Assembly (NCBI GenBank): GCA_951406725.2
Contig: OX597822.1
Span: 40,734,001-40,798,000 of the forward strand
Direction of reading: 5' to 3'
Source: Octopus vulgaris
Lineage: Eukaryota
Length of the DNA stretch: 64,000 nucleotides
The notes beneath the pieces were generated by a model. It made no database searches. It was not told the DNA's origin and was given only the letters and a program-made list of their open reading frames with translations. This document shows, piece after piece, positions 1 to 64,000 of this stretch (the stretch's first letter is position 1; each line of letters begins with the position of its first letter). The position numbers and the translations under genes were made by a program.

Positions 1-519
1 TGCATGCTTGTATGTATGTATGTATATATGTATGCATGCATGTATGTATGTATGTATGCTTGTATGTATGTATGTATGTATGTATGTATGTAGGTAGGTA
101 GGTAGGTATGTATGTATGTATGTATGTATGTATGTATGTATGTATGTATGTATGCGTGCCAGTATGTGTTTGCATGTATGTATATTTGTATGTGCGTATG
201 AATGTAACCGTGGGAATGTTTGTAACTGTGTGTATACATGTGTGTATGTATATGTATATATTTATGTATATATAAAAGCATACATACATACATATGTGTG
301 TGTGTGTCTGTATCTGTGTATAGACGTACGTACGCATGCTTTATGTACTTATATACCCATTCATCTCTCTGTATGTATATTTATATACATATGAATGTCT
401 GTGTATATGTAAACTTAGATGTTTGTATAAATATAAGTACGTATGTTTCAGTCTATTTATTTAGCTAGCTAGGCTATACACACACATACACACACATATA
501 TATATGTATATATATATAT

Positions 520-589
<70 letters not shown>

Positions 590-1941
590 TGTTAAATGTG
601 TATGATATATTTATGTGCATCTATACGAACATATGAGCACGTGCGTGTGCTTGTCAGCGTTTATGTGTATGTAGGTATATATGCATGCATGTATGTATGA
701 TTGTATGTATGTATGCATAGATGGATGGATGTCATTTATGTATGTATGTATGTATGTATGTATGTATAGGAATATTTTTTTTTTCTTCGAAATCCGTAGA
801 AAATCTTTACTGAAAACAACCCAGTCATAAACAAAATGACAATGTTTTCAAAATTTATTTTAATTTTATTTAGCTTTTGGATAAATCTGAGGATTTGTAA
901 ATATATAAGATATTTGATGCGTATGCAGTCTGCCTGGGGAAACTACACTTTCATAAAAACAAATTTATTTATTTTCTTCTAACTCACCCAGATTTATGCC
1001 TAACCAAATACTGGCGCACTGGAATCTACGTTGACGAGTTTTTCAAGTCATGCGACATAACAAGGAAGAAACATTTTAAAGAAATTTATTGTCTTATATC
1101 GGTTTTAATAATTGGTTTGAACATATTTTCACATGTATTTTAATTGATTTTCCACTGAAGTATTTGTCTTTAGTTGTATTCTTTTCAAATTTATTCGCTT
1201 TTAAATTTGTTAGCTGAAACCGATGTAAAGTCGACTAAATCCACTGAACTTGAGGTTTATTTCTTCCATTACTTTTTTTAGGAAAAAATGAAAAAAAAAA
1301 AGATGTTAAGTCGAATTGTCGTAGCTCGAAACGGTGTAAGTTGAATTATGCTTGTATTTCTCTTCACCGTTGCTACATCACTCACAAAGGTTTTTTAAAA
1401 CGTGCCCAGGGACACGTTAGCAGCTGTACAGCGCAGTTCTCGTTGCGAATTTTGAGTTCTTCTATTGATATCTCAGAGCGGGTTTCAGGTCTAGAAATTA
1501 AAGAAAAATAAACCCCGTCTGCTAGCAAATCCGGAATATCAGATTAGCGAGCAGACAAGAATCGTAGCTTTGTCATAACGTTACGGATAATGCACGATGT
1601 TTTAGCAAGTGCAATGCCGCGGCGAAGTATTCAGGTTTTCTTTGGCCATGCCTCAAAGCACATCTTTCGAACAGCCTCTCTCGAACGCTTTCAGACATCC
1701 AATTAAACTCCCTTGTCGATCGTCTGACTACGTGTAATTAACTCATGATGTACGAGGCTCTTTCAGTTAAAAACTCGATCATCTCTTTCACACTTGAGAG
1801 ACAAGATTCTCTTTCTTTTATGTCGCGGCTTCTAGGACCGAACTCATGTTGACGATAGTCAAAAGCTTTTCTTTCTTTTTTCACGAGAACATGATACTGC
1901 TTCAGTTTTTCTTTTCAAATTATGTGACAAATTTTTAGATA

Positions 1942-2041
1942 GAAGCAGGTGTGACTGTGTGGTAAAAAGTTTCAAACCTACCAAATAATTTTGGATTCAA
2001 TGCCATGAGCAAATGTCTTCCACTATAGCTTCGAGTCAACC

Positions 2042-2072
<31 letters not shown>

Positions 2073-2073
2073 T

Positions 2074-2162
<89 letters not shown>

Positions 2163-2352
2163 CCGGAGTAAGCACATAAATGTGAAACAAGGTGGGAAAA
2201 AAGAGTACTCGAATACCGGAGGTAGAGTAATATGCTTTATTAATAAAGCTGCAAAGACATCACAAAAGCTGTTACTCAGAGTTTCACGTTCCCATTCGTC
2301 GATACACATACACACACACACACACCAACACACATACATATACATACCCACT

Positions 2353-2405
<53 letters not shown>

Positions 2406-2645
2406 GTACATACATATATATACATACATACACACGCACATATGTGAGGGGAGGTGACCACCGCTTGACAACGGTAGTTAGTTTGTTAACGTCCCACTAA
2501 CCTAGACGTTCAGCAAAAGACCCCGATAGAATAAGCGCTAGACTTTAACAAAAAAAGGTGACTGCTAGAGTCGATTAAGACAAAGCCCTTCAAGGCGTTG
2601 CTCCAGCATGGCCGAAGTCTAATAGCAGAGACAAGTAAATTTAAA
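1942..2645 (+). mobile_element. SINE family A, decayed, with nested (GATA)n and an HHR-like module
   Basis: Head gcaggtgtgactgtgtggtaa, body cttccactatagcttcg and tail gctccagcatggccg match the family A copy at 45222. Duplicate at ~17742-18446. Confidence 0.8.
2269..2301 (-). ncRNA. 5'-truncated hammerhead-like motif
   Basis: Minus strand reads cGACGA-atg-ggaa-cgt-GAAA-ctc-t-gag-TA-acag. The 5' strand of stem I is replaced by a microsatellite. Duplicate at 18069-18101. Confidence 0.5.
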
Positions 2646-2749
2646 AGGCGATGATTAAACTGTATGCCTAGTTCTTCGGAAGCTTCACGAATTCTTAGCC
2701 AACGATTCTCGAACAACTAGATTCGAAGCTGACGAATAAAACCATGCAT

Positions 2750-3033
2750 TCTTTTATTCTTTTATTCTTTCATTTGGTTCAGTCATTTGACTGTGGCCAA
2801 GCTGGAGCACCGCCTTTACTCGAACAAATTGACTCCAAAACATATTCTTTGTAAGCCTAGTACTTATTCGAACGGTCTCTTGTGCCGAACCGATAAGTTA
2901 CGGGCACGTAAATACACCAACATCGGTTGTCAAGCGATGGTGGGAGGGGGACAAACAGAGCCACACAAATACATACAAACACACGCACACGCACACACAC
3001 TCACACACACACAAACACACACACGCACGTGCG

Positions 3034-3086
<53 letters not shown>

Positions 3087-3238
3087 GACGAGTTTCCGTC
3101 TACCAAATCCACTCACAAGGCTTTGGTTGGCCCGAAACTATAGTAGAAGACATTTGCTCATGGTGCCCTTCAGTGGGACTGAAACCCGAACCATGTGGTT
3201 GGGAAGTAAGCTTCTTACCACACAGCTACTCCTGCACC
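2750..3238 (-). mobile_element. SINE family A
   Basis: Reverse complement of family A, including the internal (TA)/(CA) tract. In copy 2 (18548-18995) the head is missing. Confidence 0.9.
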
Positions 3239-3275
3239 TATGTATGTTTACTGATGCTTTCTAAATGTTAGTATG

Positions 3276-3466
3276 TACAAGAGGGGGTTGAAAAGTTCCT
3301 AGCATTAAGGGTATCGCAAAACGCCTGACTGGAGGCCCAACTTTCCAAGTTTTTGCACTGGACTTAGAAAACCTGAAGGACCGCTGCAATAAGTGTGTGA
3401 ATCTGAGAAGGGAATACGTTGAATAAGATCAAAATTAATTGATCCTCCTGTATTTCCTTTCACCCT
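3276..3466 (+). mobile_element. Mariner-derived MITE, partial
   Basis: Left TIR-like tacaagagggggttgaaaagttcct. Encodes a mariner-type transposase C-terminus [20 protein letters not shown]. Confidence 0.75.
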
Positions 3467-3478
3467 TTGTGCGTGTGT

Positions 3479-3602
<124 letters not shown>

Positions 3603-3637
3603 ATATATATATATATATATATATATAATATAATATA

Positions 3638-3670
<33 letters not shown>

Positions 3671-3673
3671 ATA

Positions 3674-3889
3674 TACCAGGAGGAGCTGGAAAGTTCCTGG
3701 TTTTAAGGGTATCGGGAAAGGCCTGGCTGGAGGTTCAACTTACCGAATTCTTTTACAGGGCTTAGAAAAACTGAAGGACTGCTGTGTGAATCTGAGAGGA
3801 GAACATGTTGAATAAAATCATAATTAACTGATCTTCCTGTATTTTTTTCTTTTTGCCCAAAGCCAGGAACTTTTCAGCACCCCTTCGTA
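3674..3889 (+). mobile_element. Mariner-derived MITE
   Basis: Imperfect TIRs (gctggaaagttcctggttt / aaagccaggaacttttcagc) with TA ends. Internal [16 protein letters not shown] resembles a mariner C-terminus. Duplicate at 19406-19630. Confidence 0.85.
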
Positions 3890-4141
3890 TGTGCATGTAT
3901 GAGTACAACCGTAACCTGATCACTGATGCTTTGCCTCAGATGGAAATGCGTCAGTGATCAGGTCCCAGTGGAGCGACGAAAATTTTGACACCATCTTGTA
4001 ATAAGTTAAAGGGATTTCAACACTTTTGTTTGTTTTTGTAATTAAACGGTGGGAATGGTTCTTCCACGAGGTAATTGCTAAATTAAAATAATTTTATGGT
4101 TAAATGAATTCAGTAAATCAGCTAGCAACATAAATAGATAA

Positions 4142-4246
<105 letters not shown>

Positions 4247-4293
4247 GGGGGGAGAGCGAGAGAGAGAGAGAGAGAGAGACTAGAGAGAGAGCT

Positions 4294-4324
<31 letters not shown>

Positions 4325-4518
4325 TAGTGTAGAGAGAAATGCTCGTATAGCCGGTGAGGTGGGACGTAGAATTTCTGTAAATATGAAAACTGACAGTCTT
4401 TTATACGGAAAGCAATTTTCTATGATAATTCTTAACAGATGCACTGAAATATTTCAGTTTAACTGGAAGCTAAGAAGCAAATAATTTTATACAGATGCAT
4501 TAAGTACAGGGACAACAC

Positions 4519-4559
<41 letters not shown>

Positions 4560-4853
4560 GTACATACATAATTACATGCACACATACTACACATAAATAT
4601 ATACATGCATGTGTGTGTGTGTGTGCGTGTGTGTTTTCGCTACCCTGTGCTAACCACCTGCACTTCACGGCGCGCACACATCTCATACTATGCCCCTTTC
4701 CTTAAACAGATACCCTCCTACACATGCACACATTAACCCTCCTCTTCCTCTTTTCCCAACTTCTCATTCAATCGCATTTCTACTCGGCTCCTAAACATTT
4801 TTCCTTCACTTTATTTTACGCCTTCCCTCCTTTCCACCATCTTTCCTCTATTC

Positions 4854-4895
4854 CGTTTTTCTGATGGAGAACTAACGTCCGAAACGTCAAAGATG
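4854..4895 (+). ncRNA. Degenerate minimal type I hammerhead motif
   Basis: cgttttt-CTGATGG-a-gaac-taac-gtcc-GAAA-cgTC-aaagatg. Stem I has 7 bp with G-U pairs. A9 is changed to G and stem II has one mismatch. Duplicate at 20506-20547. Confidence 0.6.
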
Positions 4896-5125
4896 TTTTC
4901 TTTCGAGCATTAGACTAATAACACCTTTGTAAGAACATATCCCTTTTGTTGTGTTTATTATTTTCTCATTCATCATGTATATATGTGTGTGTGTGTGTCT
5001 ATATGTGTGTGTATGTATGTATGTATGTGTGCATGTATGTACGTATGTATGTATGTATTTATGCATGTATGTATGTATGTATGTATGTATGTATGTATGT
5101 ATGTATTTATGTATGTATACACACA

Positions 5126-5310
5126 CAGGATTGGCCAAAAGTCACTCCAGTTAAGAATGTTTAATAATTGAATGCTATGAGTTAAAATCACGGTTTTTTT
5201 TTTCAACATTTATCTATTTATTAGCTAAGTTTCATTTAATATAATTTTTTGTTTTAATCTTGAAATTAGATGGGTTTGATTTACTGTCAGGCGACTTTTG
5301 GCTAACCCTG
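5126..5310. mobile_element. Tc1/mariner-type MITE
   Basis: TIRs caggattggccaaaagtc / gacttttggctaaccctg, followed by TA. Duplicate 20780-21049 carries an internal duplication. Confidence 0.8.
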
Positions 5311-5527
5311 TATATAGTTACAGTGAGGATATTGAAACCCATTAAAGGGATATTTTTATCCAAGATACACTGGTTTAATATATTATATTTTGGAAGAGAT
5401 ATTTTTTCAATGAATATATTATATAAAAAATCTCAAAATATCAAATATCATAATCGAGTTAGAAAACAGAGAGACTTAATAGATACAAATTCATTTATTA
5501 ATTAATTAACATGTGTATATAGATATA

Positions 5528-5938
5528 GGCGCAGGAGTGGCTGCGTGGTAAGAAGTTTGCTTCCTAAATACACGGTTCCAGCTTCATTCCCACTACGTGG
5601 TACATTAGGCAAGTGTCTCCAACTATATAGCTTCAGGCCGATCAAAGCCTTGTGAGTGGATTTAGTAAACGAAAACTGAAAGAAGCCTGGCGTATGTATG
5701 TATGTATGTATGTATGTATGTATGTATGTATGTATGTATGTATGTATGCATTTGTTATTTGTGTCTGTGTTTGTCCCCCACCTTCGCTTGACAACCGTAA
5801 CTTAGCGGATCGGCAAAAAAACCCCGATAGAATAAGTACTAGGCTTACAAAGTATAAGTCCTGGGGTCGATTTGTTCGACTAAAGGTGGTGCTCCAGCAT
5901 GGCCGCAGTTAAATGACTGAAACAAGCAAAAGAATTGA
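5528..5938 (+). mobile_element. SINE family A
   Basis: ggcgcaggagtggctgcgtggtaag head through ...gactgaaacaagcaaaag tail. Duplicate at 21266-21690. Confidence 0.92.
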
Positions 5939-5997
5939 ATATATATATATATATACGTGTGTGTATGCATATATGCATATGTATGTGTGTGTGCAGT

Positions 5998-6072
<75 letters not shown>

Positions 6073-6228
6073 CAAGTAATAAGAGAGAGACCACATGTGG
6101 TCACTCTAACGCTAGAAATAGATCCGCAAAGGGAATCCACCACTAAAGAATTGTTCTCAAGCATTAATTCAACAACGCCAAGAATGTAAGCGGGCAGGAC
6201 AAATGAAAAATAACGAAAAAATAGATTA

Positions 6229-6304
6229 ACTCTATACAATTGTTTCATCGTTAATAGATTGTGTAATTTTACTTACATAATCATTTTCGAATCCTCAGTA
6301 GAGT
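6229..6304 (-). ncRNA. Type I hammerhead ribozyme motif
   Basis: Minus strand reads actcta-CTGAGGA-[t-tcg..gatt.tgtaa..ttaca.aatc..cga-t]-GAAA-caattg-TA-tagagt. Stem I is a perfect 6 bp, helix III is the palindrome ACAATTGT, and the cleavage triplet is GUA. Confidence 0.75.
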
Positions 6305-6751
6305 ATATCAAAAATATAATTTGCTGAACCGAACGCCAAAATCCATACGAAGCCGAGCAAAGGCGAACGGCACAGCCGATTATATTTGCAGTTACGTTCA
6401 AATATCCTCACTCTTGGCGTGTTGAAAATACCGAATGTAAATACTACCCCAGTAATTTACTGCCGGTTTGAGAACATATTAATTTATAATTAAAATCACA
6501 ATAAGGGTGAAAAAATTGAATATTAATTAATAACATCAATTTAAAACACACAGGGCCTAGCGTAAAAAAACTGTGATACAGTAAAAATTATTAATACAAG
6601 TAATAAGGGAGAGATCACATGTGGTCACTCTAATGCTAGAAATAGATCCGCAAAGGGAATCCACCACTAAAGAATTGTTCTCAAGCATTAATTCAACACG
6701 CCAAGAATGTATGCAGGCAGGACAAATAAAAAATAACGAAAAAATAGATTA

Positions 6752-6827
6752 ACTCTATACAATTGTTTCATCGTTAATAGATTGCGTAATTTTACTTACA
6801 TAATCATTTTCGAATCCTCAGTAGAGT
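6752..6827 (-). ncRNA. Type I hammerhead ribozyme motif (second tandem unit)
   Basis: Same core and stems as 6229-6304, located 523 nt away. Confidence 0.75.
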
Positions 6828-6929
6828 ATATCAAAAATATAATTTGCTGAACCGAACGCCAAAATCCATACGAAGCCGAGCAAAGGCGAACAGCACAGCC
6901 GTTTATATCTGCAGTTATATTTTTGATAT

Positions 6930-7005
6930 ACTCTACTGAGGATTCGAAAATGATTATGTAAGTAAAATTACACAATCTATTAACGATGAAACAGTTGTAT
7001 AGAGT
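6930..7005 (+). ncRNA. Type I hammerhead ribozyme motif (inverted arm)
   Basis: actcta-CTGAGGA...GAAA-cagttg-TA-tagagt. Core boxes intact; the helix III palindrome is broken by an A>G change. Confidence 0.7.
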
Positions 7006-7264
7006 TAATCTATTTTTTCGTTATTTTTCATTTGTCCTGCCCGCTTACATTCTTGGCGTGTTGAATTAATTCTTGAGAACAATTCTTTAGTGGTGGATTC
7101 CCTTTGCGGATCTTTTTTCTAGCGCTAGACTGACTACATGTAGTCTCTCTCTTATTACTTGTATTAATAATTTTTACTGTATCACAGTTTTTTTACGCTA
7201 GGCCACTTGGTGTTTTAAATTGATGTTATTAATTAATATTCAATTTTTTTCACCCTTATTGTGA

Positions 7265-7325
<61 letters not shown>

Positions 7326-7412
7326 TATTCTTATATATACCGATAGCAACACCCTGTACTTTTCTCCTTGTTTTATAACTCTCTCTTGTCACTATATGAG
7401 TATACCTAGACA

Positions 7413-7762
7413 TGTAGAGGCGTAATGGTCTGTCGCAGTCGTAGGATCGCGGTTTCTATTCCCAGACCGGACGTTGTGAGTGTTTATTGGGCTCCGACAA
7501 GGGTTGGTGGCGAACCCTGCTGTACTCTTTCCCCACAACTTTCTCTCACTCTTTCTTCCTGTTTCTATTGTACCTGTATTTTAAAGGGCCAGCCTTGTCA
7601 TACACTGTATCACGCTGAATCTCCCCGAGAACTACGTTAAGGGTACAAGTGTTTGTGCAGTGCTCAGCCACTTTCACGTTAATTTCACGAGCAGGCTGTT
7701 CCGTTGATCAGATTAACTGACACCCTCGTCGTCGTAACCGATGGAGTGCCACGACGACGTTT
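7413..7762 (+). mobile_element. SINE family C (tRNA head, RTE-like tail)
   Basis: Matches 36530-36923. Tail cgtcgtcgtaaccgatggagtgcc; TSD cctagacat. Duplicate at ~22633-22998. Confidence 0.9.
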
Positions 7763-8331
7763 CCTAGACATAGTGCAATTTTCAATATAATTATTTAAAT
7801 TTTAAATTAATTTCATTATCATTGGTCATTATCAGCTATACGCTCGTTCAAAAGATATTTAATAAATATACGTACCAAACTTTAATTTCTTCCTTAATTT
7901 TACGTTTCTGCTCTCACTCATTAAAGCACAACCACCCTTACTAATAATTTTTTTCTCCATTTCTTTTGCGTCTCCGTTTATCGCATTGAACTGTCCGTTC
8001 AGTTTGTTGTTGGTCAATCAGACACCATTTTCCAAATGAGAATTCTGCTTGATTTTTAAATGGCACATGAGGGAAGTAACGTAAACTAGAATGTGGTAAC
8101 GAAAAAGGAAATAAAACACACAATGTATTTCAGTCCAATAGAACTGCCATAAATGGGTTTTTTTTCGTCTTTTATTTTTGTATTTTTTGCTGATTCTTTC
8201 ATGAAACAAAAGTGCACCAAATCAAAGAAATCTATGTACAAAGTCACGTATTCAATACAAGTGCTTATATAAATATTGAACTGATACTGCAATTTATTTC
8301 AAAATATTTATTTTAAAATTTATGAACAGAA

Positions 8332-8388
<57 letters not shown>

Positions 8389-8390
8389 AA

Positions 8391-8584
8391 GGTAGTGAGC
8401 TGGCTGAATCGTTAGAGGTATTTCGTCTGTCTTTACGTTCTGAGTTCAAATTCCGCCGAGGTCGACTTTGCCTTTCATCCTTTCAGAATCGATAAAATAA
8501 GTACTAGTCAAGTACTGGGGTCGTTTTGCCCGACTATCCCCCTCCCCTCAAATTCCAGGCCTTGTGCCTATAATAGAAAGGATT
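8391..8584 (+). mobile_element. SINE family B between (GTT)n and (CTT)n
   Basis: gagctggctgaatcgttag head, B-box-like gagttcaaattcc, and gtcgactttgcctttcatcc. Duplicate at ~23669-23862. Confidence 0.9.
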
Positions 8585-9025
8585 CTTCTTCTTCTTCTTC
8601 TTCTTCTTCTTCTTCTTCTTCTTCTTCTTCTTCTTCTTCTTCTTCTTTTTCTTCTTCTTCTTCATCTTCTTCTTATTCTTATTATTCTTCTTTCGGCCAA
8701 TTATAAACTTAACTGTTCTGGATTTTGCCATGATCTTGCGTATAGTTTCGGGAATGAGAATGATTTGCCATCCCAAAAATTTTTTTCCGCTACAAAATTA
8801 CCCAGGCCATTTTTCTAAATCTCAACGGCGTTCAAACAATGCATTGTGCAAAATAGCAACTTGGCCATTTTCTTAAAGGAATTCGACATTCAGATTCTAA
8901 AGAAGAAAAATCAAAAGCGTAGTAAACATCGCTACGTTTAGGAAAGTGCACATGATTCTCAGACTGGTATATATGTAACCAAACATCCCAAAAGTAAACA
9001 AACACCGTTTTTGAACGATATATTT

Positions 9026-9339
9026 CAGGGGTTGGCGAACCGGGGTAAATTACCCCAAATGGAGTACAAATGGCATTTTGGTGGGTAATGACTCATTAGA
9101 CATAAGTAAAATTATATATATAAAAAAAACGTGTTCCTCGTTACTACAGAAAATTTTTCTTCTAGCAACACTGCATCTGTCCAATGTAATGGACGTATGA
9201 ATAGATTCATAAAAATACATTCAATAAGCCTTTTGAATTGAAAGAATCTATGATTTTCTTCCTTTCAAATCAAGAGGGTAACATCGGCGTAAATAAATAT
9301 ATTTGGGGGTAATTGGTTAAAAAGGTTCCCCAAACCCTG
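9026..9339. mobile_element. hAT-type MITE
   Basis: TIRs caggggttggcgaacc / ggttccccaaaccctg with a perfect 8-bp TSD atatattt (9018-9025, 9340-9347). Duplicate at 24316-24632. Confidence 0.9.
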
Positions 9340-10348
9340 ATATATTTTCCTTTTCTCCTTTGGTCGAAAAAGTGGTTCCTTCTAAGTGCTCTACCATAGT
9401 AGCCAAGCTGGTGGGTATATTTCAAAAAAGTATTCTGACTCATTTGGGATTGCTCTGCAGCTTCAGCTGTCTTGTTACGGGTATTATTTTACAACAATCC
9501 GCTTGGTTGCTCGAAGACATTTATCAAAGGACGCGGATCAACCCGAGCGGGAGGCTGTTGATTCTGTTTCTTTGCTCAGGAATTATATAATCAGTCTGTT
9601 GTCTGTGGCAAATCTCAAGGTTTGGCGTAATCATACGCTGGCTAAGTTCACACTCACACTGACCCAGAATACGCTCGCTTTGAAAGTCAGACACTTCTAT
9701 TACTCATGGTGTTCGTAGTATGGCTTGTTGCTATAACAAAATCAACATTTTGTAATCTGATATGAAAAATAATAATACATAAGCAGTTTTGAAGCGCCAG
9801 GTAGTTTCCTCACAGATTAATGAGGGGCATCTATTCAATTTTGAGGTGTCTATGTGTGTGTGCGCGCGCGCGCGTGTGTGTGTGTGCGCGTGCGTGTGTG
9901 TGTGTACACGTATACACCCCTGACCTATTATTACCCCTAAATGAAACTCTCAGTAAACACACTCGCACTCTTAATACACACACACATACACACAAACGCA
10001 TACATAGACATACGGACATACAAATTCAAGTGTATCCTGCCCATTATCTTCTTTGTTCTCCCTTCTAGAAAGCTTTTGTAATCTGTTTCGACCAGCGCTT
10101 GCAGGATCAATACATGGCTCTTCGGACCGTAGGTTACCCTCTTCCCATTTTTTCTCTCGCTCTCTTTACTTTTCGGTCTGGTGAACGACTATTATCTGAA
10201 ATGTTAAAGATATTTATATTTTATTTTCCAGTTCATATTATTGTTATTATGTTTTGTTATTTCTGGCGTTACTTTTTAACTTATCTTTTCGCTATGCGCT
10301 CGCATATTCATACATGCATATACATACATACATACATACATACATACA

Positions 10349-10379
<31 letters not shown>

Positions 10380-10885
10380 CTACATACATACACACATGCT
10401 CACGTTCATACATATATATATACGTACATATATATATACAAACACAGATACTCACGCTCATATATATACATACATATATGTATATATATATATATATACA
10501 TACATATATATATACACACACACACATGTGTGTGTGCGCACGCGCGTATACACACACTCACAACTCTAATGGTATATAGACAGGAAATGAAGGTGTAAGC
10601 TGAAGAGCGGGAGGCGTAGTGTTTCCCCTAATATAAGCATATATAGAAAATGAACTTTTACAAATTGTATACATTTATGCTTATATACATACAAATATAT
10701 ATATATATACATACATATATGTATATATATATATATATACGTGTGTGTGTGTGTGTGTGTGTGTGTACCTTTACCGTGATATTTGTGTGTATGTCGGTGT
10801 GCATGAGTTTATGATACTTGTATATGTATAGACACACGTACGTGTGATGGGAATCACTCATAGACACACAAATGTTTATCCAAAT

Positions 10886-10926
<41 letters not shown>

Positions 10927-10949
10927 GGAGTGATAAATGTGTGAGCCTG

Positions 10950-11075
10950 TGAGGAGATGGCGGCAAGATCAAAAGACAACTGTTTATCCCACCCAGCTGA
11001 CGCCCACCTATTGTCCTATTGTTGATGACATTGGAATTTATAAAAGGAGGCAGGGTCTCTGATTGTTAGAGATAC
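10950..11075 (+). promoter_or_regulatory. Candidate TATA-containing Pol II promoter
   Basis: TATAAAAG at 11039-11046, tandem CCTATTGT (Sox-like) at 11007-11022, ATTGG at 11030 and AGATGGCGGC (YY1-like) at 10954. Motif content only. Confidence 0.3.
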
Positions 11076-11111
11076 ACCAGAAATTCCTCCCAGCTGTTCA
11101 GTTTACTACTG

Positions 11112-11210
<99 letters not shown>

Positions 11211-11325
11211 TTACTTTAGCTACGACTACTACAACAGAAACATCTTCAATTGTGAGCAGAAGTTCAAAGACAAGTGTAGAGAGAAGATTACTATGCATAA
11301 GGCCATCAACACTACAACAACAACA

Positions 11326-11368
<43 letters not shown>

Positions 11369-11524
11369 TGGTAAATCATTTCTAATATTGGCACAGGACC
11401 ATGAATCTGTGGGAAAGGATTAACCAGTTCAATTGACTCCAGTACTTGACTGGTTCTCTATTTTATCGAAACCGGAAGGACGAAATCCTTCTTGGTTGGA
11501 TTTGAAGAGAAATAATTAAATATT

Positions 11525-11735
11525 GGGTTCAAATTTTCGCACAAACCCAGCCAGTTCGGAGGAGGGCTTATGTCGATTACATCGACCTCAGTCCTCAACT
11601 AATTTTTTTATTTAATCGACCTTGAAGGGATGAAATGCAAAATTGGCCTCAGCGGAATTTGAACTCAGAACGTAAAGACAGACGAAATGCTGCTGAGCAT
11701 TTTGTCTGGCGTACTAACGATTCTGCCAGCTCGAC
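11525..11735 (-). mobile_element. SINE family B
   Basis: ggaatttgaactcagaacg...gattctgccagctc is the reverse complement of the family B head. A further fragment lies at ~11380-11505. Confidence 0.85.
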
Positions 11736-11825
11736 ACCACTGCCACGCACTTTGTTGCTCTACCGGTTTTTGTTCTTTGTTGAGAAGGGATGTAGTTAAT
11801 TAGATGAACACCATTATATGGCTAA

Positions 11826-12075
11826 AAGGATAAAAACCCCTTTCGGTCATGAATGACCTAGAAAGATGCCCTCCGAGGCACAAGACCAGGCAAGGTTGTT
11901 TATGGAAGAATAGCAGTCGCCCATGCATACTAGCCTCCCCTCTTCGTGCCATCGATGTAATCCAAGGGAAAGACAAAGGCCGATACAGATTGGAACCAGT
12001 GACGTTGCAACTCATTTCGACAGCTGGGTGAACTAAAGCAACGTGAAATGAAAAGTCTTGTTCAAGACCATCATA
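11826..12075 (-). mobile_element. SINE family D, 3' part
   Basis: Reverse complement of the body and tail seen at 48520-48862 (ccctttcggtcatga..., gcaacgtgaaatgaaaagtcttg). Confidence 0.8.
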
Positions 12076-12384
12076 TAACAGGTACCAAATTTATTAACTC
12101 CTGGTGGGAAGTGAAGAAATTAGAGGCAGTGGTAAGAATAGCCCCACAATGTTACACCCACATTTGCATTATGTTCTTTACAATCCTCGTAGATATCATG
12201 TACACACAGAGTGTATATAGATAGATAGAGAGAGAGAGAGAAAGAGAGAGATACGAAATACAGTGTATAGAGTATACTTATAAGTAAGACAATGTGTTGG
12301 TCTAGATGAGACAGACTGAGTCTATATATTCACAATAAATATAGACAATGTATAGACAATGCCTACATATTCATAGTAATATAT

Positions 12385-12614
12385 ATTTCTTTACTACCCA
12401 CAAGGGGCTAAACATAGAGGGGACAAACAAGGACAGACAAAGGGATTAAGTCGATTACATTGACCCCAGTGCGAAACTGTTACTTTATTTATCGACCCCG
12501 AAAGGATGAAAGGCAAAGTCGACCTCGGCAGAATTTGAACTCAGAACGTAACGACAGACGAAATACTGCTAAGCATTTCGCCCGGCGCGCTAACGACTCT
12601 GCCAGCTCGCCGCC
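12385..12614 (-). mobile_element. Full-length SINE family B, absent from duplication copy 2
   Basis: Complete head-to-tail match to family B. Empty site catagtaatatagacagc at ~27930-27947. Confidence 0.92.
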
Positions 12615-12939
12615 ATAGACAGCATGTAGACAGGATCTATATATTAGTTTCAAATTTTGGCACAATAATTATAAAAATATTTTGTAGAAAATATTGTTAC
12701 TATTATTATTAAGGAAACGAGCTGACAGGTTCGTTGCAATGCCGAACAAAATGCGTAGGGGTATTTCGTTCGGTTCTTTACTTTTTCAGGACAATTTTGT
12801 CTTTCATCTTTTCAAGGTCAGTAAAAGTGTGTCAATCAAGTCAATAGTATCGACTACCCAACTCCCACGTTGCAGGCCTGGTACCAAAATTAGAAAGAAT
12901 TATTATCGTTATTATTGTTGTTATTACGCCTGTGAAAAC

Positions 12940-13223
12940 GCATGGCCTAGTGGTTAAGGAGTTCTACTCGAGATCGTGGTTTCAATTCTTAGGCTGAGTA
13001 GTGTGTTGTGTTCTTGAGCAAAACATTCCATTTCACGTTGCTCTTCGAACACTTCGACACCTGACGCGTGGCACACAGTGCACCTGTTCAGACAACGTCG
13101 ATTTGATGGAGGGAGAGTGAGCTAATGTGCGGCACATACATTTGATTACTATAAACGAATCATTTGTGCAGGTCCTTCGGCAAAAGCTGAACACTCATAC
13201 GCCATCTTCGACGAGAGATTCCA
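12940..13223 (+). mobile_element. tRNA-headed SINE (family D-like head, different tail)
   Basis: A-box-like tggcctagtggttaagg, B-box-like ggtttcaattc, and CORE-like gtgttcttgagcaaaacat. Duplicate at 28281-28564. Confidence 0.8.
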
Positions 13224-13323
13224 NNNNNNNNNNNNNNNNNNNNNNNNNNNNNNNNNNNNNNNNNNNNNNNNNNNNNNNNNNNNNNNNNNNNNNNNNNNNN
13301 NNNNNNNNNNNNNNNNNNNNNNN
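13224..13323. other. Assembly gap (100 N)
   Basis: Exactly 100 Ns, the usual placeholder for a gap of unknown size. Confidence 0.99.
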
Positions 13324-13569
13324 TACCAGTTAATCACTGGTGTCGATGTAATCGACTCAATCTCGTTTCTCCCCTCTACGTTTAACCCCCTGTGGGTAAT
13401 AAAGAAATGTATGTATGGATGGATGAATGGATGTTTGTATGCATGTATGTGTGTATGTACGTATCTGTGCAGAAGAAATGGCCAGAAGAAATGGCTCTGA
13501 GAATTTTGTCCGGTGTCCTAACAATTCTGTCAGCTCACCACTTTATCGAAAGCAAAAATAATAATTGCT

Positions 13570-13793
13570 TTAGATTTTGGCAGAAGGTCAGTAATTGGTG
13601 GGGGTGGGGGTAGAAATGTAGTTGAGCATAAGTGGATTACATGGAGCCCAGTGTCGCAACGGGTATTTATTTTATCGACCCCGGAAAGGATGGAAGGTAA
13701 AGTCGACTTCACCGGTACTTGAACTCAGAACGTCGAGAGAAGTGCCACTAAGCATTTTACCCGGTATGATGACGACTCTGCCAGCTCACCGCT

Positions 13794-13794
<1 letters not shown>
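13570..13794 (-). mobile_element. SINE family B, decayed
   Basis: tttatcgaccccggaaagga...gaactcagaacg...ctgccagctcaccgc. Confidence 0.8.
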
Positions 13795-13836
<42 letters not shown>

Positions 13837-13924
13837 GGTGGTGGTGGTGGTGGTGGTGGTGGTGGTGGTGGTGGCGGTGATGATGATGATGATGTGATGA
13901 TGATGATGATGATGATGTTGATGT

Positions 13925-13995
<71 letters not shown>

Positions 13996-14002
13996 GTGGT
14001 GG

Positions 14003-14547
14003 TGATGCAGTACCAGGCAGTGGCCCTCGTAGCTTCTGATCTTAACTGAAGTGTTATCATATACATTGTTTTGTCTTCGTATAAAAGATGGGCTACAGCA
14101 AATATTCTGCTCAATACCACAGATTTGCTTGTCAGTTGTTTGATCTTAACCAGTTGAGCATGTCACTTAGTGGCTAACCATACGTGCATCTCTGATCACG
14201 AGCAGAAGTAGTGGGGGAGCACCATAGCCATGTGTTGAGAGGAATTCTTTGGGGTTTGAATAATTCACCTCTGGAAACATAGGTGTTTCGTTCAACATCC
14301 TTAAACAACCCTTATTCAGGGACCTTTTGAGCGGGATGGGTTACTCGACCTAAAGAAAATTCTAACTGGGCCTCAGCTGCAAGGTCATGTGCTGTTTATC
14401 TTGATATGAGATCACCATGTCGCGCACATATGGTTGTGATGCATGTGCCTAGTGTACCCTTATCAGATGGGTAGTCACGATGGGTATACTGGGCTTCGTA
14501 TATTTGTACCCCAGTGTCACTTTGATGGCATGCACTGTTCTCTCACT
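14003..14547 (+). mobile_element. ~540-bp (AAT)n-associated non-coding retroposon, copy 1
   Basis: Highly similar to 30304-30834, 40531-40890 (minus) and 43696-44183. Ends ...ctctcact followed by (AAT)n. Confidence 0.9.
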
Positions 14548-14550
14548 TAC

Positions 14551-14601
<51 letters not shown>

Positions 14602-14603
14602 TG

Positions 14604-14725
<122 letters not shown>

Positions 14726-14977
14726 AAGAAGAAGAAGAAGAAGAAGAAGAAGAAGACTCCTTTCTACTATAGGCACAAGGCTTGAAATTTGTGGGGAAGG
14801 TTATAAGTCGATTACATCGATCCCAGTACTCTGCTAGTATTTAATTTATCGACCCCGAAAGGATGAAAGGCAAAGTCGATAATAATAATAATAATAATAA
14901 TAATAATAGATGGGTAGATAATCACAGTGACAGATAGGTAGACTGACAGATAGATAGATACATAGATAGATAGATAA

Positions 14978-15201
14978 GTTTCTTTATTGGCCACACAGGG
15001 CTGCACACAGATGGGACAAGTTACAAGGTAGAGCTTTTCTTTTGGGGGATGAAAAAGGGGGGGGGGAGTGGCGTAGGTTTTCGATCAAGAGGGATCGTAA
15101 AAGGGAAGAAAAGAACAAAAAACAAAAAAAAAAGAAAAGAAAAAATAAAATAAAATAAAAAAGAAAAAGAATAAAAAAAGAAAAAGAAAAAGAAAAGGAA
15201 C
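14978..15201 (-). mobile_element. LINE 3'-end fragment (Tx1-like?) inserted in (GATA)n
   Basis: Minus strand ends ...cagccctgtgtggccAATAAAgaaac then (tatc)n. (GATA)n on both flanks. Confidence 0.5.
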
Positions 15202-15293
<92 letters not shown>

Positions 15294-15314
15294 CGGACAT
15301 ATAGATAGACAGAC

Positions 15315-15397
<83 letters not shown>

Positions 15398-16318
15398 CTG
15401 AATGTGATTTGAACAAACGTAAATACGTACTGACATATACACAAACATACACCCATATATATACGCACATACACACACGTGAACACACCCATATATATGT
15501 CCGTATATATGTATACATGTGAGTATTTATGTATATTCAAATCACATACATACATTCCTACATTTCTACATAGTTATACGCGTACAAGAATGAATGTGTC
15601 TCCATAGTTGTAAGCTTTCACATTTGTTAAAATTAAGATGGCAGGCGGTGTAGGAGAATTGTTTGGTTACGGTCAATAAACCTGTTGTTTGCCAACATAG
15701 TCTCTCATGCTTCGGGGATAATAATTCCAATACAGAAGTCAGACAGACGTTTAACGAATTTTTAATAGTTCTTCTCGTATCTCTGTATCTATATGTATGC
15801 ATGCATGCTTGTATGTATGTATGTATATATGTATGCATGCATGTATGTATGTATGTATGCTTGTATGTATGTATGTATGTATGTATGTATGTAGGTAGGT
15901 AGGTAGGTATGTATGTATGTATGTATGTATGTATGTATGTATGTATGTATGTATGCGTGCCAGTATGTGTTTGCATGTATGTATATTTGTATGTGCGTAT
16001 GAATGTAACCGTGGGAATGTTTGTAACTGTGTGTATACATGTGTGTATGTATATGTATATATTTATGTATATATAAAAGCATACATACATACATATGTGT
16101 GTGTGTGTCTGTATCTGTGTATAGACGTACGTACGCATGCTTTATGTACTTATATACCCATTCATCTCTCTGTATGTATATTTATATACATATGAATGTC
16201 TGTGTATATGTAAACTTAGATGTTTGTATAAATATAAGTACGTATGTTTCAGTCTATTTATTTAGCTAGCTAGGCTATACACACATACACACACATATAT
16301 ATATGTATATATATATAT

Positions 16319-16388
<70 letters not shown>

Positions 16389-17841
16389 TGTTAAATGTGT
16401 ATGATATATTTATGTGCATCTATACGAACATATGAGCACGTGCGTGTGCTTGTCAGCGTTTATGTGTATGTAGGTATATATGCATGCATGTATGTATGAT
16501 TGTATGTATGTATGCATAGATGGATGGATGTCATTTATGTATGTATGTATGTATGTATGTATGTATAGGAATATTTTTTTTTTCTTCGAAATCCGTAGAA
16601 AATCTTTACTGAAAACAACCCAGTCATAAACAAAATGACAATGTTTTCAAAATTTATTTTAATTTTATTTAGCTTTTGGATAAATCTGAGGATTTGTAAA
16701 TATATAAGATATTTGATGCGTATGCAGTCTGCCTGGGGAAACTACACTTTCATAAAAACAAATTTATTTATTTTCTTCTAACTCACCCAGATTTATGCCT
16801 AACCAAATACTGGCGCACTGGAATCTACGTTGACGAGTTTTTCAAGTCATGCGACATAACAAGGAAGAAACATTTTAAAGAAATTTATTGTCTTATATCG
16901 GTTTTAATAATTGGTTTGAACATATTTTCACATGTATTTTAATTGATTTTCCACTGAAGTATTTGTCTTTAGTTGTATTCTTTTCAAATTTATTCGCTTT
17001 TAAATTTGTTAGCTGAAACCGATGTAAAGTCGACTAAATCCACTGAACTTGAGGTTTATTTCTTCCATTACTTTTTTTTTAGGAAAAAAAAAAAAAAAAA
17101 AGACGTAAAGTCGAATTGTCGTAGCTCGAAACGATGTAAGTTGAATTATGCTTGTATTTCTCTTCACCGTTGCTACATCACTCACAAAGGTTTTTTAAAA
17201 CGTGCCCAGGGACACGTTAGCAGCTGTACAGCGCAGTTCTCGTTGCGAATTTTGAGTTCTTCTATTGATATCTCAGAGCGGGTTTCAGGTCTAGAAATTA
17301 AAGAAAAATAAACCCTGTCTGCTAGCAAATCCGGAATATCAGATTAGCGAGCAGACAAGAATCGTAGCTTTGTCATAACGTTACGGATAATGCACGATGT
17401 TTTAGCAAGTGCAATGCCGCGGCGAAGTATTCAGGTTTTCTTTGGCCATGCCTCAAAGCACATCTTTCGAACAGCCTCTCTCGAACGCTTTCAGACATCC
17501 AATTAAACTCCCTTGTCGATCGTCTGACTACGTGTAATTAACTCATGATGTACGAGGCTCTTTCAGTTAAAAACTCGATCATCTCTTTCACACTTGAGAG
17601 ACAAGATTCTCTTTCTTTTATGTCGCGGCTTCTAGGACCGAACTCATGTTGACGATAGTCAAAAGCTTTTCTTTCTTTTTTCACGAGAACATGATACTGC
17701 TTCAGTTTTTCTTTTCAAATTATGTGACAAATTTTTAGATAGAAGCAGGTGTGACTGTGTGGTAAAAAGTTTCAAACCTACCAAATAATTTTGGATTCAA
17801 TGCCATGAGCAAATGTCTTCCACTATAGCTTCGAGTCAACC

Positions 17842-17872
<31 letters not shown>

Positions 17873-17873
17873 T

Positions 17874-17962
<89 letters not shown>

Positions 17963-18152
17963 CCGGAGTAAGCACATAAATGTGAAACAAGGTGGGAAAA
18001 AAGAGTACTCGAATACCGGAGGTAGAGTAATATGCTTTATTAATAAAGCTGCAAAGACATCACAAAAGCTGTTACTCAGAGTTTCACGTTCCCATTCGTC
18101 GATACACATACACACACACACACACCAACACACATACATATACATACCCACT

Positions 18153-18203
<51 letters not shown>

Positions 18204-18832
18204 GTACATACATATATATACATACATACACACGCACATATGTGAGGGGAGGTGACCACCGCTTGACAACGGTAGTTAGTTTGTTAACGTCCCACTAACC
18301 TAGACGTTCAGCAAAAGACCCCGATAGAATAAGCGCTAGACTTTAACAAAAAAAGGTGACTGCTAGAGTCGATTAAGACAAAGCCCTTCAAGGCGTTGCT
18401 CCAGCATGGCCGAAGTCTAATAGCAGAGACAAGTAAATTTAAAAGGCGATGATTAAACTGTATGCCTAGTTCTTCGGAAGCTTCACGAATTCTTAGCCAA
18501 CGATTCTCGAACAACTAGATTCGAAGCTGACGAATAAAACCATGCATTCTTTTATTCTTTTATTCTTTCATTTGGTTCAGTCATTTGACTGTGGCCAAGC
18601 TGGAGCACCGCCTTTACTCGAACAAATTGACTCCAAAACATATTCTTTGTAAGCCTAGTACTTATTCGAACGGTCTCTTGTGCCGAACCGATAAGTTACG
18701 GGCACGTAAATACACCAACATCGGTTGTCAAGCGATGGTGGGAGGGGGGACAAACAGAGCCACACAAATACATACAAACACACGCACACGCACACACACT
18801 CACACACACACAAACACACACACGCACGTGCG

Positions 18833-18885
<53 letters not shown>

Positions 18886-18991
18886 GACGAGTTTCCGTCT
18901 ACCAAATCCACTCACAAGGCTTTGGTTGGCCCGAAACTATAGTAGAAGACATTTGCTCATGGTGCCCTTCAGTGGGACTGAAACCCGAACC

Positions 18992-19242
<251 letters not shown>

Positions 19243-19858
19243 AATATTAGGGAATAAATCCAAATTTACAGGGAAAAAAATCAGATTTAGGATTAAATCC
19301 AATTTTATAGTAAAATATTATAAAATATTATTAGAGACAAAACCACTATTTTGCAAAACAAACAAGGAAAGACTTAATCAATACATAAAATTTTTATAAA
19401 TAATATACGAGGAGGAGCTGGAAAGTTCCTGGTTTTAAGGGTATCGGGAAAGGCCTGGCTGGAGGTTCAACTTACCGAATTCTTTAACAGGGCTTAGAAA
19501 AACTGAAGGACTGCTGCAATATGTGTGTGAATCTGAGAGGAGAACATGTTGAATAAAATCATAATTAACTGATCTTCCTGTATTTTTTTCTTTTTGCCCA
19601 AAGCCAGGAACTTTTCAGCACCCCTTCGTATGTGCATGTATGAGTACAACCGTAACCTGATCACTGATGCTTTGCCCCAGTGGAGCGACGAAAATTTTGA
19701 CACCATCTTGTAATAAGTTAAAGGGATTTCAACACTTTTGTTTGTTTTTGTAATTAAACGGTGGGAATGGTTCTTCCACGAGGTAATTGCTAAATTAAAA
19801 TAATTTTATGGTTAAATGAATTCAGTAAATCAGCTAGCAACATAAATAGATAAATAGT

Positions 19859-19965
<107 letters not shown>

Positions 19966-20164
19966 AGTCGTAGTGTAGAGAGAAATGCTCGTATAGCCGG
20001 TGAGGTGGGACGTAGAATTTCTGTAAATATGAAAACTGACAGTCTTTTATACGGAAAGCAATTTTCTATGATAATTCTTAACAGATGCACTGAAATATTT
20101 CAGTTTAACTGGAAGCTAAGAAGCAAATAATTTTATACAGATGCATTAAGTACAGGGACAACAC

Positions 20165-20207
<43 letters not shown>

Positions 20208-21741
20208 GTACATACATAATTACATGCACACATACTACACATAAATATATACATGCATGTGTGTGTGTGTGTGTGTGCGTGTGTGTTTTCGCTACCCTGT
20301 GCTAACCACCTGCACTTCACGGCGCGCACACATCTCATACTATGCCCCTTTCCTTAAACAGATACCCTCCTACACATGCACACATTAACCCTCCTCTTCC
20401 TCTTTTCCCAACTTCTCATTCAATCGCATTTCTACTCGGCTCCTAAACATTTTTCCTTCACTTTATTTTACGCCTTCCCTCCTTTCCACCATCTTTCCTC
20501 TATTCCGTTTTTCTGATGGAGAACTAACGTCCGAAACGTCAAAGATGCTTTCTTTCGAGCATTAGACTAATAACACCTTTGTAAGAACATATCCCTTTTG
20601 TTGTGTTTATTATTTTCTCATTCATCATGTATATATGTGTGTATGTGTGTCTATATGTGTGTATGTATGTATGTATGTGTGCATGTATGTACGTATGTAT
20701 GTATGTATTTATGTATGTATGTATGTATGTATGTATGTATGTATGTATGTATGTATGTATTTATGTATGTATACACACACAGGATTGGCCAAAAGTCACT
20801 CCAGTTAAGAATGTTTAATAATTGAATGCTGTGAGTTAAAATCACGGTTTTTTTTTCAACATTTATCTATTTATTAGCTAAGTTTCATTTAATATAATTT
20901 TTTGTTTTAATCTTGAAATTAGATGGGTTTGGTTTTTTTAACCCTCAACATTTATCTATTTATTAGGTCAGTTTCATTTAATATAATTTTTTGTTTTAAT
21001 CTTTTAGATGGGTTTTGATTTACTGTCAGGCGACTTTTGGCCAACCCTGTATATAGTCACAGTGAGGATATTGAAACCCATTAAAGGGATATTTTTATCC
21101 AAGATACACTGGTTTAATATATTATATTTTGGAGAGATATTTTTTCAAAGAATATATTATATAAAAAATCGCAAAATATCAAATATTATAATCGAGTTAG
21201 AAAACAGAGAGACCTAATAGATACAAGTTTATTTATTAATTAATTAACATGTGTATATAGATATAGGCGCAGGAGTGGCTGCGTGGTAAGAAGTTTGCTT
21301 CCTAAATACACGGTTCCAGCTTCAGTCCCACTGCGTGGTACATTGGGCAAGTGTCTCCAACTATAGCTTCAGGCCGATCAAAGCCTTGTGAGTGGATTTA
21401 GTAAACGAAAACTGAAAGAAGCCTGACGTATGTATGTATGTATGTATGTATGTATGTATGTATGTATGTATGTATGTATTTGTTATTTGTGTCTGTGTTT
21501 GTCCCCCACCTTCGCTTGACAACCGATGCTGGTGTGTTTACGTCCCCGTAACTTCGCAGTTCGGCAAAATAACCCGATAGAATAAGTACTAGGCTTACAA
21601 AGTATAAGTCCTGTGGTCGATTTGTTCGACTAAATGTGGTGCTCCAGCATGGCCGCAGTCAAATGACTGAAACAAGCAAAAGAATTGAATATATATATAC
21701 GTGTGTGTATGCATATATGCATGTGTATGTGTGTGTGCAGT

Positions 21742-21813
<72 letters not shown>

Positions 21814-21816
<3 letters not shown>

Positions 21817-22512
21817 AGTAATAAGAGAGAGATCACATGTGGTCACTCTAACGCTAGAAATAGATTCGCAAAGGGAATCCACCACTAAAGAATTGTTCTC
21901 AACCATTAATTCAACACGCCAAGAATGTAAGCGGGCAGGACAAATGAAAAATAACGAAAAAATAGATTAACTCTATACAATTGTGTCATCGTTAATAGAT
22001 TGTGTAATTTTACTTACATAATCATTTTCGAATCCTCAGTAGAGTATATCAAAAATATAATTTGCTGAACCGAACGCCAAAATCCATACGAAGCCGAGCA
22101 AAGGCGAACGGCACAGCCGTTTATATTTTTGATATATTTATATTTTTGATATATTTATATTTTTGATATACTCTACTGAGAATTCGAAAATGATTATGTA
22201 AGTAAAATTACACAATCTATTAACGATGAAACAATTGTATAGAGTTAATCTATTTTTTCGTTATTTTTCATTTGTCCTGCCCGCTTACATTCTTGGCGTG
22301 TTGAATTAATGCTTGAGAACAATTCTTTAGTGGTGGATTCCTTTTGCGGATCTTTTTCTAGCGCTAGAGTGACCACATGTGGTCTCTTTCTTATTACTTG
22401 TATTAAAAGTTTTTTACTGTATCTCAGTTTTTTTTACGCTAGGCCACTTGGTGTTTTAAATTGATGCTATTAATTAATATTCAATTTTTTTCACCCTTAT
22501 TGTGATTTTAAT

Positions 22513-22516
<4 letters not shown>
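21814..22516 (-). mobile_element. Allelic/duplicate version of the HHR hairpin element (single unit plus inverted arm)
   Basis: HHR motifs at 21970-22045 (minus; GAAA>GACA) and 22170-22245 (plus; CTGAGGA>CTGAGAA). Lacks the extra tandem unit. Confidence 0.8.
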
Positions 22517-22544
<28 letters not shown>

Positions 22545-23633
22545 TATTCTTATATATACCGATAGCAACACCCTGTACTTTTCTCCTTGTTTTATAACTC
22601 TCTCTTGTCACTATATGAGTATACCTAGGCATGTAGAGGCGTAATGGCCTGTTGGTTAGGGCAGCGGACTCGCAGTCGTAGGATCGCGGTTTCTATTCCC
22701 AGACCGGACGTTGTGAGTGTTTATTGGGCTCCGACAGGGGTTGGTGGCGAACCCTGCTGTACTCTTTCCCCACAACTTTCTCTCACTCTTTCTTCCTGTT
22801 TCTATTGTACCTGTATTTTAAAGGGCCAGCCTTGTCATTCACTGTGCCACGCTGAATCTCCCCGAGAACTACGTTAAGGGTACAAGTGTTTGTGCAGTGC
22901 TCAGCCACTTTCACGTTAATTTCACGAGCAGGCTGTTCCGTTGATCAGATTAACTGGAACCCTCGTCGTCGTAACCGATGGAGTGCCACGACGACGTTTC
23001 CTAGACATAGTGCAATTTTCAATATAATTATTTAAATTTTATATTAATTTCAACGCACCCTCGGCCATTATCAGCTATACGCTGGTTCAAAAGATATTTA
23101 ATAAATATACATACCAAACTTTAATTTCTTCCTTAATTTTACGTTTCTGCTCTCACTCATTAAAGCACAACCACCCTTACTAATAATTTTTTTCTCCATT
23201 TCTTTTGCGTCTCCGTTTATCGCATTGAACTGTCCGTTCAGTTTGTTGTTGGTCAATCAGACACCATTTTCCAAATGAGAATGCTGCTTGATTTTTAAAT
23301 GGCACTTAAACAGGGTATTAAAACTAGCGTTAAGAAATACAAACTTTCTATCTTTGTTCGTATTAAGATGAGGGAAGTAACGTAAACTAGAATGTGGTAA
23401 CGAAAAAGGAAATAAAACACACAATGTATTTCAGTCCAATAGAACTGCCATAAATGGGTTTTTTTTTCGTCTTTTATTTTTGTATTTTCTGCTGATTCTT
23501 TCATGAAACAAAAGTGCACCAAATCAAAGAAATCTATGTACAAAGTCACGTATTCAATACAAGTGTTTATATAAATATTGAACTGATACTGCAATTTATT
23601 TCAAAATATTTATTTTAAAATTTATGAACAGAA

Positions 23634-23666
<33 letters not shown>

Positions 23667-25644
23667 AAGGTAGTGAGCTGACTGAATCGTTAGAGGTATT
23701 TCGTCTGTCTTTACGTTCTGAGTTCAAATTCCGCCGAGGTCGACTTTGCCTTTCATCCTTTCAGAATCGATAAAATAAGTACTAGTCAAGTACTGGGGTC
23801 GTTTTGCCCGACTATCCCCCTCCCCTCAAATTCCAGGCCTTGTGCCTATAATAGAAAGGATTCTTCTTCTTCTTCTTCTTCTTCTTCTTCTTCTTCTTCT
23901 TCTTCTTCTTCTTCTTCTTTTTCTTCTTCTTCTTCTTCTTTTTCTTCTTCTTCATCTTCTTCTTATTCTTATTCTTCTTCTTTCGGCCAATTATAAACTT
24001 AACTGTTCTGAATTTTGCCATGATCTTGCGTATAGTTTCGGGAATGAGAATGATTTGCCATCCCCAAAATTTTTTTCCGCTACAAAATTACCCAGGCCAT
24101 TTTTCTAAATCTCAACGGCGTTCAAACAATGCATTGTGCAAAATAGCAACTTGGCCATTTTCTTAAAGGAATTCGACATTCAGATTCTAAAGAAAAAAAA
24201 TCAAAAGCGTAGTAAACATCGCTACGTTTAGGAAAGTGCACATGATTCTCAGACTGGTATATATGTAACCAAACATCCCAAAAGTAAACAAACACCGTTT
24301 TTGAACGATATATTTCAGGGGTTGGCGAACCGGGGTAAATTACCCCAAATGGAGTACAAATGGCATTTTGGTGGGTAATGAGGACTCATTAGACATAAGT
24401 AAAATTATATATATAAAAAAAACGTGTTCCTCGTTACTACAGAAAATTTTTCTTCTAGCAACACTGCATCTGTCCAATGTAATGGACGTATGAATAGATT
24501 CATAAAAATACATTCAATAAGCCTTTTGAATTCAAAGAATCTATGATTTTCTTCCTTTCAAATCCAGAGGGTAACATCGGCGTAAATAAATATATTTGGG
24601 GGTAATTGGTTAAAAAGGTTCCCCAAACCCTGATATATTTTCCTTTTCTCCTTTGGATATTTGCTGGTCGAAAAAGTGGTTCCTTCTAAGTGCTCTACCA
24701 TAGTAGCCAAGCTGGTGGGTATATTTCAAAAAAGTATTCTGACTCATTTGGGATTGCTCTGCAGCTTCAGCTGTCTTGTTACGGGTATTATTTTACAACA
24801 ATCCGCTTGGTTGCTCGAAGACATTTATCAAAGGACGCAGATCAACCCGAGCGGGAGGCTGTTGATTCTGTTTCTTTGCTCAGGAATTATATAATCAGTC
24901 TGTTGTCTGTGGCAAATCTCAAGGTTTGGCGTAATCATACGCTGGCTAAGTTCACACTCACACTGACCCAGAATACGCTCGCTTTGAAAGTCAGACACTT
25001 CTATTACTCATGGTGTTCGTAGTATGGCTTGTTGCTATAACAAAATCAACATTTTGTAATCTGATATGAAAAATAATAATACATAAGCAGTTTTGAAGCG
25101 CCAGGTAGTTTCCTCACAGATTAATGAGGGGCATCTATTCAATTTTGAGGTGTCTATGTGTGTGTGCGCGCGCGCGCGCGTGTGTGTGCGCGCGTGCGTG
25201 TGTGTGTGTACACGTATACACCCCTGACCTATTATTACCCCTAAATGAAACTCTCAGTAAACACACTCGCACTCTTAATACACACACACATACACACAAA
25301 CGCATACATAGACATACGGACATACAAATTCAAGTATATCCTGCCCATTATCTTCTTTGTTCTCCCTTCTAGAAAGCTTTTGTAATCTGTTTCGACCAGC
25401 GCTTGCAGGATCAATACATGGCTCTTCGGACCGTAGGTTACCCTCTTCCCATTTTTTCTCTCGCTCTCTTTACTTTTCGGTCTGGTGAACGACTATTATC
25501 TGAAATGTTAAAGATATTTATATTTTATTTTCCAGTTCATATTATTGTTATTATGTTTTGTTATTTCTGGCGTTACTTTTTAACTTATCTTTTCGCTATG
25601 CGCTCGCATATTCATACATGCATATACATACATACATACATACA

Positions 25645-25675
<31 letters not shown>

Positions 25676-26201
25676 CTACATACATACACACATGCTCACG
25701 TTCATACATATATATATACGTACATATATATATACAAACACAGATACTCACGCTCATATATATATATATATACATACATATATGTATATATATATATATA
25801 TATATACATACATACATATATATACACACACACACACGTGTGTGTGTGCGCACGCGCGTATACACACACTCACAACTCTAATGGTATATAGACAGGAAAT
25901 GAAGGTGTAAGCTGAAGAGCGGGAGGCGTAGTGTTTCCCCTAATATAAGTATATATAGAAAATGAACTTTTACAAATTGTATACATTTATGCTTATATAC
26001 ATACAAATATATATATATATATATACATACATATATGTATATATATATATATATATATATACGTGTGTGTGTGTGTGTGTGTGTACCTTTACCGTGATAT
26101 TTGTGTGTATGTCGGTGTGCATGCGTTTATGATACTTGTATATGTATAGACACACGTACGTGTGATGGGAATCACTCATAGACACACAAATGTTTATCCA
26201 A

Positions 26202-26242
<41 letters not shown>

Positions 26243-26427
26243 GGAGTGATAAATGTGTGAGCCTGTGAGGAGATGGCGGCAAGATCAAAAGACAACTGTT
26301 TATCCCACCCAGCTGACGCCCACCTATTGTCCTATTGTTGATGACATTGGAATTTATAAAAGGAGGCAGGGTCTCTGATTGTTAGAGATACACCAGAAAT
26401 TCCTCCCAGCTGTTCAGTTTACTACTG

Positions 26428-26506
<79 letters not shown>

Positions 26507-27529
26507 TACTACTACTACTACTACTAATAATAATAATAATAATAAAATTACTTTAGCTACGACTACTACAACAGAAACATCTTCAATTGTGAGCAGAAGT
26601 TCAAAGACAAGTGTAGAGAGAAGATTACTATGCATAAGGCCATCAACACTACAACAACAACAACTACTACTACTACTACTACTACTACTATGGTAAATCA
26701 TTTCTAATATTGGCACAGGACCATGAATCTGTGGGAAAGGATTAACCAGTTCAATTGACTCCAGTACTTGACTGGTTCTCTATTTTATCGAAACCGGAAG
26801 GACGAAATCCTTCTTGGTTGGATTTGAAGAGAAATAATTAAATATTGGGTTCAAATTTTCGCACAAACCCAGCCAGTTCGGAGGAGGGCTTATGTCGATT
26901 ACATCGACCTCAGTCCTCAACTAATTTTTTTATTTAATCGACCTTGAAGGGATGAAATGCAAAATTGGCCTCAGCGGAATTTGAACTCAGAACGTAAAGA
27001 CAGACGAAATGCTGCTGAGCATTTTGTCTGGCGTACTAACGATTCTGCCAGCTCGACACCACTGCCACGCACTTTGTTGCTCTACCGGTTTTTTGAGAAG
27101 GGATGTAGTTAATTAGATGAACACCATTATATGGCTAAAAGGATAAAGACCCCTTTCGGTCATGAATGACCTAGAAAGATGCCCTCCGAGGCACAAGACC
27201 AGGCAAGGTTGTTTATGGAAGAATAGCAGTCGCCCATGCATACTAGCCTCCCCTCTTCGTGCCATCGATGTAATCCAAGGGAAAGACAAAGGCCGATACA
27301 GATTGGAACCAGTGACGTTGCAACTCATTTCGACAGCTGGGTGAACTAAAGCAACGTGAAATGAAAAGTCTTGCTCAAGACCATCATACAACAGGTACCA
27401 AATTTATTAACTCCTGGTGGGAAGTGAAGAAATTAGAGGCAGTGGTAGTAAAATACCCACAATGTTACACTCGCATTTGCATTATTTTCTTTACAATCCT
27501 CGTAGATATCATGTACACACAGAGTGTAT

Positions 27530-27701
<172 letters not shown>

Positions 27702-27756
27702 GACAGATAAATAGAGAGATAGATAGACAGATAGATAGATAGACAGACAGACAGAT

Positions 27757-27800
<44 letters not shown>

Positions 27801-28614
27801 CGAAATACAGTTACTTTATTTATCGACCCCGAAAGGATGAAAGGCAAAGTCGACCTCGGCTAGATGAGACAGACTGAGTCTATATATTCACAATAAATAT
27901 AGACAATGTATAGACAATGCCTACATATTCATAGTAATATAGACAGCATGTAGACAGGATCTATATATTAATTTCAAATTTTGGCACAATAATAATAAAA
28001 ATATTTTGTAGAAAATATTGTTTCTATTATTATTAAGGAAACGAGCTGACAGGGTCGTTGCAATGCCGAACAAAATGCGTACAGGTATTTCGTTCGGTTC
28101 TTTACTTTTTCAGGACAATTTTGTCTTTCATCTTTTCAGGGTCAGTAAAAGTGTGTAAATCAAGTGCTGGAGGGGGAGGGGTCAATAGTATCGACTACCC
28201 AACTCCCACGTTGCAGGCCTGGTACCAAAATTAGAAAGAATTATTATCGTTATTATTGTTGTTATTACGCCTGTGAAAACGCATGGCCTAGTGGTTAAGG
28301 AGTTGCACTCGAGATCGTGGTTTCAATTCCTAGGCTGAGTAGTGTGTTGTGTTCTTGAGCAAAACATTCCATTTCACGTTGCTCTTCGAACACTTCGACA
28401 CCTGACGCGTGGCACACAGTGCACCTGTTCAGACAACATCGATTTGATGGAGGGAGAGTGAGCTAATGTGCGGCACATACATTTGATTACTATAAACGAA
28501 TCATTTGTGCAGGTCCTTCGGCAAAAGCTGAACACTCATACGCCGTCTTCGACGAGAGATTCCATCTTTACGCCTGCCTTCTGATTTATTATTTTGACCA
28601 ATATTCGCAGTATT

Positions 28615-28659
<45 letters not shown>

Positions 28660-29499
28660 GTATCAACATATGTATATGTATGCGGACGTATATACGGCAT
28701 TATATTTTCTCTTTCTATCTCTCATTCTCTCTTTCTCTCTCTCTCGATATATATATATATGTATATACATTATGTGTGTGTTTGTACGTGTATGTTTTTC
28801 GTTTGTGCGCTTGTATATGCGTGTATTTGTTTATATACGTATGTGTGTGAACGCATATGTGGCGAAATAAGTCTCATTATGTATGTATAGCGCTTGTGTG
28901 TGTGTGTGTGTGTGTGTGTGTTGTATAGGTGCATGTATATGCAGTATAAATGTCAGTGCGTAATTAAAAAAAAACTGTGACGTGTGAGAAAATATAGTTT
29001 ATTTCCCCAGTTTTTTCTTCTCATTTAATTTGTAGAAATCCTTATACGAGTTCCAAGTACTTGACCTGTCTCCATCTCTCCCTACAGCATCCTTCAACAC
29101 CACTCTACATCTCTCATTGTGCCATCTTTCACTACCACACCCACCACCATTCTACATCTCTTCCTCTTTACATTATACCATCTCGCACCACAACCCTACA
29201 TTTCTCCCCCTAAACATTGCATCATTTCCCACACTAACCCTACATCTCTTCCTCTTCACATTATCCTACCATCTCCTACCATTACCCTTCATCTCTCCTT
29301 CTTCACATGACATGATCTCTCACCGCCACCCTAGTTCTCTCCTTCTTCACATTACACAGTCACTCACCGCAACCTATGCCCCTCCCTCTAATCCTTAAAC
29401 CATTCACCCTCCACCGCTGCCACCGTCATTATTCGGATGACTTCATTGTCTTCACTCCTACCATCACCCCAAAAGCAGTAATAACACCAGCAATAATAT

Positions 29500-30275
29500 T
29501 TTCTACTATAGGCTCGAAGCCTGAAATTTTGTGGGGATAGGGACTAATTGACTTCATCGACCCCAGAGCTCAATCTGTATTTATTTTAGCGATCCAGGAA
29601 GGATAAAAGAAAAAATCGGCCACGCCAGATTTTAAAAATCAGAACACAAAGATGGACAAAATGCCGAGCGGCATTTTGTCCGGAGTGGCACAATTTCGGA
29701 GGAGTGGTTTAGTCGATTACATCGACCTCAGTACACAACTGGTACTTAATTCATCGACCCCGATAAGATGAGAGGCAAAGTCAACCTCGGCGGAATTTGA
29801 ACTCAACGTAGCGGCAGTCGAAATACCTATTTCTTTACTACCCACAAGGAGCTACAAACAAAGGGGACAAACAAGGATAGATAAACGGATTAAGTCGATT
29901 ATATCGACTCCAGTGCGTAACTGGTACTTACTTAATCGACCCCGAAAGGATGAAAGACAAAGTCGACCTCGGCGGAATTTGAACACAGAACGTAGCGGCA
30001 GACGAAATACCGCTAAGCATTTCGCCCGGCGTGCTAATGACACTGCCTGCTCGCCGCGAATAACAATAATAATAACCCATTCTGCTATAGGTACAAGTAC
30101 TGAAATTTGGGGGAGGGCACTAGTCGATTACATCGACCCCATTCACTGGTACTTAATTTAGCTACCTCGAGATGATGAAAAGCAAAGTCAACCTCAGGAG
30201 AACTTACAGACGGATGAAATGACGCTAAGCATTCTAACGTCCGGCATTCTAACGATTCTGCTATCTTGCAGCCTT
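29500..30275 (-). mobile_element. Cluster of tandem/nested SINE family B copies (full-length one at 29828-30057)
   Basis: Four recurrences of the gtcgattacatcgacc...aaagtcaacctc...gaatttgaac blocks. Confidence 0.88.
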
Positions 30276-30303
30276 AATATTAATAATAATAATAATAATA
30301 ATA

Positions 30304-30834
30304 GGCTCTCATGGCTTCTGATCTTAACTGATTGGGAGTGTTATCATGTACATTGTTCTGTCTTGGTATAAAAGATGGGCTACAGCAAATATTCTGCTCA
30401 ATACCACAGATTTGCTTGTCAGTTGTTTGACTTTAACCAGTTGAGCATGTCCCTTAGTGGCTGACGATATGTGCATCTCTGATCACGAACAGAAGTAGTG
30501 GGGGAGCATCATAGCCATGTGTTGAGAGGGATTCTTTGGGGTTTGAATAATTCACCTCTGGAGACATGGGTGGGTTTTTCAACATCCTTAAACAACCCTT
30601 ATTCAGGGACCGTTTGAGCGGGATGGGCTACTCAACCTGAAGAAAATTCTAACTGGGCCCCACCTGCAAGGTCATGTGCAGTTTATCTTGATATGAGATC
30701 ACCATGCCGCGCACATATGGTTGTGATGCATGTGCCTGGTATGCCCTTATCAGACGGGTAGTCATGATGGGTATATTGGGCTTCGTATATTTTACCCCAG
30801 TGTCACTTTGATGGCATGAACTGCTCTCTCACTC
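30304..30834 (+). mobile_element. (AAT)n-associated retroposon, copy 2
   Basis: Flanked by (AAT)n on both sides, slightly 5'-truncated, same 3' end ctctctcactc. Confidence 0.9.
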
Positions 30835-30849
30835 AATAATAATAATAAT

Positions 30850-30922
<73 letters not shown>

Positions 30923-30980
30923 GCAACAGCAACAGCAACAACAACAACAATAATAATAATAGTAATAATAACAATAATAA

Positions 30981-31228
30981 GTCTTTTATTGGCCACAAGG
31001 GCTGACAAAAATGAATTAAAAACATGAAGGGACAAAACAGGACGAAAGGTTACAAAGGGTTTTGTCCGTTTGTGAAAAATCCGTGTAAAAAATGTGCAAT
31101 AACAACGAAAATAATAACAAATAAAACTCCCAAAAGGGGGAGGCGCTTCGAAAGGTTACACGTGGAAAAATCCATAAAAGCCACGGGAGCCTGGTCAAAA
31201 GGTGGGTAGAGAACCCCTTTCTCCTTTT
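30981..31228 (-). mobile_element. LINE 3'-end fragment (Tx1-like?) abutting (AAT/AAC)n
   Basis: Minus strand ends ...cagcccttgtggccAATAAAagac then (tta)n. Shares the terminal motif with 14978-15201. Confidence 0.5.
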
Positions 31229-31237
31229 GTAATAATC

Positions 31238-31450
31238 TTTTCTATTATAGGCACAAGAACTGAAATTGTGCTGGTGGAGCTAGTCGATTAAGATCGACCC
31301 AAGTGCTCTACTGCTATTTATGTTATCGATTCCGAAAGGATGAAAGACAAAGTCAACCTGTGTGGAATTTGAACTCAGAACATATAGACAGACGGAATGC
31401 CGCTAAGCATCGTGTAAGACGTGCTAACGATTCTGCCATCTTGTCGCCTT
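31238..31450 (-). mobile_element. SINE family B
   Basis: Reverse-complement match to the family B head and body. Confidence 0.85.
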
Positions 31451-31550
31451 AGCAACGGTGATAATAAAACCACTATATTCGACACGGGGGTCACCAGCCA
31501 TTAAAACCAAAACCATATCCAATCACTGCACACACCAAGACCAACTGCAT

Positions 31551-31772
31551 GGCACTTCGTCGGTTACGACGACGTGGGTTCCAGTTGATCCGATCGACGT
31601 AACAGCCTGCTCGTGAAATTAACGTGCAAGTGGCTGAGCACTCTATAGCCCCTTTGAAATACAGGTACTACTTATTTTTGCCGGCTGAGTGGACTGGAGT
31701 CACCGGGAATTGAAATCATAACTTTAAGATCGCGAGCTGAATGCTCTAACCACTAAGCCACCTACCTTCACA
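31551..31772 (-). mobile_element. SINE with family C tail, internally different
   Basis: ggcacttcgtcggttacgacgacg tail and a tRNA-like head (ctaaccactaagcca). Confidence 0.7.
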
Positions 31773-32308
31773 ACAGCAATACCCTCAACACCACCAACAA
31801 CAACAGCAATGCCCTCAGCTCCACCCGGCTAATGAGTGCAGGAGATAAAGCCGGGTGGTGAGAATTGGCCCAACATCACCATCATCCTCAGCGCACCACC
31901 AACACCACCAACATCGCCAACACCAGAAACAGCACTAACAGCTCCATTTTCAGCGCCATCAACCACGCCATCAGCACCACCTATACCATCCTCTACACCA
32001 TCAAAACCATCTTCAGCATCACCAACACCACCCTTAACGTCACCACAAACACCACCAGCCCCACCTTCTACACCGCCAACACGGTAACCACTGCATCACA
32101 AGCTTACTGGGAAACTCCAGTATGGTCGTTAGGCCTGCTAGAAAAAAGCAACCAAATCATCGTCGCATAATACTGTTCGGGGATAGTCACGGCTGGAATG
32201 GCTATAATCATGTCTGCTAGTGCAGGGCGGATTTCGAGGGTTGGGCGGGAGGGTGAAACACCAACACCATGTCCAACACTATAAATACAACCACCACCAC
32301 TATCAACG

Positions 32309-32425
<117 letters not shown>

Positions 32426-32643
32426 CACCACCGCCGCCGCCGCATACTATCACCATTATCTATGACGTCATCACCTATCTCGGAAGAAGTGGCGCCAACA
32501 GTATGACTGAACGGAAACAAAGACGTACAAACACGAGAAAAGAAAATCCACAGACACACAGTAAATACACGCATGCGCACACACACGCACGCACATACAC
32601 ACACATACACACACATATGCATGGGTATGCACACATATGCATG

Positions 32644-32728
<85 letters not shown>

Positions 32729-33192
32729 TATTATATGTATGTATGTATATGTGTGTATATGTGTATATATATAAATACATGTATATATGAATGTGTATGT
32801 ATATATCGATATATATATATATATATATATATAAATACAAATATATATACATATATATAAATGTATGTATATGTATGTATATATATTTATACATAAATAT
32901 GTGCGTGTGTGTATGAATATATGTATTATGAATGTATGTATGTATGTATGTATGTATGTATGTATGTATGTATGTATGTATGTATGTATGTATGTGTTTG
33001 TTTGCACACATATACCCAAATGTGGTTGAAGAGACCATTTTTCCAAGCTCAACCCAGTGGAGCCACTATTACAACACTTCACGTGAAAGGCTTTAATTAT
33101 ACGTAATTCCAACATCAAAGAATTTTTGCATTGAATAACGACAATGGTGATATCATCATCATTATCATCAGCATAATTACAATAATAATAAC

Positions 33193-33253
<61 letters not shown>

Positions 33254-33361
33254 TTAGTAGTAATAATAATCATCGGCATGGGGGTGATGATGATGATGAT
33301 GATGTTGCTGGTGATGGCGATGATGACATTAATGAAAATATTCCACTCCACTGCATTTTAT

Positions 33362-33427
<66 letters not shown>

Positions 33428-33874
33428 CGCCTCCCCTACAACTACAGCAGCTACTACTACCACCACCACCACCACCATTATCACACTACTACTACTACTA
33501 CTACTACTACTGATCATGATGATGATGATGATTATGATGATGATTTCGAATTTCGGCACAAGGCCATCAAGTTCGGTGTTTGGGGTGAGTCGATTACATC
33601 TACCCACAGAATTCAATTGATACTTATTTTATCAACCCCACATGGATGAAAGGCAAAATCGACCTTGGCGGAATTTGAACTCAGAACGTCATGGCGGTCA
33701 AAACAGCGCTCAGCTTTTTGCCTGGGGGGTGGGGGTGAATCATAAAAAATCCAGAAAACCACGATTCTTCTGACCACTAGTACTTATTTCATCGACCCCG
33801 AATGATGAAATTCAAAGTTGAACGGCATGGGATTTGAACACATAACACAATAAGCCCAAAATATACCACAAGTG

Positions 33875-34345
33875 AAACTTGAAAAATTTGAGATCTTGGC
33901 CAAAGACAAGATGTTTTAGTCTTCAGGTCTTTCAGTGTGGTCTACCATACAACCTCTTTCGCTATAATAACCAGACAGATAAACAGTGCCTATCCTTCCC
34001 AACCAAAGGAAGGTGGCTGGACAATCTTCCCAATGGACTTACCTTAAATTCGGATTTTTCCTTCTCGTGATAGCAGGTGTTTGACTTAACTCCATAAGTC
34101 AGCAATGGCCGTGCACTGGACGAATCGAGCAGAATAGTTTCATCGCTCTGTATGCATCTTGGGCAGATCTATCTGACAGCATTTCCGTATCTGAACAGTT
34201 TATCTAGAACCGGCAATGCTTCACGGTAGGACTTCCAGCCCAGGGATTTCAGAAAATTATCCATGGACTTCAACCCCCTAATCGTCCAGAACAGACTAAC
34301 CAGTTGAATTTCTCTGGCAGAATGTCGTCGCTCTTTCCGGGCACT
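33875..34345 (-). mobile_element. Tx1/L1-clade ORF2 C-terminal remnant (zinc knuckle)
   Basis: Minus-strand translation: DNFLKSLGWKSYREALPVLDKLFRYG..CPRCIQSDETIL../VQCTAIADLW.., then ..LFICLVIIAKEVVW. Contains stops and frameshifts. Confidence 0.7.
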
Positions 34346-35336
34346 ATCCCTCTATGGTTGAACTTCAATTCGACAGGTACGGACTTTAAGCCATTCGTCC
34401 TTTCGGAGTCGATAAATTAAGTACCAGTTGCGTACTGCGGTCGATCTAATCGACTCGCCCCGTCACCCAAAATTTCGGGCCTTGTGCCTAGAGTAGAAAA
34501 GAATATATGTGTGTGTATGTGTGTGTGTATGCGTGTGTGTGTGCGTGCGTGTGTGTGCGCGTCTGTGTATGTGTGAGAGTGTGCGTCTGTGTGTGAGCGA
34601 GTCTGTGTGTGAGTATGTGCGTCTGTGTGTGTTCGTCAGTGTGTGAGTGTGTGTGTGTGCAGTGTGTGCAGTGTGCGTATGTGTGCATCTGTGTGTGTGT
34701 GCGTCTTTATGTGTGTGAGAGTTTGTGTATATGTGCGTCCGTGTGTGTGTGTTTGTGTATATGTGCGTCTGTGTGTATGTGCGCGTGCGTGTGTCTGTGT
34801 GTATGTAAATACTTCACCTTGACCTTCTATCAAGCTGGCTTTCAGTATATCCTCTATTGTCCGTTCGTCTGTCCGCTTATCGATGTATGCTTTGTGTCAT
34901 TATTTATTCATAAATACATATTTCTCTTTACACAAATACACATTACACATACATGGACACATACACACGCATACACGCACTCACACACCTGTATATTAAA
35001 ACAGAAAAATTTGCTCCAACCGACACCCATTATTAGTTAATCATTCACAACTGGTCATGTCTAGTTAACTGACATTGTTAACATCCTGTATATATTCACA
35101 ATGGCTGACCGCTTCTCTACATTTCCTGTCTATGTGTACTTAACGCTACCCGTCTACCTATATCTTCTGGTCACTACGATCAATTGTACAAAATCGATAT
35201 ATCAACCAAGTCAGTTGCGATACACACACACAGTGTAAATACAAAGATACAATAAACGATATAAAACGACCACATATGATACACGAAGTTTAACATATGA
35301 GGAATTATCTTAACGTTTTGAAAAAGAGAGAAAATG

Positions 35337-35372
35337 TCTTAACGTTTCGGATGTTTATCCTTCATCTGAAGA
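35337..35372 (-). ncRNA. Degenerate minimal hammerhead motif
   Basis: tctt-CAGATGA-a-ggat-aaac-atcc-GAAA-cgTT-aaga. Stems I and II are perfect; U4 is changed to A. Confidence 0.6.
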
Positions 35373-35748
35373 AAGAAAAAGCATAGAGAGTGAGAAAGAG
35401 GAATAGTCAATGAGAGAAAGAACATGGAATAGTAACTGATAGAGGAAGAAAGAGAGAGTATAAAAACAGATAAATGTGGGTGTATGTGTATATTTATGTG
35501 CGCATACATTGCTTTATTGATGTTTTTTATAGTTGTTCCGTGGTTGTGTTTTCGCTGGTGTTCTATCCATTTTTCGAGGTGGGGTTGCTGTTGGCGAAAT
35601 GGGTTTTTGTTTCTTTTCCTTTGCCCGTTTGCTATGTTTTAGCCAGTTCCGATTCCTCTGCAAAATCAGAGGAAGATGACGGAGCTTGGTTGCTATGAGG
35701 GCACTTGTAACACTTGTATCGTGTTAGGAAGAGAACATTTTTGTAAGG

Positions 35749-35902
35749 TAGCGGTTCCCAAACTTTTCACTACCAAGGGCCCCTATTATTTAAATGAGTT
35801 TTCCCACGGACCCCAGGATATTGAACTTAACATGTTCACGGACCCCCAGTACTATCTTTGCGGACCACCAGGGGTTCACGGACACCAGGTTGGGAACCAC
35901 TG
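35749..35902. mobile_element. hAT (Charlie-like) MITE
   Basis: TIRs tagcggttcccaa / ttgggaaccactg with an 8-bp TSD ttgtaagg / ttgttagg. Confidence 0.85.
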
Positions 35903-36529
35903 TTGTTAGGCTTCCTCTTTACGAAGGTGGTGGTGGTAAATTCGTTCTGATGGTTGGTTTTCTGCATGCATAACACTAGCCATCTGCCTCTCAGATGTGC
36001 ATGTGAGTGTGTGTGTGTGTGTGCGTGCGAGCATGTGTGATGTGGTGTTGTGTAAATACAATGAACAGTAAAAGCAATATAAGAAGGATGAAGTTTCACC
36101 AGCCCTGATGCGTTCCTTGCATACCAAGTGTGTAGGAATAATAGAATGCTTATGTACACATAGTTTAGAGAAGTAGAAGCTGTCATAGGAGCGGTAATAG
36201 ATGGGACAGAGAAGCAGTCGGTCCATGTGAGAGTGAAAGTAGAATGTTGGAGGATGGATCTTCACAGAAACTCTTGTATATGTACGGTGAGTGATTTATC
36301 GTAGTCATGTATGTTTCTAAACTTGTGACTATTGCTGTTGTTATTATTTACTCTCACTTCACTTTGATCGAGAACAAAGTACTACTTACGTACTGGGGTC
36401 AATCTAATCGACCGGCCCCCTCCCCCAAAATTTCGGGCCTTGTGCCTAGAGTAGAAATAACTAATATATACCAACAATACAATTATTAACACTACTAAAA
36501 CTACCACCCATATACCTACTAACACTACA

Positions 36530-36923
36530 GGAAAAGGAAGGAAGCACTCCGTCGGTTACGACGATGAGGGTTCCGGTTGATCTGAATCAACGGAACAGCC
36601 TACTCGTGAAATTAACGTGTAAGTGGCTGAGCACTCCACAGACACGTGTACCCTTAACGTAGTTCTCGGGGATATTCAGCGTGACACAGAGAGTGACAAG
36701 GCCGGCCCCTTGAAATACAGGTACAACAGAGACAGGAAGTAAGAATGAGAGAAAGTTGTGGTGAAAGAGTACAGCAGGGATCACCACCATCCCCTGCCGG
36801 AGCCTCGTGGAGCTTTAGGTGTTTTCGCTCAATAAACACTCACAATGCCCGGTCTGGGAATCGAAACCGCGATCCTACGACCGCGAGTCCGCTGCCCTAA
36901 CCACTGGGCCATTGCGCCTCCGC
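36530..36923 (-). mobile_element. Full-length SINE family C
   Basis: tRNA-like head ggcgcaatggcccagtggttagggcagcggactcg..ggtttcgattccc. 12-bp TSD actaacactaca. Confidence 0.93.
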
Positions 36924-37593
36924 ACTAACACTACAACACCACTGCCTACACAAACATATTCGCTTGCATAAACAGCTGTCTCTTCAGATGATTCTATGAT
37001 CATTTGTTTCACAGTCACTGAACAAACTTCTTACCATCGAAATTGCGTGTGTAGAATGCATGTGAGTGTATACGCATATATGCACATATGCATGAATATA
37101 TATGTATATACGTATGTATATGTAAATGTCTATATCAAAAGCGTTAATCAACTAATGCTTGTTTTGTTTTCTTTTTATATATTTTTTTATTTTTCAGTAT
37201 TATGTTAATTAGCGATATACATCAGGGGTTTGTGAGTTCTCACCAGTCCTACGTTCCATTCGCTCGTAGGTCATGTATTATTGATGTAAGTGACAAGGTC
37301 GCGCATCACAATAATTGTTTAGAAAGGGACATAAATATTCAGTGACAGCGTATTGTCCAGTGGAGCAATGGGATTGGTGTGGTGTCCAGTCTCAAAGGGA
37401 TGTACCAGCAGATGACTTTTACTGTCAGTCCTCGTTCTCTGATTTGCATGTTGGCCACTGAAATATTGATGGTCCAGTGTTGCTGCTTCGGTGGCCCAGT
37501 AGGCATGAATATCAAGAAGTAGTAATACAACACATAGGTGGTGGTTTCAAATCTCTTCCAGAAATTACAAGCGATCTAGTTAAAAATTTCTAA

Positions 37594-37995
37594 GGCGGCG
37601 AACTGGCAGAATCGTTAAGCACGCCGGGCGAAATGCGTAGTGGTATTTCGTCCGCCGTTACGTTCTGAGTTCAAATTCCGCTGAGGTCGACTTTGTCTTT
37701 CATCCTTTCGGGGTCGACTAAATAAGTACCAGTTATGCACTGGGGTCGATATAATCGACTTAATCCGTTTGTCGGTCCTTGTTTGTCCTCTCTGTGTTTA
37801 GCCCCTTGTGGGTAGTAAAGAAATAGGTATTTCGTCTGCCGCTACGTTCTGAGTTCAAATTCCGCCGATGTCGACTTTGCCTTTTATCCTTTCGGAGTCG
37901 ATTAATTAAGTACAAGTTGCGTACTGGGGTCGATCTAATCGACTGGTCTCTTCCCCAAAAATTTCGGGCCTTGTGCCTAGAATAGAAAAGAATAT
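37594..37995 (+). mobile_element. SINE family B, partially dimeric
   Basis: A full unit followed by a second unit starting at ggtatttcgtc with the alternative tail (gggccttgtgcctagaatagaaaag). Confidence 0.9.
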
Positions 37996-38201
37996 TAATG
38001 GTCTAGTTATATGATTAGGAGGCCTGCGAGAAATAGCAGCCAAATAACCTAACGTCTTAGAAAAGTCATGGATGGTCATCGCTGGGATTCCTTTTATCGG
38101 ATCATAGATAAACAAGCAAAGTACTTGGTGTACTTTACGCAACATATACACTTGTCTGTGAATCATATACACACAAAAATATATACACAAATATATTCAA
38201 G

Positions 38202-38937
<736 letters not shown>

Positions 38938-38953
38938 TAGACAGACAGATAGG

Positions 38954-39018
<65 letters not shown>

Positions 39019-39179
39019 TCAACATTTTTCTCATCTCTATGTCATCTGCACTCTCTTCAGTCGATCTGTCTGCGCACACACAGACAAACATTACACAGGT
39101 CGAATCGTCAGTCAATCATTTTCTCTCCTACTCTCTTTCTCTGTTTCTCTCTCTCTCTCTCTGTCTCTCTGTCTCTCTC

Positions 39180-39210
<31 letters not shown>

Positions 39211-39283
39211 GACTCTCTTTCTGTCTTTCTTCCTTCCTTTCTTTCTTTCATCCTTCCTTTCTTTCTTTCTTCCTTCCTTTCTG

Positions 39284-39533
39284 ATCGATATAATCGACTT
39301 CATCCGTCTGTCTGTCTGTCCGTGTTTGTCTCCTCTGTGTTTAGCCCCTTGTGTGTAGTAAAGAAATAGGTATTTCGTCTGCTGCTACGTTCTGTTCAAA
39401 TTCCGCCAAGGTCGACTTTGCCTTTCATCCTTTCGGGGGTGATAAATTAAGTACTAGTTACGTACTGGGGTCGATGTAATCGACTTAATCCGTTTGTTTG
39501 TCCTTATTTTTCCCCTCTATGTTTAGCCTCTTG
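39284..39533 (+). mobile_element. SINE family B fragments
   Basis: Two partial units containing aatcgactt..gtttagcc. Confidence 0.8.
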
Positions 39534-39564
39534 TTGCTGCGCTTCCATCATGCTGTTCAACCTA

Positions 39565-40368
39565 GGTATTATGCATAAACACACTTGAAAATATTTTGCT
39601 CTCCTTCATAACAGAATGTAGCTTCTTACGTCTTTCATGATTTTCAACGAGCTTTAGCATCCAGTCGTTAGATGTTTCAAGATATTTTGCCAGTCCAGTT
39701 GTGGTGGTTTTGTAGGAGATTTCAAATTGGATCAAGCTTCGACCTCCTTGTGCTCTGGGTAGGCAAAGACGATCTGCGTCTGCCTTTGGGTAATGCATCT
39801 TATTGCATGTCAGCAGCCTACGGATTTTCCTGTCAACCTTCATTTCGCTCATATTCCGGTTCAACACAATGAAACTGTAAATAACAACCGGAACTGCTTA
39901 AGAATTTATAGCTAACACTTTGTTCCAGGCATTTAACTCGGATTTTCGGACAGCTCGAAGTCTCCTGTGACACTCCTTCCTGATCTTCTCTTTCATACTT
40001 GCATGCGGAATGCCGGAGCCCTCATTTATTCCGAGGTGTTTGTAAGTTTGTTTCTGCGCGAGTTCTTTTATGACTGTGGCAACATCCAACACTACTGAAT
40101 GTGAGGTCTTCAATTTTCCTTTCTGGAAAGATGCCTTGGCACATTTGTCAATACCAAATTCCATCCTAATGTCATCACTGAATTCTTTCACAGTACGTAG
40201 TAGTCCTTCAATCTCATTATCGTCCTTGCCACAGAGTTTTAAGTCATCCATATAAAATAGATGATTTATTTTCTTGTCTCCAATTTTATATCCGTACCCT
40301 GTTCTGTTAAGTTCACTTGTAAGGGGTATAAGGGCTATGCAGAAAATTAATTATGAAAGTGAGTCACC
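39565..40368 (-). mobile_element. R4/Dong-clade non-LTR retrotransposon RT fragment
   Basis: GDSLS*LIFCIALIPLTSELNRTGYGY..INHLFYMDDLKL..FSDDIRMEFGIDKCA..YKHLG..HYPKADADRLCLPRAQGG. Begins directly after (AAT)n. Confidence 0.92.
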
Positions 40369-40393
40369 TATTATTATTATTATCATTATTATT

Positions 40394-40438
<45 letters not shown>

Positions 40439-40530
40439 GCTGTTGTTGTTGTTGTTATATTACTCTTATTATTATTATCATTATTATTATTATCATTAGT
40501 ATTATTATTTTTGTTATTATTATTATTATT

Positions 40531-40889
40531 GAGTGAGAGAGCAGTTCATGCCATCAAAGTGACACTGGGGTAAAATATACGAAGCCCAATATACCCATCA
40601 TGACTACCCGTCTGATAAGGGTACACCAGGCACATGCATCACAACCATATGTGCGCGACATGGTGATCTCATATCAAGATAAACAGCACATGACCTTGCA
40701 GCTGGGGCCCAGTTAGAATTTTCTTCAGGTTGAGTAGCCCATCCCACTCAAACGGTCCCTGAATAAGGGTTGTTTAAGGATGTTGAAAGAACCACCCATG
40801 TTTCCAGAGGTGAATTATTCAAACCCCAAAGAATCCCTCTCAACACATGGCTATGATGCTCCCCCACTACTTCTGCTCGTGATCAGAGA

Positions 40890-40890
<1 letters not shown>
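40531..40890 (-). mobile_element. (AAT)n-associated retroposon, copy 3 (5'-truncated)
   Basis: Reverse complement of the 3' 360 bp. (ATT)n on both sides. Confidence 0.9.
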
Positions 40891-40955
<65 letters not shown>

Positions 40956-40995
40956 GATTATTACTTATTATTATAGTGCATTGTTATATCCTATA

Positions 40996-41374
40996 ATGTG
41001 GAGGCACAATGGCCCAGTGGTTAGGGCAGTGGACTCGCGGTCGTAGGTTTCGATTTCAAGGCCAGGCGTTGTGAGTGTTTATTGAGCGAAAACACTTAAA
41101 GTTCCACGAGGCTCCTGCAGGGGTGGGGTTGACGAACCCTACTGTACTTTTCCACCATAACTTTCTGTCACTCTTTCCTCCTGTTTCTGTTGTACCTGTA
41201 TTTCAAAGGGCCAGCCTTGTCACACTATGTCACGCTGAATCTCCCTCGAGAACTACGTTAAGGGTACACATGTATGTGGAGTACTCAGCCACTTGCACGT
41301 TAATTTCACGAACAAACTATTCCGTTGATCGAATCAACTGGGACCCTCGTCGTCGTAGACGACGGAGTACCACG
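40996..41374 (+). mobile_element. Full-length SINE family C
   Basis: Head-to-tail match to 36530-36923; 10-bp TSD atatcctata. Confidence 0.93.
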
Positions 41375-41622
41375 ATATCCTATACAGTTATCAATGTTAT
41401 AATATTTTATATAGTATTCTACATATATATTCTATATTACATTGTTAAATAATATCATTTGATATAATAATAAAAAACCCATTATCCATCTGTTTAGAAG
41501 CACATGGTGCGTTATTGTTGATTCAAATCTTTAGATTGTCATCTTTTATTTAAAACTATATTATCAATTTTAGTTTATTATTAGATGCCACGCTCGTAGT
41601 CTTCTGATTATATCTGGGTCTG

Positions 41623-41930
41623 TTTCGATACAACACTTCGGTTTTTATACCCTTTACCAGAACGGTCTTTAGATTCTCTCCCACAGAGGAATTACAAAAC
41701 AAAGAAACTCTTGGTGAAAAACGCAAGCTTGTTATTAAAGGCTTTTCAAATAAATTAGTTGACCAAATTATAAAACAATGCTGGAACGAATTCAATGTAA
41801 TATATGCAAAAGAAACATTTAGATAAAATAATACAAAAAACAAAACATGCAAAGAATATTATATGAGCCAATTCAATCTTGTCTTTAGAATAGAACAGAT
41901 GAATATGGGATCAAAAATCTCATTAAAATG
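41623..41930 (+). mobile_element. Probable Penelope-like RT C-terminal/linker remnant
   Basis: FRYNTSVFIPFTRTVFRFSPTEELQNKETLGEKRKLVIKGFSNKLVDQIIK resembles the PLE pattern K..I..L..RA.R.....F..E......L..NG(F/Y)P...I. Recognised by eye. Confidence 0.5.
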
Positions 41931-42156
41931 GAACATAACATATATTAGTGCCATGTGACTTAATAGACGAATTCTTAAAATCGAGAATGGAACTATAGTA
42001 TTACTTGTTGCAGTCAGAATAATAAAAATAAAACTTTGTAATTAGATACACATAAAACCCATTAAGCACATCTTGATTCATGGAAGCGATACATTTATTC
42101 ATTAATAGAGATCTTCAACTAACAAATAATATAGCTGTTGGGTCTATGATCAATGC

Positions 42157-42372
42157 TTCTATGAAATAGGCACACACAAAGAAAGCATCTCGAATTTAAC
42201 CATACAAAGAAATGCTGTGACAATAGCAACACAACTGAACTCCCTTTATATCCTAAACAACACAGACCAGCACACATATATACCTTACCAAGGCAACTCT
42301 TCCTCAGATACAGCGTTCTATTTCGATACCCTTCAGCTACAATTGGTAAACAATAGTGCGGCTGTCCTGTGA
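42157..42372 (+). mobile_element. Possible AP-endonuclease remnant of a LINE
   Basis: LNSLYILNNTDQHTYTPYQGNSSSDTAF resembles the LN...T......S..D motif. Weak. Confidence 0.3.
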
Positions 42373-42514
42373 TCAACTATTAAGTACCAACGCAACATGC
42401 TCACACAACAACCCGTTTACGGCCGTATCGCCTTTGAAATACTGGTTCTCGTCTGAGCCTAGTTCTTTGAATATCCACCTGGGAAAACTAGATGCTGTAA
42501 GAATAAATTTTAGA

Positions 42515-42716
42515 TGGGAGCAGACATGACTGTCTATTCAAGAAGTTTCGGGTTCAGATCTGTAGCAATGGCACCTTTGACAATAGCCCGAACCAACCAA
42601 ATGAATGTAGCAGATAAAAACTGTGTGAAACCTTGTGAGTGTTTGTATGTATGAATGTAAATACATACGAATGTATTTATGTATATATATTTATATATAT
42701 ATATACATACATATGG

Positions 42717-42766
<50 letters not shown>

Positions 42767-42842
42767 CATAATAATAAATATTTTATATATATGCATATAT
42801 ATATATATACATATATATATACATATATATATATACATACAT

Positions 42843-42885
<43 letters not shown>

Positions 42886-43090
42886 TGCATCATATGTGCA
42901 TCATCGTATTTGTCATTGTCCCTCTCACATCGCTTGACAAGAGGTGTTCGTTTGTTTACGTCCCAATAACTTAGAGCGTCGGCAATAACGGTGCTGATAG
43001 AATATGTAGGAAACTTAAAGTAAGTATTGAGGCCATTTATTCGAATAAGCCTTTCAAGATAGTCGCCAATGATTGAAACAAGTATAAAAA
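42515..43090 (+). mobile_element. SINE family A, strongly decayed
   Basis: Diagnostic blocks tcgcttgacaa..gtttacgtcccaataacttag and gattgaaacaagt, with an internal TA tract. Confidence 0.7.
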
Positions 43091-43199
43091 AAAACAAAAG
43101 AAATACAAAGAATCAAACAAACAAAGCTTCTACATTGCTTAAGAAAAACACAATGGAATGGCTTCCATCAAGAAACTCAGCATAAAACAACTAAAGAAT

Positions 43200-43247
<48 letters not shown>

Positions 43248-43254
43248 GTGATGG

Positions 43255-43315
<61 letters not shown>

Positions 43316-43558
43316 AATAATAATAATGATAATAATAATAATAATAATAAAAACCCTATCCATTTAAATGTCTGTGTTGTATTACATGAAGATATTTCGT
43401 TAATGACCCTGCCACTTCCCCTCCCCAAGCTTTCAGTCAAACTGTAACATCTTTTATCTTTCACTCGGCCCAGGACGCTGGGTGTGTCTCGGCAAGTGAT
43501 TGTATGTAACAAACATGCTGATTAAAAGTTTAAAATAATAATGATGATGATAATAATA

Positions 43559-43614
<56 letters not shown>

Positions 43615-43627
43615 AATAATAATAATG

Positions 43628-43695
<68 letters not shown>

Positions 43696-43696
<1 letters not shown>

Positions 43697-44183
43697 CCCT
43701 GATGCAGTACCAGGCAGTGGCTCTCATGGCTTCTGATCTTAACTGATTGGAAGTGTTATCATGTACATTGTTTTGTCTTGGTATAAAAGATGGGTTACAG
43801 CAAATATTCTGCTCAATACCACAGATTTGCTTGTCAGTTATTTGACCGTAACCAGTTGACCATGTCCCTTAGTGGCTGACGATATGTGCATCTCTGACCA
43901 CGAGCAGAAGTAGTCGGGGAGCATCATAGCCGTGTGTCGAAAGGGATTCTTTGGGGATAATTAATCTCTGGAAACATGAGTGGTCCGTTCAACATCCTTA
44001 AACAACCCCCACCTGCAAAGTCATGTCCTGTTTATCTTGATATGAGATCACCATGTCGCGCACATATGGTTGTGATGCATGAGCCTAGTGTACTCTTATC
44101 AGACGGGTAGTTATGATGGGTATACTGGGCTTCGTATATTTTACCCCAGTGTCACTTTGATGGCCTGCACTGCTCTCTCACTC
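43696..44183 (+). mobile_element. (AAT)n-associated retroposon, copy 4
   Basis: Starts gccctgatgcagtaccagg, has an internal deletion, and has (AAT)n on both sides. Confidence 0.9.
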
Positions 44184-44207
44184 AATAATAATAATAATAA
44201 TAATATG

Positions 44208-45690
44208 AATTAGATACCGACGCTACTATCAAGGAACTTGACCCACAAGAAAGTTATAAATACCTGGGGATAAACGAAGAAGATTGTAAAAAGGAAAAAA
44301 TAATAAGAAAGGAGTATTACAGGAGAGTAAAACTCATACAAAAAACTGAACTCAACTCCAAAAATCGCATCGAAGCCTTTAATACAGTTTTAACATAATT
44401 AACTGAAATCTCACAGAGTTCCAATGCCTGGGCAGGAAGACAAGAAAAATACTAACACCTAAGAACATGCACCACACAAAAGCAGATGTTGATTGTCTGT
44501 ACCTAACTAGAAGTAATGGGGGAACTGTACACTAAGACCTCCACAATAGCAACGAACGGGTACTTATCTAGTACAGAGAACTGGCTGCTGCGGTTTGCGA
44601 CAAACACGAAAGCAGCAAGGAAGCTTGCAAATTCTCAAGAGAGCTTGGCATTAACTCTGAATTAGATGAAAAACCTGAAATCACTGCCACCAAAGAAGCG
44701 AAATGCTGATGTAGACCAAGCAACAACCCATCAGTGGCTGAGAAGTTCAGGACTGAAAGCAGAGACTGCAGGTTTCATTTTGGAGGCACAAGATCAAAGC
44801 TTGATTACCAAAAACTACCAGACTAACGTTCTTCCAAACGGTTCTGACCCTAAATGCAGATTCTGCGATACATTTGACGAAACAATAAGCCATCTCGTCT
44901 CGGGATGTCCAGCGCTGGTACCAAACGAATACAAAAATCGCCACGATGGGATAGGACAGTATTTACATTAAAAAATATGTAAACACTACAAAATCAGCAC
45001 TCCTGCTTGCTGGTATGAAACACCATCCTAAGCCAGTCGTTGAAGGTAAAAATGTCACACACCTCTGAGATTTTCCAGACAACACCGACAGAATGATCCA
45101 GAATAATCGACCAGGCATAGTCATTAAGGACAGAGAAGAAAATAGTTGTAGATTGATAGATGTAAGTATTCCCATTGATAAAAATATATCTGCAAAGGAA
45201 TTTGACAAATTAAGTAAATATAGGCGCAGGAGTGGCAGTGTGGTAAGTAGCTTGCTTACCAGCCACATGGTTTTGGGTTCAGTCCTATTATGTGGCACCT
45301 TGGGCAAGTATCTTCTACTATAGCCTCGGGCTGACCAAAGCCTTGTGAGTGGATTTGGTAGACGGAAACTGAAAGAAGCCCGTCGTATATATGTATATAT
45401 ATGTGTGTGTTTGCCCCCCCCCTTCCTCCAGCATTGCTTGACAACCGATGTTGGTAACTTAGCGGTTCGGCAAAAGAGACCGATAGAATAAGTATTAGGC
45501 TTCCAAAGAATAAGTCATGGGGTCGATTTTCTCGACTAAAGGCCGTGCTCCAGCATGGCCGCAGTCAAATGACTGAAGCAAGTAAAAGAGTAAAAGAGAG
45601 AGTATAAGGACCTGGAAATTGAAATGCAAAAGATGAAGCGAGAACTGTTCTTGTTATTGTGGGTAACCTAAGTATGATAAAAATGGGATG
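44208..45690 (+). mobile_element. R4/Dong-clade fragment: RT end, CCHC knuckle and restriction-like endonuclease, split by a SINE
   Basis: IKELDPQESYKYLGI..; LKAETAGFILEAQDQ..CRFCDTFDETISHLVSGC..RHD; NRPGIVIKD..LIDVSIP..KLSKY|KDLEIE. Multiple stops and frameshifts. Confidence 0.92.
45222..45602 (+). mobile_element. SINE family A inserted into the Dong endonuclease region
   Basis: Full head and tail. The LINE frame resumes after it (KY / KDLEIE). Confidence 0.93.
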
Positions 45691-46065
45691 TCCACAAAAT
45701 TCACAACAGACATTATAAAACAATAAAAAGACAACAGGCAAAACGACGCACAGAGCAATTACAGAAACCATATTTAGCCACCAGAAAGAACGAACAATAT
45801 TGTAAAAATAGTTCAATAGATTTATCGATGGGTTATGCTGACCGACGCAGGCTTCTCATTCTCTCCACAGTTAACTACAAAATTACAAAGCAGCATTCAA
45901 CACATACAAAACGAAACAAAAATACTAAATACGCCTTAGTATGTGAAGGCCTCAGTTGCACGATACACCTTTCACGATCTCCGTCAGTCTACGAAAAAAG
46001 TGGCGGGGATAAACACGGGAGCATCCACACACCCACACACCCAAACATCCCCACCACACAAAAAG

Positions 46066-46118
<53 letters not shown>

Positions 46119-46334
46119 CTGTTTTGTCTGGGGTAGAGTCATTTTCTTTTTGAGCCTTATTATTTAACACACTCACCGATAAAATTTCGACTTTTTTCTT
46201 ATTTTTATTGTCCTAAAATTTTCGTTGCGTTTTACAACCTTTTCAAAACCATTGAAAAGGTTGCAAAACGCAACGAAAATTTTAGGACAATAAAAATAAG
46301 AAAAAAGTGGAAAGACTCTACCCAGACACAACAG
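46119..46334. repeat. Fold-back element next to (TA)n
   Basis: Arms 46185-46246 / 46252-46313 with 2 mismatches and a 5-nt loop, plus outer arms 46119-46140 / 46314-46334. Confidence 0.9.
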
Positions 46335-46484
46335 AATATGCTTCAACACACGAACTCATATAAAGAATCTTGCAAACCAAATCCCAAAACGAAATATATA
46401 TATATATAAATTCTCGTATATTCCATCTTCAGTCTTTAACTTGCCATGTATATATATATATATATATATATATAGCTAGCTAGC

Positions 46485-46566
<82 letters not shown>

Positions 46567-46580
46567 TAGATATAGATATA

Positions 46581-46830
46581 AAATTTAAATTAAATAATGA
46601 GGGGAGAAATTGATATCAATCAATTAACATCAATTTAAACCAGTGGTCTAGCAAATTTCAGAAGAAAAAAAATCCGAAGATTTAAAAATTATATTACAAT
46701 TAATAAGAGGAATGACCACTAAGATGGATTCCTAATATGCTAAAGACAGACGTCAAATCGCCTTATCTCGTAGAGTGTATTCTCAAGAAAAATCTCAGCA
46801 AAAACACTAGAATGTTGTGGCCATACAGAC
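46581..46830 (-). mobile_element. Diverged relative of the 6073-7275 element (HHR part absent)
   Basis: Shares ordered blocks aaattga..att, aacatcaatttaaa, ctagc, aataag, atgcta..a.aga and ttctcaag with 6490-6690. Abuts (GATA)n. Confidence 0.5.
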
Positions 46831-47033
46831 GCACCGCCTATAGTCGAACAAATCGACACCACGACTTATTCTTTGTAAGCCTAGTACTTATTCTATCGCA
46901 CTATTTTACCGAACCGCCAAGTTACGGGGGACGTAAAAACTCCGGCATCGGTAGTCAAGCGATTTTGGGGGGAGCCCAAACAAAGCCACACAAACACACA
47001 CTCACACACACACATATATATATACATACATGC

Positions 47034-47067
<34 letters not shown>

Positions 47068-47221
47068 CGGGCTTCTTTCAGTTTCCGTCCTCCGAATCCA
47101 CTCACAAGGCTTTGGTCGGCGAGAGGTTATAATAGAAGATACCTGCCCATGGTGCCATGCAGTTAGACTGATCTCGGAACCATGTGATTATTAAGCAACC
47201 TACTTACCACACCATTCCTGC
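46831..47221 (-). mobile_element. SINE family A
   Basis: Reverse-complement match to 45222-45602. Confidence 0.88.
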
Positions 47222-47300
47222 ATGTGACCGGTTTGGAAAATTGTTAAGATATTAAGATTCTTTTCTTAACATAAAACCAATGGCAACCTTAACATATATA

Positions 47301-47720
47301 TTGTTGTTGTTGTTGTTGGCATCCTTTTGTCTCGGGAGACAATGGAGTTGCGCATAAACTAATCCAGTCTGGTTTTTACATTTCATGTTCTCTCCAGTTT
47401 TGCGCAAGCCTGGGCTAGATGTAAGAATATCTTGGGTAGCCCAATCGTCAGGATTCTTCTCTCAACCTTGCTAACGTAGTCCTAAGGAGTGCAGAGCATT
47501 ACGTTTGGCACCAGCTTGGTTGCAGGAGCTGCCGGAGGAATGTCGAATCGAACACTAAACCGCCTACTGGGGTCAACTCCGGACTTCTTTGAAGGTTGTC
47601 TCCTTTCCGTAACCCTGGATAGGGGCCCATACCGGGTACTGTCAGCCGGAGCCAGCTGAGCCCGGGGCTCGTGTCAGGCAGGGTCGTCACTCCCTGAAGT
47701 AATGAAAAAATCGCTACCCA
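47301..47720 (-). mobile_element. Non-autonomous RTE-derived element (5'UTR-like part fused to 3' tail)
   Basis: Minus strand ends gcgcaactccattgtctcccgagacaaaaggatgcc(aac)n, an RTE-type terminal stem-loop plus tandem tail. No ORF in between. Confidence 0.65.
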
Positions 47721-47734
47721 CTACTTAAACCTTA

Positions 47735-47807
<73 letters not shown>

Positions 47808-47845
47808 GAGAGAGAGACAGACAGATAGAGGGAGAGAAAGAGAGA

Positions 47846-48005
47846 GGCACAGGTGTGGCTGTGTGGTAAGTAGCTTGCTTGCCAACCATATGGTTCCGTG
47901 TTCAGACCTACTGCGTGGCACCTTGGGCAAGTGTCTTTTGCTATAGCCGCGAGCTGACCAAAACCTTGTGAGTGAATTTGGTAGACGGAAACTGAAAAAG
48001 CCCGT

Positions 48006-48037
<32 letters not shown>

Positions 48038-48310
48038 TACACATATATGTATGTATGTATATATGTGTGTGTGTGTGTGTGTATGTGTGTGTGTGTGTGT
48101 TTGTGTGGCTTTGTTTGGGCTCCCCCCACCATCGCTTGACAACGGATACCGGAGTCTTTACGACCCCGTAACTTAGCGGTTCGGTAAAATAGCGTGATAG
48201 AATAAGTACTAGGCTTATAAAGAATAAGTCCTGGGGGCGATTTGCTCGACTAAAGGCGGTGCGACAGCATGGCCGAAGTCAAAATGACTGAACCAAGTAA
48301 AAGAATAAAA
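47846..48310 (+). mobile_element. SINE family A
   Basis: Full head and tail. A further minus-strand 5' fragment lies at 48350-48482. Confidence 0.92.
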
Positions 48311-48519
48311 CAATATATACATATGCATACACGACAAAATTAAAATATCCATCTACCAAATCCACTCACAAGGCTGTGGTCAGCATGGGGCCATGGAAGC
48401 AGACATTTGACCATGGTGCCACGCAGTGGGACTGAATCCGTGACCTTGTTGTTGGGAAGAAAGCTTCTTACCAAACAGCCACGTCAAGTATTTACTTCTA
48501 TTTAAGAGGTACAGTCCAA

Positions 48520-48862
48520 GCACATGGCTCCGTGGGTAGAGCGTCGGGCACGCATTAATGAAGTAGTAAGTTCGATTCCTGGACTGGGCTGTGTGTTGTG
48601 TTCTTGAGGAAGACACTTAAGGCACTTTATTTCACGTTGTTCCAGTTCATTCAACAGTAGAAATGAGTTGTGACGTCACTGATGCCAAGCTGTATCGGCG
48701 TTTGCCTTTGCCTTGGATAACATCAGTGGTGTGGAGAGGGGAGGCTGGTATGTATGGCCGACTGCTGGTCTTCCACAACCTTGCTGGACTTGTGCCTTGG
48801 AGGGTAACTTTCTAGGTACAATGCCATGGCCCTTCGTGACCGAAAGGGGGGTCTTGCCCTTT
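48520..48862 (+). mobile_element. SINE family D (tRNA head, CORE-like body)
   Basis: tggctccgtgggtagagcg, gttcgattcc, gtgttcttgaggaagacact, and a terminal stem-loop ttcgtgaccgaaaggggg. Confidence 0.85.
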
Positions 48863-51020
48863 GTACTCTTTAACGCTTGGGTCGACCCTGGGCGACGGTA
48901 ACAGACATTCGACCGAGACGTCTCGAAGTGGGATCGAAGCGAGGACCTTGTGATTGCCAAAGGAACTTCTTAATCAGTCGGCCATGTTTGCAGCGACTGC
49001 TTTTGTACAACTTAACCAACCCTCATTGCACCTCACCACCTCTTCACTACTACCCCAACCACACCACTGAATACTTCGCACCATCCCCACTCCCACTATA
49101 AACAATGCCACGTTACACCACACCTCTCCACTCCACTCCATGCCCACCACTCCATATTAACGCCACAATATTCTGAATATCAATGCAATATCTTAAGATA
49201 TTTTTTCTAATATTCTTGATTTTTCTTCTCTCTTTCGTCATCATCGCCGTCGTCATCATCGTCATCATCATCATCATTATCATCATCATCATCACCATCA
49301 TCATCATCATCGTCATCATCCTCATCATCGTTACCATCATCATCGACATCGTCGTAAAAAACTTAATCATTAACAGCGACATCTTCATCATTATCATCAT
49401 CATCACCATCATCATCACCACCATCATCAGCATCGCTACCGCCACCACTACCACCATCCCCACCGTATCTTCATCTGCTTTTCGCCTTCCATTTCTTCAT
49501 TTATTGCGGGGTTTTTTTTTGTTTCGTTTATCTTTTTTTTTTCTCGATTTGCTGAATTCTGTTTGATCTCAGTCGCCAATAACATCAACAACAACAACAA
49601 CAACAACAACAACAGCAACAACAACATTACAATAATAACGCGAACAACAGCAAAAGTAAAAAGAAAAAAAATAGAAAGTAGCTGCAATAACAAAAACAAT
49701 GTAAATAACAACAACAGCAGCAGCAACAACAACAACAATAATAACGGCAATGAGTGACAATAAGTGACAACAATAAACAACAATAATTACACGAAAAAAA
49801 ATAAGACTGCAGAAGAAGGCAGCCAGATGGCGCCACGTGCAGTATTTATAATTTATGCTAGTTATTGCCGCACACCACCTCTCTCATTCCCCCTCCCCTA
49901 ACCCTACCCCCCGTTGGCAATTGCTGGTGGGGGAGAGTGGGGTGACGGTGGCGATGTCGGTGGGAGTAGGGCATTGAGAGGATGAGAGAGGGTGGGAATG
50001 TGTGGTGGTGGTGGTGGTGGTGGGGTGGGGTGGGGTAAGCAGTAGGTGTTAGAAATGTTGACGTGGGGATAGGGTGGGATAGAGTGAGCGGCGGCGGAGG
50101 TGGTGGTAGTAGTGGTGATGGTAGTGGTAGTGGTAGCGGTGATATGGTGGTGGTGGTGGTGGTGGTGGTGGTGTGGAGGGTGGGGTAGAGTAAGAGAGGA
50201 ATCAATAAGTGTCTTTGACAAATTCAAGTGAGCACACATGCATCGAACAGGGGGGGGGGAAGAAGGGGGAGGAAAGGAGAGGCAGCAATGTTTGTAGGGC
50301 AGAAGAAGAGGAGGATGGGAGGATGAGAGAAAAGGGGGAACAAAATAATCAATGGTGATGATGGTGGTGGTTGTGGTGGTGGTGGTGGTGGTGGTAGTGG
50401 TGGTAGTGGTGATGGTGGTGGTGGTGGTGGTCGTGGTGGTGGTAGGGTTGGTCGGGTGGGTGTATGGTTGTTGGAGATAAAGCGTTAAGGTGTTCGATTA
50501 TTCTCGCGCAGTTTCTATAAACTTTACTTTCCTAATCCAGAATGAAGTTTGTTGTGGATGAAATATTGTTCTATACACATTCATAAATAAACCCACGCAT
50601 ATATATATATATGCGTGTGTGTGTGTGTGTGAGTGTGCGCGCGCGTGTATATATGTATGTATAATGCGCGCACACAAACGTATACGAGCGTATTTATTTA
50701 TATGAATATATATGTAATACATAATACACACGCATATACACGTGCGTTTATGTGTGAGTGTGTGTGTGTGATGTTTTGAACACCGAATCTTAGTACTACA
50801 CACACACGGGCACGCACGCACACACATACACACATACACACGCACATTCTTTATTTTACTCACCGAAACTGTTTGATAAGCGCACTGCTGCAAAAGTGAA
50901 GGCCATTGAGTTACTTAACTCCTTTAATTATAATAATTCTCTCTACAAGAAAGGACTGAAATTTTGGCGAAAGGGCTGGTCGAATTACATTTATAAATAC
51001 GCATATGTGTGTAAGTGTTT

Positions 51021-51086
<66 letters not shown>

Positions 51087-51184
51087 CAATACACCATTGG
51101 TACTTATTTTATCGACCCCAGAAGGACGAAAGACAAAGTTGACTTTGATGGAATTTGAAATCAGCTCATAAAGGGCCGGAGGCG

Positions 51185-51350
51185 TTGTAAATCCTCCTGC
51201 TCAGAAGGGGTAAACGACTGCATTTCAGAAATTCTGCTCTCGTTAATGACTACTACATCTAGACGTACTGACCTGAGGTCGTTGCTGATCCTGCAACCAT
51301 ACTACCCTCAGTCCATAAGCATTTATATAGCCTCCTCAGTATTGCCATTC
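51185..51350 (-). mobile_element. Tx1/L1 ORF2 N-terminal endonuclease remnant
   Basis: INAYGLR../NDLRSVRLDVVVINESRI matches APE motifs N..GL and D....(Q/S)ET. Sequence up to ~51900 may be decayed ORF1. Confidence 0.55.
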
Positions 51351-52208
51351 TAAGAGAAGAAACAAAAAGCAGAGGGAGTCGATTGCAATCACTGATCTTG
51401 GATAAATCCTGTGAGAAACGCTTTCTCAAAATATGTAAGGAGTTACGGAGAGGGTGCGTGTATTAAGACCCTTAAATGTGGTTAAAATGCTCTCTTTGTT
51501 TGAGTCTATCAACTTATTCTCCTTTCGAAGAACTGTGTAGGTGAAGGGTCCCGTCCGCGGATGATTGCTGTCATTAGTCCATCCCTTGTGGCTGAAATGG
51601 TTGTTGTCTTTTATTATGCCCTTTTTGCTGCTGTTCCTTTCTGTTAGTGTTGCTCCTTCTGGTTTATCCCTTGTTGTTGCTTTTGTTGAGGTTGTTGTTC
51701 TGGTGGCTGTTGATGTGTCGATTGTTTTTTTTCGTTGTAGTATTTATTGCTATTATAGTTTGTCTATCCCCTATCTTAACTGATTAGCCGCACATTTTTC
51801 GGAGTTCTTAAAATTGGTGCTACTAAACTTTGGGGATTTCGGGTTTCACCAGCCCGCCCTCTCTTCCCTTTTAGCAGCCGTTCAACTATAACTCACTCAG
51901 ATGCTTTTATGTTAACAAAAGCCACATTCATAATGAGAGCTCAGCTGAATTTGCGCTTATTTCTCCTTGCTTCACTTATTGAAGTGTCGTGGTGAGGACT
52001 TATTTCTACGTCCTTCTATGAGTGCAAAAATACCTTGTTACTAAACATGAGGTTGTGTTGTTCAAGTTGAAGCCGCTACTGCTCTTTATATATATATATT
52101 TAAAAAAGGAGATGTGGAACACGAGTTGTGATATATAAAAAAAGGAAATGAAGAAAATGCTGACAAAATAATTTAAGTAAGAGAGAGTGTATTTAATTAG
52201 GTGGAAGT

Positions 52209-52248
52209 TCTTTTTACCGGTTGCGCATTTGTTATGCTTATCAAAAGA
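52209..52248 (-). ncRNA. Highly degenerate hammerhead-like motif in a (TA)n-flanked module
   Basis: tcttt-TGATAA-gcat-aacaa-atgc-GCAA-ccgg-TA-aaaaga. All three stems are present but the core has about 3 changes. Confidence 0.4.
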
Positions 52249-52294
52249 TATTTTTTAAAGAGAGATAGAGTTCCTTTCTGATAGATTTTTTTCT

Positions 52295-52344
<50 letters not shown>

Positions 52345-52766
52345 TAGTTTCTGTGTTGCGAGGAGTGTGATGCTCTGCTTTCAAACTCTCCACTGTAGGG
52401 CAGAATGTTTTAAGGTGCTCTGTTTTGCCACCGATGTAACATATGCTGTTTCTACTCGCATGTGCTACTACTTTCCGGAATAGAAGCCAGGCAGATACCC
52501 TGGAGAAACCAAAACTTAGGACGTTTTCCGTTCTATTCTAGGACTAGTGTTCATGCTCCTCTAACATGGCCATTACTCTGGTCGCTTGGTTTCTATGAGG
52601 AAGTTCGTTTCTGACCCTGACTTTGGTCACACGATGCCCAGTACATATGGATACGGTATCAAAACAAACTGCTAGGAGGTGCAGATTGTTGTAGCTATCC
52701 TATGGACTTCCTGTTCGCAGTTGCATATAGCTACCATCCTCCCGAGTTTATTCCCTCTGGTTATAC

Positions 52767-53171
52767 ACAGTGCTTTTGTATGGCTCTGAAACATGTAGAG
52801 CCACCTGCAGCAACTATAAGAAGATCCAGACCTTCATCGACAAATGTCTCCGGCAGACCCTTCATCTGAAGTGGTTCGACAGAGTACCAAACACCGACCT
52901 GTGGGAAAGGGCCAACCAGGAGCGCATACATGTTCAGATTAGACGAAGGAAATGGAGATGGATGGGACACACACTGCAGAAAGAATCCTCAAATGTAACA
53001 CGACAATCACTTGACTGGGACCCGCAGGGGAAAAGGAAGCGAGGACGCCCGAAGCAGACATGGAAGTGGAGCATTTTGAACGAGCTCAGGATCACCGCCC
53101 TGACATGGGAAGCAGCCAAGAAACATGCCAATGATCGCAAAAAGTGGAAAACAAGGGGCAAAAAGGATTAA
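52767..53171 (+). mobile_element. RTE-clade LINE 3' fragment
   Basis: VLLYGSET..KCLR..RRRKWRWMGHTL..GKRKRGRPKQTW..ANDRKKWK is the typical RTE C-terminus. Confidence 0.92.
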
Positions 53172-53525
53172 GAGAGAAGAGAAGAGATTTATGCACAGTA
53201 CAGAAGGTCAAACCTCTTCTAGTCATTTTTCACTTGCTGCACTTCTAAATATTGATCCTGATTTCGGTGAACAACGTTTTCTCTTGTAAAATCGATAACA
53301 CTCCAGGGTGAGCGATATCCATCTGATATTTTTGATTGTGATGGCTTTTCCTTCGAGTGAATGTCCTGTCCATTGGCCACGACATGAGCGATAGATATTT
53401 TCTTTGTGAATTTCTCGTCGTAACCATTGTCAAAGTTGTCCTTGCTGTCTTTGTAGATGTTTCCGTTGATGGCAGCGGTGGTGACGATAACAGTTGCTTT
53501 GCTGTTGGTTTTGCTATTGTTACAC

Positions 53526-53941
53526 TTTTACTCTTTTACTTGTTTCAGTCATTTGGCTGTGGCCATGCTGGAGCACCGCCTTTTAGTTGAGCAAATCGAC
53601 CCCACGACTTATTCTTTGTAAGCCTAGTACTTATTCTATCGGGCTCTTTTGCCGAATCGCTAAGTTGCGGGGACGTAAACATACCAGCATCGGTTGTCAA
53701 ACGATGTTGGGGGGGGGAACATAGACACACAAACATATACATACACACACACATATATATATAAATATAGATATATACGACGGGCTTCTTTCAGTTTCCG
53801 TCTACCAAATCCACTCACAAGGCTTTGGTCGGCCCGAGGCTAGAGTAGAAGACACTTGCCCAAGATGCAACGCAGTGGGACTGAACCTGGAACCATGTGG
53901 TTGGTAAGCAAGCTACTTACCACACAGCCACTCCTACGCCT
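53526..53941 (-). mobile_element. SINE family A, near full length
   Basis: Reverse-complement match from head (ggcgtaggagtggctgtgtggtaag) to tail. Confidence 0.93.
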
Positions 53942-54529
53942 AATTGTTGATAATCATAATGTTGCGATCCATACAGATGTTAGTGTTGTTGTTACAGCTG
54001 TTGCAGCTACCGCTTTTCGCAGCACTCCATTCTGTGGCCGAGAGTCGCGGCAGGCCATCGAGGTAGGCACGGGTATTCATCCTGCGTTCCGGCCAGTTAC
54101 ACATCCCGAACACGCAAGCCATGTGCTGCTGATAAACTGCTCACACTGCTTTAAGTCGAATAACAAATGTCCATTGTGTTCCGCCAAAGACCCAACTGTG
54201 ACTTAATCGCTACGTTGCCCATCAAACGGTTTTCAACCACACTTGTCTTAAAACATAAGCCCTACGACACATCTTTCGTGCTTTGCGCTAAAGAATTGGA
54301 CGAGGGCCTGTTTTGCTGTATAACGGCAGTGATAATTTTCATAAATACCACTTTAAGGTTTAACTGTTTCTTTCTACTCTGCTTTTCTCCCTCGCTATAA
54401 TCTTATTAAACCACATTGATTTATGCAAATCACTTTTTTCGGGGCAAAGCGTCATTTATTGTTGACGATTGCTCTCGTCAATTACCACTTAACTATTTCA
54501 GTAATGATGTCTCTGTAAGCTTGGGGCGC

Positions 54530-55170
54530 CGGGAGTGATGCACTCAGTTTTAAGTAACCGGGCCGCTGCCTACCTATTTTGGTCAATCGTAAAGATCCCA
54601 AATTTGTGTTTCGTTTACCCAACGATTTTAAAATGTAGACAATCTGGGCTACCCTTATCTACTGACCTACATATTACAGATCGCATTTATCTAAATACGA
54701 TCTGGATGACCCAATGCGATTTGTTCATTTCCACATTAGCATATTCGAGAAAACCAGTCGGTATCTGTCAGATTGCTAAAACTTCTGAACATATTTGCGA
54801 GGCTTTTACACTCATCTCTCTTATCACCTAATTTCAGACAATCTAAGCGTGCATCCACAAGAGCATTCCAGTTGCCCACTAGCGCTAAAGAGCGGAACAT
54901 CATTGAGAAAACCTCCAGAAGCCTAAAGAAATCTAGATTCTCTGGCAGGTTAACTAAATGCTGGTACCCACTTCGCTATTGTTCACATCCACGATCACAA
55001 GCTTAGTTTCTGAGTTGAAGGTCATCATATCGTAAAATCTAGACCCTTCCAAAACAACAATAGCTCCATTTCCCAACTTTATTCGACTAGAAAATATGGA
55101 CAACTCATATCCACCGAAAATAGCCGTGAAGGCTCGTGGTTCGGAGATTCAAGTATCAATGATGGGCATC
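54530..55170 (-). mobile_element. Tx1/L1 AP-endonuclease remnant
   Basis: DFFRLLEVF..SLALVGNWNALVDARLD..DRYRL..TNRIGSSRSYLD..TKHKF..RPGYLKL corresponds to the GDFN, S.LD, DH and G.WKLN motifs. Confidence 0.75.
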
Positions 55171-56903
55171 ATGTCTAGTGACCTGAGCAGGTGGTCCTAG
55201 AAACTGCAACTTATTTTACCTGTGTCAGATATAAGAGAGAAAGTTGATCTCAGCGCTGTTTGAATTTTGAATGTCATGTTCGTCCGTTGGAGCAAGGGGG
55301 GCCATCTAGTCATTCTTGAGGATAACTAATGACTTGCGCAGTGATTGTTTAGTGAAGTAAAGTTGTGCACTGTCAACCTCACTGTTTCATCTGTGACCAC
55401 CTTCAACCCAATAGTATGACCACGTCAAATTGACTGTGATAGAGACGAATGCAGTAATTGACAAACGTGCCTTTCTTGTTTCATTTTTCTCTCTGCACTC
55501 CAGAATGCGTTGCTGCAGCCGCTTTCCCCTCCGTTAACATGCATAGTTAGGCAAACCCTAATATGCTACTACTCCAAATGAAAGTAGACCTAGCTAAGAA
55601 GTGATTCTGCACTCATAATAAAAAGCCCTTGGAACTCCCGAACCAGGACCAACAACTGAATAAAGTTTAAATTCACTCCCAGATTTGGAACGTAGGATGT
55701 TTCCGTAAAGAATACGTGTTATCATTCTATCAATTATGCCATTTAACATAATTTATATTGTAATAATATGTGGGTGTGTATATGATTCACGTTGTGTGTA
55801 TGCAAGTGAGCGACCCACTGCGTGTGTGTATGTATACTTAGGCGTGTAGATTTGTTTATTATACGTATTTGTGCGTGTATGTGACTATGGATGTTTGTGT
55901 GTGTGCATATATCTATGTATACGTGTTTGTATGCTAATGCATGTGTATATATGTATGTTTGTGTCTATGAATGTCAGCGTACATATACGTCCATGTCTAT
56001 GTCTACTGGTGTATAAATTTGCGTATATGATATTCTGTGGTGAGTGTGGAAGGAAGAGGAAAATGTGATAAATATTTCCGTTTCTCGCATAACAGCTATC
56101 GTTCTAATCCGATAACTCAAACCTCCCCTCAAATCACACCCTATTATTTTCATAATAATAATAACAAAAAAGAATGGACAACGTATTTTTGGCTTTACTG
56201 TATACAGGAAACCAACGAGATGGTCATAGTTGGAACATATTTGACTAGGTCTGCAGCATCAGCTGGGGCTAAACCACAACTTTTATTTCAAACTTCTCCA
56301 TTTCACTGCCTTTCGCCTTCCCTCAGCTCTTCTCATTTACTCATGTCGGCCACACTTCACTCATTCAGCCACACTACTTCCCGCTGCTACACACACAGTC
56401 ACTCTCCCTCAATGTCATTACTTTACACTTACAACTACTCCTCGTCCACCCACTCAGCCTCTCCTCTTCCTCGTTCTCTTCCTTCTCTTACCTGTGTTAT
56501 ATTACAATATGTGACATCGTCGTAACATCCAACATGGCGCTAGAGCAGACAGAGCGGCGGCCTTCCAATGATGCCGTTCAGTGTAGCATGGCGTTAAACA
56601 CCCGCCGTAACATATACCACATCACTTGACATGATTAAGGGCCTCGCGTGGAACATAATAAGGGTGAAGAGTGGTTACCATGGTTACTGTTACCAACAGC
56701 TGACACCCCTATAGTTTTCAGATTCTCATTTCCTGATGTAGTCAGTTACATGTGGTGTTGTTGTTATTGTTGTTGTTGCTGTTGTTGTTGATTTCGACTT
56801 TCTCTTGGAATATACACCCACATATGTACACAGCGGTATACTTGTAAATGTATACATACACACACATACACTCATATATATATATATATGTTTGTATGTA
56901 TAC

Positions 56904-57000
<97 letters not shown>

Positions 57001-57633
57001 ATGTATATGAAAACACATATACATATATAAAAACATTTGCTATTTACACTCAGAGATATGAACAAGGGTGCATATGCACAAAACACACACATACACACTC
57101 ACAAACACACATATATACATAACACATACAACACACATGCAACACATCCATCCATACATACATGCATACATGCATACATGCATACATACGTACATACTGA
57201 TACACATGCGCACACGTTTAATGCTCGATTATATATCCATAGGCCATGTTTCGTATATTTATATACATGAGCATTGATATTGCTGTGTATTAAGAAATTA
57301 AGTACGTATGACGAGTATGTCTGTATGTACGTACGAATGCATGTATGTATGTACGTACGGATGTAGGTATGTATGTATGAACGTATTTACGTATGTATGT
57401 ATGTACGTATGTATGCATTTATATATGTATGTATGTACGCATGTATGTATGTATGTATGTATGCATGTAAATTTGTAAGTATGACTGCATGTATGCATGA
57501 ATGTGTGTATTAGTGTATGTATGTACGTATGTATGCCTATATGAATGTACATATATAAGTATGTATGTTTGTATGTATGTTTGTGTGTGTGTATGTATGC
57601 ATGTAAAATATTTTTATAAACAGAAATATGTAA

Positions 57634-57678
<45 letters not shown>

Positions 57679-57793
57679 TACACTTAAAGACAAATATATA
57701 TAAATATATACGCATACATATTCACCCCTGTATATATATATATACGTGTGTGTGTGTATGTATATATATATAGACATGTATACACATACACAC

Positions 57794-57946
<153 letters not shown>

Positions 57947-58104
57947 GGGTGTGGGAGTGTATTTGTGTACATGTGTGGGTATATATGTATATTCGCGAGT
58001 CTATAGCAGCATAAACACACCGAAAGTCTGTGATATAGAATATGCCCTCGGCTTGCTTTATTCAACGGTCACCGTTTCCGACAGAAATTGTTTATTCAGA
58101 AGAG

Positions 58105-58235
58105 AGGCACCGAAACCGGAAGTTAAGATAAAGCGCAGTGAAATGGCGGTCATTGGATAAGGCTTTGGCTAGCAAAACGCCACTGGAAGCTAATGGAGTC
58201 ACAATATCACTGTGTTGCCCCCTGGCGCCAATGAA
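58105..58235. promoter_or_regulatory. Candidate promoter/insulator motif cluster
   Basis: ACCGGAAGT (ETS) 58115, AGATAA 58126, AAATGGCGG (YY1-like) 58141, ATTGG 58152, CTCF-like GGCGCCAGGGGGCAAC on minus 58214-58229, CCAAT 58228. Confidence 0.4.
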
Positions 58236-58467
58236 ACATGCCTTGACATAGAGATAGTTGCTGTTGTTGTTTGCTTTGTTAGTTTTTGTATTTTTTTTCT
58301 TCTTTTATTCTTTTTTACCTTGTATTTATTTTTTGTGTGTTTTCACTCCCAGTGTAAACTGAGTCAACATTTTGCTCGATGGATTTAAATAGAATGAAAT
58401 ATGTAGATCAAGATTGATGTTATCCTCATTGTATCTCTAATGCTCGTTCTCTGTATATACACCGTGC

Positions 58468-58585
<118 letters not shown>

Positions 58586-59093
58586 GTATATGTATATGTA
58601 TGTATGTATTTGCAGACATCCATCTGTTTATGAGTAAATATATATGTGTGTATATATTTACATAGTTGTATGCGTGCGTGTGAAAAATACATGTTCGTCC
58701 GTGTTTGGGAGAGCATGCGAAAATCTTATGCAAGGGGAATCTTCGTATGCTTATATCAACGGGCTCGTCTGTGTTTGTATGTTTAGGCTGTATGTGAGTG
58801 TTTATACGCTAAATGCGCGTGTCTGTATATGGGCGTGTTGTTTGTTATACATATATGTTTTATGTATATTATTATGTATATTTTATTACGAAGAGTATTT
58901 TTCAGCTTCTAAGTTCTATATTTCATGCATGTGGAGATTACATACAGATATACACACTCGCAGACGTTCACACCCAGCGCACACGTTTACACACACGCAC
59001 ATACCTAAATACACACATATGCCTGTATGTATATTTTATATATAAATGTGTGTGTGTTTGTATGTACATACATATATGCAAATATATACACTC

Positions 59094-59139
<46 letters not shown>

Positions 59140-59185
59140 TTATCTATCTCTCTATCTAACTGATAGAGAGAGAGAGATACATGCA

Positions 59186-59325
<140 letters not shown>

Positions 59326-59405
59326 CTGATATATATATATATGCATATATATGTATATATATGTATATATACATATATATATACATATATACATACATAT
59401 ATATT

Positions 59406-59441
<36 letters not shown>

Positions 59442-60356
59442 AGCATATATACATATATATACACATATATATTGATATAAATATAGATATATACATATAT
59501 ATATGTATATATATATACATATATATATATATTTACACACACACACAAACACCCACAAACACACACACACACTCACACACACACACACAATGTATGCTCC
59601 TGTGGTCCTGTCGCAAATCATGTAGAAATATAGTATAGCTATGTAAGCTATCAGTATGTATGTACATAGAGTGACGTGGTCCCTATGTGCGCGTGTATAT
59701 TATATGGGGAATGCGTGAGAGCCTGTGTGTTCTGCTTTTATCGATCAAGTCTTTCTATGCGTGTATATCTCTTGCCAATATTGTTTTGCGTATTCTTATT
59801 GTGTTTTGTCTGCGTGTGGGGTGGGGGTGGGGACACGAATCGGTGTTTACATTCTCTGCATGTATGCGCGCGCGAGTGTGTGTGTATATTTGTTTGTGAT
59901 TGCTTGTGTGTGTGTGTGTGTGTGTGTGTGTATTTCTTTGCTGATGTGATTACCAGACGCAATCTTCAGAAGCTGATTATACAGACGTAATATCCTGCAT
60001 ACTTAAAACTATTTGTTTTTTACATTATCACGGGAAGGCGGGGCAGCGCCCATGAACATCATGGACGCTCTTCCGCAGACTGAGCGTATTCTTTCCAATA
60101 ATCTATCTCGGTCTTGAATACGTATAGGTTTAAGTATATTGGCTGGGGGTCGGGTAGGGCGGAATAGGGTGGAGTGAGACACTGGTGCTGCAGAAGAGAT
60201 TTAAAGATTTAAAGACCTGAAGAAACAGATTTTAGTAAAGTGTCCAAAGAGGAATTTTGGGGAGTGGGGTAATCTAGAGATGAGAAAAGTGTGGGAGATG
60301 TGATAGGGGGATTAAATGTGAACAAGCATGAAGATGTTATTGTAAGCGCAGTGTGT

Positions 60357-60426
<70 letters not shown>

Positions 60427-60518
60427 AACGAAGGAGATTGGTTGCTAGCCATACTGGTAACATGTAACCCAGTACAACCTGCAGCGTGACCAAGTTGTCG
60501 ACCACCATACTATCAAAC

Positions 60519-60753
60519 TGAAGGCGGTGAGCTGGCAGAATCGTTACCGCGCCGGGCGAAATGCTTTGCGGTATTTCGTCTGCCGCTACGTTCTGAGTTC
60601 AAATTCCGCCGAGGTCGACGTTGCCTTTCATCCTTTCGGGGTCGATAAATTAAGTACCAGTTACGCACTGGGGTCGATATAATCAACTTAATCCGTTTTT
60701 CTGTCCTTGTTTGTTCCCTCTGTGTTTAACCCCTTGTGGGTAGTAAAGAAATT
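60519..60753 (+). mobile_element. Full-length SINE family B
   Basis: Complete unit with a 17-bp TSD ccacca(t/c)actatcaaac at 60502-60518 and 60754-60770. Confidence 0.94.
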
Positions 60754-61231
60754 CCACCACACTATCAAACCCACTAAGCTTGCTTATTGAGGTGGGGTGA
60801 TTTTGGACACCCTGAAGAATGAAAAACAAGACTTGTCAAAGAACAGTTGCACTCAGGCAAGGCATTGGCTGTCCAGTATTGTCTACATGTGCTCATTAAA
60901 TGTGTTTATATTTTTAGTTGCCTGGTCACATCGAAATGAGGAATGGATCAGGGAACCTTCTTCCTCACAGCTTCGAATTTGGCGAAGAAAGTAAATGCGA
61001 GTAACTGGTGCAGATGGAAACGTATTATCATGCTGAGCTAGAAGCCATGATGCAGCGCAAATATCTGGATCGATGCAGGCAAATATTGGCCATGTTTCTT
61101 TGTAGCCGAGTATACACGAAGTTAAACGATTTTGAGAGAATTGGGTATTCCTTCAGCCATTCTAACAGACGCCTGGATTCTAATACAAACTCAAGTTGCT
61201 TTGATTTAATCATGCTACTTGATACATATAT

Positions 61232-61462
61232 ATTTCTTTACTACCCACAAGGGGCTAAACACAGAGGGGACAAACAAGGACAGACAAAGGGATTAAGTCG
61301 ATTACATCGATCCCAGTGCGTAACTGGTACTTAATTTATCGACCCCGAAAGGATGAAAGGCAAAGTCGACCTCGGCGGGATTTGAACTCGGAACGCAACG
61401 ACAGACGAAATACGGCTACGAATTTCGCCTGGCGTGCTAACGTTTCTGCCAGCTCGCCGCCT
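61232..61462 (-). mobile_element. Full-length SINE family B
   Basis: Reverse complement of 60523-60753. Confidence 0.93.
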
Positions 61463-61669
61463 TATTACATATAGTTTATGAACTTGATACATATAGTTTA
61501 TGAACGAGAGAATGAGTCGGATACGTGCACAGAAAGTAACCTTGCATTGGACTAGGACCTGTATTTGGCGAATGAGTCTTTGTGGTACACGATTGACAGA
61601 TCTCCAGCTATGGATAAAATAGTCGTGTGGTGGTGCCGAGAATATTCCACACTTCTGGCTGCAGCATAT

Positions 61670-61839
61670 ATTCTTTTATTCTTTTGTTTTTACTTGTTTC
61701 AGTTATTTGACTGCGGCCATGCTGGAGCACCGCCTTTAGTCGAACAAATCGACCCCAGGAATTATTTGCTGAACCGCTAAGTTACGGGGATGTAAACACA
61801 CCAGCTTCAGTTGGCTGGAGGACAAACACACACACACAA

Positions 61840-61894
<55 letters not shown>

Positions 61895-62052
61895 GACGGG
61901 CTTCATTCAGTTTCCGTCTACCAAATCCACTCACAAGGCTTTGGTCGGCCCGAGGCTAGAGTGAAAGACAGCTGCCCAAGGTGCCACGCAGTGGGTCCGA
62001 ACCTCGAACCATGTGGTTGGTAAGCAAGCTACTTAGCACAGCCACTCCAGCA
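61670..62052 (-). mobile_element. SINE family A
   Basis: Reverse-complement match with an internal (TA)n. Confidence 0.9.
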
Positions 62053-62223
62053 TTTAAACATTATTCATTTTATCATAACATTAAAAACATTTACATTATT
62101 TACATTTGACGGATATTTGTCCTCATCTTGTTTGTTGTTAATACAACGTTTTGGCTGATATACCCTCCATTTTGGTTACTGAAAGTTTATAGGCTGGTTG
62201 TTATATTTATTGACAATGTTGTA

Positions 62224-62870
62224 CTGGGTGTTCAGGTTAAATTTGACAGTTTGCATAAAAGGAAAAGGAAACTCAATATTTCATCCAAAAATAAAAGTAT
62301 TTTAAAAATCAAAAAATAAATATTATGGCTGAGAGATACTGGTTTACTCAAAGTAGCCGCTCTCAGTTTCTACCGCGCCCTCACGATGGCTCCGGAACCT
62401 GGTGCATGCATTCCTCACTGTGCTCCTAGAAAGATCTTCGAATACCTCCTTCATCTTGGTCACCAGCTCAACCTTGGTGTTTCAGGTAGAGCTGTTGGTG
62501 TCTTTCTCAACTGTGCCCCACATATAGTAATCTATAATATTACAATCAAGAGGATTAGGAGGTCAGAAATAGGGGCTGGTGAAGTTTTAGACATTCTCCG
62601 ACAACCATTTCTGACTATTTCTGGATGTTTGGCAAGGGGCCGAATCTTACTACCTCATATGTGCCCTTCCAATAGCAATCTTCTCCAACCAGGATTTGAC
62701 CAGCTGCTTCATATAGCCGTCTGAATTGAGGTTAAGGCCCTGTTCAAAAGTGTGGGGCGGCATGATGTCCCTCTCATTGGAGACATACCCAAAGATCCTC
62801 AGAATTTGGGGAGACTTCGTTTTTATGGTGGCCATTTCGCGTCTTACAGCCTTTACAGTGTTCACAGAGC
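62224..62870 (-). mobile_element. maT-type (DD37D) Tc1/mariner transposase pseudogene fragment
   Basis: GYVSNERDIMPPHTFEQGL..DSAPCQTS..W..PPNPLDCNIIDYYMWG: 37 codons separate the last two Asp residues. In-frame stops present. Confidence 0.85.
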
Positions 62871-63653
62871 ATTGATGCCGGCAGGTAACTCTTTTTTCAG
62901 TATTCAAATGGCTTCCACTCGTCCATGTTACCAAACTTTTTCTCAACCTCAGGTTTAATTTTTATGCTTTCTAACGCCATTAACTGTTCATCATTGCATC
63001 AAGAGATTCTTGAAAAGAAGGAAACAAAATCGCCAAATTTAGCCCGAAGAACTCATACATATATTTACAATTCAAAATGGCCACCCTTTCCTTTCACCAC
63101 AGTCCTTAATCTTTGTTTGAATCGTTAATAACCTATTATGTTTAAATAATGGGTAAACACATGTACAGCACCTGGTACAACAAATAAATATACATACTTA
63201 TGTTAGTTTCAGGCACATGGAAACGATAGTATAGATGGAAGTAGTTGTGGTTATGTGTGTCCCCTCTGCTTGACTGAGTCCGTTATTGAACGCTGCTAAG
63301 CCAATCATTGTATTCATTGATTACTGATGGCTGAAACAGATGTTAGACCTTTAACAGTGACAACGAGGTTACCATACATTTGTGACAATGAAATACCGCC
63401 ACTTTCGAAGCTTCAGGAACATCGAAGGTACAGTACAGGCGAGACCATTTCTGCTTCTCTGGTACCCTTGATGGATGCGCCTCATGCTGAGATCTTTGTG
63501 TTTGTTAATCACAAGCGGACGAACATGAGAGTATGAAGCGTTTTCTTCTGTTCCCAACATTTTTCATTATCACTTTGATATTTTATTTATTCATTTGCAG
63601 TTCTTCGTCAAATAACACATATATGCTTCAAAAACACGACTATTTTCTAGTTA

Positions 63654-63687
<34 letters not shown>

Positions 63688-63688
63688 C

Positions 63689-63748
<60 letters not shown>

Positions 63749-63836
63749 AGAATTCACGAAAAAAAACAAAAAACGAAGACAGGTGGTGTAGAAAACAAAC
63801 AGATGTATTAGTATAACGCTCGGGAATTGAAAAAGT

Positions 63837-63872
63837 CTTTAACGTTTCGAGCTTACGCTCTTCCACAGAAAG
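63837..63872 (-). ncRNA. Minimal hammerhead variant in a ~176-bp microsatellite-flanked module (63747-63922)
   Basis: cttt-CTGTGGA-a-gagc-gtaa-gctc-GAAA-cgTT-aaag. Stems I and II are perfect with a GNRA loop; palindromic AACGTT replaces helix III; A6 is changed to U. Confidence 0.65.
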
Positions 63873-63921
63873 GAACACAGAAAGAAACAAGGAGAGAAAA
63901 AAATGTGTGTAGTGGCTACCG

Positions 63922-63993
<72 letters not shown>

Positions 63994-64000
63994 TTTATTA

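What the first reader, a model, noticed from the sequence alone, without database searches (positions are those of the whole stretch)
6073..6915. Two hammerhead ribozymes 523 nt apart in a tandem non-coding unit: candidate cephalopod retrozyme / circular-RNA replicon
Seen: a head-to-tail repeat in (TA)n with no ORF. Each unit carries, on the minus strand, stem I actcta/tagagt, CUGAGGA, an extended stem II, GAAA, palindromic helix III ACAAUUGU and a GUA site (6229-6304, 6752-6827). Established: minimal type I HHRs with palindromic helix III occur in Penelope-like element pLTRs and in metazoan non-LTR retrozymes, can cleave as dimers, and release monomers that may circularise. Inference: a minus-strand transcript would excise a 523-nt monomer mobilised in trans by a PLE RT. 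Atypical point: U-U in place of the usual 10.1-11.1 pair, and a long branched stem II.
Basis: partly seen in the sequence, partly recalled or inferred. Interest (0 to 1): 0.8.

Follow-up and report, generated by a model that had tools for sequence, protein, structure and literature searches.

The report
Penelope-type hammerhead retrozyme insertion
This is one ageing, two-armed copy of a protein-free repeat whose 523-base unit carries a predicted self-cutting RNA motif that related copies keep intact; it was likely pasted in by a Penelope-type enzyme, possibly from an RNA circle, and is a new member of a known class (animal retrozymes).

Summary
The insertion spans 6073-7275 in (TA)n. It has a 1.6-unit arm plus an inverted 361-nt arm with a third hammerhead and a 111-nt tail, which is the Penelope-like (PLE) footprint. 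There is no ORF.

In public contigs, family variation fits selection on a hammerhead. Only N7 and H17 have several alleles, H17 is not seen as G, and both partners vary at 4 pairs (0.7 expected). U10.1-U11.1 is fixed in the family and has published precedent. Helix II is long but unbranched.

Every arm runs through the cut site, so the template was not a cut linear monomer: probably a circle, possibly uncut tandem RNA. Cleavage, expression, the circle and the partner enzyme are not shown. The active fold is predicted 6-7 kcal/mol above an inactive one. Two of five local copies have broken cores.

The scan noted similar 353-536 nt families elsewhere in this genome; none matched this sequence. 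Verdict: new member of a known kind, interest 0.35.

The parts
6048..6072 (.). (TA)n target tract, left side
   Evidence: sequence
6073..6595 (-). Unit A, complete 523-nt non-coding unit; 6073 is the short 3' end of the long arm (inferred RT start 1)
6229..6304 (-). Hammerhead A, intact core; predicted cut after 6235; U10.1 at 6291, U11.1 at 6247, N7 at 6294
   Evidence: family variation
6323..6376 (-). GC-rich hairpin upstream of the hammerhead; pair 6331/6368 varies G-C to A-U in the family
   Evidence: fold; variants
6409..6426 (-). One arm of a predicted 18-bp long-range helix with 6692-6709 (6169-6186 in unit A) that encloses both inferred RT start sites
   Evidence: prediction only
6485..6595 (-). 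111-nt tail segment between the two 3' ends; 6485 is the long end (inferred RT start 2)
   Evidence: alignment; (TA)n loose ends at 6485 in 12 X1 contigs and 2 X10 contigs
6596..6917 (-). Unit B, 5'-truncated upstream copy (322 nt, 3.1% diverged from A)
6752..6827 (-). Hammerhead B, intact core; predicted cut after 6758
6915..6917 (.). Head-to-head junction of the two arms at a 3-nt shared TTA
6915..7275 (+). Inverted arm C, 5'-truncated, 361 nt, carrying the tail (7163-7275)
6930..7005 (+). Hammerhead C; core intact, one change in the helix III palindrome
7276..7339 (.). (TA)n-rich target tract, right side
21815..22128 (-). Arm D at the duplicate of the same insertion site; one truncated unit only, GAAA box changed (A14C)
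22120..22170 (.). Three copies of a 17-mer at the D/E junction
22155..22517 (+). Inverted arm E with tail; core change G8A

Best explanation
The stretch 6073-7275 is one insertion of a multi-copy, ORF-less 523-nt repeat carrying a type I hammerhead motif, and it was likely written into (TA)n by a borrowed Penelope-like RT-endonuclease, most likely copying a self-cleaved and re-ligated RNA circle. Shown: the two-armed anatomy, two recurrent 3' ends 111 nt apart, no ORF, variation that respects the hammerhead. Inferred: tandem RNA from some active family member is cut slowly (probably with protein help) and ligated by a host ligase. The PLE enzyme nicks both strands of (TA)n and starts cDNA at two internal sites, 162 and 273 nt downstream of the cut. 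One cDNA ran 845 nt (1.6 turns, across the cut site twice), the other 361 nt (across it once), and they were joined head to head at TTA. This particular copy is ageing and is unlikely to be a main source of circles.
For: Footprint: partial tandem + adjacent inverted 5'-truncated copy + tail at one end + (TA)n matches EN+ PLE insertions (PMC8557442; PMC3846280). The tail equals the distance between two internal RT starts in a PLE assay that extends both strands (PMC11167929). The long end recurs with (TA)n in 12 X1 and 2 X10 contigs; other head-to-head junctions occur at different places (6159/6303 in X15; at 6291 in X4). One X15 contig runs from the short end through the tail and spacer to the hammerhead, with its own inversion point, so the ORF-less unit is not a deletion peculiar to this locus (record 16). 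Selection (four runs, three studies, changes at 3% or more of depth): 14 of 76 hammerhead positions vary; the only two with several alleles are N7 (all three alternatives) and H17 (U and C, not G, though A to G is the transition); both partners vary at 4 pairs against 0.7 expected (P=0.0005; 0.004 using paired positions only; slid registers give 0-1). All five arms in the window cross the cut site. The duplicate site lacks about 97 nt of the unit (6388-6484), so A could not have been made from it locally. An intact, hammerhead-bearing, (TA)n-targeting PLE is listed for Octopus bimaculoides (Hydra-1_Obim; supplement of PMC8557442).
Against: No cleavage assay and no circle were observed. The active fold is predicted 6.1-6.9 kcal/mol above an inactive fold in local context, with stem I probability 0.002; the swapped dimer fold is worse still (-209.4 against -213.6 for two monomers and -227.0 free). 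Rfam found no hammerhead match. Core against non-core conservation was not significant (P=0.68). U4C reaches 3-30% of depth, A6281C breaks a pair, the partner of the 6249 change appears only in loose-end letters, and G8A appears at low depth. The tables give unlinked shares, depth is not copy number, and subfamilies share changes, so the P values are optimistic. Outside the hammerhead, structure conservation was weak and not strand-specific (9 of 29 changes break pairs against 12.7 expected, P=0.07). In the anole PLE, cleavage was not needed for insertion in vitro and uncut RNA was the main template. Only 1 of 9 predicted Xenopus retrozyme dimers cleaved. Hydra-1_Obim's hammerhead differs from this one, so the partner is not identified. 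Only one of the 32 contig pieces shown bridges the tail end by 31 nt or more.
Confidence: 0.55

Rival explanations
1. Same non-autonomous PLE passenger, but the template is an uncut linear tandem transcript; the hammerhead only trims RNA or acts late, and no circle is needed.
For: Explains cDNA crossing the cut site equally well. In vitro the anole PLE uses uncut RNA, its hammerhead cuts only with protein, and no RNA-seq reads ended at the cut (PMC11167929). The fold here is predicted to be mostly inactive.
Against: If cutting only destroyed templates, G at position 17 should be tolerated or favoured, yet it is absent at 3% while both transversions occur (inference). Circles were shown for coral, mussel and axolotl repeats of this class (PMC7229834).
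Confidence: 0.27
2. These are only the pLTR and tail of an autonomous PLE, and the 523-nt unit is a rare internal deletion rather than a family of its own.
For: The footprint is that of PLEs, whose copies are mostly truncated. No genome was available to exclude ORF-linked copies. Only 24 of 125 and 24 of 85 loose-end rows were shown.
Against: No ORF remnant in the unit. An independent insertion in X15 has the same closed unit. The motif lacks the extra base and G10.1-C11.1 typical of metazoan PLE minimal hammerheads (PMC4209133). No exact match of five motif words to a family hammerhead in the PLE sequences of PMC8557442's supplement.
Confidence: 0.13
3. A locally duplicated AT-rich repeat in which the hammerhead is a chance or dead motif.
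For: No Rfam match; two of five local copies carry core-breaking changes; inactive fold predicted.
Against: 0 of 3000 shuffles give the motif; allele pattern at N7 and H17 and four co-varying pairs; recurrent ends and inversions in other samples.
Confidence: 0.05

Closest known systems
Animal non-LTR retrozymes (coral, mussel, axolotl: PMC7229834; 35-genome survey: bioRxiv 10.64898/2026.07.22.740005)
   Same: ORF-less, low-GC (32.9%) tandem unit with a type I hammerhead in consecutive units; more self-paired than shuffles; PLE proposed as mobiliser. Axolotl HHR_Amex2 also has U-U at the base of helix II and a 2-bp helix III with tetraloop.
   Different: 523 nt, above the 170-400 nt of the circles shown but inside the 51-972 bp survey range; 45-nt helix II region; hammerhead predicted blocked in the circle (most published ones are predicted free); inverted arm, tail and (TA)n target are not described for retrozymes in the parts I read; no cephalopod example found in my searches; expression and circle untested.
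EN+ Penelope-like elements (Penelope/Poseidon, Neptune, Hydra, Naiad; PMC8557442, PMC3846280, PMC11167929, PMC4209133)
   Same: Partial tandem, adjacent inverted 5'-truncated copy, tail at one end, (TA)n target, type I hammerhead with palindromic helix III upstream of the 3' ends.
   Different: No RT or GIY-YIG ORF; tail 111 nt rather than 30-40; hammerhead lacks the extra base and G10.1-C11.1 and has 6-bp helix I; sequence differs from the Hydra-1_Obim hammerhead.
Non-autonomous Chlamys PLEs such as MRC1 of Chlamydomonas (PMC8557442, passage)
   Same: Non-coding PLE passengers with pLTRs and head-to-tail insertions.
   Different: Most Chlamys lack canonical hammerheads; green algae; (CA)n or (C)n targets.

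Membership tests
Type I hammerhead ribozyme | Core CUGANGA, GAAA, UH in type I order with helices I-III | tested here: met
   A, B and C pass the descriptor; 0 of 3000 shuffles
Type I hammerhead ribozyme | Variation keeps helices and falls on the free positions 7 and 17 | tested here: met
   4 co-varying pairs, N7 and H17 multi-allelic; linkage not shown; U4C subfamily and one pair-breaking change
Type I hammerhead ribozyme | Core positions more conserved than the rest of the motif | tested here: inconclusive
   1 of 11 against 13 of 65, P=0.68
Type I hammerhead ribozyme | R10.1-Y11.1 pair | tested here: not met
   U-U, with no change at 3%; natural exception reported (PMC3088659; PMC7229834)
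Type I hammerhead ribozyme | Match to an Rfam hammerhead model | tested here: not met
   none up to E 10; the long helix II is a likely reason (inference)
Type I hammerhead ribozyme | Loop 1-loop 2 tertiary contact | not tested
   a 2x2 loop extension of stem I can be drawn but no contact was examined
Type I hammerhead ribozyme | Self-cleavage | not testable with these tools
   needs in vitro assay
Animal non-LTR retrozyme | [quoted passage not shown] | tested here: met
   A and B, 523 nt apart; B is a partial unit
Animal non-LTR retrozyme | No coding capacity, GC below 50% | tested here: met
   63 codons at most; GC 32.9%
Animal non-LTR retrozyme | Multi-copy family of the closed unit | tested here: inconclusive
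   797 X1 contigs laid with many variants, one X15 contig bridges the unit; no copy number, no genome
Animal non-LTR retrozyme | Highly self-paired monomer with the hammerhead free to fold | tested here: inconclusive
   z -4.8, 0 of 40 shuffles, but antisense gives -6.6; hammerhead predicted blocked
Animal non-LTR retrozyme | Absence of LTR, PBS and PPT | not tested
   no search for PBS or PPT was run
Animal non-LTR retrozyme | Expressed as linear and circular monomer RNA | not testable with these tools
   only contigs were served
Autonomous EN+ Penelope-like element | RT plus GIY-YIG ORF between pLTRs | tested here: not met
Autonomous EN+ Penelope-like element | Partial tandem with adjacent inverted 5'-truncated copy in (TA)n | tested here: met
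Autonomous EN+ Penelope-like element | Optional 30-40 bp tail at one end | tested here: inconclusive
   a tail at one end is present and recurrent but 111 nt long
Autonomous EN+ Penelope-like element | Minimal hammerhead with extra base and G10.1-C11.1 | tested here: not met
   against PMC4209133

The most novel reading that the evidence does not exclude
The insertion is a genomic record of rolling-circle reverse transcription: a Penelope-type enzyme copies one 523-nt RNA circle from two fixed internal starts 111 nt apart, one at each nicked strand. The family's avoidance of G17 would then show that cutting and re-ligation are obligatory, supplying the missing role of PLE hammerheads and tying retrozymes to PLE machinery in a cephalopod.
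Probability: 0.35. Interest if true: 0.65.

Novelty: new member of a known kind. Interest (0 to 1): 0.35.

Why it matters
The role of hammerheads in Penelope-like elements and the enzyme that moves animal retrozymes are open questions: PLEs are the proposed mobiliser (PMC7229834; bioRxiv 2026.07.22.740005) and cleavage was dispensable in the one in vitro PLE system (PMC11167929). A short ORF-less unit with the full PLE footprint, defined start sites and natural variation at the cut site is a small, convenient substrate to test circle against uncut template. As a single locus it is an ordinary ageing copy, and the scan has noted several sister families in the same genome.

Tried and rejected
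No whole genome is held, so no copy count, no end survey and no partner search. Rfam scans at E up to 10 gave only microsatellite and hairpin matches. Run search: no RNA holder listed; 20 of 24 rows hold part of the unit and none is on record as RNA. X10 and X15 are only guessed to be RNA, I laid no silent control, and their pieces look like genomic insertions (one stops at the tail end, one has an inversion), so I draw nothing about expression. The 6595-to-6073 joint in X1, X10 and X15 is not evidence of a circle: every tailed arm contains it. Depth differences along the unit were not used, as contig depth cannot rank parts. No pile of ends at the cut site was listed, but contigs cannot show that. 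Flank variants at 6215 and 6220 seen were not listed, probably because they lie near the stretch end, so I did not compare core with flanks across calls. Motif scans found 0 matches in viral contigs and metagenome contigs. An alternative register using the first GAAA after the core was rejected by eye: no stem I follows. Structure conservation outside the hammerhead: a first look at 15 of 29 listed rows seemed favourable; all 29 gave P=0.07 on the sense and 0.10 on the antisense strand, and 23 multi-run rows gave 0.014 and 0.015, so inconclusive; 20 further rows of that table were not shown. The bacterial promoter scan is uninformative here. Pfam on six ORF fragments elsewhere in the window gave RVT_1 and zf-RVT below cutoff and no GIY-YIG. 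Which of A or B is the counterpart of D could not be settled (5 and 10 mismatches). Earlier-finding look-ups by sequence, near place and words gave nothing. Literature searches for a cephalopod retrozyme found none; the supplement of PMC7229834 and the bioRxiv supplements could not be read, and one of the PMC4209133 files was not searched, so an unseen mention is possible.

Full report
Observation. The minus strand holds two hammerhead motifs with identical cores at 6304-6229 and 6827-6752. The predicted cuts follow 6235 and 6758 and would release 523 nt of 32.9% GC. A type I descriptor found 3 hits in the window, 0 in 3000 shuffled units and 2 in 30 block-shuffled windows. Rfam gave no hammerhead match. 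The doubled unit has at most 63 stop-free codons. Helix II spans 45 nt and is an unbranched hairpin with internal loops.

Anatomy. Between (TA)n tracts lie unit A (6073-6595, complete), unit B (6596-6917, 5'-truncated) and an inverted copy C (6915-7275). C has its own hammerhead on the plus strand (6930-7005) and joins B head to head at a shared TTA. C reads 113 nt past the point where the long arm ends; this tail equals 6595-6485 of unit A, 111 nt. The window contains a long duplication, and the same insertion site recurs at 21815-22517 with one truncated unit D, a tripled 17-mer and an inverted arm E. That site lacks about 97 nt of the unit (6388-6484), so the full unit was most likely in the original insertion and was lost there by recombination between the direct repeats (inference). 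The five arms differ by 1.6-5.7% and the duplicate flanks by 2-3%. D has A14C and E has G8A, changes I expect from recalled hammerhead biochemistry to inactivate. Local copies are therefore decaying.

This is the footprint described for endonuclease-bearing Penelope-like elements: partial tandem, adjacent inverted 5'-truncated copy, optional tail at one end and (TA)n bias (PMC8557442; PMC3846280). In the anole PLE the protein nicks and extends both strands at AT-rich DNA and starts reverse transcription at two internal RNA sites whose spacing is the tail (PMC11167929).

Family evidence. No genome was held, so I laid public contigs. Twenty of 24 listed runs hold part of the unit, under four organism labels. 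Of these I laid seven: X1, X5, X10 and X15 on the unit, and X1-X4 on 6196-6340. In one search, 797 X1 contigs were laid. (TA)n abuts 6485 in 12 X1 and 2 X10 contigs, so the long end is a family feature. One X15 contig passes the short end, tail and spacer to the hammerhead and has its own inversion point; it is the only one of 32 pieces shown that bridges the tail end by 31 nt or more. An X4 loose end marks another inversion at 6291.

In one search, 19 rows at 16 places passed 3% of depth, and 14 places lie in the 76-nt motif. Position 7 shows all three alternatives. Position 17 shows U and C but not G, although A to G is the transition. These are the only multi-allelic places; the chance of that pair is 1 in 2850 if fixed beforehand, and their tolerance is recalled hammerhead consensus. 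Both partners vary at 6300/6233 and 6290/6248 (U-A to C-G), 6282/6257 (G-C to A-U) and 6278/6261 (an A-C mismatch here, A-U or G-C in others). That is 4 pairs against 0.7 expected, P=0.0005, or 0.004 among paired positions, with 0-1 in slid registers. 6231 keeps a wobble. U10.1, U11.1, the helix III palindrome and ten of eleven strict core positions show no change at 3%.

Against this: U4C reaches 3-30% of depth, 6281 breaks a pair, the partner of 6249 is seen only in loose-end letters, G8A appears at low depth, and core against non-core counts are not significant (P=0.68). The shares are unlinked, depth is not copy number, the four labels show one spectrum, and subfamilies share changes, so these P values are optimistic. 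U-U at 10.1/11.1 and U4C both have natural precedent (PMC3088659; axolotl HHR_Amex2). Outside the motif the test was inconclusive, apart from one G-C to A-U pair at 6331/6368.

Mechanism. Shown: anatomy, two ends, no ORF, the allele pattern. Inferred: mobilisation by a PLE enzyme from two internal starts, 162 and 273 nt downstream of the cut. A cut linear monomer would let cDNA run only those distances, yet all five arms cross the cut site and the long arm crosses it twice. The template was therefore a ligated circle or uncut tandem RNA, barring template jumps. I favour the circle (0.55 against 0.27) because a cleavable position 17 is kept and circles are shown for three animal retrozyme families (PMC7229834).

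The opposing evidence is real. The anole PLE inserts without cleavage, and only 1 of 9 predicted Xenopus dimers cleaved. Here the active fold is predicted 6.1-6.9 kcal/mol above a fold that hides stem I, and the swapped dimer is predicted worse than two monomers. A minus-strand transcript entering from the right flank would pair hammerhead B with arm C, so this locus would need an internal start to release a monomer. The partner is unknown. The supplement of PMC8557442 lists a complete (TA)n-targeting Hydra-1_Obim with a different hammerhead, and no family match was found there by five exact words.

Comparison and novelty. It works like an animal non-LTR retrozyme and meets the sequence criteria tested, while expression and circularity are untested. 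It is not an autonomous PLE. The link between retrozymes and PLE pLTRs is already argued in print, with unit sizes of 51-972 bp (bioRxiv 10.64898/2026.07.22.740005). Searches for octopus or cephalopod with hammerhead or retrozyme found no description of such a family. The host label octopus comes from earlier unchecked notes on this genome, which also describe sister families of 353-536 nt with the same two-armed shape. I reuse their wording of two arms and two fixed starts, having checked it on this family only.

What I read. bioRxiv 2026.07.22.740005: parts 1-3 of 5, supplements closed. PMC7229834: passages and parts 2-4 of 6, supplement unreadable. PMC4209133: parts 1-2 of 4 and word searches in two supplement files, one file not searched. 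PMC11167929: parts 1-3 of 4. PMC8557442: passages and word searches in its supplement. PMC3846280, PMC3088659 and PMC6962438: passages. Other papers: search listings only.

Verdict. A real, selected hammerhead in a non-autonomous Penelope-type element; new member of a known kind; interest 0.35. The most novel reading, rolling-circle copying from two fixed starts with obligatory cleavage, has probability 0.35 and would deserve 0.65.

Noticed in passing
window 1-13223 versus 15802-28564: A duplication of about 13 kb at 93-99.6% identity by segment, with a 100-base N gap at 13224-13323 between the copies; either a segmental duplication or two haplotypes placed side by side in the assembly.
   Followed up: partly
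window 46580-46815: Diverged relative of the unit (tail plus 3' part, roughly 70% alike) next to a (TAGA)n/(TA)n tract, ending before any hammerhead; suggests a sister family with the same long end.
   Followed up: partly
window 46120-46390: A short insertion between (TA)n tracts with a 62-nt inverted repeat (46185-46246 and 46252-46313, 97% complementary); looks like another truncated head-to-head insertion, with no descriptor hit.
   Followed up: partly
window 22120-22170: The junction between the two arms at the duplicate site has lost about 10 nt and gained three copies of a 17-mer, so the palindrome centre is unstable.
   Followed up: no
window 6297 with 6294 and 6278 (family variants): A subfamily appears to carry U4C, possibly with U7 and a deletion in helix II, at up to 30% of depth; whether it cleaves is open.
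   Followed up: no
window 6182, 6218 and 6248-6281 (loose ends): Related families keep the hammerhead region but diverge on both sides; some show different helix II base pairs with the U-U kept.
   Followed up: no
window 39562-40350, 44666-44971, 52731-53171: Broken non-LTR retrotransposon fragments; weak Pfam RVT_1 and zf-RVT matches below cutoff for two of them, no GIY-YIG domain.
   Followed up: partly
window 5526-5933, 7390-7760 and many similar places: Several dispersed repeat families of 200-450 nt flank the insertion and recur through the window; SINE-like by appearance, not tested.
   Followed up: no
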